NCBI GenBank assembly: GCA_964485795.1
Contig: CAZAJQ010000007.1
Coordinates: 3,880 to 67,879, forward strand
DNA length: 64,000 nt
Reading direction: 5' to 3'
Source of the DNA: an uncultured Gammaproteobacteria bacterium
GTDB taxonomy: Bacteria; Patescibacteriota; Patescibacteriia; VMEV01; CAZAJQ01
Position 1 is the stretch's first letter. Every line of letters starts with the position of its first letter. This document shows positions 1-64,000 of the stretch, in pieces. The notes below the pieces were generated by a model. That model did no database searches. It was given only the letters and a program-made list of their open reading frames with translations, and was not told where the DNA came from. The position numbers and the translations under genes are program-made.

Positions 1-1083
1 CGTCGTCGGAGATGTTACGACTGACCATGAGAGACCATTCCATTGCAAAATCGTTCCTTCCTTGCCCACCGCAAAACCGGATACGCCTGAAATCATCGAT
101 ACAGCCAACATATCCTTGTCCGTCGGCGGAGTCAAAAGCGTCCACGAGGATCCGCTGAATCTGAGCAACGTCGCGTCATCTCCCACCGCGTACGCTTCAT
201 TTTGAGAAACTTGCGAGACATCCCGAAGATCCTTTGTGGTTGGTGAACTCCCCTGCACCCAATTGTTGGCGACCCATTGAAACACTCTCCCTCCAAGGCT
301 CACTGCAAAATCACTCGTTACCGCAGTCATGTCAACTCCGCCAAACGCAAAATCCCACAGATCCCACTGTCCGGCCTGACTCAGTGTCACGCCGGCCGCG
401 GTTCCGGTTCCTGCAATCTGCGTATTGCTCACCAACGTCCCGCCGCCGAAATCCGTATGCGTGGTGTCCGTAAAAGACGGACCGCCGCCCCATGACCAAT
501 TGGTCGTACCTCCGCTCCCCGATCCGGCCAAAAGCTGCACCGATCCTCCGGTGCCGCTGCCGATGCCCTGCGTACTGGCAAATGTCCCGCCCGAAAAATC
601 CGTATCGATGGTTTGCAGCCAATCAAAAACATTCCAATCCGTCAGGTAACTTTGCACCACCACCTGCCGACTCGGACCTTCAAAGGTCCAGCTCACGGTC
701 GCGGTGATCTTCTTCGTTCGCGAATCGATCGTGCCGCCGGAAAGGACTATGTCTCCGCTTCCGTTTCTCTGCACGTCTTCCACCAAAACAACGCGAGTAT
801 AAAGTCCATCTATGATTTGCGACGTCCCGCTGAATTGCCATTTGCCGATGCTGTCATCGAGCCCGTGATTGCCGCTCGTGAGATTTTGCCAATGCTCGTC
901 TCGAATGCTCTTCGTGGCGTCCATCGCCTGATACGCCAAATACGTCGCCCGACTTCGCACGCCTCCTTTTGACGACGAGGTGACCGCGTCAAACGCCAGC
1001 ATTGCCAATGCCGTCCCGATAATCGTGAAAATCCCTATGGAAAGGATGATTTCCACAAGGCTGAAAGCGCGAAATTTGAACAT
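1..1083 (-). CDS. Type IV pilin-like protein, partial. The N-terminus is in the window and the C-terminal part runs off the window start. It has a prepilin-type N-terminal signal/TM helix followed by long Gly/Thr/Trp-rich repeats.
   Basis: The reverse strand from 1083 translates MFKFRAFSLVEIILSIGIFTIIGTALAMLAF.., which matches the class III (prepilin) leader + hydrophobic helix with conserved Glu at +5. The frame stays open to position 1, and no complete ORF is listed in this frame in the ORF track, consistent with run-off. Downstream repeats are of the form ..WNGLSWSVVTSPTT, ..FSGSSWTLLTPPTD. Confidence 0.7.
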   Translation of the reverse strand, partial: MFKFRAFSLVEIILSIGIFTIIGTALAMLAFDAVTSSSKGGVRSRATYLAYQAMDATKSIRDEHWQNLTSGNHGLDDSIGKWQFSGTSQIIDGLYTRVVLVEDVQRNGSGDIVLSGGTIDSRTKKITATVSWTFEGPSRQVVVQSYLTDWNVFDWLQTIDTDFSGGTFASTQGIGSGTGGSVQLLAGSGSGGTTNWSWGGGPSFTDTTHTDFGGGTLVSNTQIAGTGTAAGVTLSQAGQWDLWDFAFGGVDMTAVTSDFAVSLGGRVFQWVANNWVQGSSPTTKDLRDVSQVSQNEAYAVGDDATLLRFSGSSWTLLTPPTDKDMLAVSMISGVSGFAVGKEGTILQWNGLSWSVVTSPTT

Positions 1084-1120
1084 GAAAAAATGTAATGGTT
1101 TTAAAACGTTTTCACTTGCT

Positions 1121-1330
1121 TATCGTTGAAACACCCCCGCCTCTGCCCCGCTTACCGTCGAAATTCACCCCTCTGCCCTTCGGGCATCTCCCCTTGTCCA
1201 AGGGGAGAATATGTATGGTATGGCCTCCCCTTGTGCAAGGGGAGGTGGCCGGAGGGGTGTGCTTCGTGAACATAGAGCTTACCGTGCCCGAGCCGGAGGG
1301 TTGTGTTCCGCCGGTAAGCGCCTGCACGAC
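1121..1330. repeat. Copy A of a GC-rich nested-hairpin repeat element; it may be a structured ncRNA or a REP/MITE-like element. It lies in the intergenic region between two pilin genes.
   Basis: It contains an 8-bp hairpin with a GTCC loop (CTCCCCTTGTCCAAGGGGAG) and a 9-bp hairpin with a GTGC loop (CCTCCCCTTGTGCAAGGGGAGG). Outer complementary pairs are CACCCCTC/GAGGGGTG and GCTTACCG/CGGTAAGC. The same core occurs reverse-complemented at 47860-48125. Confidence 0.6.
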
Positions 1331-1340
1331 GTAATCCCCC

Positions 1341-1796
1341 TTATTGATAATTCACCCTCCCCGCTGCATTGATAAAAATACTTTTCGTCGTACTGTCATT
1401 TGAATTCAAAACCGTGATCGTGCCATATTGCGTGGTAGTTCCCGATGCCTTGGAAAAAATCACGTCGCTTCCTCCGCCGTTGAGACTGATCACGGAAACG
1501 GACAAAAGATTTGCGAGAGGAAACGCGATATTCTCGGGATCCGAAAGATTGTAGCTCGATCCCTTAAACAAAACATATTGCGCCGACTCGAAATGCACAC
1601 CCCATGAATTGTTGCCAAGACCGTTCATGGCATGGGTCTGCGCCCTTCGCACCGCATCCACCATTTCCCAAACCGTCGTCCGATGATCCGTGGCCTTGAA
1701 CCGCGACACGAAAAAACTTCCCAGAAGCAATACCAAAATGCCCATGATGGCCATGGTCAAAAGAAGTTCAACCAAAGTGAATCCCTGACGACGCAT
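1341..1796 (-). CDS. Type IV pilin / pseudopilin (prepilin-type N-terminal cleavage/methylation domain protein)
   Basis: The N-terminus MRRQGFTLVELLLTMAIMGILVLL is the canonical G-F-T-L-x-E prepilin motif followed by a hydrophobic helix. The protein is 151 aa. Confidence 0.85.
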   Translation of the reverse strand: MRRQGFTLVELLLTMAIMGILVLLLGSFFVSRFKATDHRTTVWEMVDAVRRAQTHAMNGLGNNSWGVHFESAQYVLFKGSSYNLSDPENIAFPLANLLSVSVISLNGGGSDVIFSKASGTTTQYGTITVLNSNDSTTKSIFINAAGRVNYQ

Positions 1797-1911
1797 AAAA
1801 AAAATTTGACTTCATCATTATAGCATTAAGTGTATGTGGAATGGCACGCACATTGTTTTTCGCTCTCTCTTTTTGATATACTGATGTTCATTATCATTAT
1901 TTTTTCACCCT

Positions 1912-2451
1912 ATGAGCGAAAAAGAATCTTTCCATGATCACGAAGAACCCGAAATGCTTCCGGAAGTGACATCTGAAAATGAATTTTTAAGCATTTCAGA
2001 AATATTCTCAAGGTTCGAAAAAAACGCGAAGGGCTTTGATTCGCTTCAAGAATTTCTTACCAGCAATGGGGGGATCGATCTTGCGAATGACCTCATCCCT
2101 TTTCCGAAATCAGATAAGATAACGATCGGTGCGTACGAAATCATCGTTGATTTTTCATCGGAAACCATTCTCTTTCCCGAAGAAATCGATGATCAAGTTT
2201 CCGATGAATTAAGGAGCAAAGTATTTCAAAGTTTCAAAGATCTTCAATCGAGACATGTAGAACAATCTCGACAATTGTTGCTGAATGCCATCGCGCATTT
2301 AGCTCAAACCTATTCTGGAAAATCGGTTGGGATTATCAGTGATAAAACTTTGCTTTCGGAAAAATTTGAAAATCCTCTCATAGCCGCCAGAAAAGAATAT
2401 GAAAAAAATCTCGAAGAATTAAAAGCCGTCATCAAAACTTTGGAAGAATAG
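1912..2451 (+). CDS. Hypothetical acidic protein (179 aa)
   Basis: Complete ORF with Glu/Asp-rich sequence, divergent from the pilin gene, and a hairpin terminator immediately downstream. Confidence 0.5.
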   Translation: MSEKESFHDHEEPEMLPEVTSENEFLSISEIFSRFEKNAKGFDSLQEFLTSNGGIDLANDLIPFPKSDKITIGAYEIIVDFSSETILFPEEIDDQVSDELRSKVFQSFKDLQSRHVEQSRQLLLNAIAHLAQTYSGKSVGIISDKTLLSEKFENPLIAARKEYEKNLEELKAVIKTLEE

Positions 2452-2486
2452 CAGCGTTTGAAATACTCGGCCTACGAAAAAATAAA

Positions 2487-2524
2487 AATGACAGCGGGTT
2501 GCAAACCTCTGTCATTTTTTTGTT
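2487..2524. terminator. Intrinsic terminator hairpin between convergent genes
   Basis: AATGACAG - 14 nt loop - CTGTCATT, followed by TTTTTTTG. Confidence 0.5.
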
Positions 2525-2569
2525 ATGATGAATCATTTCGAGCTGAAGAAACGTCCAATACTCTTCTCA

Positions 2570-3301
2570 TCACTGCCCGTTCACCGACGTATCATTCGCA
2601 TTTTTGTACCACTGCATCATGCCTCCGCCATTCAACATATTGAATCGCCAATCGTATTTTTTACCGTCCCAATTTTGCATCATGCTCCAAGGACCCTGAT
2701 TCCAGAAAAATCCTTTTTGCATCATCCCTCTCCCCCATGGACCGAATCCGATCATGCTCAAACCCTGTATCATGGATCCGTACAAAGCGACGATCAGAGA
2801 AAACTGGATGATGACATGGGCGATCAAAACGGTGATGAAATCAACGTCATAGAGATATGCCGCGGTTTTCAGCATAATCACCTGCGCATAGATCAAGGAA
2901 AATACAAAAATGAAAAAATTCAGTATCTGGCCGAGAAACAACCCTCGCATTCCGGCAATCGAAAACACGAAGCTGATCAACGCCGCAAGAAGCATACCGC
3001 TGGCCATCACGAAACATCCGTAGGTCAGGGCCGTCAATCCGTCATAAAAAGTGGCCTTCCCCGAGAGAATCTTCATGGCCGCAAGCCACAAAAGCGCCAT
3101 AAACAGGATGAGAATGTATCCTCCGCCTATAAAGGCCAAAGAAAACACCACATTCCACATGTTTACGCCCTGCATGGTCAATATCCCGGACAAAGCGCAA
3201 AAAATCAAAGCAACCACAAGCATCATCATGGTATCGGACATGGATGGCTTTTTTTTCGCCTTTTCAATGACCTGCATAGGATGGAAAAATATTTGGAACA
3301 T
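2570..3301 (-). CDS. Multi-pass membrane protein, tentatively Yip1-domain-like, with a Met/Gly/Trp/Gln-rich C-terminal tail
   Basis: 243 aa with about 5 hydrophobic segments. The C-terminus reads GPWGRGMMQKGFFWNQGPWSMMQNWDG... The long + strand ORFs over this region (2525-3463, 3051-3737) lack membrane-protein logic and were rejected. Confidence 0.5.
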   Translation of the reverse strand: MFQIFFHPMQVIEKAKKKPSMSDTMMMLVVALIFCALSGILTMQGVNMWNVVFSLAFIGGGYILILFMALLWLAAMKILSGKATFYDGLTALTYGCFVMASGMLLAALISFVFSIAGMRGLFLGQILNFFIFVFSLIYAQVIMLKTAAYLYDVDFITVLIAHVIIQFSLIVALYGSMIQGLSMIGFGPWGRGMMQKGFFWNQGPWSMMQNWDGKKYDWRFNMLNGGGMMQWYKNANDTSVNGQ

Positions 3302-3341
3302 ATGCTTTTTATTTTACGGACAAAAAAAACTTGCAAAAAAA

Positions 3342-3791
3342 TCATTCCTTCGTGCCTTTGTCATCGTCTTTGCAGCCATCCTTCGCATCATGGCCGCAAC
3401 AAGCGGCTTTTCCCATGCAACCGCATTTGCAAAGCATGGCCGCATACATCAAACCGCCGATAATCGCCAAATTTTTCAAAAAATTCATGAGCTCCATCTG
3501 AACGGCAAAATTCCGATGCATGACAAAGTTCACGATGAGCAAAAAAACCGCCAAAATCCCGGCCGCGAGACATTGCTTGTATCCCGCAAGAAGCATGAGA
3601 CCGCCGCCGATTTCAATGATCACGACCAGCCAAAACAAAAGTCCGACGACCGGCAAACCCATCGCAGCCATATACCCCTGCACAGCAACAGGATCTTGCA
3701 ATTTCGCAAAACCGGCGACAATGAAAATGAGCGATAAAAAAATTCTTGCCAGTACAAACAGTCCTTTTTTCTTCTCATGCGTCATACACAT
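3342..3791 (-). CDS. DoxX-family membrane protein with a Cys-rich C-terminal tail
   Basis: FVLARIFLSLIFIVAGFAKL ... GGLMLLAGY matches the DoxX pattern. The C-terminus is CKCGCMGKAACCGHDAKDGCKDDDKGTKE. Confidence 0.6.
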   Translation of the reverse strand: MCMTHEKKKGLFVLARIFLSLIFIVAGFAKLQDPVAVQGYMAAMGLPVVGLLFWLVVIIEIGGGLMLLAGYKQCLAAGILAVFLLIVNFVMHRNFAVQMELMNFLKNLAIIGGLMYAAMLCKCGCMGKAACCGHDAKDGCKDDDKGTKE

Positions 3792-3876
3792 AAACGAAAA
3801 TTGTTAATGATGAAAGACATTTCTTATTCTCAAGATTACCTTATTTTACGTCAAATGAAAAGCGAAACGCGAACGT

Positions 3877-6261
3877 TTATCGGACAAACGAGAGATCAGC
3901 AACTTTTTTCCAAGTATTCTCGTCATAAACAAAAACCCGATCGTCTCCGAGAATATAGAGGAAATCATTGATAAACAAAGCTCTCAATGCATCGGTGTCG
4001 GCAGCGACGGCTTCAAGCGACAAATTGCCGCCTTCATAGCCAAACACATAGCCGTTCACGCCAGCGGGTATGAAAAAAGATTGAAACTTTTCATCACGCA
4101 AAAAAGCGTGATGATTGTAGAGAACTTCGCTCCACGATTCTTCCAGCGTATATTTGGACTTTTCGACCGGATTCGCTGGGTCGGATACGTCAAAAAGCGA
4201 AAGCTTCACGCGAAAATCTTCCTGCCCGACGCCAAGGATCAAGTGTTCGCCGACCGGTTCCAAAAGCGATGAATATCCTGGGATTTTCAACTCCCCCGAA
4301 ACTTTCGGCGACGCGGGGATCGACAGATCCAGTACGAAAAACGGATCAATCTGCCGAAAAGTCACCATATATCCCCTATCACCCATGAATCGAATAGAAT
4401 AGATTTGCTCACCGAGTCCGAGATCGGTAACGCTTCCGACCTTTTTCATGTTTTCATCAAACACATACACGTCGTTTTTCGACTCGCTTTGCGGCAGGAA
4501 AAAACTTCCGCTTCCGGTGATCGTCACAGCCACGCGCAAATTCCCCTGATACTCATCCATCGAAAACTGATTGAGCATGCGTCCGGGAGCTTCTCCCTTT
4601 GCTGCGATACTCAACGTTTTTCTGTCAATCTTCACGATATGCGATTTCTCGATTTCCCGAATATGCGTTTCCAAAAACACCGCCAAACGATTGTTGATAT
4701 CCTTTTGGAATTTCACTGCTTCATCGCGCGATTTTTCGGACAACAAACGTGACCACAGGTGCACCACCTCCGTATTTTTGGCGTCATCGCTGATATCGAG
4801 CCCCTTCACATACGCTATTTTTTTCACATACCATTCGGGATAGAGCGACGAGTTTTCCTCGATGAAACGTATATTCCAATACAGCTGATCTCCGGGATAA
4901 TAGTAAGAAATGTAAATATTGTTTTCCGACACGAATATCGGCGAGAAGTAACTGTCCTCCGCCAAAAACGAAAGTCTGTTTTCCACCGCACCGGTAGCCA
5001 TATCCATGGACAGCACCGTAAACGTTTGGCTGATTTGCGCCGGGAAGACGGGGTATAAAATTTCCGAGCAGGCGATCTCGACGCTTTCCATGATGCGTAT
5101 CGGGCAAGGATAATTTCGATCCAGCCATTGACTCAAAATAAGATATATTTTCCCGTCAAAAAGCCTTGCGGCCATAAAATTCGTTTGATCTCCGTACGTC
5201 TCTTCCCAGAGTTTTTTCGGGTTTTTCGGATCCGAAACGTCATAGCCGGCAATGCCGCGATAGGTGAGGCTCGCGAGAACGTTTTCATGGAGCAGGAGCT
5301 CACCGTTCCCGGGTATGGTGCCGAGCTGCTTGAGCGCTTCCGGCGGAAACGCTTCGATGATTTGGGTTTTGGGGGAGTAATACTCGGGGGGCGCAATGCT
5401 TTCTTGCGTGACCTCGACGTCTTGTTGAACAGAAGAAGAAACGCTGGGCAGCTCAGGAGTCATACTCCGCTGCGACGGATAGTAATAATAGGGAGACGAA
5501 AAATAGATGTTGTGACCGTCGGTTTTCACGATATCGGGCTCATCGATGCCCTTGATCTGCACATTGGTGTCCGAAACGCGTTCGGGCGCCAATGATTTTG
5601 CCGTATCTTCCGCCCCTCCCAAACCTTCTCGTAGCAAAGGAGTCATGAAATTGAAATTTGACGACGGCAAACTTTGCAGATAGATCTTCATGTCTTTTTC
5701 ATCGGAAAATTTCTGAAAACCGGAAGTCTTGCTTTGCTCTCCGGGAGGCAAGGCCGAATCTTCTCCGATCTCGATGGCCGCCAAATCGAGGTTTGAAATC
5801 CCGAGTCCCAGCTTTCTCATCACTTCGAGCGCTTCGGCGGGAAGTCCCAAGGAATACATTTTCAAATCCTTGGGGTACACGTAGTACGCGCGACCCTTGT
5901 CTTCCACTTTGAGAAGAATTTTCCCCGACAATCTTTTCGGCGCTTTTCCGTAAAACGAATCAAAATCACGATTGGAAATACCGAGGCCGAATCTTCGCAT
6001 CGCTTCAAGGGCGTTTTCCGGCTTTCCGAGATAATAGCGATTCAAATCATCGGGATTCACATACCATGCCTCACCATGGGACTCAACGGCCAAAAGTATA
6101 TAGCCCGATACCCTCTCAGCAATGCTCTGCGCATGTGCCGGCACGACGGAGAAGGGCATGAAAACTTGAGAGAGAAAAAGCACCATGAAAAAAAACTTTT
6201 TCATAAAAAATGAAGATAATGTAAAACACAGGCCAACCGAGCTTGCCAGCAACCTCATCAT
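3877..6261 (-). CDS. Large secreted beta-propeller-domain protein (PF09826-like), 794 aa, with an N-terminal signal peptide and two roughly 40-aa N-terminal repeats
   Basis: Signal peptide LLASSVGLCFTLSSFF..VPAHAQS. Repeats AWYVNPDDLNRYYLGKPENALEAMRRFGLGISN and AYYVYPKDLKMYSLGLPAEALEVMRKLGLGISN. KGIDEPDIVKTDGHNIYF is typical of the beta-propeller family as I remember it. Confidence 0.65.
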   Translation of the reverse strand: MMRLLASSVGLCFTLSSFFMKKFFFMVLFLSQVFMPFSVVPAHAQSIAERVSGYILLAVESHGEAWYVNPDDLNRYYLGKPENALEAMRRFGLGISNRDFDSFYGKAPKRLSGKILLKVEDKGRAYYVYPKDLKMYSLGLPAEALEVMRKLGLGISNLDLAAIEIGEDSALPPGEQSKTSGFQKFSDEKDMKIYLQSLPSSNFNFMTPLLREGLGGAEDTAKSLAPERVSDTNVQIKGIDEPDIVKTDGHNIYFSSPYYYYPSQRSMTPELPSVSSSVQQDVEVTQESIAPPEYYSPKTQIIEAFPPEALKQLGTIPGNGELLLHENVLASLTYRGIAGYDVSDPKNPKKLWEETYGDQTNFMAARLFDGKIYLILSQWLDRNYPCPIRIMESVEIACSEILYPVFPAQISQTFTVLSMDMATGAVENRLSFLAEDSYFSPIFVSENNIYISYYYPGDQLYWNIRFIEENSSLYPEWYVKKIAYVKGLDISDDAKNTEVVHLWSRLLSEKSRDEAVKFQKDINNRLAVFLETHIREIEKSHIVKIDRKTLSIAAKGEAPGRMLNQFSMDEYQGNLRVAVTITGSGSFFLPQSESKNDVYVFDENMKKVGSVTDLGLGEQIYSIRFMGDRGYMVTFRQIDPFFVLDLSIPASPKVSGELKIPGYSSLLEPVGEHLILGVGQEDFRVKLSLFDVSDPANPVEKSKYTLEESWSEVLYNHHAFLRDEKFQSFFIPAGVNGYVFGYEGGNLSLEAVAADTDALRALFINDFLYILGDDRVFVYDENTWKKVADLSFVR

Positions 6262-6328
6262 AAAATGAATCCATTGACTTTACAAGTCATTTTTGCTATT
6301 CTATGCTCATAATCTTTAAAGAAAACTT

Positions 6329-6418
6329 ATGAAATTTCACAATGGCAATTGCGATTGCAGTGAAGACGAAAAGAAGGGCGGTTGCGACTGCGGTAACGAA
6401 GATTGCGGCTGCTCATAA
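6329..6418 (+). CDS. Small Cys-rich peptide (29 aa), absent from the ORF track because of its size; putative metal-binding peptide
   Basis: ATG at 6329 translates MKFHNGNCDCSEDEKKGGCDCGNEDCGCS then stops. It has 6 Cys in CxC/CGC spacing and is followed by GC-stem hairpins and a T-run. Confidence 0.35.
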   Translation: MKFHNGNCDCSEDEKKGGCDCGNEDCGCS

Positions 6419-6446
6419 CCCGGTTTTCTCTTCAAACAACTAAAAA

Positions 6447-6477
6447 TCCCCAACCAAACGTAGGCTGGGGGTTTTTT
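6447..6477 (+). terminator. Weak intrinsic terminator after the small Cys-rich ORF
   Basis: CCCCC - 15 nt - GGGGG, followed by TTTTTTG. A second perfect hairpin GTTGGGGG-N14-CCCCCAAC follows. Confidence 0.35.
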
Positions 6478-6707
6478 GTTGTTGGGGGAAACCTATGTGT
6501 TTCCCCCAACTGCCGCGTTTTCCCCCAATAGCTATGTATCTACTCCAACTCCCCCATGGTTACCTTTTCTATGATGTATCGCATACGCCCTCGGTTATAT
6601 TTGAGATGATTCAATTCGGAGACTTGACTTTTTTTTCTCCTATGCAATGATGCGTCATCTTGAGTAATGTGTCGTTTTTTATAAAAAAAATTCTTAAAGG
6701 AGAACCT

Positions 6708-7154
6708 ATGGACGAAAAGTATATCGAGAAAAAATTTCTCTTTTTCAAAAAGCTGTCGGCAGAAAACAAAACCAGTCTTTTTGAAGTGCTCAGCAGCGCC
6801 GGAAGCCTTCGGTCGGTGCTGGATGACATTCTTCCGGCGAACCCTGTCGTTGAAATCCAAATCGGACAAGTGAAGTTTGAGCTGGATCGCGAAATGACAC
6901 TGATTCACTTGGGCGATCAAGTCATTAGCGGTGAAATCGCTTCAGAAGTGATCCAAGCGTATGAACATTTCGAAAATTGTTTATTGAGACACAGGGCGCT
7001 CCTATTCCTCCAGCAGATCAAGGATTATGCCGAAACACAGGGATATCTCATGCCTAAAATTTCAGATGAGAACCTCGTATACCTCAATTTCACCATGCCA
7101 CTGATTGGTTCCGAATTGTCCATGAGAAAAGCAGTTCAGAAACTGCTTGATTGA
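6708..7154 (+). CDS. Hypothetical protein (148 aa from the preferred start)
   Basis: An RBS-like AAAGGAGA lies 5-12 nt upstream of ATG 6708 (MDEKYIEKKF..). The listed ORF starts earlier at 6660, but that start lacks an RBS. A terminator follows. Confidence 0.55.
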   Translation: MDEKYIEKKFLFFKKLSAENKTSLFEVLSSAGSLRSVLDDILPANPVVEIQIGQVKFELDREMTLIHLGDQVISGEIASEVIQAYEHFENCLLRHRALLFLQQIKDYAETQGYLMPKISDENLVYLNFTMPLIGSELSMRKAVQKLLD

Positions 7155-7175
7155 ATACACATTTCTTTTCTCTTT

Positions 7176-7207
7176 CCCACGCCTGAAAACCGTGGGATTT
7201 TTTTATT
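7176..7207 (+). terminator. Intrinsic terminator
   Basis: CCCACG - CCTGAAAAC - CGTGGG, followed by ATTTTTTTATT. Confidence 0.6.
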
Positions 7208-7273
7208 CCAAAAAATACATGAGACCCTACAAACAGCACAATAAAAACTCGAATGGCTCTTCGTAGCGCACTT

Positions 7274-7987
7274 TTATAAACATATCAGCGACGCAGCCGC
7301 GATAGCCGCGGTTTCGCTGCGCAGCGTCAGATTTCCCAAAGACAAGCATGAAGCGCCGTACTTTTTCGCGCAAAGAACCTCTTTATCCGTAAATCCGCCT
7401 TCGGGACCGATGAACACGGCAATCGATGATGGCGATTTTTTGAACGATTCGCGAGATGCGAAAACTTGCGTATGAAACATATATTTCGCTTCCGACTCGT
7501 CTTCCTCAACCGCGTCGGAAAACCGAACCGCTTCGTCGATGATCGGCAGCGTTACACGCCCGCTTTGTTCACTCGCCTCGATCGCGATTTTTTTTAACCG
7601 CTCGAGATTGACGTCTTTTCTGATACTCCGTTCGCAAAGAACGGGCGTCACACGATGCACTCCGATCTCGGTGACTTTTTGCACCGCCAGCTCAAACAAA
7701 TCTTTTTTTATGACGGCTTGATACAGACGCAGTTTCATCTTTGGTTCACGATCGGGAATGGTGACTTTCACTATTTCCCCGCAAATACCGTCTCGATTTT
7801 TTTCAAACAATTTCACCTCAAACTCATTTCCGCTGCCGTCAAAAATCACGATGATCTCATCTTCTATCCGTTTCACGACATGATTGATCTGATGAATAAA
7901 TTTTTCATCGAGTATCTTTACCTCTTGCGAATTATTATGCTCAAAATGTGGCAAATAAAAACGATGCATAAAAAAATCAAAATTCAT
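7274..7987 (-). CDS. rsmE: 16S rRNA (uracil1498-N3)-methyltransferase RsmE
   Basis: 237 aa with RsmE-like architecture: an N-terminal PUA-like region and a C-terminal SPOUT segment with the ..VFIGPEGGFTDKEV.. motif. Confidence 0.8.
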   Translation of the reverse strand: MNFDFFMHRFYLPHFEHNNSQEVKILDEKFIHQINHVVKRIEDEIIVIFDGSGNEFEVKLFEKNRDGICGEIVKVTIPDREPKMKLRLYQAVIKKDLFELAVQKVTEIGVHRVTPVLCERSIRKDVNLERLKKIAIEASEQSGRVTLPIIDEAVRFSDAVEEDESEAKYMFHTQVFASRESFKKSPSSIAVFIGPEGGFTDKEVLCAKKYGASCLSLGNLTLRSETAAIAAASLICL

Positions 7988-8025
7988 TTTTCCGCTTTTA
8001 AAAACTCATTTCGCGCAAGAAACCG

Positions 8026-9795
8026 TCACGGCTTCTTTAAAATTTTCTTTCGAAGGCGCACAAAATGAGGAGTGATCTCGAGCAATTCATCTTCATTCAT
8101 GATCTCAAGCCCTTTTTCGATGTCGAGTTTCATGGGAGGCGTGAGCTGAATGGCGTCTTCTCCGACCGATCGAACGTTCGTCAAATGTTTTCCTTTTACG
8201 GAATTCACCCACATATCCATGCCCTTGCTGACATTGCCGATCACCATGCCTTCATACACCTCTTCATTGGCTCCCACATAGAGTGTCCCGCGATTCTGAA
8301 GGTTGTCGAGCGAGTAGGCGGCCGCTTTTCCGGTGGCCATGGATACCATCGCGCCGAGTCTATGGCGCTCAATCTCGCCGACATGCGGACGGAAATCCAT
8401 AAACCGTGAAGCCATGATCCCCTCTCCGCTCGTATCCACCATAAACTCATTGCGCAAGCCCAAAAGCCCTCGAGTCGGGATTTCAAACACCAGTCGGGTC
8501 TGTCCGTCGGTGTTTTTCATCTGCGTCATGATCCCTTTTCTACGCGAAATTTTTTCGATGATGCCGCCCACCAAAGCCTCGGGTACGAAAATCGTCAATT
8601 CCTCAAAAGGCTCGAGTTTTTTTCCCGCTTCTTCCTTGATGATGACTTCGGGAAACGTCACCTGCACTTCATAGCCTTCGCGACGCATGTTTTCAAGCAG
8701 CACGGATACATGAAGCTCGCCTCTCGCGAACACTTTGTAATACTCGGGATTGGAAAAATCGATTTTCATTCCCACATTCACTTCCAGCTCTTTCATGAGT
8801 CGCTCCCGAAGCTTCGAGTTTGTCACATATTTGCCGTCTTTCCCGGAAAACGGAGAATTGTTCACGAGCAAGCCGAGAGAAATGGTGGGTTCGTCTATCT
8901 TGATATGCGGCAAACTTTCGGCATTTTCGTCTTCGCATATGGTCTCTCCTATGGAAAGATCAGGGATACCGGCCACCATCACGATGTCTCCGGCATAGGC
9001 TTCCTTCAATGCTTCGCGCTGAAATCCTCGAAACGTGAAAATATTCGTTATCTCGCCGCTTTTGGTTTTTCCATCCGCGGTTTTTATGAACACTTTTTGC
9101 TTTTCTTTCACCGTGCCTTCGTAAATGCGAGCGATGCCGAGGCGACCGAGGAAATTATCGTATCCGAGATTGAAAGGCTGCATGCGAAGTTTCTCGCTCG
9201 CATCGCTTGGCGCGGCCGGAATATTTTCGAGAATGGCATCAAGAAGCGGACTCATGTCGTGAGATTCATCTTCCAAGTTTTTTTTGGCGATGCCTTGCTT
9301 GCCGATGGCGTATATCACTTTGAAATCAAGCTGCCGATCATTGGCTCCCAAATCGATGAAAAGTTCCAATATTTCATCAAGCGCTTCCTTGGGACGGGCG
9401 GAAGGTTTGTCGATCTTGTTCATGACCACGAGCGGATTCAGACCCAGCTCCATGGCCTTTTTGAGGACAAAACGCGTTTGCGGCATGGGTCCTTCGGCGG
9501 CGTCAACCACGAGAATCACCGAATCGATGGAACGCAAAACGCGCTCCACTTCCGAGCTGAAATCGGCATGACCGGGCGTATCGACGATATTGATCTTGGT
9601 ATCCTTATAAAATATGGAAGCGTTTTTGGCATAAATTGTGATGCCGCGTTCACGCTCCAGCGCATTGCTGTCCATGGAAACATTGTCGTCGGATATCATA
9701 CCGGTTTGACGCAGTAAAGCGTCGGTGATGGTGGTTTTACCGTGATCCACATGGGCGATAATGGCAATATTGCGTATTTCCATAAAAAAATGCAT
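8026..9795 (-). CDS. typA: Translational GTPase TypA/BipA
   Basis: IRNIAIIAHVDHGKTTITDALL, DSNALERERGITI, DTPGHADF and NKIDKP motifs; 589 aa. Confidence 0.9.
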   Translation of the reverse strand: MHFFMEIRNIAIIAHVDHGKTTITDALLRQTGMISDDNVSMDSNALERERGITIYAKNASIFYKDTKINIVDTPGHADFSSEVERVLRSIDSVILVVDAAEGPMPQTRFVLKKAMELGLNPLVVMNKIDKPSARPKEALDEILELFIDLGANDRQLDFKVIYAIGKQGIAKKNLEDESHDMSPLLDAILENIPAAPSDASEKLRMQPFNLGYDNFLGRLGIARIYEGTVKEKQKVFIKTADGKTKSGEITNIFTFRGFQREALKEAYAGDIVMVAGIPDLSIGETICEDENAESLPHIKIDEPTISLGLLVNNSPFSGKDGKYVTNSKLRERLMKELEVNVGMKIDFSNPEYYKVFARGELHVSVLLENMRREGYEVQVTFPEVIIKEEAGKKLEPFEELTIFVPEALVGGIIEKISRRKGIMTQMKNTDGQTRLVFEIPTRGLLGLRNEFMVDTSGEGIMASRFMDFRPHVGEIERHRLGAMVSMATGKAAAYSLDNLQNRGTLYVGANEEVYEGMVIGNVSKGMDMWVNSVKGKHLTNVRSVGEDAIQLTPPMKLDIEKGLEIMNEDELLEITPHFVRLRKKILKKP

Positions 9796-10020
9796 GTTTC
9801 TCTCTCACATGCGATTTAACCTCACGCTTGATGGTGAGAAAACAAAAACAAACATGCTTTTATGCATGATGTGGGATCATATCATGGTATGGCGTCGGGT
9901 TGCAACCCAGCCGTCATTCATAACTATATATTCATAAATTTGACTTATTTATATTTTTTTGATTTAATTTACTATCATTCCGAATATATTTTGTTCATTT
10001 TTTCTTGAAAGGTTCAAACA

Positions 10021-10749
10021 ATGAAAAAAATCGTCGCCGTTCTGTTTATCGTCGCACTTTCCATCACCTTCCTCTTGCTCCAGAGAAAACCGATTTCTTC
10101 TCCGGGAAAAGAAGAAAAAACTGATGAGATCACAAATTCCAGTTTAAAAAAAATTCAGCAGAAAGACTGGAGCAAGCATCCGGAGTATATCTGGTTTCAA
10201 AACGAAATACTGGGACCGGCATTGAAATCCTACACCGGACGTTACACTTGTCACTTTCTGCAAGAGGAAGTTCGCATCTTTCACGATCGCTATGCTCGAG
10301 GCATGATCCTGACCGTCCTTGCGACTCCAAAACTCACCGGAGCGTTGGCGATGGCCAACGCCATGAAAAAGGATGACGGCAATATCCAAAAAATCATGCA
10401 GCTGCAGATGGCAGATATGCTCGATGCGTACAAAAAACGACGCGACGAATTTGTCGACATATTGTTCGTCGCGATATCGCACGAAGTGCGACATTTCGAT
10501 AATGGAGATTACAATATCATCGGCGAGCCTCTTCGCGAAAGAGCCTATTACGTCGAAGCCGAAAGCAATGCATGGCTTCATAGCATGAAAGTCCTTGAAG
10601 CCATGTTTTCCGAAAATCGATTGCAGGGAATCAAGAAATTCCCCCTTCACAGCTTTATGAGATACTGGAATGTGTATCGTACATTCGGCGGAGATTCGAA
10701 AGAATGGAAAGCGGCCATCGAACAGAGCGTAAATAAAAATGTAAAATAA
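10021..10749 (+). CDS. Hypothetical membrane-anchored/secreted protein (242 aa)
   Basis: N-terminal MKKIVAVLFIVALSITFLLL signal/TM; AAAGG lies upstream; a hairpin terminator lies downstream. The opposing 246-aa ORF 10144-10884 was rejected. Confidence 0.5.
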   Translation: MKKIVAVLFIVALSITFLLLQRKPISSPGKEEKTDEITNSSLKKIQQKDWSKHPEYIWFQNEILGPALKSYTGRYTCHFLQEEVRIFHDRYARGMILTVLATPKLTGALAMANAMKKDDGNIQKIMQLQMADMLDAYKKRRDEFVDILFVAISHEVRHFDNGDYNIIGEPLRERAYYVEAESNAWLHSMKVLEAMFSENRLQGIKKFPLHSFMRYWNVYRTFGGDSKEWKAAIEQSVNKNVK

Positions 10750-10768
10750 TCTTTTTTCATCAAAAAAA

Positions 10769-10800
10769 CACGGACTTGCTTCTATCCGTGTTTTTTCTTT
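10769..10800 (+). terminator. Intrinsic terminator
   Basis: CACGGA - CTTGCTTCTA - TCCGTG, followed by TTTTTTCTTTTTTTC. Confidence 0.55.
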
Positions 10801-10893
10801 TTTTCCCAAGTTCGAATGACTGACCCGTAAGTTTACACCAAGACGATCGGATTCAGCATTGCTCCATTTTTTCATGACATCCATTCAAGAGAA

Positions 10894-11616
10894 TCATTTC
10901 GCGTCTTTTTCAAAAACCAAATTCAGCGTGAAGGGAACCAGATCGCGTATGGCCTTGTCGCCGATTTGCTGAAAGATGGTGCCGGAATCATAGGTTATCC
11001 CCCACTTGGTGCGATCGATGGAAAAGCTGGCCGTTGATTTCAAACCCGTCGCGGTTTTTTCCATTGCGGCGGGAAACGTTATCTCATGAGTCTGCCCCTT
11101 GATCGTCAGATCGGCTGTGATGTCAAAATCCCTTTCGCTCTTTTTCAAGATATTTTTCATCTTCAAGCGCGACGTGGGAAACTGCTGCACATCAAAAAAA
11201 TCAGCCGACTTGATGTGTCCGAGAAATTGCTGATTATCCTTTGATTCCGAAATTGTGCTCATGTCAATGACAAATTCTCCGTCCACAAAAACTTCATCTT
11301 TGGAAAAAAGTTTTCCGGCCGCTATGCTGACCGTGCCGGTATGGGAGTTTCCCACGATTCTTTCCGCCTTCCATTGCATGGCGGATTGCGACGCTTTGAG
11401 CGAATAGCTGGCATCAAAAGGAAGATTGGATGCGATAGTTGATACGGATGTATTCATACGAGTGTGAATGTTAAATTCCTTGCTGACAGTATCTCTTGTT
11501 TTTTCTTTTGTGACAATATTGACGGCATCCGATGTCAAGTCACTCTTTGACGCAAAATATGATACTCCAAAAACCAACAATACAACGCCTGTTGAAATGA
11601 GAAAAATCTGTGCCAT
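10894..11616 (-). CDS. YceI-family periplasmic protein
   Basis: N-terminal TM/signal MAQIFLISTGVVLLVFGVSYFA. The YceI-like core GHIKSADFFDVQQFP.., ..ITADLTIKGQTHEITF is present. Confidence 0.75.
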   Translation of the reverse strand: MAQIFLISTGVVLLVFGVSYFASKSDLTSDAVNIVTKEKTRDTVSKEFNIHTRMNTSVSTIASNLPFDASYSLKASQSAMQWKAERIVGNSHTGTVSIAAGKLFSKDEVFVDGEFVIDMSTISESKDNQQFLGHIKSADFFDVQQFPTSRLKMKNILKKSERDFDITADLTIKGQTHEITFPAAMEKTATGLKSTASFSIDRTKWGITYDSGTIFQQIGDKAIRDLVPFTLNLVFEKDAK

Positions 11617-11671
11617 AGAATACAGCTCAAATCGATTATCTCCGAACGATTTTTTTTAAGAATCGGAAAGG

Positions 11672-13576
11672 TCAAGAAGGAAAATCGACTTTGATGGGAA
11701 GGCGGACAATGACGGTCGTTCCTTCGGATTCTTTGGAAATCACTTCAAGTGACCCTTTGTGCAAATCAATGAAGGATTTCGCGATGAAAAGTCCCAACCC
11801 GATACCGTCCGTATATTTCAAAACCGCTCGTCTGCCTCGGAAAAAAGGTTCAAAAAGATGTTTTTTGTCTTCTTTGGTCATCCCTATCCCCGTATCCCGA
11901 ACGCTGAGAAGGAGAAAATCTTTTTCTTTTGAAAAGTTTATCGTTACGGTTCCTTGTTTTCGATTGTAAAAAATCGCATTGGCGAGCAAGATTTCAAAAA
12001 CTCTCTGAAGTTTTTCTTGATCTCCGGCGATGACGACATCTTCATGCCTTTCAAGAAGCAACGAAACGTCTCCCTTTCTCGCAAGCTCGCGAAGCTTCAT
12101 CATCGCATTTTCGACCAAGGCAAGAACATTGATTTTTTTGTAATTCGAACGATTCGTTTTTTCATTGATCTCAAAAGCGGTAAAAAGATTTTCAAAACCC
12201 AAAATCAAACGTTGGGTGCTCTCATACATGTCCAGAAGAACCGTTTTTTGATCGGTGCGATATTCGTCAATATTCTCCAAAATCGACGATAAATTCCATT
12301 GCAAAACATTGAGAGGCGTTCGGAAAGCGTGCGTGGTGACGGAAAGGAATTTGGTCTTCATATCCACGTTTTCCTGCTGACGGGAAAAAGACTCACGTAT
12401 TTTCAACATAAGCTTATTAAACAACTCCGTAAGTTCCGATACTTCACGGGTTTTGACGATCTGCAAAATTTCGATTTTCTCGTCAAAATTATTGGTACCC
12501 ACCCTATCAATGGCCTGATCCGTCAGATTCGCCAACGGTCGAAGAAACATCCGCGACAAAATCAAAAAAACGATGAAAATGCCAAATAAAAAACCGCCGC
12601 TCAAAACCGCGGTGGAAAAAAACACTTGTTTTCTGGCCGCGGCAAATTGCGCCGTATCCTGCGCAATCCACACTCCCCAGCCAAGCTCCGGAATCGCCGC
12701 ATAAGCGGCGCTTCTTTCGACTCCGTCAGTGTCGATAAAAGCGTCCAAAAAACCCTCTTTCCCGGCTAACGCAAGCTCTGCGGGTTCAAAACCGGACAAG
12801 AGCTTTTGGTCCTTCACAAAATCAACATTGGAATGAACGATAACGCTCCCTTTTTTATCGATCACCACGGGTATCGCAAATTCGCTGCCCAAAGCGGCCT
12901 CAGCCAAGTGATTCAGCGCATCAAGTGATAACCCTCCGACGGCAAAACCGGCGAATTCTTTCCGTTCGTCAAAGATCGGAACCGCTATGGCCACGGTGGG
13001 TATGAATGGCTCGACTCTGGAGTAAATGGTGTCCGAAAAAACGATTTTCTTGGTGGCCAATAATTCGCAATAATAATCGCGGTCGGAAATATTGATACCG
13101 CGAATTTCATGCTCTTTTTCATCGGTTCCAAGCTTGTTGTATCCGGCGACGATGATGCCGTCGCGATCTGCGATGCTCATCGCGAAAAACGCATTGCTGT
13201 TCACCACCGCATTTCTCACGACCGGATAAAGATCATCAAATGTGAATTCTCTACGGGACGCCGATCCGGCGAGTCTTGCGACCGCATCGGAATTATTTTG
13301 CACATAGATCGCAATGCTTCTCGCCAAGGTATGGCTGAAAAGCTTATCCCTTTCTTCAATAAGCTTTTTCTTTTCAAAAAAAAGTTGATTGCCGCGAATA
13401 TACGAGTAAATGACAGCCATGCATACGGTCATCAGAAATGCAGCAATCAAAAAATATGTGGAAAGACGAAAATTTTTATTTTTTTTGGAGGAAATCATGA
13501 CAAACAACAAAGAAATTACACTCCTGACATTATAACGCCCGATTTTCGGAGTTGCAAATCGCAAAAAGCGCTTCAA
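11672..13576 (-). CDS. Sensor histidine kinase with an extracellular sensor domain; no adjacent response regulator
   Basis: Two TM segments flank a roughly 280-aa periplasmic domain. The H-box is SVTTHAFRTPLNVLQWN. The HATPase_c region has DTGIGMTKEDKKHLFEPFFRG and GIGLGLFIAKSFIDLHKGSLEV. The true start may be an internal Met (MISSKKNK..). Confidence 0.8.
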   Translation of the reverse strand: MKRFLRFATPKIGRYNVRSVISLLFVMISSKKNKNFRLSTYFLIAAFLMTVCMAVIYSYIRGNQLFFEKKKLIEERDKLFSHTLARSIAIYVQNNSDAVARLAGSASRREFTFDDLYPVVRNAVVNSNAFFAMSIADRDGIIVAGYNKLGTDEKEHEIRGINISDRDYYCELLATKKIVFSDTIYSRVEPFIPTVAIAVPIFDERKEFAGFAVGGLSLDALNHLAEAALGSEFAIPVVIDKKGSVIVHSNVDFVKDQKLLSGFEPAELALAGKEGFLDAFIDTDGVERSAAYAAIPELGWGVWIAQDTAQFAAARKQVFFSTAVLSGGFLFGIFIVFLILSRMFLRPLANLTDQAIDRVGTNNFDEKIEILQIVKTREVSELTELFNKLMLKIRESFSRQQENVDMKTKFLSVTTHAFRTPLNVLQWNLSSILENIDEYRTDQKTVLLDMYESTQRLILGFENLFTAFEINEKTNRSNYKKINVLALVENAMMKLRELARKGDVSLLLERHEDVVIAGDQEKLQRVFEILLANAIFYNRKQGTVTINFSKEKDFLLLSVRDTGIGMTKEDKKHLFEPFFRGRRAVLKYTDGIGLGLFIAKSFIDLHKGSLEVISKESEGTTVIVRLPIKVDFPS

Positions 13577-13801
13577 TGATAACTTTTCGGAACGGAATAT
13601 CCCTTAAAATCAAAAATACATGTGAATCCGACTCGTGAAGTTTCATTTCGTGTTCCAAAATGAGGTTTACGGCGTTTTTCTTCAAAAACCAAATTAAGCG
13701 CATGCGACTTCTGCGACGATCATGAAAAATTCAAACTCTTCATACACGATCGCATTCCATACACCTTGAATACATGATACTATTGCATCAAGACTTCCTC
13801 T

Positions 13802-15409
13802 ATGAAAATAAAATTTCGTTTCGTACTGGTAACCGTGACGGCTTGCGCGACGTTTTTTTTGATGACCGCAACCAAAGCCGCCAATCATGAAATCACTGAG
13901 ATCCTCACTCCGGCAAGCCGGCCTTTTTTTTATAACTTGAAAATTTTCGGCGAAGACATGACGCAAATGTTTTTCGGCGTATTTTCCGGAAACACCGAAA
14001 GAGACTATCTGAAAGAACGCATCGCAGAGAGACAGGCCGAGATGGATATCATCAGAAAAAAAGAAAATTGGGGCGAAGAATACCTCCGTGTCGCAAATAT
14101 TCGAAGACGTTTGGAAAAAACACTCGATGAAAAACTCATAGACGCCGGGGAACCGATCCATCTTCCGATCGATTTTTGGGAAGAAGGCAATCTCTATTCC
14201 GACGCGACAAAAAACGCCAGATTGAATACGGTGCGAAAAAGATTGGCCGAACTCGATGGGGTCGATGAAAATCTCACCGGAGAAGAAATATTCCTTCGCA
14301 ATGAGCTTGCGGAATTGGAATCGGAAAAAAAGATGAGCGACGAATTTGACATGCTTTTCACTTTGTCGCGATTGTCGGACAAGGAGTATGTCGAAAAACT
14401 TTTGAAAGAAAAAGAAAAACTTTCGTTTGCTATTGAAACCGCTCTGGAAGCCGCCGAAAATAATCAATCGCTTTACTCGGGAGAATTCCGAGAAAATGCG
14501 GACGTTTTGGACGCAAACAAAAAGCTGGAAGCATCCATACGTCAAGCGCAAATGATTTTTTTGGACAAAAACTACGCTCTCATTGACGATGCCGTACGCC
14601 GAATGCAAAACGACCTTTTGGAAATCGCAAAAGTTTTGGAAAAGCAAAGTTATCAAAGCAGCGTGAGCAACAAAACGGTTGCAAAAACGGATGATCGGAA
14701 AACGCCAATCCCTCAGCCCATTGTCGTTGACACAAAACCGGCTGAAAAACCGATTCAAAAACCGAAAACTCCTCTTACACCCTTACCGACGGAAACCGAG
14801 GGATCACCTTTGACTTTGCTCGGATATTACGCCGGATTATCGGGTCAGGTGAACGTGTATTTCAGCGTAAATTTCGGCGGTCAGGGCGGCAATCCGCCGT
14901 ATCATTTTCAGCTGGGCAGCGGAGTCGGCTTTCCTCCGCAGGGAATCGTCTTGGACGCAAACGGAAAACTTTCCGGGACTCCGAAAATCGCCGGCACGTC
15001 GACGTTCAGCGTTTGCGTCCTGGATCTCAGCGCAACGAGCGACTGCGGGACGTTTACCATGATCGTCACGGAGGCCGAAAAACCAGAAACAACCCCAAAA
15101 ACGGAAGTGACTCTTTCTCTTATTTCGCGATCATGCGTCGGCGATAAAGTACAAGTGATCGGCCGAGCCAGCGGCCCGGTGGGAACGACTTTTAATTCGC
15201 ATTACAGCGACGGGCCCGACTGCGGAAGCTGGACGATAACCCCGAGCAGTGGCTGCCGCCGCGAAGAAGGCGACCCGGAATCCACACAATGGGTGTACAC
15301 CTTCACGAAGTTTCGCGTCAGCGATGATCCGCAAGTCATCGAAATTTTTTTTAACGATCCGCAAGGAATCGATGTCGAAAAAAGCATCCGATACGATAAA
15401 AATTGCTAG
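13802..15409 (+). CDS. Secreted protein with a coiled-coil region, Pro/Thr-rich linker and C-terminal Ig-like (putative-Ig / cadherin-like) domain
   Basis: Signal peptide MKIKFRFVLVTVTACATFFLMTATKAAN. Charged coiled-coil segment. Linker KPAEKPIQKPKTPLTPLPTETE. PPYHFQLGSGVGFPPQGIVLDANGKLSGTP is typical of the putative-Ig domain. The opposing 354-aa ORF 13694-14758 has poly-Phe composition and was rejected. Confidence 0.6.
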   Translation: MKIKFRFVLVTVTACATFFLMTATKAANHEITEILTPASRPFFYNLKIFGEDMTQMFFGVFSGNTERDYLKERIAERQAEMDIIRKKENWGEEYLRVANIRRRLEKTLDEKLIDAGEPIHLPIDFWEEGNLYSDATKNARLNTVRKRLAELDGVDENLTGEEIFLRNELAELESEKKMSDEFDMLFTLSRLSDKEYVEKLLKEKEKLSFAIETALEAAENNQSLYSGEFRENADVLDANKKLEASIRQAQMIFLDKNYALIDDAVRRMQNDLLEIAKVLEKQSYQSSVSNKTVAKTDDRKTPIPQPIVVDTKPAEKPIQKPKTPLTPLPTETEGSPLTLLGYYAGLSGQVNVYFSVNFGGQGGNPPYHFQLGSGVGFPPQGIVLDANGKLSGTPKIAGTSTFSVCVLDLSATSDCGTFTMIVTEAEKPETTPKTEVTLSLISRSCVGDKVQVIGRASGPVGTTFNSHYSDGPDCGSWTITPSSGCRREEGDPESTQWVYTFTKFRVSDDPQVIEIFFNDPQGIDVEKSIRYDKNC

Positions 15410-15448
15410 CATCTCCATTCATTCCAATATCAAATATTTTTCAATCCT

Positions 15449-17083
15449 GTGAAAGAAAAAATAAAAAAGTCATATAAAAGAACGGTCATACCGGCTGCAT
15501 TGATCGTATTGATCGCTCTCCTTGTCTTGAGCCCCAATCTATACTGGCTAACACAATCAAGCCTCTGGTACGGACAACGCGCAATATGCGGAAACGTAAC
15601 GAACAAGAATAATGCGCAAAGAATCAATCTTTCTGATATTTATTTTCAAGCCGATACCTTGAATTTTCGCGCTGTTTCCATGACAGGCGAGCTTCGCTAC
15701 TCCAAAAGCGGCGAGGCATGGTATCTCAAGGACGGCATTTACATCCTTCCTCTCGATACCGCCGATTGTCAAAACATGAACGGGTTCAAAAACGATCAGC
15801 ATATCGTCGCCATACAAGGGACGGTTCAAACGCGAAACGGAACGCCTTTTCTCCTCGTTTCCGACTTGCAAGAAACGGTTCCGACCTCGGTGCAAATTTT
15901 TTACAGTGGCGGAATATGGGGCTTGATCGCGCTCGTTGTGTTTTTTCTTTCAAACCTGCCGAAATTTTTACGGTTCTTTTTCATTCGCCTGCAAGGAAAA
16001 AATGAACACCGGACTTCGCTTCCGGAAAATCATCCGGAAAAACAAGCAAAAAAATCATTGATATTTGGCATTGTCGCTTTTCCCGCATGGATGGTCAACC
16101 CGATTTTGGGGGCCGGATTACAGATCTATTCGCTCATCGCCCATCATGACGGGATTCGATCACGGCGACGCATAAAGGCGTTTTCGGGAATGATTCTCTG
16201 CTCTTTGGGACTCATCATCATGCCGATAGAAAGCATCGGTTTCGAAAGATTTGAAAAACCGATCGCGAATTTTTACGCTTCTTCATTCGGACCTTTGAAA
16301 AAAGAAGTGCCCGTCAAACCCCGGCTCGAAATCCTTCCCCGCGTAAACGACGGATTTCATGTCAGCGTTCACCCGCCCTTGGGGTGGACATCCGTCGACA
16401 TGACCGGAAAAACAGATACCGCATTTATCTTCCGAGGTTCGGAATACGGCCGATTACATAACGAACCTTTTTATCCGGAAATGAATGTCTCGACCGTTCC
16501 ATGCGAATCATGTTCCGAAAAAAATGATTGGGAGATTTTTGAAAATTACAAAAAAAATTTATTTTTCGACAAAAACATCGACGTCACTTCCGAAAAAACT
16601 CGAAAGCTCTCCCAAGGCGCTTACCATACTCTCGAATTGCAAACGTCGGAAACACGTGAAAACTCAACCTTTCATGGTTTGGTATTTCTCTTGGCAGAAA
16701 ACCATCTTCTCTACATCGTTAAAACCGAAGTTCCCGAAGAAATGTGGAACCGCGAATACGAAACCTTGATTCAAAATTCGATCGAAACGCTGAAAATATG
16801 GAAAGCCTCGTTCGCATCATGTTTGCGAAGCAAAGGCGTCACAATGTACGGAACACTTTACTGCGAACCATGCCAAATCCAGAAGAATCTTTTCACCGAC
16901 GGAGACGAAGATCTCCGTTTCATCGAATGCAACGCCATTGAAGGGACAAAGCAGCTTCGCCTCTGCTCCGACAAATCAATCACCGGATACCCCACCTGGG
17001 AATTTTCCGACGGATCAATGCTCGTGGGAGCGCAGACGCTCGATGTGCTCGCAGAAAAAACCGGATGCGCACTCGGTGGCTAG
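15449..17083 (+). CDS. Membrane protein with a C-terminal thioredoxin-like domain of the type fused to bacterial VKOR proteins; no VKOR core is present
   Basis: N-terminal TM and further internal TM segments. The C-terminus reads YGTLYCEPCQIQKNLF...FIECN...LRLCS...ITGYPTWEF.DGS...G...L..LAEKTGC, the CxxC Trx-like pattern known from VKOR-associated Trx domains. Confidence 0.55.
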   Translation: MKEKIKKSYKRTVIPAALIVLIALLVLSPNLYWLTQSSLWYGQRAICGNVTNKNNAQRINLSDIYFQADTLNFRAVSMTGELRYSKSGEAWYLKDGIYILPLDTADCQNMNGFKNDQHIVAIQGTVQTRNGTPFLLVSDLQETVPTSVQIFYSGGIWGLIALVVFFLSNLPKFLRFFFIRLQGKNEHRTSLPENHPEKQAKKSLIFGIVAFPAWMVNPILGAGLQIYSLIAHHDGIRSRRRIKAFSGMILCSLGLIIMPIESIGFERFEKPIANFYASSFGPLKKEVPVKPRLEILPRVNDGFHVSVHPPLGWTSVDMTGKTDTAFIFRGSEYGRLHNEPFYPEMNVSTVPCESCSEKNDWEIFENYKKNLFFDKNIDVTSEKTRKLSQGAYHTLELQTSETRENSTFHGLVFLLAENHLLYIVKTEVPEEMWNREYETLIQNSIETLKIWKASFASCLRSKGVTMYGTLYCEPCQIQKNLFTDGDEDLRFIECNAIEGTKQLRLCSDKSITGYPTWEFSDGSMLVGAQTLDVLAEKTGCALGG

Positions 17084-17110
17084 ACGATGAGCATTCACGG
17101 CGAAACGAAA

Positions 17111-17134
17111 AAACCGCGTCAATGCGGTTTTTTT
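17111..17134. terminator. Bidirectional intrinsic terminator between convergent genes
   Basis: AAACCGC - GTCAAT - GCGGTTT, followed by TTTTT and with an A-run upstream. Confidence 0.5.
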
Positions 17135-17165
17135 ACTCTCGCTCTATTGTTTCTACGGCGTTTTA

Positions 17166-17615
17166 TCAATTCCTTTTCTTTCGATTGAGTTTCACTGGCG
17201 GCCATAGCAGCCAATACAAGGCCAATGGCGCTCCCCAATTGGCCCAACGTTCGACAAAATCCCAAATCGACAAACCAACAATCGGTCTTAAGAGTGCAGT
17301 AAAAAATCCCCAGAAAATCATCCACAACACCGCAGGACGCCATGGTTTTATCAAAAGCAAAACAGCAAAAACGACGTCGCTGAGTCCGATGATAAATAAA
17401 AATTGGGTTGCAACTCTTGCATCCGAAATCCCAAAGGTATAAAACCATTCAATCCATTCCTTTTTGCCTTGCATGGCAAAAACACCATGACCGAAGAATT
17501 CTCCGGCGACAGCAACCCTCAAAATCCAATTCATGAGCGTTGGATTCAAAATACTGTTTCCATTAATTTTCCACCTTTGGCGCACGTACCTTGAAAGGTA
17601 GTATATCACTTTCAC
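17166..17615 (-). CDS. Hypothetical small membrane protein (149 aa, Trp-rich, about 4 TM)
   Basis: Hydrophobic segments VAVAGEFFGHGVFAM, FLFIIGLSDVVFAVLLLI, VLWMIFWGFFTALL, PLALYWLLWP. The overlapping ORF 17119-17448 was rejected. Confidence 0.5.
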   Translation of the reverse strand: MKVIYYLSRYVRQRWKINGNSILNPTLMNWILRVAVAGEFFGHGVFAMQGKKEWIEWFYTFGISDARVATQFLFIIGLSDVVFAVLLLIKPWRPAVLWMIFWGFFTALLRPIVGLSIWDFVERWANWGAPLALYWLLWPPVKLNRKKRN

Positions 17616-17809
17616 GGAAGCGCGAAGAAGAGGATGTCATGATCGTAACGGTAAATTTACTTTATCTTTTTTTGCTTCAACATTATGTCGTCAAATTATT
17701 TGTTGTTTGGAGGTAAAAAGAAAAACGAAGCTCTTCAAAACTTCGTTCATCTCTACTCGAATGAAGGAGAACATGCCGACTTCGCATGACTCAGACGAAC
17801 ACCCTCCAT

Positions 17810-17852
17810 GGAGTGAAGTGTGTTCGCCCGCTGGCGAACTCTACTTCACTCC
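17810..17852. other. Perfect nested hairpin at the left edge of the integrated element (possible att/recombination or regulatory site)
   Basis: GGAGTGAAGT-G-T-GTTCGCC-CGCT-GGCGAAC-TCT-ACTTCACTCC gives a 10-bp outer stem and a 7-bp inner stem with no U-run on either side. Confidence 0.4.
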
Positions 17853-17970
17853 GAATCGTGGACAACGTCAGAACCATCTTCCAGCAACAAACTGAATACG
17901 TTTATATCCCAGATTTAAGCGCTTTCGCCACGAAATAAGGATTTACCCTACCCCGTGACTCACTATTGTT

Positions 17971-18711
17971 TCAACTTAAGCCTTCATCAACGATTTTCAC
18001 CAAAGACTCCTCCCAACCGAAACAAGTCTCTTTACCGCATAGTTTTTCAAACACCCTAACACACTTGTTATCGAGTTTTGCGTATTCCTGAAGCATTAAA
18101 ACAACCTCCTCGATGAATCCGCCGACTGTGCCATTAGAATCATCGACGCCTCCCGTACACAACTTTTTATCCAAACGTAACAGCAAATCAACGAGTAATT
18201 CAGCAGTTTGAACGCTTACAGGCAAGTCAGAGACCAATTTTGCCAATCGAGCGCACCCTTCATCAAGCGAATTTTGATAAGAAAACCAAAGACGAGACGG
18301 TACATTGTAAGGTTTGATGTGGCTCATGGCCGAGGTAATGGCTTTTTTGATTTCCGAGATTCCCTCTTTGCTCAATTCTCCACGTTTACCGCTACAGATA
18401 GGACTACTGACTCGATTCTTGTCTTCCTTGGCCAACTTTTTGCCGTTCATTACAGCATGAATAGATAAAGCAACCATGTGTTTGCAGAGTGTGTCTTGTT
18501 GGCCAAGATAACATTCGCAATTTCCCAAACCGAAACGCCGTGCCTCGATTGAAACACGGTAAGGACGGGTTCCGAGGACTACGGCCGAATATGCCCCGAT
18601 TCCCTCCTCAAACCGCGTGACTTTGCCAGATTCATACAAAACAACAGCTTTCTCATAAGTCGGCTGATCCGTGGCGAATTTGATTTTGTCTAAGCCAAAT
18701 GATGGTTTCAT
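17971..18711 (-). CDS. SWIM zinc-finger domain protein (246 aa), the last gene of the RM-linked operon
   Basis: GNCECYLGQQDTLCKHMVALSIHAV matches the CxCx(n)CxH SWIM signature. Its start overlaps the stop of the upstream 1023-aa gene by 4 nt (ATGA). Confidence 0.7.
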   Translation of the reverse strand: MKPSFGLDKIKFATDQPTYEKAVVLYESGKVTRFEEGIGAYSAVVLGTRPYRVSIEARRFGLGNCECYLGQQDTLCKHMVALSIHAVMNGKKLAKEDKNRVSSPICSGKRGELSKEGISEIKKAITSAMSHIKPYNVPSRLWFSYQNSLDEGCARLAKLVSDLPVSVQTAELLVDLLLRLDKKLCTGGVDDSNGTVGGFIEEVVLMLQEYAKLDNKCVRVFEKLCGKETCFGWEESLVKIVDEGLS

Positions 18712-21700
18712 GTTGATTTGTTGTTTTCACCAATAACGCTTTTGAACTTCCAGAACGTACTGCCCCCCTCACGGATAAGAGAATCAATCAGAGTGTATGT
18801 GGCATTTTTTGTATCTTGATTTGAGTACAGAATCGTCAAGGCTTCGACCCACTCATCATCGTACATAAACGGCAAGCGCATCTTTCCGCCTCGAATACCG
18901 CCTTCCAGCAAGTGTAAGCGGACAATGTCAAAGGTGTCCTTGGGATTGACCTTGGCCAATTCGGCGATGCTTTTTACAAGAGCATAATCCCATTCCAAAA
19001 ATCCCGTGGTCTTTTCAAGAGTTTTTTTGGCCATTTTAGCCAGCCATGAAGAATCAAAAACTTTTTTATCCATATTCATCCAAAAACCGAAATCCGCGAA
19101 TATTTTGCCATCATCATGATTTGTAACCGCCCATTCCCAAAAATCAATCAATCTCTGCTTGCATTGAGCGTTTTTGGCCAGCAACTCCTTGGCTTGTACA
19201 TTATCGCCAGAAACAAACATGCGTCCTATAAAGCTGACAAATTCAGCCTGTCTTTCAACATCTTTACCTTTTTCCCAAAACTTTTTGAATAAAGGATCGT
19301 CAAAACCAAACTTTGGACAATAGAACATGAAGGCCAAGGCAAAGTGAATAGCAAGTCCCTCGTCAGGTTCCTTAAAATGTCTTCGTGTTTTATCTTCATC
19401 TCCAACCAAAGACAGCCCTCGTTCATACAGAGCTTGTATTTTGGGGTCAAAGAAAAGCTCTTCGTACAAATTGTTTGCAAGATAGCCCTCCCAAGAAGCA
19501 AGATACAAATAACGTTTTTCAGATTCTTCTGGGAAGATTAGAGGCAATAAGCCACTGATCCAATCTCGGTCGCGGAAATAAAATGTTGGCAGGTAATGGC
19601 CAAACATAAACATCAAAGCGCGCGTTTCTTCGGCCTTCAAGACGTTCTCGTATAAGAGTTTTACTTGAGCGTCAATTTTGATTTTATCGGTATTTAAGAA
19701 TTTTTTACCGTCCTGATAAACAAAAAGAACAAAGGATTGAAAAGCCCTTCCACGCACCGAGTTAATAGCCATCGTGAACGGATCCGTGACCAAATATTCC
19801 TCTTTTTGCCCAGCTAAACGCGTTTTGGACTTTGCAGTCTCAAGCTCTTCATCCTTCAATTCGGGATCGGGATACGAAAGCAAGAATTCATGTATCAGGT
19901 ACAACTTCTCCCGATATTTTGGGAAATCCAAAATAGTTTCGCCAAGATTATCATTCAGCAATTCCTGCAAAACATCGGTTATTGAGGATAGTGCGCCTGT
20001 CCAATTGGCAAGCCACGCATCATACATTTCACGATCACGTTTTTGTGCGTCAAAAGATTTTGTTTTACCTGATTCGGAAACCTCAAGCATGCTGTCAATC
20101 AATTCGTCCCAGTCAATCGCTTTTAAGTTTGTTTTATCGGCTTTAATCGCTTCTTGAACGCCTCGAAAGAAGCTGTATGTATAATGCTCATCGATAATCT
20201 CTCTTTGGAAAAACAGTTTTGCTTTTGCAAGATAATCACCAAATCTTTTGGCTATATCCGTGCGTAATTGTGACCCCACACCTTCCGCATTTAATGGATT
20301 TAGAAAATCCTCATGCGAGTTTTGTTTTGCCAGTGTCGCTGGTTGCCACTCATTCTTCAATTTTTCGACTATAACGGATATTTCAAGTTTACCGAATTCT
20401 TCTTGTGAGATGGCGCCTTTGGAAACAACGGCTCCTCCGCGCATATGACCGATTGATGTCTCGGGTTCAAACTTATCGTCACATCTTTTCCCGAATACCG
20501 TCTCGCATTTTTCTTTTTCATCCTCAGTCAAATATTTGCATACGCTGGACAATATTTGCCAACCATCGCGCTTGTACCAACTTTCCACTTTTTTGTCTTC
20601 GTTTGGTTTTCCGAAATACTCAAAAACATTTACTACATATTGGCGTTGATAATCTCCCCTCAGTGAGCCGAAAGTCTTTTTTAAAGCTTTTTTATACTCT
20701 GTTCCTGATTTGATTTCATGATAGTGCTTGCCAGATTTCATTACATCAAACAACCTCGAAAACATTTCTTCCAATTTTTCTCGAAAAGCCATTGGACAAA
20801 GACTGAGGATAAACAGCTTCAGCTTCCAGATCGATTGACTTTCGGGAATCTGAACAATGATTTTTTCAAATTGTTCATTAACATGGTCGGCTTTGTCGCA
20901 ATTTACGCCGAAAGCTCTTTCACCAAGTGTTTTTACGCAAGCGATTAAATCCTTAGCGTTTTCACGATCGGAAAGATGTCTCTGCTGATTCAGGTTCAAT
21001 GTGAATAAATCCGTATCATAAAGATGGAAAATGTCTTCGTATTCAAAAATCCCATCGTCATCGGCTTCCGCCAGCTTAACCGTTTCCGCAAGCTTTCCGC
21101 AGACCAATTTTAGTGTTTCTGCAACATCCTTTTCCTCAATATCAGCCAGATGTTCGAAAACTTTTGTGTAAGACAAATCCTTAAAGTAAAAAGGATTATC
21201 AAAAAGGTAGCCGTTGGAATTTTTCTTGTAATCATCTTTATTTTTGACTGCCAGCACTGCGTCGGCCAGCATTAGCAAACTCTTGCCGTCATTGTTTGTT
21301 TTCAAGGATTCAAACATTTTTTCATATTCGAAGCCCCATTCATTGAAGACGCTCATCGATTGTACCCAATTATCCGTCTTGATTTTCTCAACCATTCTCG
21401 CCAGTTCGTTTGCAGGCAATGAACCGCAAATCCGTAAAAACTGGTCTATCACCTCGGGATTGAAATTATCTTTTGATGTATCCACGGAAAGCATGATATC
21501 AACAATTTCTTTCGGCATTGTTTCAGCCATTCGAACAAGATAATTCAATTCAGGCGTACGATAGCCGTATCGTGTCGGGTTGCTCGATTTTTCCTTTATT
21601 ACATCAAGGAATCCGTTATCCCAAAGCCAAATCAACCATTTACCATCGGACTTAGTAAAAAAATATTGTTTTGCGTCAGTGTTTGTAGAAATAATTTTGG

Positions 21701-21779
21701 CAACCAAAGACACATCTTCGGATTTCGCCTCCCGAATAAGTAATTCATCGATCGATTTGTGTAATTCTATTTGGTTCAT
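18708..21779 (-). CDS. Large uncharacterised alpha-helical protein (1023 aa) with no recognisable catalytic motif, encoded immediately upstream of and translationally coupled to the SWIM protein
   Basis: Complete ORF that is Trp/Phe/Lys/Glu-rich (WLIWLWDNGF, WLANWTGAL). I could find no Walker A, HExxH, DEAD or obvious nuclease motif by eye. Both ends make 4-nt ATGA overlaps with the neighbouring genes. Confidence 0.7.
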   Translation of the reverse strand: MNQIELHKSIDELLIREAKSEDVSLVAKIISTNTDAKQYFFTKSDGKWLIWLWDNGFLDVIKEKSSNPTRYGYRTPELNYLVRMAETMPKEIVDIMLSVDTSKDNFNPEVIDQFLRICGSLPANELARMVEKIKTDNWVQSMSVFNEWGFEYEKMFESLKTNNDGKSLLMLADAVLAVKNKDDYKKNSNGYLFDNPFYFKDLSYTKVFEHLADIEEKDVAETLKLVCGKLAETVKLAEADDDGIFEYEDIFHLYDTDLFTLNLNQQRHLSDRENAKDLIACVKTLGERAFGVNCDKADHVNEQFEKIIVQIPESQSIWKLKLFILSLCPMAFREKLEEMFSRLFDVMKSGKHYHEIKSGTEYKKALKKTFGSLRGDYQRQYVVNVFEYFGKPNEDKKVESWYKRDGWQILSSVCKYLTEDEKEKCETVFGKRCDDKFEPETSIGHMRGGAVVSKGAISQEEFGKLEISVIVEKLKNEWQPATLAKQNSHEDFLNPLNAEGVGSQLRTDIAKRFGDYLAKAKLFFQREIIDEHYTYSFFRGVQEAIKADKTNLKAIDWDELIDSMLEVSESGKTKSFDAQKRDREMYDAWLANWTGALSSITDVLQELLNDNLGETILDFPKYREKLYLIHEFLLSYPDPELKDEELETAKSKTRLAGQKEEYLVTDPFTMAINSVRGRAFQSFVLFVYQDGKKFLNTDKIKIDAQVKLLYENVLKAEETRALMFMFGHYLPTFYFRDRDWISGLLPLIFPEESEKRYLYLASWEGYLANNLYEELFFDPKIQALYERGLSLVGDEDKTRRHFKEPDEGLAIHFALAFMFYCPKFGFDDPLFKKFWEKGKDVERQAEFVSFIGRMFVSGDNVQAKELLAKNAQCKQRLIDFWEWAVTNHDDGKIFADFGFWMNMDKKVFDSSWLAKMAKKTLEKTTGFLEWDYALVKSIAELAKVNPKDTFDIVRLHLLEGGIRGGKMRLPFMYDDEWVEALTILYSNQDTKNATYTLIDSLIREGGSTFWKFKSVIGENNKST

Positions 21780-22372
21780 AATGAGTTAGTTTTTTTTACA
21801 GCAAAATTCTGAATTTCAGACAATTTCGAAAAAAATGTTTTTACCCTCTCTATGAAAATGTCATCTTTATAACAATCTTCCAATTTCAAAGCATTATTTT
21901 TTAACAAAGCTATTAATGAGCCTTGAATAGTGGACGCATTATGATGATCTATTCCTGTAAAATATTGATAGTGTTGCCGAAATTCTTTAAAAACTTCGGA
22001 TTCATTTGAGGCTAATTTTTCACCTTCATTTTTATAAAACTTAACAAAATCCGATTCAAGTTGCCCTTCACTCCATTCATGAAATATTTCGCGCAATGAC
22101 GAGGCGCAATGTTCTTTCCATTCTGGATTATGTTGTTTGTTCGTTCCTATAGCAAAAATTGCACCTTGAAGCATTGTTACAGCATTGCGTGTGACTTGCT
22201 TCTTTCGGGTATCTCTTATTTTCTGATACAAATCATTAACGAATGTACCAAAATTTTCAACTTGTTCCTTGCTTATTCCAATCAAATATAAACCATCGGT
22301 GAAAGGGTCGGATATTGTTCCGTCCACCGATGTCCCTTTGCCTATTAATTCTTTATCAATAATTAGATCCAT
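21776..22372 (-). CDS. Hypothetical protein (198 aa), the first of three unknown genes downstream of the RM cassette
   Basis: Complete ORF. It starts 3 nt after the methyltransferase stop and overlaps the next gene by 4 nt. No recognisable domain. Confidence 0.6.
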   Translation of the reverse strand: MDLIIDKELIGKGTSVDGTISDPFTDGLYLIGISKEQVENFGTFVNDLYQKIRDTRKKQVTRNAVTMLQGAIFAIGTNKQHNPEWKEHCASSLREIFHEWSEGQLESDFVKFYKNEGEKLASNESEVFKEFRQHYQYFTGIDHHNASTIQGSLIALLKNNALKLEDCYKDDIFIERVKTFFSKLSEIQNFAVKKTNSL

Positions 22373-22375
22373 GTA

Positions 22376-23122
22376 TTAAACTTTTTGAAAAACGAAAATA
22401 TGCTCATGCATTATTAAAAGGAAATTCGACTCTCTCGATTTATTAACCCAAAAACCAGTTGCCTTACAATTAAACTGACGTTTGATTATATCCTCCTTCA
22501 AAGTAAAACCTGCCCCTAAAAACTTTTCCATAACTCGATATGCCAAAGGTTGATACATTTTATTCCTTCGCGTATCTCCCATTAGGATTGAGCAATAATT
22601 GCCTTTTTTCAGCACTCTGAATAACTCTTTTGCGACTTTATCCATTTCAGTAACAAACGACTCAATACTATGAATATTCGATAGATCCTCGTCGATTTTT
22701 CCTTCGCTGTACTTGATAATATCCGCATAAGGCGGATGAGTCAGAATAAAATCGATTGAATTATCCTGAAGGACTTTCAAATCTCGAGCATCGGCTTTTA
22801 AAACCTTCTGCCAAGACTGATTGTCGACATTAAAATTCAGACACTTTTTCGTCCGCTCAATAGCCAGATCGTTTATGTCTGAACAATAAAGATTGCGATT
22901 TAATAGCTTACATTCGATAGCGGTAGTTCCTCCGCCAATCATAGGATCAAGTAAAATATCGCCCTCCTTCGAGTATCGCAAAATTAAATTACGAACTACT
23001 TCTGGCGCCCAATTTCCCCTCCAATCAGATGTGTGAGTAGCCCAGTTGCCACGGCGAGGAAACGCCCATACCGATGTGCATTCAAGCTCAAAGTTATCTG
23101 GATTAAAATTGCTTGCTCCCAT
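22376..23122 (-). CDS. DNA methyltransferase (N6-adenine/N4-cytosine family), the second MTase of the GATC-type cassette. Its motif order I then IV is circularly permuted relative to DpnA.
   Basis: The AdoMet motif EGDILLDPMIGGGTTAIEC closely resembles the DpnA C-terminal EGDYILDPFVGSGTTG, but here it lies about 50 aa from the N-terminus. Motif IV LTHPPYADI follows about 70 aa later. Confidence 0.8.
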   Translation of the reverse strand: MGASNFNPDNFELECTSVWAFPRRGNWATHTSDWRGNWAPEVVRNLILRYSKEGDILLDPMIGGGTTAIECKLLNRNLYCSDINDLAIERTKKCLNFNVDNQSWQKVLKADARDLKVLQDNSIDFILTHPPYADIIKYSEGKIDEDLSNIHSIESFVTEMDKVAKELFRVLKKGNYCSILMGDTRRNKMYQPLAYRVMEKFLGAGFTLKEDIIKRQFNCKATGFWVNKSRESNFLLIMHEHIFVFQKV

Positions 23123-23124
23123 AG

Positions 23125-23979
23125 TTACCAGCTTAATTTATCAAGTACGCCGTCTTCTAGCATTTGAAGATTAAAAACATACTCATTATGGTTGTATGTT
23201 TCTTCAAGAGGACGCTTGGTTGTGTGCCATCCGAGACCATCAGTGACCCAAATAAAATCAATATTCTGCGCCTTCAATTCATCAAAAAGACTCTTGAATT
23301 CACCGCAAACAGCTTTAAGTTTTGATCCGCCTCCATTGTAAAAATTAGCTTCAAACAGTTTTATCTTCTTGTTTTTTGGATTGAATATTGCGAAGTCGAA
23401 ACTACGTTCAGATTTATCCACCCGAACCATTACTCCCCATTTATTTGAAATCGCCGTGGATCGAGCTTGTGCCAGATACTCAAGCCCATGCTTTGCACAA
23501 AATTCTTTAATAAATTGCTCAACAATTTCCTCCATCATGGTACCTCCGCGATTCTTTCTGCCATTGCTATCAAGTCCAACCTCAACGCCCATCACATAAT
23601 CAACGAGGTTTTTAACGCCGTCTTTTTTGAACAACTTCGCAAGGCCTGATTTTTCCAAAAACTCATAATACTTATCTGGAGTACTGTTACCTGAAGTAAA
23701 GTCGAACAGCTCAGTGGTTCTTTCTTGTTTATCAAATATTTCTAGCTTGCTTTCGCGAACTGCCAATAGCACTGGGAAGGCTTTCACGATGTCAGGATTT
23801 GAGGCAAATAACTTGTTAAATTCGGATTCCAGATTTTCCTTCCCGAGCAAGTAATTGAGTTTATTTAAAGTAATTTCCAGCTCTGATTTATTTTCAAAAA
23901 CCTTTTTCCAGTTTACGAAATAATCCCAAGTTTTAATTGAGCTCTTAAAAGTGCCGACTAACTGTTCGAAATTTTTCAT
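23125..23979 (-). CDS. Type II restriction endonuclease of the DpnII/MboI family (predicted GATC specificity)
   Basis: VDYVMGVEVGLDSNGRKNRGG, FEANFYNGGGSKL and IWVTDGLGW match remembered DpnII (VDYVTGVEVGMDTNGRKNRTG, VNFYSGSGSKL, MWITDGQGW). 284 aa. Confidence 0.8.
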   Translation of the reverse strand: MKNFEQLVGTFKSSIKTWDYFVNWKKVFENKSELEITLNKLNYLLGKENLESEFNKLFASNPDIVKAFPVLLAVRESKLEIFDKQERTTELFDFTSGNSTPDKYYEFLEKSGLAKLFKKDGVKNLVDYVMGVEVGLDSNGRKNRGGTMMEEIVEQFIKEFCAKHGLEYLAQARSTAISNKWGVMVRVDKSERSFDFAIFNPKNKKIKLFEANFYNGGGSKLKAVCGEFKSLFDELKAQNIDFIWVTDGLGWHTTKRPLEETYNHNEYVFNLQMLEDGVLDKLSW

Positions 23980-23984
23980 AAGTT

Positions 23985-24941
23985 TTAATAATTAGTAATA
24001 ACAACCTCCGAAATCTTTCCTCTCTTGCTCGCGTCAGAGTTTATCGCCCTTCCAGCTGAGACTTTGGAAAGTCTAATCCCGTCAAGGTTTGAATAAAGTT
24101 CGTTGATGAATGGAGTATCAGAATTGGACAGCATTACATAGCAACCTCTTGAAGCCAATTTAACGAACGTATCTCTAAGTTCTGTCTGCTCCTTTTCCAA
24201 AAATGATTCACTTGTGTAGGCAGTAAATGATGCGGTTCTGCTAACTGGGTAATAAGGCGGATCAAAATAAACAAAATCGCCTTTTTGAGCGTGCTTCAAT
24301 ACCTCCTTGTAGTCTTGCTTTTTAATTTCAACGGACTGTAAAGCATCAGATACTTTTCTTAAATTTTGCTCATCGCAAATAAGCGGATTATTGTATCGTC
24401 CAAAGGGAACGTTAAAACCACCCTTACTGTTTACTCGATACATACCATTGAAACATGTCCTGTTAAGGAAAATGAATCTTGATGCAATTTCAACATCAGT
24501 TAGTTGCGATACATCATAAGCGCGAACGCTCAAGAAATAATCCTTATCGATTTGATGTTTTTTCAGAGATAAAATTAAAGATTCAACGTCATTTTTTATG
24601 ACGTTATAAGTCGTCACCAATTCATGATTCATGTCTGATAAAACCGCATTGTCGGGTAGTAAATCGAAAAAGACTGCGCCACCACCAACGAACGGCTCAA
24701 AATATGTTGACTCTTGAGGATTGAAGCCGAAAGGTGGATATAATCCGAGTAGTCTGAATTGACTTAGTAATTGTCTTTTTCCACCGACCCACTTAACAAA
24801 AGGCTTTGGCTTAGACTGTATAATTTTTGAAACGTCCTCGATCAAATTATCTTTATTTGATAACAAGAAAACCTTGTATGCGTATATCGCATTTATATCA
24901 AAGGTTTTTGTCAGCTCTATAATGGCTTGTTCTTGTGTCAT
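23985..24941 (-). CDS. Dam-family (D12 class, alpha) N6-adenine DNA methyltransferase, DpnM-like
   Basis: KWVGGKRQLL, FEPFVGGGAVFF and FVYFDPPYYP motifs; 318 aa. Confidence 0.85.
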   Translation of the reverse strand: MTQEQAIIELTKTFDINAIYAYKVFLLSNKDNLIEDVSKIIQSKPKPFVKWVGGKRQLLSQFRLLGLYPPFGFNPQESTYFEPFVGGGAVFFDLLPDNAVLSDMNHELVTTYNVIKNDVESLILSLKKHQIDKDYFLSVRAYDVSQLTDVEIASRFIFLNRTCFNGMYRVNSKGGFNVPFGRYNNPLICDEQNLRKVSDALQSVEIKKQDYKEVLKHAQKGDFVYFDPPYYPVSRTASFTAYTSESFLEKEQTELRDTFVKLASRGCYVMLSNSDTPFINELYSNLDGIRLSKVSAGRAINSDASKRGKISEVVITNY

Positions 24942-24963
24942 GTTATTTGATCAAAATTTATTA

Positions 24964-25182
24964 TTAGACAGACTTTTTTATCAGTTTCAAAATATCTTCC
25001 TTGCGATAGCGTCTGTCTTGGCGCTCCCCGAAACGCACGGCTTTCAAGATTCCTTTTCTGTCCCACTGCCTCAAGGTGTTGGGGTGGCATTTTAAAATTT
25101 CCGACGCCTCTTTGAGGCTCAGAAGTTCGGGCAGTTCTTGGTCGTTTTGGTCTGAAGTATGCATTGATTTATCACTTAACAT
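24964..25182 (-). CDS. Excisionase/MerR-like helix-turn-helix DNA-binding protein (Xis-like)
   Basis: LSLKEASEILKCHPNTLRQWDRKGILKAVRFGERQDRRYRKEDI is the HTH_17/excisionase pattern. It is divergent from the phage-like + strand block. Confidence 0.65.
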   Translation of the reverse strand: MLSDKSMHTSDQNDQELPELLSLKEASEILKCHPNTLRQWDRKGILKAVRFGERQDRRYRKEDILKLIKKSV

Positions 25183-25245
25183 TTGATAACATTATTGTAC
25201 AGCAGAAAAAAAGAATCTGCAAACGAAAAATTACACGATATTAAC

Positions 25246-25854
25246 ATGACTATGACAACTGGAAATAAGGTTTTGGCTGTTATGCAAGCCATTGCCGAAA
25301 CCCTTGAAATTTCACCCAAGGGACAGCCAATGCAGATCGATCCGACGAAACTTGAGGAATCCCTTTCCAAGGTCGAAATAAAACAAATCTTTCAAAAACT
25401 TGCCGACGAGCAAGGTGTTGTTGAGTTACTCAGAACACCGTACTCCTTCGATGTTGTAATCGGCGAAGACCAAGACGTGTACAAATTCAACTTGACTGAT
25501 ATCGGCAAATTTCAAAAATATCTGGATGAGCTTAAACGCAAATCGTCCGACAAACAGGCAGACACGCGCACGCCCATGTTTCGCTTCAATCAGGGGGTTC
25601 TGTTCAGGGATTTTTGCGATACCATCCTCAAGATTGGCGGAGAAAACACATTCGAATACAGACTGATTCAAACTGCGCTGAGAACACCCGTTGGTGAGAA
25701 AATCGACACCCTAACTGATGAATTGGAAATGGACTGGCGCCAGCTTTATGATACTGCCAAGAGGCTTAACGATAAGATTAAATCGACTTTCAAGATAGCT
25801 GACTTTTTCATGATCGATTACCAAAACAAAAACATCAAAAAGACAATCGAATAG
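25246..25854 (+). CDS. Hypothetical phage/plasmid-like protein
   Basis: An ORF starting at 25183 is listed. The internal Met at 25246 leaves room for a divergent promoter. No domain recognised. Confidence 0.45.
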   Translation: MTMTTGNKVLAVMQAIAETLEISPKGQPMQIDPTKLEESLSKVEIKQIFQKLADEQGVVELLRTPYSFDVVIGEDQDVYKFNLTDIGKFQKYLDELKRKSSDKQADTRTPMFRFNQGVLFRDFCDTILKIGGENTFEYRLIQTALRTPVGEKIDTLTDELEMDWRQLYDTAKRLNDKIKSTFKIADFFMIDYQNKNIKKTIE

Positions 25855-25960
25855 TTGAGCGGAAACCGTTCAACGTTGAGTCAACGCCCAAAGAGTAGCC
25901 TGAAATCAAAGGCTATTTTTTTATGGCGCAAAAACGCCGTTTAACCATTAACAAAATTAT

Positions 25961-26251
25961 ATGACTCAACACACATTCGATCCGTCTTCCGAACCCGTTT
26001 ACGTTCCGCTGGACGACGCGGAAAATTATTTTTACAGCCACGACATCGGTTTGGTGGCTTATTTGCTTTGCCAAGATTTTGAACTGGTCGGCTTGGACAA
26101 AGCGATGCGAAACAAGGTGCTGTTCATTTTGAAAAAAGATGAAGCCATTGAAACCGAGATCAAGAAGTATTGGGACTTCAAATCGGCCGTGGACGCGCAG
26201 AGCTATTTCAACCAGATCAAACGGCTCAAAAACCAAATTTTCAGCTCTTAA
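25961..26251 (+). CDS. Hypothetical small protein (96 aa)
   Basis: Complete ORF, co-directional and tightly spaced with downstream genes. Confidence 0.4.
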   Translation: MTQHTFDPSSEPVYVPLDDAENYFYSHDIGLVAYLLCQDFELVGLDKAMRNKVLFILKKDEAIETEIKKYWDFKSAVDAQSYFNQIKRLKNQIFSS

Positions 26252-26260
26252 TCGAAAGCC

Positions 26261-26443
26261 ATGTTGTCGGACGAGCAAATCAAAAAATTTCAGACCCTCT
26301 ACAAAAACCGCTTTGGCAAAGAAATCTGCCGAGAGGATGCTTTGGATCAGGGCGTGAAACTCATCCGACTCATGGAATTGATTTATAAGCCGATGACCGA
26401 AAAGGACTTGGAGCTTTTACGGGCAAGACGGCAAACGACTTAA
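26261..26443 (+). CDS. Hypothetical small protein (60 aa)
   Basis: Complete ORF 10 nt after the previous stop and 28 nt before the primase gene. Confidence 0.35.
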   Translation: MLSDEQIKKFQTLYKNRFGKEICREDALDQGVKLIRLMELIYKPMTEKDLELLRARRQTT

Positions 26444-26470
26444 CGCATACAAATTTTAACCAAACATTAT

Positions 26471-28693
26471 ATGAACCGAGAATTTGAAACCATCGCTCCG
26501 AAAGAATATCTGACCTCAAAAGGAATCGCTTACAGGGAAAGCGGAAAAGAGCTGATCGTCTGCTGTCTTTTTAACGACTGTGACAAGGACAGTAAGGGCA
26601 ATGAGGCGCATTTGTACCTCAACGCCGAAACGGGACAATACGAATGCAAGAAATGTGGAGAAAGAGGCAATCTGATCACACTTGCCAAACGCTTGGGCGA
26701 TGATTTGCAAGATATTGCCATTAACAACGAAACGTTCAACCGCGTTTCGCAACGTAAGCCGAAATTTGACGCCCGTTCGGTCGAGTCGGCCGTTATGGCA
26801 CTTCCAGACCACATCCGCCTGTATCTCAAAAACAGGGGCGTTTGTGACGAGGTTATCGACCATCACAAGATCGGCTGGGGAGAATTTTACGGCAAACACT
26901 GGATTACCATACCGATCAAGGACGTTAACGGGGCTTATCGCTACTTCAAACTCAGACAAGACCCAAGCGAAGGCGATGAAAAGATCACTTACCCGAAAGG
27001 CGCTGAAGCTCAGATTTACGACTGGGAGAGTTTGAACGATTCAAGCGATCGGCTTGTCATTTGCGAAGGTGAAATGGACAGGCTCGCTTTGCTTTCCAAA
27101 AACATCAACGCCGTTACTTCAACACACGGCGCCATGACCTTCAAACAGGAATGGTGCGAAAGAATCAGTGATAACAAGAAAATTTATATCTGCTACGACA
27201 ATGACGAGGCTGGGAGAAAAGGCGCGGAAAGGGTGGCAAAAATATTGCACAACGGCAAGCGCGAAATTCAAATCATCACTTTACCGCCCGAGGTCGGCGA
27301 CAGCGGAGACATGACAGATTTTTTGGTAAAGCTAAACGGCAACCCAGACGACCTGTTCGGCAAATACGCCAAACCGTATCCCGAAAAAATCGACGTGTCT
27401 CAATTCAAACCTTTAACAACGAAAAACCTGCTTGAGATTCTCGGACTCACCATCAAGCAAGACGAGGAAAACAAGATTGCCACGTTCTTGTGTCAGCTTT
27501 CAGCCTTCACCGAAAACGCGCAATTCAACATCAGCTACAATGCGCCATCGTCCACGGGCAAAAGCTATATACCAACCGAAATAGCACGACTATTCCCAGA
27601 GGATGATGTTATGGAACTCGCATATTGCAGTCCGACCGCTTTTTTCCATGACGTGGGCGAATATGACAAAGAGATGAAGGGCTATCTGGTGGATCTGTCG
27701 CGCAAAATCCTTATCTTTCTCGATCAACCGCACAACGAGCTTTTGGCCAGATTGAGGCCGTTATTATCGCACGATAAAAAGCAAATCATGCTCAAGATAA
27801 CGGACAAATCGCAAAAGTTCGGACTCAAAACAAAAAACGTTTTACTGAGAGGTTATCCGTCCGTGATTTTCTGCACGGCAGGTTTGCGTATCGATGAACA
27901 GGAAGCCACTCGCTTCTTGCTTTTGAGTCCCGAAATCAATCAAGAGAAAATCAGGCAAGGCATTTTGGAGAGCATTAAAAAAGAGGTCGACTCCCAAAAT
28001 TATAAAAGCTGGCTTGATGAAAATCCTGAACGAAAACTGCTCAAAGAACGCATACGAGCCATCAAACAGGAAAACATCAAAGAAATAAAGTTATCGGGAG
28101 AGCAAAAAATCATCGAACGGTTTTTTAATCAGACCAAACTTCTTAAACCAAGACATCAGCGCGATATCAAACGATTGATATCACTCATCAAATCATTCGC
28201 GTTAATCAATCTTTGGTGGCGTGACCGCAAAGGCACGACCATTACGGCCAATGATGCGGACATCGAACAGGCTTTTGCAGTTTGGAATGTTATTGCGGCC
28301 AGTCAGGAACTCAATTTGCCGCCATACATTTACAACCTCTATCAAGAGGTTATTTTGCAGGCTTGGACGGACAAAAACGCTGTATTGCCAAAGGCGGAAA
28401 AGGTTGGATTGTCGAGACAAGAGGTTTTGCAAAAACATTTCGAAGTTTATGGCAGAATGCTCGACACCAACCAATTGCGCCAGCAGATATTGCCCATGTT
28501 GGAGACGGCAGGATTGATTGTTCAAGAACCAGACCAGAATGACAAAAGAAAAATCCTGATTTATCCGTCTTTACGAACCGACAAGCGGAAAAACAATAGT
28601 GTAACCGAGGGTGGGGTAAAAACAACGGACGACCGAAACGGAACGGATGATTTTAATCTTGAGACGAAAATCTCTAATGATTTCGGCATGTAA
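26471..28693 (+). CDS. Phage/plasmid-type DNA primase-helicase: CHC2-like zinc finger + TOPRIM + P-loop NTPase domain
   Basis: N-terminal Cys cluster CCLFNDCDKD..HLYLNAETGQYECKKCGERGNL. TOPRIM: LVICEGEMDRLAL ... IYICYDNDEAGRKGAERV. Variant Walker A: YNAPSSTGKSY. 740 aa. Confidence 0.8.
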   Translation: MNREFETIAPKEYLTSKGIAYRESGKELIVCCLFNDCDKDSKGNEAHLYLNAETGQYECKKCGERGNLITLAKRLGDDLQDIAINNETFNRVSQRKPKFDARSVESAVMALPDHIRLYLKNRGVCDEVIDHHKIGWGEFYGKHWITIPIKDVNGAYRYFKLRQDPSEGDEKITYPKGAEAQIYDWESLNDSSDRLVICEGEMDRLALLSKNINAVTSTHGAMTFKQEWCERISDNKKIYICYDNDEAGRKGAERVAKILHNGKREIQIITLPPEVGDSGDMTDFLVKLNGNPDDLFGKYAKPYPEKIDVSQFKPLTTKNLLEILGLTIKQDEENKIATFLCQLSAFTENAQFNISYNAPSSTGKSYIPTEIARLFPEDDVMELAYCSPTAFFHDVGEYDKEMKGYLVDLSRKILIFLDQPHNELLARLRPLLSHDKKQIMLKITDKSQKFGLKTKNVLLRGYPSVIFCTAGLRIDEQEATRFLLLSPEINQEKIRQGILESIKKEVDSQNYKSWLDENPERKLLKERIRAIKQENIKEIKLSGEQKIIERFFNQTKLLKPRHQRDIKRLISLIKSFALINLWWRDRKGTTITANDADIEQAFAVWNVIAASQELNLPPYIYNLYQEVILQAWTDKNAVLPKAEKVGLSRQEVLQKHFEVYGRMLDTNQLRQQILPMLETAGLIVQEPDQNDKRKILIYPSLRTDKRKNNSVTEGGVKTTDDRNGTDDFNLETKISNDFGM

Positions 28694-28702
28694 CAACTCA
28701 AC

Positions 28703-29293
28703 ATGACCAGAAAAATCGCGGAAATATCAAACGGCTTGAGCGTCTTCTTTCTGAAAAAACACGGCTTTCTGCCACAGGGAGACTCTTGGCGCAACGGCGG
28801 AATCAAATGGACGTGGGATGATTGGCAAAGCAATATCGGTTTTTCCGTGCAAACGCAGACAGACGACAATTCAGGGTATATTGAACTGAACTACACGGTG
28901 ACGGACGGGCAATCGAACGAAAAGACCGAGATGAAATACAAAATCAAACTTGTGACGACTTCCTGCAATTACGGCGGAAAGCGCTACTGGTTCGAATGTC
29001 CATTAACGACTAACGGCGAATATTGCGGACGCAGAGTCGGCGTCATTTACAGCGTCGGTAAGCTGTTCGGCTGTCGGTATTGCGCCAATGTAGCCTATCG
29101 CGCCCAATTTGAGAGCGGAAAATATCGTGTCGGATCAAGCACAAAACTCAACATTCAGGATGCTTTGACGGAAGCTACAACCCGTTATTACAACGGCAAG
29201 CCGACAAGGAAATTCAGGCGCTATTTAAGGCTTCGGGAAAGGTTGGAAATCATGTGGGCGAAGATAGCCGAAAAACTGGATATTATTCAATAA
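28703..29293 (+). CDS. Hypothetical protein with Cys4 zinc-ribbon-like motif
   Basis: CNYGGKRYWFECP...YCGRR...CRYCANV; 196 aa; lies between the primase and integrase genes. Confidence 0.5.
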   Translation: MTRKIAEISNGLSVFFLKKHGFLPQGDSWRNGGIKWTWDDWQSNIGFSVQTQTDDNSGYIELNYTVTDGQSNEKTEMKYKIKLVTTSCNYGGKRYWFECPLTTNGEYCGRRVGVIYSVGKLFGCRYCANVAYRAQFESGKYRVGSSTKLNIQDALTEATTRYYNGKPTRKFRRYLRLRERLEIMWAKIAEKLDIIQ

Positions 29294-29345
29294 AACGTAT
29301 ATGTTTGAAGTGTCAACCAAAGGCATATTTAAGCCAAAAATTACA

Positions 29346-30992
29346 ATGACCAAAGACACCGCAAAAATCAAATACTTTCTGTATTCCAGAAAGTCATCGG
29401 AGAGCGAGGATCGTCAGGTGCAATCCATTGACGATCAAATCAATCGCTTGAAAAGAATCGCCGATGATTTGAATATTGAGGTCGTTAAAATTTACACCGA
29501 AGCCAAGTCAGCCAAAAAGCCGAACAACCGACCGATATTCGACGAAATGGTGGAACGAATCGAAAAAGGCGACGCCGGCGGAATATTGTGCTGGCAAATC
29601 AACCGCCTTTCCAGAAATCCCATAGACAGCGGAAAATTGAGCTGGCTTCTGCAAAGAGGGGTTTTAAAATCAATTCAGACCATAGACCGCCAATATCTCC
29701 CTGAGGATAATGTCCTGTTGTTCAGCGTGGAAAGCGGTGTGGCCAACCAATACATTCTGGATTTGAGCAAAAACACCAAGCGAGGACTGCAAAGCAAACT
29801 GGAAAAGGGCTGGCAAAACGGAATCGCGCCTCTGGGCTATTTGAACGACAAAGAAAACAAAACCATCATCACAGACCCCGAACGGTTCAATCTCGTTCGT
29901 AAAATGTGGGACTTGATGCTTACAGGAAACTACACTCCTCCCAAAATTCTGGAAAAAGTAAATGAAGAATGGGGCTTTCGCACAAGAAAATTTAAAAGAA
30001 TGGGCGGTAATCCACTGTCGCGAAGCGGAATTTATAAAATTCTGACGAATCAATTTTACGCTGGAATCATCGAAGTTAACGGCCAGCAATACGAGGGGCA
30101 ACACGAAAAGATGATCACTTTTGAGGAATACGACAGGGCGCAGATGTTACTTGGCCGTGAGGGCAGACCGCGCCCGAAGACCCGAGCGTTCGCATTTACG
30201 GGAGCCATAAGATGCGGAGTTTGCGGGTGTTTGTACACCGCCGAAGTGAAAAAGAAACTCATTAAAAGCACGGGGCGGATAAAAGAATACACCTACTATC
30301 ACTGCACAAGAAAAACGATGAAAATCAAATGCGATCAACGGAAAAGCATACCTGTTGAGGATTTGGAAGTGGCCATTGAGCAAGAAATCGAGAAATACAC
30401 GATATTGCCAGAGTTTTTGGATTGGGCGTTGGAAGGTTTGAACAAAAAGAACGATACGGAAATAGAAGACCGCACCAAGATTTACGAGATGCAACACGGC
30501 AATTTGGCCAAAACCCAAAAAGAGCTGGATGAACTCACCAAGATGAGATACCGCCAGCTTATCGACGACGAAACCTTTATCAAGGAGAAAAACGCATTAC
30601 AAATTAAAATCGGCCAATGCAAAGAAAACTTGCGCACCACCGAAACAAGAGCTGAAAAATGGCTTGAGCTGACTGAGAAGACATTCAACTTTGCCACTTA
30701 CGCACGTTCTGCATTTTTAAAAGCCAGTGAAATGGGCAAACAAGGGTTAGAACTGAAGAAAGAAATTTTGCTCGCCATTGGAAAAACTCCGATAATAAGG
30801 GACGGAAAGCTCACCATCGAACCGAATGACTGGCTTGCGGAGATCGAAAAAGCGTATCCATCGCTTGAGAAAGAATACCTTAGGTTAGAACCGACGAAAA
30901 ACCGCTTGAATAAACGTGAAAACCGAGCTTTAGGCTCGGTTCATACACGTTGGCTCCGGGGGTGGGACTCGAACCCACGACCAATTGGTTAA
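29346..30992 (+). CDS. Large serine recombinase (serine integrase)
   Basis: The resolvase catalytic region KYFLYSRKSSESEDRQVQSIDDQ has the Y-x-R-x-S motif. It has a recombinase domain, a zinc ribbon CGVCGC...YYHCTRK and a long C-terminal coiled-coil. The last roughly 14 codons read through the tRNA-Asn 3' end (..GWDSNPRPIG), so the true stop may be earlier. Confidence 0.85.
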   Translation: MTKDTAKIKYFLYSRKSSESEDRQVQSIDDQINRLKRIADDLNIEVVKIYTEAKSAKKPNNRPIFDEMVERIEKGDAGGILCWQINRLSRNPIDSGKLSWLLQRGVLKSIQTIDRQYLPEDNVLLFSVESGVANQYILDLSKNTKRGLQSKLEKGWQNGIAPLGYLNDKENKTIITDPERFNLVRKMWDLMLTGNYTPPKILEKVNEEWGFRTRKFKRMGGNPLSRSGIYKILTNQFYAGIIEVNGQQYEGQHEKMITFEEYDRAQMLLGREGRPRPKTRAFAFTGAIRCGVCGCLYTAEVKKKLIKSTGRIKEYTYYHCTRKTMKIKCDQRKSIPVEDLEVAIEQEIEKYTILPEFLDWALEGLNKKNDTEIEDRTKIYEMQHGNLAKTQKELDELTKMRYRQLIDDETFIKEKNALQIKIGQCKENLRTTETRAEKWLELTEKTFNFATYARSAFLKASEMGKQGLELKKEILLAIGKTPIIRDGKLTIEPNDWLAEIEKAYPSLEKEYLRLEPTKNRLNKRENRALGSVHTRWLRGWDSNPRPIG

Positions 30993-31026
30993 CAGCCAAC
31001 TGCTCTACCGACTGAGCTACCCCGGA
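30951..31026 (-). tRNA. tRNA-Asn (anticodon GTT)
   Basis: Reverse complement: TCCGGGGTAGCTCAGTCGGTAGAGCAGTTGGCTGTTAACCAATTGGTCGTGGGTTCGAGTCCCACCCCCGGAGCCA. The 7-bp acceptor, D arm GCTC/GAGC, anticodon loop CTGTTAA, T arm GTGGG-TTCGAGT-CCCAC and encoded CCA all fold as a cloverleaf. Confidence 0.85.
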
Positions 31027-31096
31027 ATATGTCATTATTTGAAACTCACAAAGAACATTTCACGAATGTATCATACCCATTTTCAAAAATCAAAAA

Positions 31097-32158
31097 TCAC
31101 TTTTTTACCGTCATCATCGTTCCGGATATATCATCGGGTTTGGCGCGAAAAGCCGACGGATTTCTCCATCCTGCTTCGCTGTTTTTCTGCGACATCGTAA
31201 GAATTTGCTTCAATGCTTCTTCGTCCGAACCGTTCTCTGTCAATACCTTCGCTATCTCTTTATCATTCATATTATCCGTCACCCCGTCCGTAAACGCCAT
31301 GATCCGATCACCTTCATTCAGGTCATACTCTTTCAAATGAAGCGTAAAATCTGTTCCCTGCCCGATTCCTGAGGTAAAAGATCTATTGTTCAGGAAATAT
31401 GCCATCAAATTTTTAAGAACCTCGCTTGCCGCTTTATTTTCACTTTTGACGATTTTCCTCATGACATCGGAATTTCTATATTCCGATGCATAAGAAATAG
31501 CCTCAGCCTGGTTGCTCGCGCGAGACCATGACCTTTGAATATGCCCGATGACATTTTCTTTTTCTTCATCGGTAAGCTTCCATGTATCCGCCTTTTCAGA
31601 AATCGCTTCAGTACAAGCATTATCATCAAGAGTAAGCGCCTCCAGCGTCCCCTCGCGAAAACGATAAGCCCGACTGTCTCCCACATGGGCTGTAATGGCG
31701 CGAAATCCACCTTCAAAGGGATACATCACCACAAGCGTCGCCGTCGTCATGCCGCGCTTGATGCTCAAATGCGCTTTTTCAAAGGCATTCTCCATGATTT
31801 TTCTCAATTTTTTCGGATCATCTGACAAACGGATTTTATTTTCAAGAGCCTTCTCAAATTCACTCGTTAATTCGTTTTGAATGACGGATTTTGTTGTCTC
31901 CGCGGCCTCATCCCCATGCTCTTCTCCTCCCATACCATCGAATACCGCGAAACACCGTATATCGCTTCCCGACATCGCCAAAACGCGATCTTCATTTTTC
32001 CACCCCAACATATCTTTTTTCAGGGAACCGGAGACGATCTCTCCTTCATTGTTCACAAATTCTTTTGAGCGCATGGATTCCATGATATGCTGAGACTTTT
32101 CATTTTCCATACAAAATATTTTTTTTAAAAAAAATGGTTTTTGATGTGTGACGCTCAA
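31097..32158 (-). CDS. PP2C-family Ser/Thr protein phosphatase
   Basis: VFDGMGGEEHGDEAAE, AHVGDSRAY and AFTDGVTD motifs. Confidence 0.8.
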   Translation of the reverse strand: MSVTHQKPFFLKKIFCMENEKSQHIMESMRSKEFVNNEGEIVSGSLKKDMLGWKNEDRVLAMSGSDIRCFAVFDGMGGEEHGDEAAETTKSVIQNELTSEFEKALENKIRLSDDPKKLRKIMENAFEKAHLSIKRGMTTATLVVMYPFEGGFRAITAHVGDSRAYRFREGTLEALTLDDNACTEAISEKADTWKLTDEEKENVIGHIQRSWSRASNQAEAISYASEYRNSDVMRKIVKSENKAASEVLKNLMAYFLNNRSFTSGIGQGTDFTLHLKEYDLNEGDRIMAFTDGVTDNMNDKEIAKVLTENGSDEEALKQILTMSQKNSEAGWRNPSAFRAKPDDISGTMMTVKK

Positions 32159-32172
32159 CCTCTTGCGCCCGT

Positions 32173-33474
32173 CTAATAATCTCTCAGCTTATCAATTCCC
32201 TTGCTTTGCGCTATCTTTTCGAGTGCTTTGGCTTCGATTTGGCGGATACGTTCGCGAGTGACGCCAAACTCCTGCCCCACTTCCTCGAGCGTATGCGTCA
32301 CTCCGTCCATAAGACCAAAACGCATTTCCAAAATCTTCTGCTCCCGCGGAGAGAGATCCTTGATAACGTCCGTCACATAATCTTTGAGCAGCTGCAAAGC
32401 GGCCGATCGGGAAGGCGTGGTGTTTTTCGTATCTTCGATGAATTCTTGCAGCTTTGAATCATCCTCATCTTCGCCCACTGGCGTCTCGAGAGAAATCGTG
32501 TCCTGCGAAATCTTCATGATATGTCGGATCTTTTCCACGTCTTCGCCCATCTCGGACGCGATTTCTTCGGGAAGCGGCTCGCGACCAAGCTCCTGAATCA
32601 ATCGTCTTTCCACCTGCTGGAACTTGTTGATGGTCTCAACCATATGAACCGGAATACGAATCGTTCGCGATTGATCGGCCAAGGCGCGCGTGATGGCCTG
32701 CCTGATCCACCATGTGGCATAGGTGGAAAATTTGTATCCCTTGCGATATTCAAACTTCTCCACGGCTCGAAAAAGCCCGATATTGCCCTCTTGAATCAGA
32801 TCCAAAAAAGAGAGACTTTTTCCCGTGAATTTTTTTGCTATGGATACCACCAGACGAAGATTTGCCTCTATCAGTCTTTGCTTGGCTTCGACTTCACCGC
32901 GTTCCTTGCGCTTAGCGAGCGCGATCTCTTCTTCGGAAGTCAACAAAGGCACCTTCCCGATTTCGCGCAAATACATCTGAATGGAGTCGGCGGAAATCTC
33001 CGAAAGGTCAAACTTTTTTCCTTCTTTTCCGATGGCGATATTAAACGGAGAGAGAATCTTTTCATGCTCTTCCTTGCTTGCCAAAATTCCGCCCTTGGGC
33101 TCCACGATGGAGACGCCATTATCCTCGAGCACCGCGAGAAAATCGCGAAACTGATCCACATACTCTTCGACCTCCGGGAAGGCGTAAAGCACTTCCGTTT
33201 CCGTGACAAACCCTCTTGATCTCCCTTCGCGCAGCAGCCTCTCGACGGCTTCGGGCGAAGGATACTGTATCCGATGCACTTCGGGAATCGCTTTTATCGC
33301 GGTCTTTTTCGGCTTTTTTGCGTCTTTTGATTTTTTCGATCCTTTCGGAAGGGCTTTTATTTTTTTTGGACTCTTTTTCTTTAAGGAAGAAAGCTTTAAA
33401 GGCATAAAAAAATCGTTATGACTCTTATTCGAAAGATTGAAAATATTGAACGACGGTCGGATGGGAATCGGCAT
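32173..33474 (-). CDS. rpoD: RNA polymerase sigma factor RpoD (sigma-70)
   Basis: [39 protein letters not shown] (region 2), IRIPVHMVE, and the region 4 [30 protein letters not shown]. Confidence 0.9.
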
Positions 33475-33521
33475 TACGGAATTTTCTCAATGCCGGAATG
33501 CGATGATAAGGATGAGAAACA

Positions 33522-35342
33522 TCACGAGAGCGACTTCATCTTGGACGCGATGTCCTCAAAATCTTTCATCAAATCCGCCATTTTGTCATGATGGGAAAGT
33601 GGCTGTTCCGACCGGTGAATGGCTTTTTTTATTTCCATCAGCCTGTGTTGATAATAACGTTTTTGAATCTGTGCGATTAATTTTTCCCATTCTTGTTTAA
33701 GCTCTGACGGCTGAAAATGAAAAAATTCCTTTTCAAAAAAAAGGATTATAATATGGTACCGAGAAACAAGCGATGGATCCTCGCTTTGTAAATAGGCTTC
33801 AAAATCCCTACGCTCTGGCTCATTATAAAATTTCTTTATCGCCCTGTAAAGCTTTTTTGAAGATTCATCAAAAAACATCTCTTCCGTCAAGACATTGTCC
33901 TCTCCGGCTATCGCGGGATGTGTATAAAAGGCCAAAACCGTTTCTTCCAAGTTCAAAGCATGGTTTGTCTCTCCCAAAGACGCTTCAGATGTCTTACGCG
34001 ACGGAGCTTTTTTTACTTTCAAACTTTGCATTTCCTCATACAAAATATTTTCCGGAATATCCATGTGAAACGCAAAAAATCTCATATACTGATTTTGCAT
34101 CAGCCGGCTTTGAAAATGCTTCAGAAGTGAAAGAAATGTCCTGATAATGGTCTGCTTTTGCACCGGATTATCGCGCGGCTGCGAAAGAAGCCTTGCCATG
34201 AAAACTTCCATATAATCCTTTGAATCGGAAAGAATTTGCTTCCAGAGATCGGGATTTTTTTGGATGCATTCATCCGCGTCTTTGCCGCAGCCGTCGGGAA
34301 TATTGACCACCTTCACATGAAGGTCATGCTCCAATGCGAGCAAAAAAGCGCGATCAAGCGCCTCGATGCCCGCGCCGTCGGTGTCAAAACAGAACGCAAT
34401 GTTTTTTGCGTACCTTTTGAGCAAACTCAGCTGCTCGACCGTCAAAGCCGTGCCCGATGAAGCCACCACATGTTTGCAGCCGACTTTATGCGAAGCGATG
34501 ACGTCCATCTGCCCTTCGACGAGGACGACCGTATCGAGCTCGCGTATGGCTTTTTTGCCTTCGAAAAGTCCGTAGAGAATACGACTTTTGTGATAAACGG
34601 CCGTTTCCGGAGTATTGATGTACTTGCCCATCTTGTCTTTTTCCGGATCCAGGACTCGAGCCGTGAAACCGACCGTATTGCCTTGATGATCCTTGATGGG
34701 AAACATAAGGCGATTGCGAAAACGGTCATACGCTGCCCCTCCTTGCTTGCTTGGCACGACAAGTCCGGCCTTTTGCAAATTTTGGTCGCCGATACCTTTG
34801 CGATTGAAATACTTTCGCAGCACTTCCCACCCGTCCGGAGCGTATCCGACGCAAAAATCCCGTAGGGTCTTTTCATCCAAACCGCGACTTTGCGCATAGT
34901 TTCTCGCATGCTCGGCCTTGGGATGTTTCATGAGAAGCTCATGAAAAAAAAGCGCCGCCTTTTCATTGATCTCAAAAAGCGTATTTTTTTCCGAAGTATC
35001 TTCAAAAGACTTTTTTTGCAAAACCACACCCGCTTTGTCGGCGAGAAATTTCAATGCTTCGGGAAAATCGATGTTTTCATACAGCTGCAAAAAAGAAAAA
35101 ACGTCTCCACCTTTTCCGCAGCCGAAACAATGCCAGATCTGTCGAGACGGCGACACCATGAAAGACGGAGATTTTTCATGATGAAAAGGACACCGCGCCT
35201 TGTGATTGGCTCCGGCCGCTTTGAGTTCAAGGTACTCCGAGATAAAGCTGACAATATCGAGTTTTGATTTGATTTCTTCCACGGAATCCATAGAAGCGGT
35301 ATCAAAAATGACATATCCTACCACAGGGTAGGACATTTTCAT
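33522..35342 (-). CDS. dnaG: DNA primase DnaG
   Basis: The zinc finger CPFHHEKSPSFMVSPSRQIWHCFGCGKGGDV and the TOPRIM motifs VVLVEGQMDVIA .. AFCFDTDGAG. It lies directly upstream of rpoD, the classical MMS arrangement. Confidence 0.9.
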   Translation of the reverse strand: MKMSYPVVGYVIFDTASMDSVEEIKSKLDIVSFISEYLELKAAGANHKARCPFHHEKSPSFMVSPSRQIWHCFGCGKGGDVFSFLQLYENIDFPEALKFLADKAGVVLQKKSFEDTSEKNTLFEINEKAALFFHELLMKHPKAEHARNYAQSRGLDEKTLRDFCVGYAPDGWEVLRKYFNRKGIGDQNLQKAGLVVPSKQGGAAYDRFRNRLMFPIKDHQGNTVGFTARVLDPEKDKMGKYINTPETAVYHKSRILYGLFEGKKAIRELDTVVLVEGQMDVIASHKVGCKHVVASSGTALTVEQLSLLKRYAKNIAFCFDTDGAGIEALDRAFLLALEHDLHVKVVNIPDGCGKDADECIQKNPDLWKQILSDSKDYMEVFMARLLSQPRDNPVQKQTIIRTFLSLLKHFQSRLMQNQYMRFFAFHMDIPENILYEEMQSLKVKKAPSRKTSEASLGETNHALNLEETVLAFYTHPAIAGEDNVLTEEMFFDESSKKLYRAIKKFYNEPERRDFEAYLQSEDPSLVSRYHIIILFFEKEFFHFQPSELKQEWEKLIAQIQKRYYQHRLMEIKKAIHRSEQPLSHHDKMADLMKDFEDIASKMKSLS

Positions 35343-35379
35343 CAGAGATTCAAATACAACAAAAAAGTGAGGTGAAAAT

Positions 35380-37098
35380 TCATTTTTTCAATCGATTCTC
35401 AAAAAATTCTATCAGCGCCGTATTGGGACTTTGATTGCCGGAATCGTCAAAAAAAAGTTTTTCATAGGATGCGTAGCTGGCATGCAGTCCCCATGCGTCA
35501 AAAAGATCAAGAATGTCCGTCATGTATACGAGACCGCCGCGATCTTGCGAAAACGCGTCGCGGGTCGCTCCATACTCGCTCACCGACATGGGAACATTTT
35601 CCTTTTTCCCGAATTCTGCCAAGGAGCGAAGCTGGGTTTCGAGATACTCTCTGTCTCTTTTTTGCACCTTGGCATCGCCGGCGCTTTTCTCAAAGACCAG
35701 CACCATGCGACAACCGTTGAACGACTCGGTGATATTTGACCCACGCATGAAACCGCTGATTTGGTAAGCGTATCCGGTGCGAATCGGCACGCGCAAAAAA
35801 ACATTGTTCCACGCCCCGGGCAAGGAAATTTTCCCGATCGTCAGTGAAGCGCCGTCGTTGTTGCCAAAGCCGGAAAGTTCAAAAACTCCGCTTCGCTCGC
35901 TGACATGATTCCATCCTTCCGCGGAATCGATGTTCATGTTCACGATATCGCGGATGAAAACGCGATCCTTATCGTATTCTTTGATCACAAAGGCGTCGAA
36001 ATATGCGGTTCCCTTGGTATTTTCACATCGAAACTGAGGATAGGCCGAAATCACGGCCGAATCGGTGATGGTTTTGATTTCCCCGTCATAAAAGCGCCAA
36101 TCTTGAGTGAAACCTTTGAGCGTGGGATTTTTATCGGTAATCCCCACATATTCGAGATCCGCCGGGAATTCAAGTCCTCCGGGATAAACGCCTCCATTGT
36201 CTCGAGATCCTTTGATTTGAAAAGCGAATTCTTCAGGCTTGTAAAAATGGAAATCGTACATCACGTTTGGATCCGAGATGAGAAATTGCGTTATCGCCGG
36301 GTCGTTTGAAGCCACATGATCGCCAATCACAGCGGCCAGCTTTTGGACGATGATGAGATGATTGGGATCCACCTTGCGTATTTGTCTTGCGGTTTTATCG
36401 GCTAGAACTTTCCATGCGTCTCTGTGATCTTTTCCCACCGCCGGTTCATTGAGCAAATCATACGCCACGATTACCGGCTCACCCGCATATCGCTGCGCAA
36501 TGGCCTGCCACAAGGCTCGAAAACGCTTTTGCATTTCTTCGTCCGCAAAAAGCTCGGGCTCGTTTCCTTCGGCGTCGAGTCTCTTTCCTTGAGCCTCCCG
36601 CATATCCAAAATCAAATAAAGCTTGTTTTCTCGAGCGTATCCGATATGGCTGTCAAGCCAATCCCAAGCCGAATCTTTGTATTTGTACGGCGCAACATCG
36701 TCTTCAAAAAACTTGTAATGCATCGTGAGTCGCACGACATTCATGCCCATATCCGCGATTTTCTTGTAATCATCGGCATTGTACATGTTTTTGAGCGGGA
36801 AAATATCGTCCTCCAGCTCAAAAGACGTGTTCATGATGATGCCCCGCAAGGTTACCTTCTCATCGCTTTGACCTACCGCAAGTCCGTTTCCGTACCGATG
36901 CACGAAAATATCCGTATTCCCCGCCGGAGCGATGCTCTGGAAAATCAGCCCGGTCACCACTTTGATAACCACGAGAAATACAAAAAAAATCGCGATTCCC
37001 GTCCCGATGAGCTGAAAATTTTTATGAAACAATTTCGCAAAAATGCGATGATTGAGAAAAACAAAAAGCATACGAATATTCGCTTTGAAAAAAATCAA
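35380..37098 (-). CDS. Membrane-anchored glycoside hydrolase family 5 protein (cellulase-like)
   Basis: DMGMNVVRL, LILDMREAQGK and the IVAYDLLNEP acid/base NEP motif. An N-terminal TM anchor is present. Confidence 0.7.
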   Translation of the reverse strand: MIFFKANIRMLFVFLNHRIFAKLFHKNFQLIGTGIAIFFVFLVVIKVVTGLIFQSIAPAGNTDIFVHRYGNGLAVGQSDEKVTLRGIIMNTSFELEDDIFPLKNMYNADDYKKIADMGMNVVRLTMHYKFFEDDVAPYKYKDSAWDWLDSHIGYARENKLYLILDMREAQGKRLDAEGNEPELFADEEMQKRFRALWQAIAQRYAGEPVIVAYDLLNEPAVGKDHRDAWKVLADKTARQIRKVDPNHLIIVQKLAAVIGDHVASNDPAITQFLISDPNVMYDFHFYKPEEFAFQIKGSRDNGGVYPGGLEFPADLEYVGITDKNPTLKGFTQDWRFYDGEIKTITDSAVISAYPQFRCENTKGTAYFDAFVIKEYDKDRVFIRDIVNMNIDSAEGWNHVSERSGVFELSGFGNNDGASLTIGKISLPGAWNNVFLRVPIRTGYAYQISGFMRGSNITESFNGCRMVLVFEKSAGDAKVQKRDREYLETQLRSLAEFGKKENVPMSVSEYGATRDAFSQDRGGLVYMTDILDLFDAWGLHASYASYEKLFFDDSGNQSPNTALIEFFENRLKK

Positions 37099-37170
37099 CC
37101 AACCATAGCGAAAATTTCAAAAAAAGTCAATGTTTTCAATCATACTCGATATCTTTCACCCGGAAGTATA

Positions 37171-38631
37171 TCATGGTTTTGGTATCGCGGCCGCGATATC
37201 CAAAAACCATTCGATTTCACCGTCTTTCCTTTGCGCTACCTTGATCCCCCGCTTTCCAAGCTCTTCTCGAATGGCATCCGAGGCATCATATTTTTCATAT
37301 TTCCTCGCATCCGCCATTGCTTGAATTTTTGCTTTGATCTCATACTCGGTCAAGCGACTTTTACCCTGTATGAGCGCATAGGTGGCCAAAAGAGCGTCTA
37401 TCATGACCGCACCGTTCGCCTGAAAAATCCCAAGGACATTTCCGAGTTTTCTCAATGCGGCCAAGAGAGCCGCCGCCCCGACCTCATCGCGTACACACCA
37501 CTTTTTCTCAAAATCATCAATCCCTTTTTTGAGCGCTATCAATGCTCCCGGAGTATGGAAATCGTCATCCATGGCTTTTTGAAATCCGGACATCAAGGCA
37601 ACGATATCCGGATGCTCCATGTCTTCTTTCGTGACCGTGACATGCGGCAATGTTTCGATGCGTTCGAAAAGACGATAAAGCGCGAGAAGAAAATTGATGT
37701 TTTCCAAAAAAAGCGCATCCGAAAGCTCTATTGGCGACCGATAATGATATTTGAGTATCGTGAATTTCAAAAGCTCGGCTCCGTATTTTTTCACGGCGTC
37801 TTTGGCGAGGATCAAATTCCCGATCGACTTTGACATCTTCTCTCCACGAAAATTGAGCAATCCCGAATACAACCAAAAATTCACATAGGGTTTGTCATTG
37901 TGCGCCTCGCATTGCGCAAGCTCGTTTTCATGATGGGGGAACATGAGATCCAGCCCACCTCCGTGAATATCAATATGCGATCCGAGCAACGCGTTGCTCA
38001 TCACCGAGCATTCGATATGCCATCCCGGACGTCCCTTTCCCCACGGCGAATCCCAAGACGCTCCATGGTAATCGTCGGATTTCCATAAGGCGAAATCCAA
38101 AGGATGTTTTTTGTCCTTTTCGGTTTCCACCCTCGTGCCGGCATACAACTCATCAAGATTTTTGCGGGACAATTTTCCGTAATCGCTTTTTTTTGAAATG
38201 TCGAAATACACGTTTCCCGCTTCGGTGGAATACGCGAATCCCTTTGAAATCAATTCGGAGACATAGGCGACTATCTGAGGGATATACTCGCTGACCTTGG
38301 GTCGGAAATCGGGTTTCGGAATTTCAAGGGATTCAAGGATATGATCAAACTCCTGCGCATAAAATTCGGAAATTTCCGACGGGGATTTTCCCGTTGCTTT
38401 TGACTTCACGATGATCTTATCATCCACATCCGTAATGTTTTGAACATAGCTACCTTTCAACCCGCTGAATTCGAGATACTTGCGAATCACGGAAAATCGA
38501 AATGCGGTGATGAGGTTTCCAAGATGCGGCGAATCATACGGCGTAATGCCGCACACATACATACTGAAACGCCCTTTTTCCAAAGGCTGAAACGTTTCTT
38601 TTTTTCCCGAAAAAGTATTGTATATCTTCAT
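37171..38631 (-). CDS. cysS: Cysteine--tRNA ligase
   Basis: The HIGH region ITPYDSPHLGNLITA, the KMSKSIGN motif and the Zn-binding Cys MYVCG. Confidence 0.9.
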   Translation of the reverse strand: MKIYNTFSGKKETFQPLEKGRFSMYVCGITPYDSPHLGNLITAFRFSVIRKYLEFSGLKGSYVQNITDVDDKIIVKSKATGKSPSEISEFYAQEFDHILESLEIPKPDFRPKVSEYIPQIVAYVSELISKGFAYSTEAGNVYFDISKKSDYGKLSRKNLDELYAGTRVETEKDKKHPLDFALWKSDDYHGASWDSPWGKGRPGWHIECSVMSNALLGSHIDIHGGGLDLMFPHHENELAQCEAHNDKPYVNFWLYSGLLNFRGEKMSKSIGNLILAKDAVKKYGAELLKFTILKYHYRSPIELSDALFLENINFLLALYRLFERIETLPHVTVTKEDMEHPDIVALMSGFQKAMDDDFHTPGALIALKKGIDDFEKKWCVRDEVGAAALLAALRKLGNVLGIFQANGAVMIDALLATYALIQGKSRLTEYEIKAKIQAMADARKYEKYDASDAIREELGKRGIKVAQRKDGEIEWFLDIAAAIPKP

Positions 38632-38855
38632 AAAAAATTCTTTTTTTTACCGACGCCGATCGGCTTCCGCTTCTTTTTTGGCGCTGATAAATAATTCTCG
38701 CCATCTGATACTTTCTTACCGCTCTTTAATTCTAGTTTTTTACGCGCTTCTCCTGCAATATTACCGCCAGGAGAGATCATCTTCAACTGTCCGATATTTC
38801 CGGACACTTCAGAATAACCCTCTTTTATAAGTTTTTTCTTGAGGTCGCTCCACAC
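38628..38855 (-). CDS. Hypothetical small basic protein (75 aa)
   Basis: Its stop overlaps the cysS start by 4 nt. Lys-rich. An overlapping + strand ORF also exists, so the call is weak. Confidence 0.3.
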   Translation of the reverse strand: MWSDLKKKLIKEGYSEVSGNIGQLKMISPGGNIAGEARKKLELKSGKKVSDGENYLSAPKKKRKPIGVGKKKNFL

Positions 38856-38867
38856 TCACCCTGCCAA

Positions 38868-39257
38868 CTATCTTTCCCATGCTTTCACTTCGGGATGAAA
38901 ATCAACTTGATATTCTGGTATGCCCAGAGAAATACCGTATTTCTTCGCCTCATCGTATTGCTCTTTAATCCGCTTATCCACAAAGAAAATTTTTTCGCGA
39001 AAAATGATGTAATGGTGAGTATCATTTTTAAAATCAGCATACCAGTCGTGTTGGGAATCCAAAACCTTACTCAATCGCTCAGCGATATGCCTTGCTTGGT
39101 TTTCAGAAATTTCAGCGGTGTGGAGAGTCCATTGTTTTAACCACGGAGTTTGGTGCTTCTCGGTTACTTTTTCAATCTTTGTTTCTAAAATCTTGACATC
39201 TTTGAGAATGTCTTTATTTTCCAAACTTTCTTCAATAATCACTCCTTTATAATCCAT
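38868..39257 (-). CDS. Hypothetical protein (129 aa)
   Basis: Complete ORF co-directional with the cysS block. Confidence 0.45.
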   Translation of the reverse strand: MDYKGVIIEESLENKDILKDVKILETKIEKVTEKHQTPWLKQWTLHTAEISENQARHIAERLSKVLDSQHDWYADFKNDTHHYIIFREKIFFVDKRIKEQYDEAKKYGISLGIPEYQVDFHPEVKAWER

Positions 39258-39348
39258 ATTTTAAAAATAAAAAAATCAAATGTCGTTTGACCTTATCGCT
39301 CGTTGGAATCGACTTGATGCGGGCATGGGAATATTATTTTGAACCAAA

Positions 39349-40020
39349 CTACCTCCCTCTTTTTTCCAAAATTCCGTTCTTCAGATTATACACGGTGTCT
39401 CCAAGATTTTTTGCGTCGTCGGGATCATGGGTGATGATGATTGCGGGGAGTCGTAATTTTTTGATGAGCGCACGAAGCTCACGCCCGACGGTTTGTTTTG
39501 TCTCGACATCAATCGCGGAAAGCGGCTCATCAAATAGAAAAAGTCGCGGTTTTATCGCAAGCGCTCTCGCAAGCGCAACGCGCTGTTTTTCGCCGCCGGA
39601 CAGATCTTCGACATTTCGGTCGGCAATCTCCGATGGAAGCTCGACTGTTTTCAAAAGTTCGCCGACTTTTTCCCGTCGCGTTTCAGCATCCGCTTTTCGA
39701 ATCGTCAAACCGAAAGCGATATTATCTTTCACGTCCAGATGCGGAAAAAGGGCATAATCTTGCGGCATATACGCTATCTGCCTTTTTTCAATCGAAAGGG
39801 ACGTGATGTTTTTTCCGTCCAGCAATATCTCTCCGGCGTCCGGAATGATGAATCCGACGATGCAAAGAAGCAAAGTTGTTTTTCCGGAACCTGATTTTCC
39901 CATGATGGTGGCTATCTCATCCTCATGGACGACGATATGAAGACCGCTGAAAATCGGATTTTCCCCATCATATGATTTCGTAAGATTGCGGACGATCAGT
40001 TCGTGAATATTTTTTATAAT
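39349..40020 (-). CDS. ABC transporter ATP-binding protein (ModC/TupC/CysA-like single-domain ATPase); start codon unresolved
   Basis: Walker A GKSGSGKTT, signature LSGGEKQRVALARAL, Walker B LFLFDEPLSAID and an H-loop. The first in-frame ATG lies 201 nt inside the upstream permease gene. Directly after the permease stop the only in-frame candidates are ATT (40020) or ATA (40017). Confidence 0.7.
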   Translation of the reverse strand: MIKNIHELIVRNLTKSYDGENPIFSGLHIVVHEDEIATIMGKSGSGKTTLLLCIVGFIIPDAGEILLDGKNITSLSIEKRQIAYMPQDYALFPHLDVKDNIAFGLTIRKADAETRREKVGELLKTVELPSEIADRNVEDLSGGEKQRVALARALAIKPRLFLFDEPLSAIDVETKQTVGRELRALIKKLRLPAIIITHDPDDAKNLGDTVYNLKNGILEKRGR

Positions 40021-40790
40021 TTTCGATTTATAAGCGAACGCACGACAATAATCGTGAAAATGGCGAAGACCGTGAGAATGGTGGTGGCCGCCAGCGCGAG
40101 AAATGGGTCGGTACTGACAACACGGTTCGTATAGGTGGGTAATATTTCGGTTTTGTAAGCGATGACTCCGGCAAAAATAAGTGACCCGCCGAATTCTCCC
40201 ATGGCTCGCGCCCAAGAAAGCGTGAGTCCGGCGATAATGTCGCGGCGAGCCAGCGGAACCAAAATGCGGAATATGACATCGCCGGTTCCCGCACCCAGAG
40301 AACGCGCGACCAAATCCAGCTTTGAATCGCGGATATCCCGAAATTTTCTGAGAGTGTACCCGATGGTGAAAGGCGCCGAGACAAGCAGCTTGGCGATAAC
40401 CACCGCTGCAAATGTAAAGGCAATATTGATCGGCGCTTGAGGCCCCAACATGAAAAAATAAATGACGCCTATCGCCACCGGAGGAAACGTTTGCGGTATA
40501 TCAATCAAAAGCGGCTCAATGATATTCGCATAGCGAAGCTTATGATACGTCAAAAAATAAGCTACCGGAACGGAAAAAAAAGCGGTTAAGGCAACGACGA
40601 TTATGGCAGAAACGACACTGATAAAAAATGCGGCCCAAAATCGATTGTCAGCGAGAACCGCCGAGGCCGCATTGAAGTGAGTAAAAAAAGTGACGACAAG
40701 AAAAAAGTATGGAAGCGCAAACCAAAGAATCCAACTCCATGATGAAATCCGGATAAGACGATCGGCATTGCTTTTTATGTCGGTATCCAT
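40014..40790 (-). CDS. ABC transporter permease (binding-protein-dependent inner-membrane component, ModB/TupB/CysTW-like)
   Basis: Six hydrophobic segments and the EAA-like loop SLGAGTGDVIFRILVPLARRDIIAGLTLSWARAMGEFGGSLIFAG. Confidence 0.8.
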   Translation of the reverse strand: MDTDIKSNADRLIRISSWSWILWFALPYFFLVVTFFTHFNAASAVLADNRFWAAFFISVVSAIIVVALTAFFSVPVAYFLTYHKLRYANIIEPLLIDIPQTFPPVAIGVIYFFMLGPQAPINIAFTFAAVVIAKLLVSAPFTIGYTLRKFRDIRDSKLDLVARSLGAGTGDVIFRILVPLARRDIIAGLTLSWARAMGEFGGSLIFAGVIAYKTEILPTYTNRVVSTDPFLALAATTILTVFAIFTIIVVRSLINRKL

Positions 40791-40915
40791 ATCATTATTT
40801 CACTCACCACCTCTCCGGTGGAAACGCGCCATGACGAAACGTGTCCGCCTTTGCGTGTCTTCCGGCAGACACTGTCCGCCGAGGCAACATCTTTCAATTT
40901 CGCTGAAAGAAACAT

Positions 40916-41005
40916 TGGCGGAGAGTGAGGGATTCGAACCCTCGAGGGTTTTGACACCCTGCACGCTTTCCAAGCGTGTGCACTCGACCACTATGCGAAC
41001 TCTCC
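40916..41005 (-). tRNA. tRNA-Ser (anticodon GGA), class II with long variable arm
   Basis: Reverse complement: GGAGAGTTCGCATAGTGGTCGAGTGCACACGCTTGGAAAGCGTGCAGGGTGTCAAAACCCTCGAGGGTTCGAATCCCTCACTCTCCGCCA. The anticodon stem CACGC/GCGTG carries loop TTGGAAA, the variable-arm stem is AGGGT/ACCCT and the T arm is GAGGG-TTCGAAT-CCCTC. Confidence 0.8.
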
Positions 41006-41509
41006 ATGCTCAGTGCGACGAAACGATCGCTTCAACGAATCACGACCTATTTGACTCTTTCTCTGTCTTTCCCTGAATCGCGCATTGGTTTTATACGAAA
41101 CAAAAACTCTTCCTCTCCAAGTTCAAAAGCACTTTTTCCGTGCTTTGATCAAGTTACGTCAGTGAGAATAAAAAAACCCTCGATGCAAGTCAAAGGTTTC
41201 CATGAAAAAAACTCAACTAGCGATTGATCACGACATTTTCAGACATGATCTTTTGCTCATGGTATTTCATGAATTCGAAAGAAAACACCATGACGATCAG
41301 AAAACTCATCACAAGAATCCCAAAAAAAAGACCCACGTAAAATGAAAATCGCGGCGGCAAAAGAAAACATGCATTCGCTTTCAAAGAGTCGTTTTTCGCT
41401 TCTGTCTGCGAAACTTGAAACGCTGTAAAGGAGCGTTTTGAAGGCCTTTTTCTTTTGTTTTTGATATTCTCTTCCATATAGGCCCATTATACACGAAACA
41501 TCCCCGCCT

Positions 41510-42106
41510 TCAAGACGATGCCGAGTCCGAGGAAGCTGACGCGTCGTTTCCGGTATCGGCGTACATGGCGGCGGAAATGATCTCATCGCGCAGCACATCG
41601 GCCTTTGTCGAATGCGATTTTTCGGCTCTCAGTTTCAAATACCGGTCAATGGCGGGTGTGATGCGAAACGTGAATTTTATACTCGCTCGCTGATCTCCCA
41701 AAATATCCATGCCGTGATCTTTGAGAAATCTCTTGAGGACGTCCGACAAGGAAGCTTCATCGAATTTTTCCAGCCGCAAGTGCTTTTGAAGCTCTTTATG
41801 TCTGGAAGTGAAAAGGATATCCTGGGGGATGTTTTTATAATCTTTGATCAGCACCAAAACGTCTTTTTGCAAACTCAAAAACGTCGCAATCGAATATCTC
41901 ACCTGCTCGGTCACGGATTCGGCCGTCAAAACACCGCACGAAAAAAGTGAAATATTCGTGTCATGCATCTGCTCATGAAGATGGGTATGCGAAATTTTAC
42001 CGTTTTGAAAAATTTTTTTGATGGCGCCGGTTTGCGCTTCGGTTTTTCCAAAGGAAATCAGCAACACCGATGGTGACGATTTCATAGTGATTATTTTCAA
42101 TTTCAA
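41510..42106 (-). CDS. Hypothetical protein with C-terminal ribbon-helix-helix-like segment and Ser/Ala/Asp-rich tail
   Basis: ..SIKFTFRITPAIDRYLKLRAEKSHSTKADVLRDEIISAAMY resembles a CopG/RHH segment. It starts 13 nt after the asparaginase-family gene stop. Confidence 0.45.
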   Translation of the reverse strand: MKLKIITMKSSPSVLLISFGKTEAQTGAIKKIFQNGKISHTHLHEQMHDTNISLFSCGVLTAESVTEQVRYSIATFLSLQKDVLVLIKDYKNIPQDILFTSRHKELQKHLRLEKFDEASLSDVLKRFLKDHGMDILGDQRASIKFTFRITPAIDRYLKLRAEKSHSTKADVLRDEIISAAMYADTGNDASASSDSASS

Positions 42107-42118
42107 TCAAGGCGGTTG

Positions 42119-43054
42119 TCACGAATGATATTCTCCGCGAACGTTCGAAAGCATCATGTCGCGGATGCGCTTGGGGTCCCTAGTATCGCCAAGCACCCAT
42201 GAAAATTTCACGGCCGCCGACGGCTCTGAAACGCCTGACATCAATATCATCGAATCGTCGCTCTGCGCTTCCAAAGAATGCTCGGTATGCAAAGCGATCG
42301 GAAGCTTGGCGGCACGCAAACGTTCTTCGAAGTTTTTTGAAATCAATCCGTGAGGAGCGCCATTGATGAAAAACCCCGAAAAAAATCGCATCATCTCCTT
42401 TCCCAGAGGCGGTTCGGGATAGGGTCGAAGATAATAAACGGCGTCATCAAAATGCCAAGCGATTTCCGGATTTCCGGAAACGCGTTTTCGCAAAGAAGGC
42501 ATGTCCCGCTCGGAATGCAAATCTCCCAGAAGAGATCGCTCTTCCCGCATGCCGCGAGCCGCGTGATACACGCGTGAACCGAAAACCATGACCACCTCGC
42601 CGATGTCCAGCGTCCCGACATGCACGGCATTGATGATATTGGCTCGCAATCCAAGCTCTCCGAAATAATCGTCGGTCAAGGGATCGACATAGGCTCTTCT
42701 TTCTAGACCGGCCGCCGTGAAAACAATGGGTTTCCCGAGTTTTTCAAAAGCGTAAGAAAACGACGCCGCAAGATATTCGAGACTGTCCATGCCCGAGACG
42801 ATCACAAAACCGTCATACATGTCATAGACCGAAGCGATTTTTTGTGAAACCGTCTTCCCAATATCAAAAGCGAGCTGATTGCCATGACCTCCAAAACAAT
42901 ATTCAAAATGCACATCGGCGATGAGCGCGAGCTCATGAATATCGGAACACCAGTGCAATATTTCGGTTTTGTTTTCCAATGCGTGCAAAACATGCTTGCC
43001 GCGAAAAACGCCGCCGGCGATCAATACCAAAATTTTATTCGGCGCCACATACAT
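42119..43054 (-). CDS. Asparaginase/glutaminase-family protein (type I L-asparaginase or GatD-like)
   Basis: The ILVLIAGGVFRGKH N-terminus, VSGMDSLEYLAASFSYAF and PIVFTAA match the asparaginase family fold motifs. Confidence 0.65.
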   Translation of the reverse strand: MYVAPNKILVLIAGGVFRGKHVLHALENKTEILHWCSDIHELALIADVHFEYCFGGHGNQLAFDIGKTVSQKIASVYDMYDGFVIVSGMDSLEYLAASFSYAFEKLGKPIVFTAAGLERRAYVDPLTDDYFGELGLRANIINAVHVGTLDIGEVVMVFGSRVYHAARGMREERSLLGDLHSERDMPSLRKRVSGNPEIAWHFDDAVYYLRPYPEPPLGKEMMRFFSGFFINGAPHGLISKNFEERLRAAKLPIALHTEHSLEAQSDDSMILMSGVSEPSAAVKFSWVLGDTRDPKRIRDMMLSNVRGEYHS

Positions 43055-43082
43055 ATTTTTTTGGAATAACTCTTTTCAGCGC

Positions 43083-45569
43083 CTACGTTGTCTCTTCGGG
43101 GGAACTTTGCACAAAAGCCACGGAAGCCACGCGATCATCGGCGTTTTTGAATCGCATCAATTTCACACCCTGCGTTTGCCTGCCGAGAACGTTTACGGAG
43201 CGAAACGGAACGCGTATCACCTGTCCATGCTCGGAAATGATGATCATATCCCCGTCAAAACCGTCCAAAACCCTTCCCATGACGATTTTTCCGGTCTTTG
43301 CGGTCACTTGAGACGTTTTGATTCCCGAGCCGCCCCGCGACTGAACGCGATAATATTTGACGGGCGTGCGTTTTCCGTATCCTTTTTCCGAGATGATGAA
43401 CACCTGCGGCTTTGATTCCTTGTCATCGCTAGGAATCATACCCATGCCGACGACCTCATCTCCTTCTTTGAGTCGAATCGCTCGAACACCGGAAGCGACT
43501 CTTCCCATCGAACGCATATCGGTTTCATGACAACGTATGGACTGCCCCTTGGCCGTGATGATCATGATCTCGTCCTTGCCCGATGTGGGAGCGATCCATT
43601 CGAGACGATCGTTTTCACGCAGCTTCAAGGCGATCAAGCCGGATCTTCGGACATTTTTAAACGCTTCAATCTCGACGCGCTTGGAAACTCCATGCAACGT
43701 CACCATCATGAAAAATTTTTTCTTTTCAAGCTCGGATGCGCTGATCACGGCCGTTACTTTTTCAAGCGGAGCCAATTGCAAAAAATTCACGAGCGCCTGA
43801 CCCTTGGCCGTGCGACTGGACTGGGGAATCTCATGCGCCTGAAGTTGAAACACGCGTCCCATGCTCGTGAAAAAGAGCAAGTCGTCATGCGTCATGGTGG
43901 TGAAAATCGTATCCACGGTATCTTCTTCTTTGACGGTGAGTCCTATCACACCCTTGCCTCCGCGAGCTTGCGTCTTAAACGTCTCCGGCGGCATGCGCTT
44001 GATATAGCCGTCGCGCGTCACCAGCACAACCGTGGATTCGTTTGGAATCAAATCCTTGATGCCAAATTCATTGACCGCATGCGAAACGATTTTTGTGCGA
44101 CGTTCGTCTCCGAATTTTTCTTTGAGTTCTTTGAGTTCATTTTTGATTATTTTCAATATTTCTTTGGGATTTTTCAAAATAAATTCAAGCGACGCGATCA
44201 ATTTCCGAATCTCTTCAAGCTCTTTTTCCAGCTTCATCCGCTCGAGATTGGCGAGCTGCTGCAGCCTCATTTCCAAAATGGCGACCGCCTGCCTTTCGGT
44301 GAATGAAAACTTTTTCATCAAATTGATCTTTGCAACGTCTTTGTCGGCGGATTTTTTTATCAGCGCGATGATGGCGTCAATGTTTTCCAAAGCCTTCACC
44401 AATCCTTCAAGGATATGCCCGCGATCCTTGGCGCGGGTAAGATCAAACTCCGTACGTCTGCGAACGATATTTTGACGATGTTTGATGTATTCTTGCAAAA
44501 TTTCTTTGAGATTGAGCACCTTGGGCTGAATGCTGTCGACAAGCGCCAAAATATTGCAGTGAAAGGTTTCCTGAAGCTGAGTGTATTTGAAAAGCTGATT
44601 GAGGACTTTTTTCGGATAGCTGTCTTTTTTGAGCTCCACCACGATGCGCAGCCCGTCTTTGTCGGATTCATCCCGCAAATCGCGAATGCCCTCGATTTTC
44701 TTTTCGCGCACCAAAAAAGCGATTTTTTCAAGCAGGTTGGCTTTGTTCACCTGATACGGGATTTCCGTGACGACGATCTGGGATCCCGTTTTGCTTTCCG
44801 AAATCTCGGCTTTGGCGCGCGCCACGATGGAACCCTTTCCCGTGGCATAGGCGTTGGCGATTTCTTTTTTGTTGTAAATGATGCCTCCGGTGGGAAAATC
44901 CGGACCGGGGATGAATTTCATGAGCTCTTCGATGGAAATGTCTTCCGAATCAAGCAAAGCCATGATCCCGTCGCAAAGCTCTCCCAAGTTGTGCGGAGGG
45001 ATATTGGTAGCCATGCCTACGGCGATGCCCACGGCGCCATTGAGCAAAAGGTTTGGAAGTTTGGACGGCAATACCGAAGGCTCCGTCAAAGAACCGTCAT
45101 AGTTTGGAATAAAATCCACGGTTTCTTTTTCGATGTCAAAAAGCATTTCCTCGGCGATGGCCGAAAGCTTGGCCTCGGTATAACGATGCGCGGCCGGAGC
45201 GTCGCCGTCTATGGATCCGAAGTTTCCCTGTCCCTTCACGAGCGGATATCGCATGGCAAAATCCTGAGCCATGCGCACCATGGCCTCGTAACAGGCCAAA
45301 TCTCCATGGGGATGATATTTACCGAGCACTTCTCCCACCACGGTGGCGGACTTGCGAAACTTGGCTCCGGCTCGAAGCCCCATGCTCCACATGGCGAAAA
45401 GGATCTTGCGATGCACGGGTTTGAGTCCGTCGCGAACATCCGGCAAGGCGCGCGAAACGATAACGGACATGGCATAATCCAGATACGATTTTTGCATCTC
45501 GGAAACCAAATCAAGCGGAATGACGTTTCCGATGCTGTTGGTTTCAACGGGCTTGGATTTTTTTGTCAT
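43083..45569 (-). CDS. gyrA: DNA gyrase subunit A
   Basis: [49 protein letters not shown], and C-terminal beta-pinwheel repeats. Confidence 0.9.
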
Positions 45570-45612
45570 ACAAATACAGTAATACTAGGATCTAGACTCG
45601 AGTGATGGAACA

Positions 45613-46281
45613 TCACTGCTCCTCGATCCACGAAAAACTTTCCAATATGAATTTTTCATCATCGCTTTCTTTGCCCTCTTCGAGAGGGATTTGAAAATGG
45701 ATCACATGTCCTTTCAAGCTTTCCAAAAAATAATGGCGCAATACTTTCTCTTCCCTCTTTGAGACCATTTTCAAATAGGTGTTTTTCCCAAACGCGACGC
45801 TTTCTTTGTTTTCATCAAAAACATACTTTTCCTTTTGGCTGTCAATATACAACTGCAATCCTTGGTCGTAATTTTTTTCAAATCGAATCACAAAAGAATT
45901 TCCGACGGCTCTGTCATCGCTTTTCTTGAGATTCTCTTTGGGTGAAATCAAAATCTCTTTATCAAGCTCGAAAATCGCGAAATCTTGCTGATATTCAAAT
46001 CGAAACAGCTGATCTTTGGACACATAACTTTTTTTGGAAGCGAGTTTTTTTTGTTCTTCCGACAATGCTTCTCCGAAATCCTCCAATCCTTGCTGCAGCG
46101 TACCGATCATGTCGGAAAAATCATCCTTGGCGATGGTGCCGGAAACCGATTCGCGAATTTTGAGGTCTTCAATGCCTTTCCTCAAAATCGTCACCCATCC
46201 GAAATACATGACCGCCAAAAAAAGAACGATAAATACCCAAAGCATCCATTTTCTTTCCGAACGAAAGTCCGACATAAACAA
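45613..46281 (-). CDS. Hypothetical membrane-anchored protein (222 aa)
   Basis: N-terminal TM WMLWVFIVLFLAVMYFGWV; the rest is charged and soluble. Confidence 0.5.
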   Translation of the reverse strand: MFMSDFRSERKWMLWVFIVLFLAVMYFGWVTILRKGIEDLKIRESVSGTIAKDDFSDMIGTLQQGLEDFGEALSEEQKKLASKKSYVSKDQLFRFEYQQDFAIFELDKEILISPKENLKKSDDRAVGNSFVIRFEKNYDQGLQLYIDSQKEKYVFDENKESVAFGKNTYLKMVSKREEKVLRHYFLESLKGHVIHFQIPLEEGKESDDEKFILESFSWIEEQ

Positions 46282-46300
46282 TGGAAAAACGAATACTCCC

Positions 46301-46891
46301 TTAGGAGGGATTTACAATAACGATTTTGGTTTCGTCGTTTTGCAAATCCTTTTTGACTATTTTGTATTTTGAAATTCTCTCTTGTCCCGCGCAGCCCATT
46401 TCTTTGCAGAATTGTTCCAATCCGGAACCGAAATCCTTGCCATTGGCAACCGGCATGATGACTCTGGGTTCCAATTCCTTTATCAAGGAAAGAACGTCCT
46501 TGACGGGAAGCGCCCCTTCTCCGTCGATCGGAACCATGAGTATGTCGATATTCCCCAAAGCTTCGAGCTGAGCGGTATGCAAATCATGCGAAAGTCTCCC
46601 GAGATACAAGAGCACCAATTCTTCGGCGTCAATCTTGTACATGACATTCGTATCTTCAGGGTTTTCTTCATTGTCCGATGCGATCCCATAGACAAACACG
46701 TCCATGAGCTCGTATTCTCCCGGCTGATCGATGTAAAAAGCGTCATTTTGTTTTTTTTCGGCGTCAAAAAAACCTCTTTTTGACGCTATCAAAATATTTC
46801 CCGATGTCTTTGCGTCCGCGACTTCAAGACGCACAGCGGCGGTTTTGTACTGAATATGAATGCCCGAACCTTTTTCGGCTGTGATGATCAT
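46301..46891 (-). CDS. MBL-fold-like protein, possibly degenerate (no HxHxDH motif seen)
   Basis: The C-terminal half LGNIDILMVPIDGEGALPVKDVLSLIKELEPRVIMPVANGK resembles UPF0173/metal-dependent hydrolase C-terminal strands. The N-terminal half lacks the His cluster. Confidence 0.4.
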   Translation of the reverse strand: MIITAEKGSGIHIQYKTAAVRLEVADAKTSGNILIASKRGFFDAEKKQNDAFYIDQPGEYELMDVFVYGIASDNEENPEDTNVMYKIDAEELVLLYLGRLSHDLHTAQLEALGNIDILMVPIDGEGALPVKDVLSLIKELEPRVIMPVANGKDFGSGLEQFCKEMGCAGQERISKYKIVKKDLQNDETKIVIVNPS

Positions 46892-47131
46892 AACTTGGCA
46901 AAATCAAAAAAAATTTTCTCGATTGAGAAACATTGTTGGGATCGTATCACAAAATTTCCTTCCGGTAAACCCCAGAAAAACCGCGTGGAGAAGACGGTTG
47001 AATACCCGTGGCATGTAAAATATGGGGAGACATGCACATTGCAGACGCATGAATGGATGTTGGGACATACAGGTTCAGGAACGGACATGGACGCATCGCT
47101 GGAAAGACTGGGAAGGACACAGAGGCCTCCC

Positions 47132-47824
47132 CTACGGGGGTTCATAACCCTCCAAAACCTCATCCATTTCTTCCAATGTTAAATCTTTGGAAAGAACGCT
47201 GAAACTTTCTTTCCATTCCACAATCGTCTGCTTCGCTTCATCGGCAATGCGCGGTTTTTTCTCCGCAATCTTTTGCAACTTTTCGACTCGACTCAACATC
47301 CGCTCTTTCAATGCGCGAAAATCTTCCACATACGCTTCATGAATTTTTGAAAACTCTCCGCCAATGCCAGCGGCGGCCTCGTCCAAAAGCTTTTTTTTGC
47401 AAGAAAATTCGGCTTCCCGTATGGCGAGAGTTTCATCAGATTGCAATACGGGGTGAAAAGCGTCTCGATGCGTAGTGAACTCTTCATGCGCCAATCTCTG
47501 ACGGCTCAAGGTATCCTCCTGAAATTTCAGCCAATATTCATACTTGGCATGGTACCGGCTGTCCAAATTTTGCCTCACGCAGGATTTCATTTTTGAAATG
47601 AAATTATCTTCCCAAATCCTCTCAAAAGCCTTGCGATACGGCCAGCTTTGCAGTCCAAATCGAAAAATCATGTCCGTAATTTCTTGCTGCGAGATATGCG
47701 GATCGGCGGCGACTTTCTCATACTCGCGTTTCATCGCCTCCTTCTCCGTTTCCGGAAACGTGGGAGGCAGGCTTTCGATAAGAAGCTTGATCTGGTCGAG
47801 GGAGTATTTGAAGGAGTGAGGCAT
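47132..47824 (-). CDS. Hypothetical protein (230 aa)
   Basis: Complete ORF with charged helical sequence. Confidence 0.5.
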   Translation of the reverse strand: MPHSFKYSLDQIKLLIESLPPTFPETEKEAMKREYEKVAADPHISQQEITDMIFRFGLQSWPYRKAFERIWEDNFISKMKSCVRQNLDSRYHAKYEYWLKFQEDTLSRQRLAHEEFTTHRDAFHPVLQSDETLAIREAEFSCKKKLLDEAAAGIGGEFSKIHEAYVEDFRALKERMLSRVEKLQKIAEKKPRIADEAKQTIVEWKESFSVLSKDLTLEEMDEVLEGYEPP

Positions 47825-47859
47825 AGAAATTTCATTTTGTATCAGTATACCCAGCTGAC

Positions 47860-48125
47860 GCTTTGGGGTGCAAATGAAGAACGGGTGAGGGCGGGCTTGC
47901 AGTATTCGGTAGCTCCCATGTTCACGGAACTCACCCCTCCGTCATCCTCCGCTACGCTCCGGACGACACCTCCCCTTGTGCAAGGGGAGGAAATCAGTGC
48001 AATATGTATTCTCCCCTTGGACAAGGGGAGATGCCCGAAGGGCAGAGGGGTGAGCTTCGTGAACATGGGAGCTTACCATGTCCGGAGTGGCGAGATAGTG
48101 TTCCGACGGTAAGCAGGGGAACCCA
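47860..48125. repeat. Copy B (longer, reverse-complemented) of the GC-rich nested-hairpin repeat element
   Basis: Its reverse complement contains the same CACCCCTCTGCCCTTCGGGCATCTCCCCTTGTCCAAGGGGAGAATA and CCTCCCCTTGTGCAAGGGGAGG hairpins as 1121-1330. It has an extra long arm: GCTCCCATGTTCACGAAGCTCACCCCTC pairs with GAGGGGTGAGTTCCGTGAACATGGGAGC at about 26/28 bp. Confidence 0.6.
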
Positions 48126-48381
48126 TTTTTTAATACCTTGAGAAAAGATATGCTTTTGACGTCAAGTGCGGATTCTATTACACCCTGAAATTCCGAGACC
48201 TTTGTATCGGAATTTTATTTTTTTAGAATATATGCTTCAATAGCTCGCGTGGATTTCAAGGAGCCACCTCACGGTGAGGAGAAAAAACAAATACAGCAAC
48301 AATACGAAATTCTTTTCAAGCAATTATCCTCCATCAAACCAATAAAAACCGCGGGCTCACAATTTCCAAAAAATAAGACCT

Positions 48382-48621
48382 TTATAGAGCCGCATAGGTA
48401 TGATCATTCCGACGCTCGATAATCAATATTCGGATTTCCAGTATGGTTGTGAATACGATTCGCATCTTCCCCCTGCGAACTCTCAATACATGCGGATATC
48501 CCTTGAGCTTTTTTATGTCGAGTCCGGTAAAGTCTTGCTTGAAAATCCTTTCTATAATCAAAATGAGCGCTTCCCGCTCATCTTTATTGAACTTTTTCAG
48601 CATTTTCTCGAGCGATGACAT
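48382..48621 (-). CDS. Type II toxin of the RelE/ParE family
   Basis: 79 aa. The LKGYPHVLRVRRGKMRIVFT..IIERRND pattern matches RelE/ParE. It lies 3 nt downstream of the antitoxin gene. Confidence 0.55.
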   Translation of the reverse strand: MSSLEKMLKKFNKDEREALILIIERIFKQDFTGLDIKKLKGYPHVLRVRRGKMRIVFTTILEIRILIIERRNDHTYAAL

Positions 48622-48624
48622 ATC

Positions 48625-48867
48625 TTATCGGCTCATCTTTTTGAGAGCCTGCAGTATTTTTTTTGCCGATATTCCCTGCGGATAAATCTCCGTAAAATCC
48701 ACCACGGTTTCCCACGTTTCGGTCTCAGTGATCGGTACGACTCGAAACATGGGTTTGTTTTTTTTATAAACGCTGAAACTCAATGTTTGTTTTGAAACAT
48801 TCTCCGCGTACTTCGTCAAATTTGTTCGAAAATTTTTCAGAGAAACGATGGTGTCCATAAATGGCAT
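48625..48867 (-). CDS. Phd/YefM-type antitoxin
   Basis: 80 aa. The N-terminus MPFMDTIVSLKNFRTNLTKYAENV.. matches the antitoxin family pattern. It is the operon partner of the RelE-like gene. Confidence 0.5.
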   Translation of the reverse strand: MPFMDTIVSLKNFRTNLTKYAENVSKQTLSFSVYKKNKPMFRVVPITETETWETVVDFTEIYPQGISAKKILQALKKMSR

Positions 48868-49015
48868 TCATATTTTATCCAAAGGTTATCTTTAGGTTAA
48901 CTCACTATCATGGCTACGTCAATCAAACCAGTAGAACCGCGGGCTCATCATTTTCATGAAAAAAAGACCATTCTTTTCAGAATGGTCTTAAGTGCTTAGA
49001 AAATGGTAATTTTGT

Positions 49016-49933
49016 CTACTCTCCACTTTCCAACTTCTCCTCTGTCTTATCAGAAGAGGAGTTACTCTTGTCAAGGAGCTTGTACCTATACAGCTTTTCC
49101 TCTTTATGAGAGGAGCTACTCTTGTAGAGATACGCATCCTCTCCGGTTTCAGGCGTATTGAAATTCGACTCCTGAAACTTTTTGAGCTGCTCCGTGTAAC
49201 TTACAGAAAAAAAATTTTGACTCGTAAAAAAATTATATTCAAGGTCAGAAGTATATCTTTGAGAAATACTTTCCAATTTCTTTTCTAAATCTTCCTTCGA
49301 AATATTTTCGAAGAAATAGAGAATTTTCTTTTTACTTGTTGGGTGTATGAAGGCAATAAAAAAGAATTTAAATTCTTCCACCCAATATACCTTTTTAGCA
49401 AATTGGCCTTGCTTTGCCGTTTTCCCTTGAGTCTCAGAATCATTTTTCAACTCGAATATCTGCGAAGACACATCACTTCTTGAGAACCCTGTAAATGCAA
49501 CCAAAAGCTTTCGATAATGAAGTATCTGCTTCTGTGCTTCTTGTTGCTTCGCGGGATCTTTTGATAGTAACAGTATGCGCTGACTTTGGATCTGCAGCTT
49601 GAGATTTCTTACTATGCGCTCCACTGAGCGCATCAACGATTCATGACTTTCATAATTTCGCATTCCATCAATGATTTCGGCAATATTGCCTTTATTAACG
49701 GCATCCATTAAAATTATTGCCATCTTATGTTTGCGTTCATACATTTCTTTTACCAATGGATGCATCTCCCCTGCCATCTCATCATCTCTTTTTCCCGCAG
49801 ATTTTGCCTCTGTCACTGGCCCAACTAATGCTTTTGAAGCCTCCTCTTTTTTCTCTTGTCCAAAAGAGATGATAGAAAACCCGCACATGGCGACAATAAA
49901 AGCACCGAGAACGAGAACTTTTTTGTGGTTCAT
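49016..49933 (-). CDS. Hypothetical secreted protein (305 aa)
   Basis: Signal peptide MNHKKVLVLGAFIVAMCGFSIISFGQ. Confidence 0.5.
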   Translation of the reverse strand: MNHKKVLVLGAFIVAMCGFSIISFGQEKKEEASKALVGPVTEAKSAGKRDDEMAGEMHPLVKEMYERKHKMAIILMDAVNKGNIAEIIDGMRNYESHESLMRSVERIVRNLKLQIQSQRILLLSKDPAKQQEAQKQILHYRKLLVAFTGFSRSDVSSQIFELKNDSETQGKTAKQGQFAKKVYWVEEFKFFFIAFIHPTSKKKILYFFENISKEDLEKKLESISQRYTSDLEYNFFTSQNFFSVSYTEQLKKFQESNFNTPETGEDAYLYKSSSSHKEEKLYRYKLLDKSNSSSDKTEEKLESGE

Positions 49934-50035
49934 TTTTTTGAACCTCCTTTTAAAATAACAAGCACTTTTTCTTGAGAATCACCACGATTCTCGATAAGAG
50001 ATTATTTGTATCTTAATTATGGGATTTTGTCAATA

Positions 50036-50064
50036 TTGCCATCCCTTGACTTTTTCGCTATAGT
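50036..50064 (+). promoter_or_regulatory. Candidate sigma-70 promoter for rpsA (TTGCCA-N17-TATAGT)
   Basis: The -35 TTGCCA is at 50036-50041 and the -10 TATAGT is at 50059-50064, with a 17-nt spacer. It lies about 130 nt upstream of the rpsA ATG. Confidence 0.3.
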
Positions 50065-50193
50065 TCGAGCACATGCAGGATTTATATCCGTTTCCGCCTC
50101 CTGCCGGAAACACCCATACTCCACTGCGGGAAGGGATATAACCGTACATACACACAAAAAGACGGTTTTCACAATACCTCTTTTTTATTTTTT

Positions 50194-51384
50194 ATGAACG
50201 AAAACACTCAACCAAAAAATCAGCTGCAAATCATGGATGATCTCATCGCAAAAAAGATGATCATCACCGTCCCAAAAATCGGCGAAATCGTCCGCGGAAA
50301 AGTCATCAGCATTTCCAGTAAAGAAGTCTTGATCGACTTGGCCGGACTCTCCACGGGCATCGTCCGCGGTCGCGAACTCTATGACGCCAGCGGCGAATAC
50401 TCCGAGTTGAAAGTCGGCGACGACGTGCAGGCAACCGTCATCGACATCGAAAACGAACGCGGAGAATTGGAACTGTCTTTTGCCTTGGCCGGACATCAAA
50501 AAGCTTGGGATCACCTCGAAAACGTTTCCAAAGAAAACAAAATCGTGCAGGCCAAAATCGTCAGCGCCAACAAAGGAGGGCTGATGGCAAAAATCGGGCA
50601 TATCGTCGGATTTTTGCCGGTATCGCAGCTTTCACCGGAGAATTATCCCCGCGTCGAAGGCGGTGACAAGGTAAAAATCCTCGAAAAGCTCAATAAACTC
50701 GTCAATAAACATCTGGACGTGAAGGTGATCGACGTGGACGAAAAGGACGAAAAATTGATCGTGTCCGAAAAAGCCGCATGGGAAGAAAAACAGCAAAGCA
50801 CGATTTCCAAATACAAGGTGGGCAATGTCGTCGAGGGCAAGGTGACGGGCATCATTAATTTCGGCGTTTTCGTGGAATTCGGCGACGGGCTGGAAGGATT
50901 GGTGCATATCTCCGAACTCGCATGGCAACGCATCGAAGATCCCAGTCAGGTGGTGAAAGTCGGCGACCATGTGCAAGCCAAGATCATCAGCATCGACGGA
51001 TCGCGCATATCGCTTTCCATGAAAAAACTCCAACAAGATCCATGGCTGGAACTTGCAAAAAAATACAAGGTCGGAGACATGGTCGAAGGAAAGATCATCA
51101 AGGTAAACCCTTTCGGATTCTTCGTCGAGCTGGATGCCGATATTCATGGACTGGCTCATATTTCCGAGCTTTCGGACAAACCCATCACATCACCCGAACC
51201 TATCGCCAAAGAAAACGATACGCTGAAATTCCGAATCATATCGATCGAACCGCACAATCATCGTCTCGGACTTTCTCTCAAACTCAAATCCGAAAAAAAA
51301 TCGTCGGAAAAAGATGAAAAACCCGTCACTCCGTCCGCAGCTCCGGAAACAAAGGAGGAAGAAACTGCAAAAAGCAATGAATGA
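50194..51384 (+). CDS. rpsA: 30S ribosomal protein S1 (short form, four S1 domains)
   Basis: Repeated S1 motifs GEIVRGKV, VGDDVQATVIDIE, VGNVVEGKVTGIINFGVFVEFGDGLEGLVHISEL and VGDMVEGKIIKVNPFGFFVEL. Confidence 0.85.
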   Translation: MNENTQPKNQLQIMDDLIAKKMIITVPKIGEIVRGKVISISSKEVLIDLAGLSTGIVRGRELYDASGEYSELKVGDDVQATVIDIENERGELELSFALAGHQKAWDHLENVSKENKIVQAKIVSANKGGLMAKIGHIVGFLPVSQLSPENYPRVEGGDKVKILEKLNKLVNKHLDVKVIDVDEKDEKLIVSEKAAWEEKQQSTISKYKVGNVVEGKVTGIINFGVFVEFGDGLEGLVHISELAWQRIEDPSQVVKVGDHVQAKIISIDGSRISLSMKKLQQDPWLELAKKYKVGDMVEGKIIKVNPFGFFVELDADIHGLAHISELSDKPITSPEPIAKENDTLKFRIISIEPHNHRLGLSLKLKSEKKSSEKDEKPVTPSAAPETKEEETAKSNE

Positions 51385-51503
51385 CGTCGTGCGCCCGTCA
51401 ACGGGGCATGGTATACTTTTTTACAATGTCGAGACCGTGAAAAATCTCTTATTGCATCGTTTCTCAGCAATTTCATGTTGAGCGAACGAATGATAGTGTC
51501 GCT

Positions 51504-53357
51504 ATGAAAAAAAATTTGACGAAAAATTTTTTCACCTTTCTTCTCGTATTTTTCATCATCGCGGCTTTTTTCAGCCTCTACACGGATGAAAGCAAAAAAG
51601 AAGAAAGAATTTCCATCCAACAGCTCCTCCAAAGCATCGAAGATGAAAAGGTGGAGAGTATTCTCGTGGAAGGCAATACCATCCATGCGGTGACGGAAAA
51701 TGGCAGCAAGTACTTCACGCTCAAAGAACCTCTCGAAACTTTCTCGCAACTTGCGGATAATTACGGCGTGGACAAAACCAAGCTCAAAAATATTCGCATC
51801 GAAACCAAGGAAGAATCCGGATTCGGATTCTGGTTGCGATCTTTGGCGCCCATCCTGATTCCTTTTTTCCTCATCGCCGTGCTCGTCTGGTTCATGCTGC
51901 GGCAGATTCAAGGCGCCAATTCTCGCGCCATGATGTTTGGCCAAAGCTCGGCTCGGCAGGTCAATAAATCCAAAAACAAAATCACCTTCAAAGACGTGGC
52001 CGGAGCCAAAGAAGCCAAAGAAGAACTCCAAGAAATCGTCGAATTTCTTCTCAATCCCGAAAAATTCCGCAAGGTTGGCGCCACGATTCCACGCGGTGTT
52101 CTGCTCATGGGTCCTCCCGGAACCGGAAAAACTTTGCTTGCCAAGGCCGTAGCCGGCGAAGCGAATGTTCCGTTTTTCACGATTTCCGGATCCGAATTCG
52201 TGGAAATGTTCGTCGGAGTCGGAGCGTCGCGCGTGCGGGATCTGTTTAAAAAGGCGAAAAAAAATTCACCGTGCATCATTTTCATCGACGAAATCGACGC
52301 CGTGGGTAGACAAAGGGGCACGGGATTGGGAGGCTCGCACGATGAACGCGAACAAACGCTCAACCAAATCCTCGTGGAAATGGACGGCTTTGACACCAAG
52401 ACCAATGTCATCGTCATGGCCGCGACCAACCGCCCGGATGTGCTTGATCCTGCTTTGTTGCGTCCGGGTCGATTTGATCGCCGCGTGGTGCTTGAAAGGC
52501 CGGACATCAATGAACGTGAAATGATCCTCAAGGTGCACAGTCGCAAAAAGCCGCTGGATAAGGCCGTGAATTTGCGAAAAATAGCGGAGCTGACTCCCGG
52601 GTTTTCGGGTGCCGACCTTGCGAATCTCATCAATGAAGCCGCCATTCTTACGGCTCGGAAAAATCAGCAGCATATCACGCAGGACAACCTGTCCATCAGC
52701 ATTGAAAAAGTCATGCTCGGACCGGAACGAAAAAGCCATATTCTCTCGGAAAAAGAAAAACGCATCACCGCCTATCATGAAGCCGGGCACGCCCTTGTGG
52801 CGCATTCTCTGGAACACAGCGACACGGTGAGAAAAGTTTCCATCATCTCGCGCGGGAGAGCGGCGGGATACACGATCAAGCTTCCCCTCGAGGATAAAAA
52901 AATGCACAGCAAGGCGGAATTCATCGATGAACTCGCCGTGCTTTTGGGAGGACAAACCGCGGAAAAGGTTTTTTTCAAAGATTTTACCACCGGCGCATCC
53001 AATGATCTTCAAAAGGCCACGCAAATCGCCATGAGCTTGGTCACCAGATACGGCATGTCGGACGTATTGCCGCCTCGAACCTTTGGCGAGCATGAAGAGC
53101 TGATATTTTTGGGTAAGGAAATTCACGAACAGCGTGATTATTCCGAAAAGACCTCGCAACGCATCGACGAAGAGATCGAGCTTCTCATCAATACGGCCGC
53201 AAAAACGGCTCACCGCATCATCACCGAAAAAAGAGCCGTCATGGATCGCATCGTGGAAGTGCTCATGAAAAAAGAAACCATCGACGGAGATGAATTCAAT
53301 CAGATGATTGACGGCACATATCGGGTAATGGACAAACCAGCGAAAAAAAAAACATAA
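51504..53357 (+). CDS. ftsH: ATP-dependent zinc metalloprotease FtsH
   Basis: N-terminal TM; Walker [19 protein letters not shown]; [10 protein letters not shown]; SRH; [10 protein letters not shown] zinc site. Confidence 0.9.
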
Positions 53358-53401
53358 TTCCAACAGCTTTTTATTTTTTAATTAAAAAAAAAAACAAAAA
53401 C

Positions 53402-54280
53402 ATGACGATGAAAAATATTCTCAAAGAATCTTTTTTCTTCACATGGCATCATAAATGGCTTTGGATTTTGGGATTGTTTGCGACTTTGCTCAATTCCATA
53501 GACGGCATTTTCACTCCCGTCAAGCTCCTCTTCGCCATACCGGAATTTTCGGCCTTCTCTTGGCTTTTTTTTCTCAACCGTGAAAAAACCATTGTTTTTT
53601 TTCAAAATATTTTGCTTGATTCCGGCATGGAATTTAAATTTTTTTTCGTCGCAATCCTCTTTGGCCTCGTACTCTCGCAAACCATGATCCTGTTGCGTTT
53701 GAGAAACGCATTTTCCGAAACTTCAAAAAACGCATCGAGAGACTCTTGGCCGCAAGCCTTCGGCAAGACGCTGGGCATCAATGTCATTTTTTATAGCGTC
53801 TCGGCCTTAACCTTGCTTGCGGTAGCGATTCTCGTCGAATGGGCTTCAAGTCGCTACGCGCAAATACTCTTGCTTTTGGGGCTGATCTCATGGCTGGTGT
53901 TTTTCTCCTACATCATTTTATTCGCTTTCATTTTTTCCGTCGTAAAAAATTATCCGTTTATCGCTTCATGGAAGCTGGCGGCGATATTTTTTAAAAAGCA
54001 ATTCGCTCAAACGCTTTCTTTTTCCATTCTCTTGGCTTTTGTGAAAATTTTCCTCTTTGCGGCCATCACCGTTTCCACGGTCATCGTCATCTTGCCGCTT
54101 TCGGTGCTGTATTTCTTCGCCGCCGGCATCGAGCTCGTCTTTGTCACGAATCTGCTCACCAAACTCGGATTCCTCCTTGTGGTATGCGTGGGAGCCCTGT
54201 TTTTTGGCGCATGGACGGTATGGGAATACTGCGCATGGAATCTTTTTGTGAAGCACCATCTTCTCTCTGACAAACCTTAA
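53402..54280 (+). CDS. Hypothetical polytopic membrane protein (292 aa)
   Basis: About 7 hydrophobic segments. It lies directly upstream of the GspE/PilB gene. Confidence 0.5.
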   Translation: MTMKNILKESFFFTWHHKWLWILGLFATLLNSIDGIFTPVKLLFAIPEFSAFSWLFFLNREKTIVFFQNILLDSGMEFKFFFVAILFGLVLSQTMILLRLRNAFSETSKNASRDSWPQAFGKTLGINVIFYSVSALTLLAVAILVEWASSRYAQILLLLGLISWLVFFSYIILFAFIFSVVKNYPFIASWKLAAIFFKKQFAQTLSFSILLAFVKIFLFAAITVSTVIVILPLSVLYFFAAGIELVFVTNLLTKLGFLLVVCVGALFFGAWTVWEYCAWNLFVKHHLLSDKP

Positions 54281-54296
54281 TATTGTTTTCATATCA

Positions 54297-56024
54297 ATGC
54301 CCATCTCCTCCATCGAAAATCTTTTCGCCAAAAAAAAAGGAACTTCGGACACAACCGGTTCGGCTGAAGAAAAACTTTCAGAAAAAATGAAACTCATGAA
54401 AATCAAAGATTTTGAGCGTGTCGTCGCGTCAAAAGCCTCTTCCATGAACCTTCCATACCTCTTTTTACAAGGCTTTCCCATCGGTCCGGACACCATCGCC
54501 ATCATCCCGCAGGATCAAGCGCTTTCACTCAAAATCGTCGCCTTTTTTCGATCCACCGAAGAAATCCGAATCGGCGTCGTGGATCCTTCGGTGCAGGGAC
54601 TCTCGGAAATGGTCGAGTATCTCAAAGAGAGATATCATATAGAGCGTCTCATCATCTATCTCATCAGCGAACACAGTTTTTTTGAAGCCATCAAGCTTTA
54701 CAAGGCCGTACCAAAAATCAAAAAAATCCTCAAAGGCGTGGAAATATCGGCAAAAGAAATCGAGAAGTACAAAAAAGAAATCCACGTTCTCTCCGACCTG
54801 CAAAAGATCATCAAAAACGTCAGCATCACGGACATCGTCACCGCTCTCATTTCGCTTGCCATGCAAGTACGCGCATCCGACGTGCATGTGGAGGCCGAGG
54901 CCGAGGATGTCAAGATTCGTTACCGCATCGACGGCATTCTCAATGACGCGGCCGTGCTCCCCCAAGAGCTCTGGGCTCGCATCACTTCGCGCATTAAGCT
55001 TCTCTCCGGACTGAAACTCAATGTCACGACCAAGCCGCAAGACGGACGTTTCACCATTTTCCTCTCCGAAGACAAAATCGACGTCCGAGTTTCCGTGATC
55101 CCCACCACGCACGGTGAAAGCATCGTGCTGCGACTTTTGCGATCTTCGGCAGCCGGTCTCGATTTTCATGACCTCGGCATCACCGGACGCGCCTTCACCG
55201 ACATTTCCGAGGAACTGAGCAAACCAAACGGCATGATCATCACGACCGGCCCCACGGGATCGGGAAAAACGACCACGCTGTACTCCATGCTCACCAATCT
55301 CAATACGCCGGAGACGAAAATCATCACGCTGGAGGATCCGGTGGAGTATAAACTCGAAGGCATCAATCAAAGTCAAATCGATTACAGCAAAGATTATGAT
55401 TTTGCAAACGGATTGCGATCGATTTTGCGTCAGGATCCGGATGTCATCATGGTCGGTGAAATCCGCGACTTGGAAACCGCGGACGTGGCGATCAACGCGG
55501 CCTTGACCGGGCATCTCGTGCTTTCCACCTTGCATACGAACAGCGCGGCCGGAGCCATCCCACGCTTTCTCTCCATGGGTGTGAAGCCCTACCTGCTCTC
55601 ACCGGCGCTCAACGCCATCATCGGACAGCGTCTTGTCAGAAAGGTTTGCCCCCATTGCAAGGTCGAGGACGATCTCGACACGAAAACGCGCGCGGAAGTG
55701 ATAAAAAACCTCGAAAAACTCCCTCCGGAATCGGCCGCGCACATAGACATGAAAGAGTTGCTCACCGCAAAGTTTTATAAAGGCGCAGGATGCAAAGAAT
55801 GTCATGGTATCGGCTATCAGGGTCGTATCGGCATCTATGAAGTCATGATCATGAACAAAGAAATCGAAGCCGCGATTTTGAATCAACAAATATCCGAATA
55901 CAAATTCCAAGACATCTCAACCGCTCGCGGCATGATCACCATGATTCAGGACGGACTCCTGAAAGCTCTCGAAGGCATCACCACCGTGGATGAAGTCTTC
56001 CGCGTGGCGAAAGTGATTGGGTGA
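54297..56024 (+). CDS. Type II secretion / type IV pilus assembly ATPase (GspE/PilB family)
   Basis: Walker A ITTGPTGSGKTTT, Walker B VIMVGEIRDLETA, His box, and the C-terminal tetracysteine CPHCK...CKEC motif. Confidence 0.85.
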   Translation: MPISSIENLFAKKKGTSDTTGSAEEKLSEKMKLMKIKDFERVVASKASSMNLPYLFLQGFPIGPDTIAIIPQDQALSLKIVAFFRSTEEIRIGVVDPSVQGLSEMVEYLKERYHIERLIIYLISEHSFFEAIKLYKAVPKIKKILKGVEISAKEIEKYKKEIHVLSDLQKIIKNVSITDIVTALISLAMQVRASDVHVEAEAEDVKIRYRIDGILNDAAVLPQELWARITSRIKLLSGLKLNVTTKPQDGRFTIFLSEDKIDVRVSVIPTTHGESIVLRLLRSSAAGLDFHDLGITGRAFTDISEELSKPNGMIITTGPTGSGKTTTLYSMLTNLNTPETKIITLEDPVEYKLEGINQSQIDYSKDYDFANGLRSILRQDPDVIMVGEIRDLETADVAINAALTGHLVLSTLHTNSAAGAIPRFLSMGVKPYLLSPALNAIIGQRLVRKVCPHCKVEDDLDTKTRAEVIKNLEKLPPESAAHIDMKELLTAKFYKGAGCKECHGIGYQGRIGIYEVMIMNKEIEAAILNQQISEYKFQDISTARGMITMIQDGLLKALEGITTVDEVFRVAKVIG

Positions 56025-56039
56025 CAACATCCACGTCGA

Positions 56040-56130
56040 ATGGTGCGGATGGCACGGATGAACCTCTGTGTTCATCCGTGCCATCCGCACCCCGCCATTC
56101 CGCGGGGAACACACAGAGGTTCGCCCCAAA
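56040..56130 (+). promoter_or_regulatory. Perfect 22-bp stem hairpin followed by a segment complementary to the hairpin loop, in the leader of the dehydrogenase gene (candidate attenuator/regulatory RNA structure)
   Basis: GGTGCGGATGGCACGGATGAAC-CTCTGTG-TTCATCCGTGCCATCCGCACC. Then GAACACACAGAGGTTC follows, where CACAGAGG is complementary to the loop CCTCTGTG. Confidence 0.4.
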
Positions 56131-56149
56131 GCGCGGTTACACACGATAC

Positions 56150-56974
56150 ATGTCTCCCACCACACTCGGAATCATCGGTTATGGATTTGTCGGAAAAGCT
56201 GTCGAACATGGATTTCGCGATGAAAATCATGAAATCCTGATCCACGACAAATTCAAACCATCTCAAGGTCTCGAAAAAGTCGCTGCCGAAAGTGATTTTC
56301 TTTTTGTTTGCGTACCGACGCCGTACAAAAACGACGCCATCGATCTCACCATCATGGACGAAGTTTTGAAACATCTGACGCAATATACCGATGGCACAAA
56401 AAAAATCGTCATCATCAAATCCACGGTTATCCCCGGGACGACGGAACATTACATCAAAAAGTACCCTTCTTCGAATTTTTGTTTCAACCCGGAATTTCTC
56501 ACGGAAAAAAATCATCTCGACGATTTCATCCATGCCGATCGCATCGTCATCGGCGCGGAACATGAGATGATCCTCGATAGGGTTGAAAATCTGTATACAC
56601 GGAAATTCCCCGACACTCCCCTCTTTCGCGCAAAAACCAAGGAAGCCGAAATGTGCAAATACATGGCGAATTGTTTGCTCATGACCAAAGTGATATTCGC
56701 AAACGAGATCTATGACCTGTGCGAATCCTTTGAGATTGATTATAACGCCGTCAAAGACATGGTGGCGGCGGACAAACGCATCGGCTCGTCGCATCTTACG
56801 GTAACAAAGGAACGGGGTTTCGGCGGAAAATGCTTTCCAAAAGACTTGATCGCGATACTCGCCTCGTTTCGGGAACGAGGCGTGGATGCAAGCGTACTCG
56901 AAACGATTTTTGAGAAGAATCTGCGCATCCGAAGGAAAAGAGACTGGGAGGAGATTCCCTTTGTGAAGGGATGA
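56150..56974 (+). CDS. UDP-glucose/GDP-mannose dehydrogenase-family protein, short (275 aa); appears to lack the C-terminal UDP-sugar-binding domain
   Basis: Rossmann motif LGIIGYGFVGKAV and catalytic-Cys motif GFGGKCFPKDL, with only about 45 aa after the Cys. The ORF is listed from 56021, but the Met at 56150 precedes the Rossmann motif. Confidence 0.6.
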   Translation: MSPTTLGIIGYGFVGKAVEHGFRDENHEILIHDKFKPSQGLEKVAAESDFLFVCVPTPYKNDAIDLTIMDEVLKHLTQYTDGTKKIVIIKSTVIPGTTEHYIKKYPSSNFCFNPEFLTEKNHLDDFIHADRIVIGAEHEMILDRVENLYTRKFPDTPLFRAKTKEAEMCKYMANCLLMTKVIFANEIYDLCESFEIDYNAVKDMVAADKRIGSSHLTVTKERGFGGKCFPKDLIAILASFRERGVDASVLETIFEKNLRIRRKRDWEEIPFVKG

Positions 56975-57170
56975 GAAAATACGACTGCGAAAGAAGCTCC
57001 TTTTAAAAAAAAATCAAGGGCAATCAACAATGATCGCCCTTTTTTGTTATAGAAAAAATGCAAGGGGAACTCATTAAACCATAGGAAAATAGGAAAATGG
57101 CTTTCATGAGCAAAAAAAGCATATATGCGGGGAGCCAGAGGAAGCGAGTGGCTCGCGAGCCGCCCGTATC

Positions 57171-57208
57171 GAAAAAAAATGAAGAGATGCTTTTTAAGGG
57201 CATCTCTT
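57171..57208 (-). terminator. Intrinsic terminator (minus strand), module copy 1
   Basis: AAGAGATGC-TTTTTAAGG-GCATCTCTT with AAAAAAAA upstream on the + strand, giving a U-run on the minus strand. It is preceded by the conserved GAGCCGCCCGTA flank. Confidence 0.55.
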
Positions 57209-57222
57209 TGAGAAAGATTTTT

Positions 57223-58335
57223 TTATTTTAAAATTATTGACCACCTCTCCGCCGGAACAGTTCGCTCAGTCCCCGCGGAAATGATTTTGCCGCCGATATC
57301 AAAAACCGAATAAGTGTTTCCCGCGGGAAATGAGAGCTTCACGTCAAAAACATTATTGTTGTACACGACAATGCTCTTCGTTCTTTCGGTGAAAAAGACG
57401 TTTTGAGCGGTACCGCCGGCGTCGGTCACCTTGATGCCGGCATACACATTGGTGCTGAGCGGCTCGCCAAGGGCATTGCCATAATCCCTGCCGACTATGG
57501 CAGGAGTCGTAACATCACTGCGATCCGTGGATATCTTGGTTAAAGAAAACCAAAGATTTTTATAACCTTTCGCATCGTAGTGCAAAACCAACCCCACGAG
57601 ATCCACTTCATGTCTCAGTTTTTCGGCATCCGTACTGACCGTACTCTGATCCGCTTCAATCATATAACGGACATCTTTGTTTGCCGGGATAAACTGTACA
57701 TAATCCTTGGCGCGAAGGGACTCATCACCGCAAATAATGGTGGTATTATTGCGATAGGAATGAGTTTTTCTCAAATTCCACTGAAAACTCCCATTTATGC
57801 CTCCGCAGCTCATCAACATCACATATCCTTTGGCTTTAATCTCATCGATGATCGTTGATATTCCTGCGGTGTCCTTATCAACCGAGTCAAGAAATACGCC
57901 AAAGGTCGCATCATTGGTGTTGGTCGGCTTCACAGAGTTGATATAGCTCCAAAACTTGATGCGAACCGTATCAAGCTCAAACTTGACACGGTATCTGCCG
58001 TCAAATTCGTCCGCGATATCAGAACCGGTGAGATTTCCCCATTTTCCAAGCAAATTGCTCGGCTCGGATCGTGTGGGATAATACAATGCGACAATCGTCT
58101 TTGGCTGTAAAAATCTCAGATCAGTGCTCGCATTCGTGGAATTGGTCCATCCTTTCACCGGACCGATGATCGTCAATTTTTGCAGCTGATCCACGGCGAT
58201 GAGAAGGCCAAATTGGGGGATCTGATATTCGGGAGGCTGGGGAGCCGGATCCGGCTTTGGCTTCGGACACCCCAAAAAGCATTGGAACAATAAGAACACG
58301 AGCACCATGAAAAGACATCTCATGAGCTTTTTCAT
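57223..58335 (-). CDS. Hypothetical lipoprotein
   Basis: MKKLMRCLFMVLVFLLFQCFLGC gives a lipobox-like FLGC followed by a Pro-rich linker PKPKPDPAPQPPEY. Confidence 0.5.
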   Translation of the reverse strand: MKKLMRCLFMVLVFLLFQCFLGCPKPKPDPAPQPPEYQIPQFGLLIAVDQLQKLTIIGPVKGWTNSTNASTDLRFLQPKTIVALYYPTRSEPSNLLGKWGNLTGSDIADEFDGRYRVKFELDTVRIKFWSYINSVKPTNTNDATFGVFLDSVDKDTAGISTIIDEIKAKGYVMLMSCGGINGSFQWNLRKTHSYRNNTTIICGDESLRAKDYVQFIPANKDVRYMIEADQSTVSTDAEKLRHEVDLVGLVLHYDAKGYKNLWFSLTKISTDRSDVTTPAIVGRDYGNALGEPLSTNVYAGIKVTDAGGTAQNVFFTERTKSIVVYNNNVFDVKLSFPAGNTYSVFDIGGKIISAGTERTVPAERWSIILK

Positions 58336-58533
58336 GTCATGACTCCTAAAAAAAGGAAAGACCTCTTCAGAGGCCAAAAAATTTCAAACGACATTCAAGA
58401 AATCATCGAAAGATAGCATGAAGAAAAATGAAATGCAATGGCAAAAATGAAAGAGAGGGCGAACGGCTCGCCAATCCTTCGCCTACCGACTCAGCAGGCT
58501 ATTGATGACACACGAGCCGCCCGTACAAATTTT

Positions 58534-58569
58534 CTCAAAAGAAAAAGAGATGCCCCCATTGCATCTCTT
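58534..58569 (-). terminator. Intrinsic terminator (minus strand), module copy 2
   Basis: AAGAGATGC-CCCCATT-GCATCTCTT with an A-rich run upstream on the + strand. It has the same flanks (ACGAGCCGCCCGTACAAA ... TTTTAAAATT) as the copy at 57171-57208. Confidence 0.55.
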
Positions 58570-58581
58570 TTAAAATTTTTT

Positions 58582-59301
58582 CTAATATTTTCTTTCCCTC
58601 ACATCTCTTCCGTTGAGTGTGATATCTCCCATGAAGGATTTATGTGCAATTTCTATGCAATGAAAATTGCCTTTAAGGCGGATATCACCGCTGCCATAAG
58701 TGCTGGCAAAAACATTTTTCGCGCATCCGGTGATTTTTACGTCGCCCATTCCTTTATTCAGGATTGAAAGAGTAGAAAACTCCAGTCCATCCGCATTGAA
58801 ATCCGAAATATTATCATGATGAATTTGCAAATGGGCATCGATTTTCCCCATGCCTCGCATCTTCCGACAATCATTGATCCGAACTTCCGTCCTGCATGGG
58901 ACATAGATGGTCACGGATTTTGCAAAAATGCTGTCTTTGCCGTCAATGATGACCGTGTCTCCTACTTTTTCGACCGTCGTTCTGACAAAGGAATCGTCAT
59001 CCATCACGATTCTAATTTTTCTCCCATCCGCGGGACGAAACGTGATACACTCGCGGTAATTTTTAATCAACAAATTTTTTGCTGAGGGCTGATTTGAAGA
59101 GTGGTGAACATGTCGAGGTTCAGAAACATCAGACTTCCCGACTTTGTAAGTCGTGTTTCGAAACTCATGGGATTCGTATCTTTCGCTCCCCGAGTCCCCT
59201 GAGTAATAGGAGTAGCTCGCAAATCGAGATCCCGTAAGCCATGCATCACATCCGGAAACCATAGTGAGAACCAGAAAAAAAAGAGCATAATGTGTATTCA
59301 T
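58582..59301 (-). CDS. Lipoprotein with GIN/DUF2807-like beta-helical repeats
   Basis: Lipobox LTMVSGC and the repeats GDVKITGCAKNV, GSGDIRLKGNF, GDITLNG. Confidence 0.45.
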   Translation of the reverse strand: MNTHYALFFLVLTMVSGCDAWLTGSRFASYSYYSGDSGSERYESHEFRNTTYKVGKSDVSEPRHVHHSSNQPSAKNLLIKNYRECITFRPADGRKIRIVMDDDSFVRTTVEKVGDTVIIDGKDSIFAKSVTIYVPCRTEVRINDCRKMRGMGKIDAHLQIHHDNISDFNADGLEFSTLSILNKGMGDVKITGCAKNVFASTYGSGDIRLKGNFHCIEIAHKSFMGDITLNGRDVRERKY

Positions 59302-59630
59302 TTTTCGAACTTTTCAAAAAATAGTGAAATATACCCGTCAAAACACTTTAACGGAGTGGTATTTATAACATATTTATCCATAAATAGCAATATTTTTCAC
59401 AATTTTTGTTTTAAAAATGACAATTAATTAAGAGCGATGGAATCAATCATCCCTGATGAAAAAAAATAATCGTCCATACTCTACTGCTGAGCAAATATTC
59501 TCTTATAGCCATTTTTGTGCTAAGATATAGTAAAAAATTACTAACCGAATCAGTCTCACAAAATACTAAATTTGACAAAAATAATACTTTGTGATTAAAT
59601 GTATAGTTCTTTCAATCATAAACTTCCCCA

Positions 59631-59743
59631 AAAAACGCTCGGTGATGCAAGGATTTGATGAATGAGATGTTCATGAAAGCCTTGTTTTACCGAAAATGTT
59701 TTTCGATAAACGTTCTATTTATTTTTTAAAAAAGGAGTTCGAC
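59631..59743 (+). promoter_or_regulatory. Conserved 5' region (promoter/leader), copy 1 of 2
   Basis: AAAAAACGCTCGGTGATGCAAGGATTTGATGAATGAGATGTTCATGAAAGCCTTGTTTTACCGAAAATGTTTTTCG..AAGGAGTTCGAC is almost identical to 60393-60508. Confidence 0.55.
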
Positions 59744-60349
59744 ATGGAAAAGATCTTATTCGTGCTTGTGCTCTGCCTATTCAGTCTGGTTTCCTGTGTG
59801 TCTAGTACAGTCATAGATGAACCAGAAAATTCACTAAAAATGGTATTGGGATATAATGTTCAAACCACATCCGAAAATACCAGACACGTGATAAAATTAA
59901 CCGTGAAAAACTATGACAATGCAGAAATGCAAACGATAAAAATCGTTTGTGAAGAAATCGAACAAGGAACCCAGCTGGAAGCAAAATATGTTCCAGAAGG
60001 GAACAACAATATAAACTTTCAGGAAAAGTTTATAAATGGGTACGTAAAAGCGAGAAAACTTCTTTTGTATAATGACACAGGGATGGCGATTCGGTTTGGT
60101 GAATTCATACTTAAAACAAACCATGCTTTCCCATGCTACATCTTAGACGGAAGAATTTTTTCTGTGGAACCAGATAAACATCTAGAAAGATGGTCAAACA
60201 AAATTCCCCCTTTGACATTCTTTGCAAAGAAACGAAAAAACCTAGTTCAGGTTCATGCCCAATCACAACGCGATGTGATTCCAAACACCTACTCAGGTTC
60301 CAGCCCTCCAATGGTCGGATTCGGATATAGCGGTGGCGGGCCAAAATAA
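59744..60349 (+). CDS. Hypothetical lipoprotein
   Basis: ATG at 59744 lies after the AAGGAG RBS. MEKILFVLVLCLFSLVSC gives a lipobox. The ORF-track start 59696 lies inside the duplicated leader. Confidence 0.6.
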   Translation: MEKILFVLVLCLFSLVSCVSSTVIDEPENSLKMVLGYNVQTTSENTRHVIKLTVKNYDNAEMQTIKIVCEEIEQGTQLEAKYVPEGNNNINFQEKFINGYVKARKLLLYNDTGMAIRFGEFILKTNHAFPCYILDGRIFSVEPDKHLERWSNKIPPLTFFAKKRKNLVQVHAQSQRDVIPNTYSGSSPPMVGFGYSGGGPK

Positions 60350-60351
60350 TA

Positions 60352-60389
60352 ATGAGAGACTGATATGAATATTCATATCAGTCTCTCAT
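60352..60389. terminator. Perfect 17-bp palindromic hairpin (terminator-like) between the two lipoprotein genes
   Basis: ATGAGAGACTGATATGAAT|ATTCATATCAGTCTCTCAT. Confidence 0.45.
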
Positions 60390-60392
60390 TAA

Positions 60393-60508
60393 AAAACGCT
60401 CGGTGATGCAAGGATTTGATGAATGAGATGTTCATGAAAGCCTTGTTTTACCGAAAATGTTTTTCGGTAAACGTTCTATTTATTTTTTTTAAAAAAAGGA
60501 GTTCTGAC
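60393..60508 (+). promoter_or_regulatory. Conserved 5' region (promoter/leader), copy 2 of 2
   Basis: Same sequence as 59631-59743, with small indels in the T-run and one substitution. Confidence 0.55.
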
Positions 60509-61093
60509 ATGGAAAAACAGTTACTCGCGATTTTTTTGCTTACTTTATTCTGTGTCGGTTGTACGACACCGGAAATCCATGAAAATCCTAATCTCAAAGA
60601 AATGAACATAGAGCTTCCTCATCGTTCGCTCCACGGATACTCAATTTATGACAGTTTCATGGTTGGCGGCGTCATGTTTAAAGACGACACTTTGGAACGT
60701 TTAGCAGCCGTCGAAAATGGCGAAAAACTGATACTCGAAATGTATTACCTAGAAAACGTTCATGGAAATGCTTGTTTTGTACAGTTAATTACAAGCGGAA
60801 AAGATTCTAGTTTTGTCACTGAAGCCTGCCTCAATAAAATCGATAAAAATAGCGATCGAAAAATCGATTTAAAAGAAATCATCCATTCCTATGAAGACCT
60901 CATAAACAATATTATCCTGAAATACAAAAAAAGTTTTCCAGAATTGGAAAAATTCCCATTGGGGAAATACCCGAATGCGTTAACCATTATTTGTGTCATG
61001 GGAAAGTCGTTTCAGGAAGAAAAAAATGTAAAACACATATACCTCTTTTCTTTGCAAAAAAGAGGTGAAAAAATTTTCCTTGAAAAAAAATAA
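60509..61093 (+). CDS. Hypothetical lipoprotein
   Basis: ATG at 60509 lies after AAGGAG. MEKQLLAIFLLTLFCVGC gives a lipobox. The mature protein is unrelated to the neighbouring lipoprotein. Confidence 0.6.
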   Translation: MEKQLLAIFLLTLFCVGCTTPEIHENPNLKEMNIELPHRSLHGYSIYDSFMVGGVMFKDDTLERLAAVENGEKLILEMYYLENVHGNACFVQLITSGKDSSFVTEACLNKIDKNSDRKIDLKEIIHSYEDLINNIILKYKKSFPELEKFPLGKYPNALTIICVMGKSFQEEKNVKHIYLFSLQKRGEKIFLEKK

Positions 61094-61109
61094 TACATTA
61101 CGTAATATT

Positions 61110-61154
61110 CCCCCGAGATGCGAGCATCTTCGGGGGATATTTTTTTAAAAATTT
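61110..61154 (+). terminator. Intrinsic terminator
   Basis: CCCCCGAGATGC-GA-GCATCTTCGGGGG, followed by ATATTTTTTT. Confidence 0.6.
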
Positions 61155-61180
61155 GCAGGGGTCGGTCGCGACCGCCCCCT
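61137..61180 (-). terminator. Intrinsic terminator for the convergent transporter gene
   Basis: GGGGTCGGTCG|CGACCGCCCC is a near-palindrome, with a T-run on the minus strand (AAATTTTTAAAAAAA on the + strand). Confidence 0.5.
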
Positions 61181-61186
61181 ACAAAT

Positions 61187-62536
61187 TCATATCAACAAAC
61201 TCTGCGCATACCACACGCCAATCGCCACCAAATACCCTACCAATGCGGGAAAACTCGCAAGCCGCAAATACGATTTCATCGTCAAATCTTTCAGCATGCC
61301 CATGGCCACGACACCGGCGGCGGATCCTATGACAAGCAGTGACCCTCCAGTGCCGACCGTCAAAGCGAGCAGGGACCAAATCTTGGGATCCGTCGATTTC
61401 AATGACTCGATCGCTATGGCCGTCAAAGGGACATTGTCCAAAATCGCGGAAATGAATCCGAGTGCCGTATTTCCCGCAAGAAATGTCATCAATGTCGGGT
61501 TCTCTCCATAAACGAAATGCGTCAATGAATCCAAAATTCCCAAAGCCTTGAGTCCGGCAACGGCGAGCAAAATGCCGATGAAAAATTTCAGCGACGTAAT
61601 GTCGGTCTTTTTTATGAATTTATCGATATCCGCATCCAAATGAGTGTTGCATTGCACGTCGAATTTTTTAAAAGTCTCAATCACCACCCAGACGCATCCG
61701 AAACCAAGAAGAATCCCCATATACGGCGGAAGCCCCAAGGCGTTCATGACAAGGGACAGGAAAAAACTCACAAAAACCGAACCGATGACGAATTTTTCGC
61801 TTGCGGTCATCACGCAGGCCGTTTCAAGGGGCTCATCGTCTTTATTGACGACGCTCTTTGGCCGCAAGAGAAACATGGTCGTAAAAAGTATCGAGAGAGC
61901 CGGTAAAAATGCGTAATGCATGATCTCGGTGGCCGAAAACTTGTGCGCGAGCCAGAGCATGATCGTCGTCACATCGCCGATCGGGGAAAAAGCCCCTCCG
62001 GCGTTTGCCGCGATCACGATGGCCGCACCGGCTCGAAGCAAATCTTCGCCCTTGAAAAATCGTCGCGCGATCTGGATCATGACGATGGTCGTAGTGAGAT
62101 TATCCAGCACCGCGGAAGTGAAAAACGTGATGGTCGTAATGAGAAAAAATTGTCCCTGCTGAGAAAGCCCGAAGGAATACATCTTCATCCTGATAAGATC
62201 GAAAAAACGATAATGCACCAAAATCTCCACCAAGGACATGGCTGAGAGAAGAAATATGACCAAACCGAAAATTTCTCCGGAAAATTCATGCAAATAGGCG
62301 GCATAGTCATGAGGCGCGACAAGAGCCACGGTAATCCACATCACGGCTCCCAGCACCAAAGCGATTGCGGCCTTATTGACATGGAATTTATGCTCGAGAG
62401 CTATAAACGCGTAACCAAGCAAAAAAAGCGAAGAAGCGAAGATTTGTACACCCGTCATATGACGCAAGATTTTCCAATCTTCCTCTCTGAAACGCATTGC
62501 TGATAAAACCTGCAACGACTTCAAAATTTCCGACAT
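61187..62536 (-). CDS. ArsB/NhaD-superfamily ion transporter (NhaD-like Na+/H+ antiporter or anion permease)
   Basis: 449 aa with about 11 TM segments and the two-repeat architecture of the ArsB/NhaD permease superfamily. Confidence 0.6.
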   Translation of the reverse strand: MSEILKSLQVLSAMRFREEDWKILRHMTGVQIFASSLFLLGYAFIALEHKFHVNKAAIALVLGAVMWITVALVAPHDYAAYLHEFSGEIFGLVIFLLSAMSLVEILVHYRFFDLIRMKMYSFGLSQQGQFFLITTITFFTSAVLDNLTTTIVMIQIARRFFKGEDLLRAGAAIVIAANAGGAFSPIGDVTTIMLWLAHKFSATEIMHYAFLPALSILFTTMFLLRPKSVVNKDDEPLETACVMTASEKFVIGSVFVSFFLSLVMNALGLPPYMGILLGFGCVWVVIETFKKFDVQCNTHLDADIDKFIKKTDITSLKFFIGILLAVAGLKALGILDSLTHFVYGENPTLMTFLAGNTALGFISAILDNVPLTAIAIESLKSTDPKIWSLLALTVGTGGSLLVIGSAAGVVAMGMLKDLTMKSYLRLASFPALVGYLVAIGVWYAQSLLI

Positions 62537-62884
62537 TGCATGCCATTTTTCAGCCGTTTCGGATCAATCAGCGACCAGCGAATTTCAAAGCCAAATATTG
62601 GAAAATCAATTATGTTACGATGTTTAACGATGACCTGAGAACTTAAAACTCAGTACTCAGTTCTCAGTACTTCAGCAAAAAAAATAAAAAAAGTGCGTAC
62701 ACATCTCCCGATCTTTTATCTTTTTTTTAAAAAAAATAATCTGGGAGAATACCCGCACATATGTTCACGTCGTTTCCAAAAATTAAATTCTCATCCCCAA
62801 AAAAGTAATTCCGCAACAAGGTATTTGGTATTTTTGTGCGGGAATAAATCAATTTGGTCCATGATACTCCGGTTTTTGAGAATG

Positions 62885-63625
62885 TCAATGAATCGGATTT
62901 CGGTAAAAAAAATCCTTTTTTGAAAAAACCTTTGACGCGATAATCGGAGTCGATACTATCCGGCATTGAGGCAGCAATACGCATCCCGGTCCGATGGTCA
63001 CGTTGACTCCCAGCTGAACTTCATCGCCGATGATGGCGCCGAGTTTTTTCATTCCCGTATCCGTGCCGTCGACAACAATATTTTTTTCATCAAAACGGAG
63101 ATTGGCCACCTTCGCGCCGGCTCCGAAATGAACGCGAGCGCCCAAGATCGAATCGCCGACATAATTGAAATGATCGAGTCTTACCCCGTTCATGAGTATC
63201 GAGCGAATCGCTTCCGTGCCATGCCCGATCACGCAATCGTCTCCGGTAACGACATTTCCGCGTATGTAGGCGCCGCTGCGTATCTCGCAATTTTTTCCGA
63301 TAATCGCCGGCCCCTTGATCACGACGCCCGGCTCAATCGCCGTCCCCTCCCCGATGCTCACAAATCCGTCAAAAAAAACATTTGAACCAAAATCGTGCTT
63401 TTGACTCGCCGCATTTTTCCCGCAATACGCGTCCAACCTGCGAATGGGATCCCAAAGATTTTCGCTTCTCAAAAAAAGTTCTTGAAACTCCTCGGGAATA
63501 TTTTGAAAAAAATCCGAAAAAATATATCGGACATCCGGATTTGGCATAGGATAATATAAATCGCAAAAAAAATTATTCGAAGGTAAATAATTCATCCAAC
63601 AAAAATCTCCCGCGTTCCTTTTCAT
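62885..63625 (-). CDS. Left-handed beta-helix (hexapeptide-repeat) protein, GlmU C-terminal-like
   Basis: Hexapeptide repeats GEGTAIEPGVVIKGPAIIGKNCEIRSGAYIRGNVVTGDDCVIGHGTEA ... GARVHFGAGAKVANL. The start may be an internal Met. Confidence 0.6.
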   Translation of the reverse strand: MKRNAGDFCWMNYLPSNNFFCDLYYPMPNPDVRYIFSDFFQNIPEEFQELFLRSENLWDPIRRLDAYCGKNAASQKHDFGSNVFFDGFVSIGEGTAIEPGVVIKGPAIIGKNCEIRSGAYIRGNVVTGDDCVIGHGTEAIRSILMNGVRLDHFNYVGDSILGARVHFGAGAKVANLRFDEKNIVVDGTDTGMKKLGAIIGDEVQLGVNVTIGPGCVLLPQCRIVSTPIIASKVFSKKDFFYRNPIH

Positions 63626-64000
63626 GAAACTTCAAAGGATCAAAATCCACGATCTTGGCGTGCGAAATTTTCTCCCGATCGTCAAGCAATTCTCCCCATA
63701 GGGCGTGATCCTCGCACTGATGCACTCTCTTAAAGAAAATAATATCCAAAGACTTGGGAAGATATTTTTCAAGCGCCGACGCCGTTTCCGAAAACGTTTG
63801 CGGTCCGAATTCTTTTTTCAGCCCGTATTCGTCCGAGATAATGGCGCATAATGTCGCGGATGATGCCGCAATCGCCTCTTTGATGCCAGTGGGCAGAAGA
63901 GAAGCGATCACGCTCGTGTAGAGACTACCGGGACCAAAAATCAAAACATCGGCATTATTGATAACCTCCAAAACTTCCGGCCTGGCGGAAACGCGTGGAA
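63573..64000 (-). CDS. CofD/YvcK (UPF0052) family protein, partial; the N-terminal part lies beyond the window end
   Basis: ADVLIFGPGSLYTSVIASLLPTGIKEAI is the conserved C-terminal motif of the 2-phospho-L-lactate transferase / YvcK gluconeogenesis-factor family. The listed Met at 63971 is probably internal. Confidence 0.55.
   Translation of the reverse strand, partial: PRVSARPEVLEVINNADVLIFGPGSLYTSVIASLLPTGIKEAIAASSATLCAIISDEYGLKKEFGPQTFSETASALEKYLPKSLDIIFFKRVHQCEDHALWGELLDDREKISHAKIVDFDPLKFHEKERGRFLLDELFTFE

Follow-up and report, generated by a model that had tools for sequence, protein, structure and literature searches.

A GC-rich nested-hairpin repeat in a Parcubacteria genome has the layout of intrastrand-triplex repeats

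Introduction

Intrastrand-triplex repeats have been described in E. coli and other Proteobacteria and, as G/C-rich motifs, in cyanobacteria (Hoyne et al. 2000; Holder et al. 2015, PMC4666352). The PIT, BoxC and TMECO repeats share a Y-R-R layout, frequently occur as inverted pairs at variable loci, and include variants in which small deletions have left the hairpin preserved (PMC4666352). Their second loop is defined as 1–6 nt in ITxF and as 0–10 nt in Hoyne et al. (PMC4666352). Purine-motif triplexes do not form in RNA, and a stable triplex has not been seen in vivo, TMECO included (PMC4666352).

The element described here occurs twice in the window, the 64,000-nt stretch of a Parcubacteria (CPR) genome that was analysed. 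It has the layout of the PIT/BoxC/TMECO repeats, from which a potential for triplex structure may be inferred: like them, it comprises a pyrimidine arm, a loop, a purine arm, a second loop and a mirrored purine block, is G/C-rich and intergenic, lies on either strand and shows no consensus in the function of the flanking genes. It is nevertheless distinct from them. The TMECO/BoxC consensus, CCCTCNCCC-N3-6-GGGNGAGGG-N3-GGGNGAGGG, had no match in the window. The second loop is usually a hairpin of 13–29 nt, as compared with 1–6 nt in PIT/BoxC/TMECO, and a longer palindrome, with additional arms and a side hairpin, surrounds the pair of modules. Moreover, the PIT/BoxC repeats were described mainly from Proteobacteria and cyanobacteria rather than from CPR bacteria, and PIT/BoxC/TMECO are present in tens to more than 100 copies, as against two copies of the element in ~76 kb.

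ERIC/IRU and Correia-type repeats are imperfect palindromes of 100–200 bp that are intergenic, often co-transcribed and found in either orientation; their size variants carry internal deletions or insertions at fixed places. The element resembles these repeats in its palindromic intergenic design and in having size variants, but not in sequence. Correia elements also possess TA target duplications, as well as promoter or IHF sites that are functional; none of these was found in the element. REP/REPIN sequences consist of two inverted hairpin units and a spacer, which fold into a larger hairpin; they are extragenic, non-autonomous and mobilised by RAYTs. Inverted hairpin units and a spacer are likewise present in the element, but its units are larger and modular. 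No RAYT gene was seen in the window. The sequence GGTAGC at the outer end of the left arm of the element (arm L) contains GTAG, in a single instance.

Architecture of the element

Each copy of the element is an imperfect palindrome in which one module is present twice, in inverted arrangement. This module consists of a hairpin with an all-pyrimidine 5′ arm, CTCCCCTT, and an all-purine 3′ arm, AAGGGGAG; a second loop that is usually a small hairpin in its own right; and a G-tract, GAGGGGTG, which mirrors the purine arm AAGGGGAG. In the Parcubacteria version, the modules are lengthened by ~21 arm bases and a GCTTACC...GGTAAGC side hairpin. Four Y/R hairpins of 9 bp each, (C/T)CTCCCCTT / AAGGGGAG(G/A), lie at 1187–1208, 1224–1245, 47969–47990 and 48010–48031; the arms thus exceed the 6–8 nt minimum set for hairpins of intrastrand-triplex repeats. 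The G-tract GAGGGGTG follows 3′ of the purine arm on that arm's own strand in 4/4 modules; of the eight triads, for which G*G-C, A*A-T and T*A-T are the admitted types, six are exact and one further triad is T*A-T. The second loop is a 13-nt hairpin in two modules, 29 nt in one, and 5–6 nt in the right half of copy A.

Copy B carries a 29-nt inverted repeat, the arms of which (AGCTCCCATGTTCACGGAACTCACCCCTC, 47911–47939, and GAGGGGTGAGCTTCGTGAACATGGGAGCT, 48045–48073; plus strand) are 27/29 complementary (93%) and separated by 105 nt. The long-range helix of about 28 bp in the original prediction was thus borne out; the helix strings quoted with it are the minus-strand versions. The inverted repeat encloses two near-identical 22-nt hairpins (hp1 and hp2, of the form CTCCCCTTG-NN-CAAGGGGAG) and two small hairpins, and is followed by a 44-nt side hairpin. 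The 20-nt hairpin motif occurred four times in the window, versus 0 expected. The features of copy B are as follows:

47895..47913, plus strand: left-side hairpin (GCTTGCAGTATTCGGTAGC), probably a degenerate remnant, of which only the ends align with the intact GCTTACC...GGTAAGC hairpin; copy B probably has its left boundary here
47911..47939, plus strand: arm L of the long helix, an inverted repeat paired in both the RNA and the DNA minimum-free-energy folds
47940..47968, plus strand: hairpin X, a weaker, imperfect 29-nt hairpin at the second-loop position of the minus-strand module
47969..47990, plus strand: hp1, CCTCCCCTT-GTGC-AAGGGGAGG, with pyrimidine and purine arms; serves as P1 in the minus-strand module
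47991..48009, plus strand: AT-rich central spacer separating the two modules
48010..48031, plus strand: hp2, TCTCCCCTT-GGAC-AAGGGGAGA; P1 of the plus-strand module
48032..48044, plus strand: P2, a 13-nt hairpin (TGCCC-GAA-GGGCA) at the second-loop position
48045..48073, plus strand: arm R of the long helix, the first 8 nt of which are GAGGGGTG, the third block of the module
48071..48114, plus strand: 44-nt 'tail' side hairpin, GCTTACC...GGTAAGC, homologous to 1277–1319 of copy A

At its inner end, arm L reads CACCCCTC (47932–47939), which is complementary to the G-tract that forms the tail of the minus-strand module. The side hairpin at 48071..48114 forms the right boundary of copy B. GCTTACC (48071–48077) and GGTAAGC (48108–48114), which had been taken for an outer pair closing copy B, are in fact the two sides of this hairpin, 3′ of the long helix. 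A pair that closes the whole element is present in copy A only, between GCTTACCG (1150) and CGGTAAGC (1312–1319). A larger-scale version of the module grammar in copy B (AGCTCCC...GGGAGCT, the side hairpin and AGCAGGGG) was abandoned, since no G-tract follows the side hairpin of copy A.

In folding predictions for the two copies, which considered Watson-Crick and G-U pairs only, copy B RNA reached −137.7 kcal/mol on the plus strand (z −8.1) and −128.5 kcal/mol on the minus strand (z −8.3); the DNA fold had a z of −9.6. The GC content of the element is 57–60%, versus 44.6% for the window. This composition, the nested hairpins and the second copy uphold the original prediction of a GC-rich nested-hairpin repeat.

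Comparison of the two copies

Copy A spans 1150–1319, and the element measures 170–220 bp across the copies. Its features are as follows:

1150..1173, plus strand: left terminus GCTTACCGT and a 15-nt remnant of arm L (CGAAATTCACCCCTC)
1174..1208, minus strand: minus-strand module, with P2 at 1174–1186 and the hairpin at 1187–1208, inside a 47-nt block identical to copy B
1224..1259, plus strand: plus-strand module, with the hairpin at 1224–1245, a short second loop (TGGCCG) and the third block GGAGGGGTG (1251–1259)
1252..1319, plus strand: arm R (1252–1279) and the side hairpin GCTTACC...GGTAAGC (1277–1319)

Positions 1166–1173 are complementary to GAGGGGTG, with which the minus-strand module ends. 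In the plus-strand module, the hairpin (1224–1245) is identical to hp1 of copy B, hairpin X has no counterpart, and the second loop is down to 5–6 nt; this right half (AAGGGGAGG-TGGCC-GGAGGGGTG) has a short second loop, as in classical intrastrand-triplex motifs. The left part of copy A lacks 47 nt relative to copy B, comprising the interior of the side hairpin and the outer arm. Overall, the copies differ by deletions of 47 nt and ~26 nt, each of which takes out whole helices, and no compensatory substitutions were found between them. The suggestion that copy A is a degraded version is supported, in that it is a deletion derivative of a B-like form; it retains more than the 3′ arm formerly ascribed to it, however, as 15 nt of the 5′ arm are also present (1159–1173).

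The reverse complement of copy B had been said to share a near-identical core of about 100 nt with copy A. The shared core extends over 93 nt at 85% identity; within it, 1165–1211 of copy A is exactly the reverse complement of 48007–48053 of copy B, a block of 47 nt. The copies also align in direct orientation, over 148 nt at 74% identity. That both alignments exist is due to the element being a quasi-palindrome. Arm R and the tail hairpin match more closely in direct orientation, and with respect to these the interior module matches inverted. The genes on either side of each copy are co-directional, on the minus strand, and each copy ends 66–70 nt upstream of the next start codon; the asymmetric interiors of the two copies are in opposite orientation.

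Occurrence of the module in phage contigs

Outside the host genome, the module was found at 31 IMG/VR loci of 38–71% GC; most of the phage modules are in genomes of 55–71% GC. The modules occur in both orientations. Contigs L015, L016 and L041 contain stems identical to those of the window (CTCCCCTT..AAGGGGAG-AT-GCCC..GGGC-A-GAGGGG), including the P2 hairpin TGCCC..GGGCA with other loops. In L015, related modules occupy several intergenic gaps of the structural operon, one of them directly 3′ of the major tail protein gene. One module variant, in L046, is in-frame within a portal-MuF-like ORF. The phage hairpin-module arrays (e.g., L015, L016 and L049) share the grammar of the element, namely a hairpin, a second hairpin and a G-tract. 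Their units are tandem direct or single, whereas the Parcubacteria element is an inverted pair with long arms. We know of no earlier description of such GC-rich hairpin-module arrays in phage contigs.

Across the IMG/VR modules, the stem sequences of the second hairpin differ but the pairing is kept: in 21 of the 32 distinct second-hairpin segments the stem is 4 bp or longer, and the mean is 4.75, versus 3.37 in shuffles. For the first viral set, the search pattern preset the P1 and tail sequences. In units with other P1 sequences, a mirror of the purine arm beat a direct copy in 39 versus 17 units, and the mirror-match mean was reached by 0 of 2000 permutations, although related subfamilies of units, rather than independent events, may contribute part of this signal. 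Among the 203 strand instances of an unbiased hairpin sample, 31 had GAGGGG no more than 40 nt 3′ of the purine arm, whereas 2 had it on the 5′ side; the corresponding counts for the direct copy, GGGGAG, were 13 and 12.

An alternative in which the G-tract and the pyrimidine arm form Watson-Crick or G-U pairs was checked by hand and rejected. Such pairing fits CCCCUU:GAGGGG but fails for the CTCTCCC/GAGAGGG units, and the mirror relation is therefore the more general description.

A DNA-level repeat as the favoured reading

On balance, we favour the reading that the element is a non-coding, interspersed repeat acting at the DNA level, and neither an RNA gene nor part of a toxin-antitoxin system. 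Its conservation pattern does not look like that of a strand-specific RNA; it is a DNA-repeat design of the intrastrand-triplex type, present in both orientations. Once single-stranded in the course of replication or transcription, or in RNA form, the element would fold into a 29-bp stem with nested hairpins, and local fold-back triplexes could form. Structures of this kind would be expected to stall polymerases and to promote slippage, template switching and recombination. Structure-driven slippage and recombination would explain the clean deletion of whole helices between the copies, and such recombination would also explain why the interior is partly inverted relative to the outer arm and why copy B lies in a variable islet. 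Recent copying or gene conversion would explain an identical 47-nt block within sequences of 74–85% identity.

REP elements have been proposed to protect the 3′ ends of upstream mRNAs. Any effect of the present element on neighbouring genes might be of this type, or might consist of orientation-independent attenuation of read-through.

As for the triplex itself, the arm opposite each G-tract supplies a perfect Watson-Crick complement, so that any triplex would be predicted to lose out to the 29-bp duplex. The second loop of 13–29 nt is, in addition, above that of any characterised intrastrand triplex. The triplex layout may be no more than an inherited design.

The 47-nt identical block could alternatively reflect selection on the module for some function, instead of copying. 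More tentatively, the module may represent an undescribed but widespread class of fold-back-triplex type, in which the second loop is a covarying hairpin, found in phages of diverse GC content and in a CPR bacterium. The element would be the inverted-pair member of this class, with the 47-nt block under selection for a structure-dependent function; candidates are polymerase pausing, operon-internal attenuation, or a signal for protein binding or packaging. Triplex finders, limited to loops of at most 10 nt, would have missed such a class.

Genomic context and mobility

An unlikely alternative to the DNA-level repeat is that the element is a MITE or REPIN-like insertion, for which the 29-nt arms or the outer GCTTACCG/CGGTAAGC pair would be the terminal inverted repeats and the transposase would be encoded elsewhere in the genome. 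The size of 170–220 bp, intergenic location, high GC content, long inverted arms and occurrence in both orientations fit such an element, and terminal inverted repeats are indeed present, as the 29-nt arms in copy B and as the pairing GCTTACCG/CGGTAAGC ends in copy A. Copy B further lies within an accessory islet:

46892..50193, strand not assigned: lineage-specific islet of 3.3 kb, containing copy B and a Phd/RelE-like pair along with two ORFans, of 230 aa and 305 aa

This islet is flanked by a Lactamase_B_3 gene and an S1 gene, which in the closest relative (L014, GyrA 72% identical) are 360 nt apart; L014 keeps the synteny but has neither the islet nor the element. The 230-aa protein had no homologue among 5.8 billion proteins. 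Against an insertion, neither copy has a convincing target-site direct repeat, with boundaries that are uncertain from two copies, and the left end of copy B is degenerate. The window encodes no transposase: its sole recombinase is a serine recombinase at tRNA-Asn, 17 kb away, and the 305-aa ORFan gave only a 20-bit match to IS630, versus a cut-off of 100.

Further copies would also be expected of a mobile element. No full-length copy other than A and B was found in the window with ~12 kb of extra flank (~76 kb), or in GTDB representative genomes, JGI metagenomes or IMG/VR, and no match to copy B emerged when phage and plasmid collections were searched by blastn. The double-hairpin pattern had 0 matches in GTDB representative genomes and only 4 unrelated pairs of generic CCCCCTTGAACAAGGGGG hairpins in JGI metagenomes. 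The arm pattern, GAGGGGTGNGYTYCGTGAACAT, was absent from IMG/VR and had one chance match among the GTDB representatives, which falls in a coding region of Pirellula; the five matches to the side-hairpin pattern were all by chance in coding regions. A sign in the other direction comes from assembly: Logan contigs of two runs break at 47961, for which the A/B repeat gives no explanation, and this break hints at a further copy or at heterogeneity. The original prediction had held that a functional family would fall if there were neither additional copies nor structural conservation; the search for full-length copies went against a family, and the wide recurrence of the inner module spoke for one.

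The genes around the two copies share nothing, the element faces them in opposite orientations in A and B, and we found no evidence for the functional tie to toxin-antitoxin or pilin loci that had been suggested. Copy A sits between two pilin-like genes. Copy B does not lie directly downstream of a RelE/ParE-Phd operon, as had been stated; its end is 268 nt past the stop codon of the 79-aa ORF there. The toxin-antitoxin assignment is itself weak: the antitoxin matched PhdYeFM at E 2.4e-4, which is below the Pfam cut-off, and the putative toxin matched no profile and only RelE3 (3bpq_B) at E 0.059. Consistent with the earlier view, copies A and B do not mark the two ends of a single transposon. 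The intervening DNA carries housekeeping and other genes (gyrA, an rpoD-like sigma-70 gene, dnaG, cysS and ABC transporter genes) and a separate island at ~17.9–31 kb, which encodes a DpnII-type restriction-modification system and a Toprim protein, as well as a large serine recombinase directly next to tRNA-Asn.

Predicted RNA structure

Less likely again is a structured RNA with a cis or trans function, for example a 3′-UTR stabiliser or attenuator transcribed with the upstream gene or a small RNA. Either strand is predicted to fold very stably, and the 47-nt block is perfectly conserved. The neighbouring genes are co-directional, with the element ending shortly before the next start codon, and the L015 modules lie in gaps of a structural operon, including that after the major tail protein gene. 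The two copies are, however, oppositely oriented to transcription, the phage modules are found in both orientations, and the copies differ by helix deletions instead of compensatory changes. The known signals expected of such an RNA were also lacking. At the gathering threshold, Rfam 15 identified only two tRNAs in the whole window and no family at the element. At E ≤ 10, the region 47700–48400 yielded chance-level, microRNA-like matches (E ≥ 0.026), the best match in the element region being a microRNA model with 25.5 bits against a threshold of 90. According to ARAGORN, the window encodes tRNA-Asn and tRNA-Ser only, both away from the element. Scans for promoter and terminator consensus sequences found none inside copy A or copy B, and there is no U-tract terminator at the element. 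Similarly, PIT/BoxC elements of E. coli have neither promoter nor terminator activity (PMC4666352).

A guide-RNA array of the TIGR-Tas type was rejected, as the architecture does not fit and the ORFs flanking the copies (45613–49933 and 1341–2451) had no Nop-domain Pfam match. TIGR-Tas arrays, which go with a Nop-domain Tas gene, consist of alternating 8–12 nt edge and loop repeats with 9-nt spacers or of box C/D stem-loops.

Inversion and site-specific recombination

We consider it very unlikely that the element is an inverton, in which the 29-nt arms would serve as recombination sites, the 105-nt interior would flip, and copy A might be tied to variation of the pilin-like genes on either side of it. 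The interior does match inverted while arm R and the side hairpin match direct, but a symmetric ancestor with independent deletions gives the same pattern. The interior contains no promoter, no invertase is encoded nearby, and the left arm of copy A is mostly deleted. Assembly data also argue against inversion. Logan contigs from two runs end inside both copies, and most of the breakpoints are exactly 30 nt into the 47-nt A/B repeat, not at the junction of arm and interior; this is as expected for a k=31 assembly graph, and inversion heterogeneity was therefore rejected as the cause of the breaks. Moreover, the NCBI assembly (for copy A) and two independent Logan assemblies agree on one orientation wherever they overlap the element.

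Least probable is a recombination site of the islet, either an integron attC-like site behind a toxin-antitoxin cassette or the remnant of an attachment site: although copy B is an imperfect palindrome 3′ of a toxin-antitoxin-like cassette in a lineage-specific insertion, reading the sequence by eye showed no attC cores (RYYYAAC / GTTRRRY), and the window encodes no integron or tyrosine integrase, which together speak largely against this reading. An attC site is an R″/L″...L′/R′ palindrome that belongs to a cassette array and usually lies near intI. The window also contains no array in which each cassette has a palindrome behind it, copy A is in an unrelated context with no cassette before it, and the element lies off the islet borders.

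Implications for repeat discovery and annotation

The element and its module extend the BoxC/PIT-style design to a reduced CPR genome and to many phage contigs, where a covarying hairpin takes the place of the second loop. If the fold-back triplex reading is true, the catalogue of non-B-DNA repeats linked to genome plasticity would be larger, and a simple sequence rule for finding such repeats would be available; if it is wrong, the element still marks variable loci in this lineage. The element breaks short-read assembly. In annotation, it should be treated as a repeat and structure-prone region, not as a gene and not as linked to a toxin-antitoxin system. The spurious ORFs that span it have no homologues. 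One of these, HY453_01120, is an NCBI-called ORF of 79 aa across copy A; as a query against 5.8 billion proteins, its translation matched itself only.

Anatomy and folding of the element

A GC-rich imperfect palindrome occurs twice in the window, as copy A (1150-1319) and copy B (about 47895-48114). The parts of copy B, which include two near-identical 22-nt hairpins (hp1 and hp2), are as follows on the plus strand:

47911-47939, +: arm L, AGCTCCCATGTTCACGGAACTCACCCCTC
47940-47968, +: imperfect hairpin of 29 nt (hairpin X)
47969-47990, +: hp1, CCTCCCCTTGTGCAAGGGGAGG
47991-48009, +: AT-rich spacer, 19 nt
48010-48031, +: hp2, TCTCCCCTTGGACAAGGGGAGA
48032-48044, +: second loop or hairpin (P2), TGCCCGAAGGGCA
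48045-48073, +: arm R, GAGGGGTGAGCTTCGTGAACATGGGAGCT
48071-48114, +: side hairpin, GCTTACC...GGTAAGC

Arms L and R are complementary at 27 of 29 positions, and the window contains four instances of a 20-nt hairpin motif where none is expected by chance. The element is also GC-rich (57-60% versus 44.6% for the window) and, compared with shuffled sequences, folds much more stably as RNA on both strands (z = -8.1 and -8.3) and as DNA (z = -9.6). The paired arms, the second copy and these z-scores bear out the original prediction of a repeated nested-hairpin element with a long-range helix. Copy A has the same parts apart from two losses: 47 nt that remove one side hairpin and the greater part of arm L, and about 26 nt that remove hairpin X. 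Copy A had been described as a degraded copy retaining only the 3' arm: it is indeed a deletion variant, but most of arm L, not all of it, is gone.

No gene-like signal was found in the element. No Rfam family reached the gathering threshold, the best in the region being microRNA models far under it, and neither copy contains a sigma-70-like promoter or an intrinsic terminator. The 79-aa hypothetical protein HY453_01120, annotated by NCBI at 1095-1334, is simply copy A translated; none of 5.8 billion proteins is homologous to it, and it is almost certainly spurious. ORFs across the element are spurious. A TIGR-Tas array was considered and rejected, as the architecture does not fit and the flanking ORFs scanned (45613-49933 and 1341-2451) encode no Nop-domain (Tas) protein.

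Relationship between the two copies

Positions 1165-1211 of copy A are the exact reverse complement of 48007-48053 of copy B, a shared block of 47 nt. The near-identical core noted originally is present, but the relation is not solely inverted: end-to-end alignment gave a mean column identity of 74% in the inverted and 78% in the direct orientation. Both alignments are possible because the element is a quasi-palindrome. For arm R and the side hairpin the direct orientation fits best, as shown by three arm positions that are informative and by the intact side hairpin, whereas the inverted one perfectly fits the module of hp2, P2 and GAGGGGTG that makes up the 47-nt block. Two readings of this conflict are possible. 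The simpler one is unequal decay on the two sides of an ancestor with two-fold symmetry (side hairpin, arm, small hairpin, hairpin and spacer, plus mirror partners); the other is a flip of the interior between the arms in one lineage.

The copies differ by deletions of entire helices. In our reading of the alignment, one deletion is bordered by CG(R)AA microhomology, which fits replication slippage.

Genomic context

Both copies sit between co-directional minus-strand genes. Copy A is flanked by a gene for a pilin-like protein of 151 aa with an N_methyl motif (1341-1796) and by a 1256-aa ORF starting at 1083; copy B lies between a 79-aa ORF, 268 nt earlier, and a 230-aa ORFan, 70 nt later. Copy B had been placed immediately downstream of a RelE/Phd toxin-antitoxin operon, which the 268-nt gap contradicts. 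The pair itself is weakly supported. An 80-aa protein near copy B matches PhdYeFM below the Pfam cut-off (E = 2.4e-4), while the putative toxin of 79 aa matches nothing in Pfam or NCBIfam and hits only a RelE3 chain (E = 0.059).

The nearest relative available, whose GyrA is 72% identical, has 360 nt between its S1 and Lactamase_B_3 genes. The same interval in the window spans 3.3 kb (46892-50193) and holds, besides copy B, the Phd/RelE-like pair and two ORFans, indicating that copy B is in a lineage-specific islet. The N-terminus of a 305-aa islet ORFan (49016-49933, minus strand) resembles a signal peptide; its match to an IS630 family transposase model (E = 3e-4, 20 bits, cut-off 100) is probably a low-complexity artefact. 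To the left of copy B, TTGCAC-N18-TATACT was seen by eye at 47866-47835 (minus strand), some 20 nt before the ATG of the 230-aa gene; a consensus scan did not list it. This could be the promoter of that gene, in which case the first 35 nt of the interval originally assigned to the element (47860-47894) are flank.

As originally judged, copies A and B do not delimit a single transposon. The 47 kb between them contain housekeeping genes and a separate mobile island, with a DpnII-type restriction-modification system, that adjoins a tRNA-Asn gene:

17971-31026: mobile island with a D12 Dam-type methylase, DpnII endonuclease, N6_N4 methylase and 740-aa Toprim/primase-like protein
29301-30992: large serine recombinase of 563 aa in the island; its ORF overlaps the tRNA-Asn gene
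30951-31026: tRNA-Asn, beside the island

The inner module in phage contigs

The element's inner module comprises a Y/R hairpin (P1), P2 and a G-tract that mirrors the purine arm. No full-length relatives turned up in GTDB representative genomes, JGI metagenomes, IMG/VR, INPHARED phages or PLSDB plasmids. The pattern CAAGGGGAG-NN-GCCC-NNN-GGGC-N-GAGGGG matched two phage contigs, twice each; the four matches also share CTCCCCTT and AT, which were left unspecified, and differ in their loops. A looser pattern, CTCCCCTT-N1-6-AAGGGGAG-N9-25-GAGGGG, found 31 IMG/VR loci (GC 38-71%). Between hairpin and G-tract, these usually carry a further hairpin whose stem sequence changes from locus to locus while pairing is kept. 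Stems were at least 4 bp in 21 of 32 distinct segments, and the longest averaged 4.75 bp versus 3.37 in shuffles.

Relative to the adjacent ORFs, the module lies in one orientation at some loci and in the opposite one at others. Phage contig L015 is a siphovirus structural module according to PHROGs, with module units in several intergenic gaps. Several gaps of the structural operon in L015 (2173-7313) and L016 each hold between one and three GC-rich units built as GGCTCyCCC-loop-GGGrGAGCT-G-hairpin-AC-TGAGrGGG, always on the strand opposite the genes; these units had no Rfam match. In a low-GC phage group that includes L046 (4211-4246; also L033, L035 and L048), hairpin, hairpin and GAGGGG lie in-frame in a portal-MuF-like ORF of 861 aa, in an apparent linker (phage GC 40%), recalling the Rickettsia palindromic elements inserted in coding regions. 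A tandem array in metagenome contig Ga0315271_10431906 (843-960; period about 34-36 nt), whose unit is a CCCCTTGTGCAAGGGG hairpin followed by a T-run and which decays along its length, was rejected as a relative, having only a generic hairpin in common with the element.

In units with other hairpins, the G-rich tract after the second loop varies with the purine arm, as its mirror image; for instance, GGGAGAG is followed by GAGAGGG, GGGGGAG by GAGGGGG, GAGGGGGG by GGGGGAG and AAGGGGGGA by AGGGGGGTT. The mirror outscored the direct copy in 39 units, with 17 showing the opposite, and none of 2000 permutations reached the observed mean. In an unbiased sample of CTCCCCTT..AAGGGGAG hairpins gathered without a flank condition (203 strand instances), 31 had GAGGGG no more than 40 nt from the purine arm on its 3' side, compared with just 2 on its 5' side. 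No such asymmetry appeared for the direct copy GGGGAG (13 versus 12).

Comparison with triplex-forming repeats

By definition, an intrastrand (fold-back) triplex motif combines pyrimidine and purine arms with a mirrored purine block, all on the same strand (PMC4666352). PIT elements (Hoyne et al. 2000) are the E. coli BoxC repeat, and appear as TMECO in Holder et al. 2015 (PMC4666352). Such G/C-rich motifs abound in Proteobacteria and cyanobacteria, frequently form inverted pairs of two, decay by small deletions that retain the hairpin, are linked to variable loci and lack promoter or terminator activity; as single strands they form triplexes in vitro, undetectable in vivo (PMC4666352). Three viral matches (L028, L039 and L042) are near-canonical TMECO-like sequences.

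Copies A and B are each an inverted pair of modules, those of copy B being:

48010-48052, +: hp2, P2 and GAGGGGTG
47990 down to 47932, -: hp1, X and the complement of CACCCCTC

The long helix has at its inner end both G-tracts, paired with their complements. The right-hand module of copy A has a second loop of just 5-6 nt (AAGGGGAGG-TGGCC-GGAGGGGTG), as in the classical PIT/BoxC/TMECO layout. The element thus shares with these repeats the Y/R hairpin and mirrored third block but lacks the short second loop in three of four modules, and it does not match the TMECO consensus. By layout, its membership of the intrastrand-triplex class is partial. Since every G-tract can form perfect Watson-Crick pairs with the opposite arm, the 29-bp duplex is expected to prevail over a triplex, and the triplex layout may be merely an inherited design.

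Nature of the element

The element is a lineage-restricted new form of palindromic interspersed repeats of BoxC/PIT design. On balance, we lean towards a non-genic, structure-prone DNA repeat of this design that has no dedicated product. This assignment takes as observed the anatomy, the two copies in both orientations, the deletion variants, the lack of gene-like signals, a module that recurs with covarying P2 and follows the mirror rule, and a context that varies. Single-stranded DNA or RNA of the element would form a long stem with nested hairpins, which could cause polymerase stalling, slippage, template switching and recombination. Such events would explain why there are variants, why a 47-nt block is identical (perhaps through recent copying or gene conversion) and why the element lies in a plastic region. 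Any effect on neighbours would be at most orientation-independent attenuation of read-through or protection of upstream mRNA ends.

Among the alternatives, a true MITE is unlikely. A functional RNA structure is quite improbable: the original prediction called for conserved and compensatory positions to be compared, and the copies showed helix deletions but no compensatory base changes. Moreover, their asymmetric interiors are oppositely oriented to transcription. An inverton would explain an interior that fits inverted between directly fitting parts, but is very improbable given the simpler symmetric ancestor and the lack of an invertase near the element. A recombination site deserves hardly any credence, as no attC core sites were seen by eye in the element and no integron integrase occurs in the window.

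It is conceivable, if doubtful, that modules with a hairpin as second loop are widespread in phage contigs and would be passed over by current triplex finders, which allow loops of 10 nt or less; this suggestion draws on pattern-selected samples in which loci were counted regardless of kinship.

Copy number and assembly coverage

A third copy was found neither by blastn within the window nor in ∼4 kb past its start or ∼8.5 kb past its end. By its flanking proteins, the window belongs to the Parcubacteria-group MAG GCA_016204025.1 (locus tag HY453; read sets SRR12113383 and SRR12113384). Independent Logan assemblies cover portions of both copies, identical to the window, and their contigs break off within the element. 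The majority of these ends lie precisely 30 nt inside the 47-nt block, the position expected from an assembly graph with k=31. The exception is 47961, inside hairpin X of copy B, where contigs from two sequencing runs (L005 and L006) both stop. The 47-nt repeat does not account for this break, which may reflect a third copy elsewhere in the genome or strain heterogeneity.

Contigs JACQLO010000004 and JACQLO010000007 of GCA_016204025.1 end or start at window positions 39255/39256 and 61080/61081, across which the window is continuous and free of N. A 72,970-nt contig bears the same proteins, indicating two assemblies of the genome that are unequal in contiguity.
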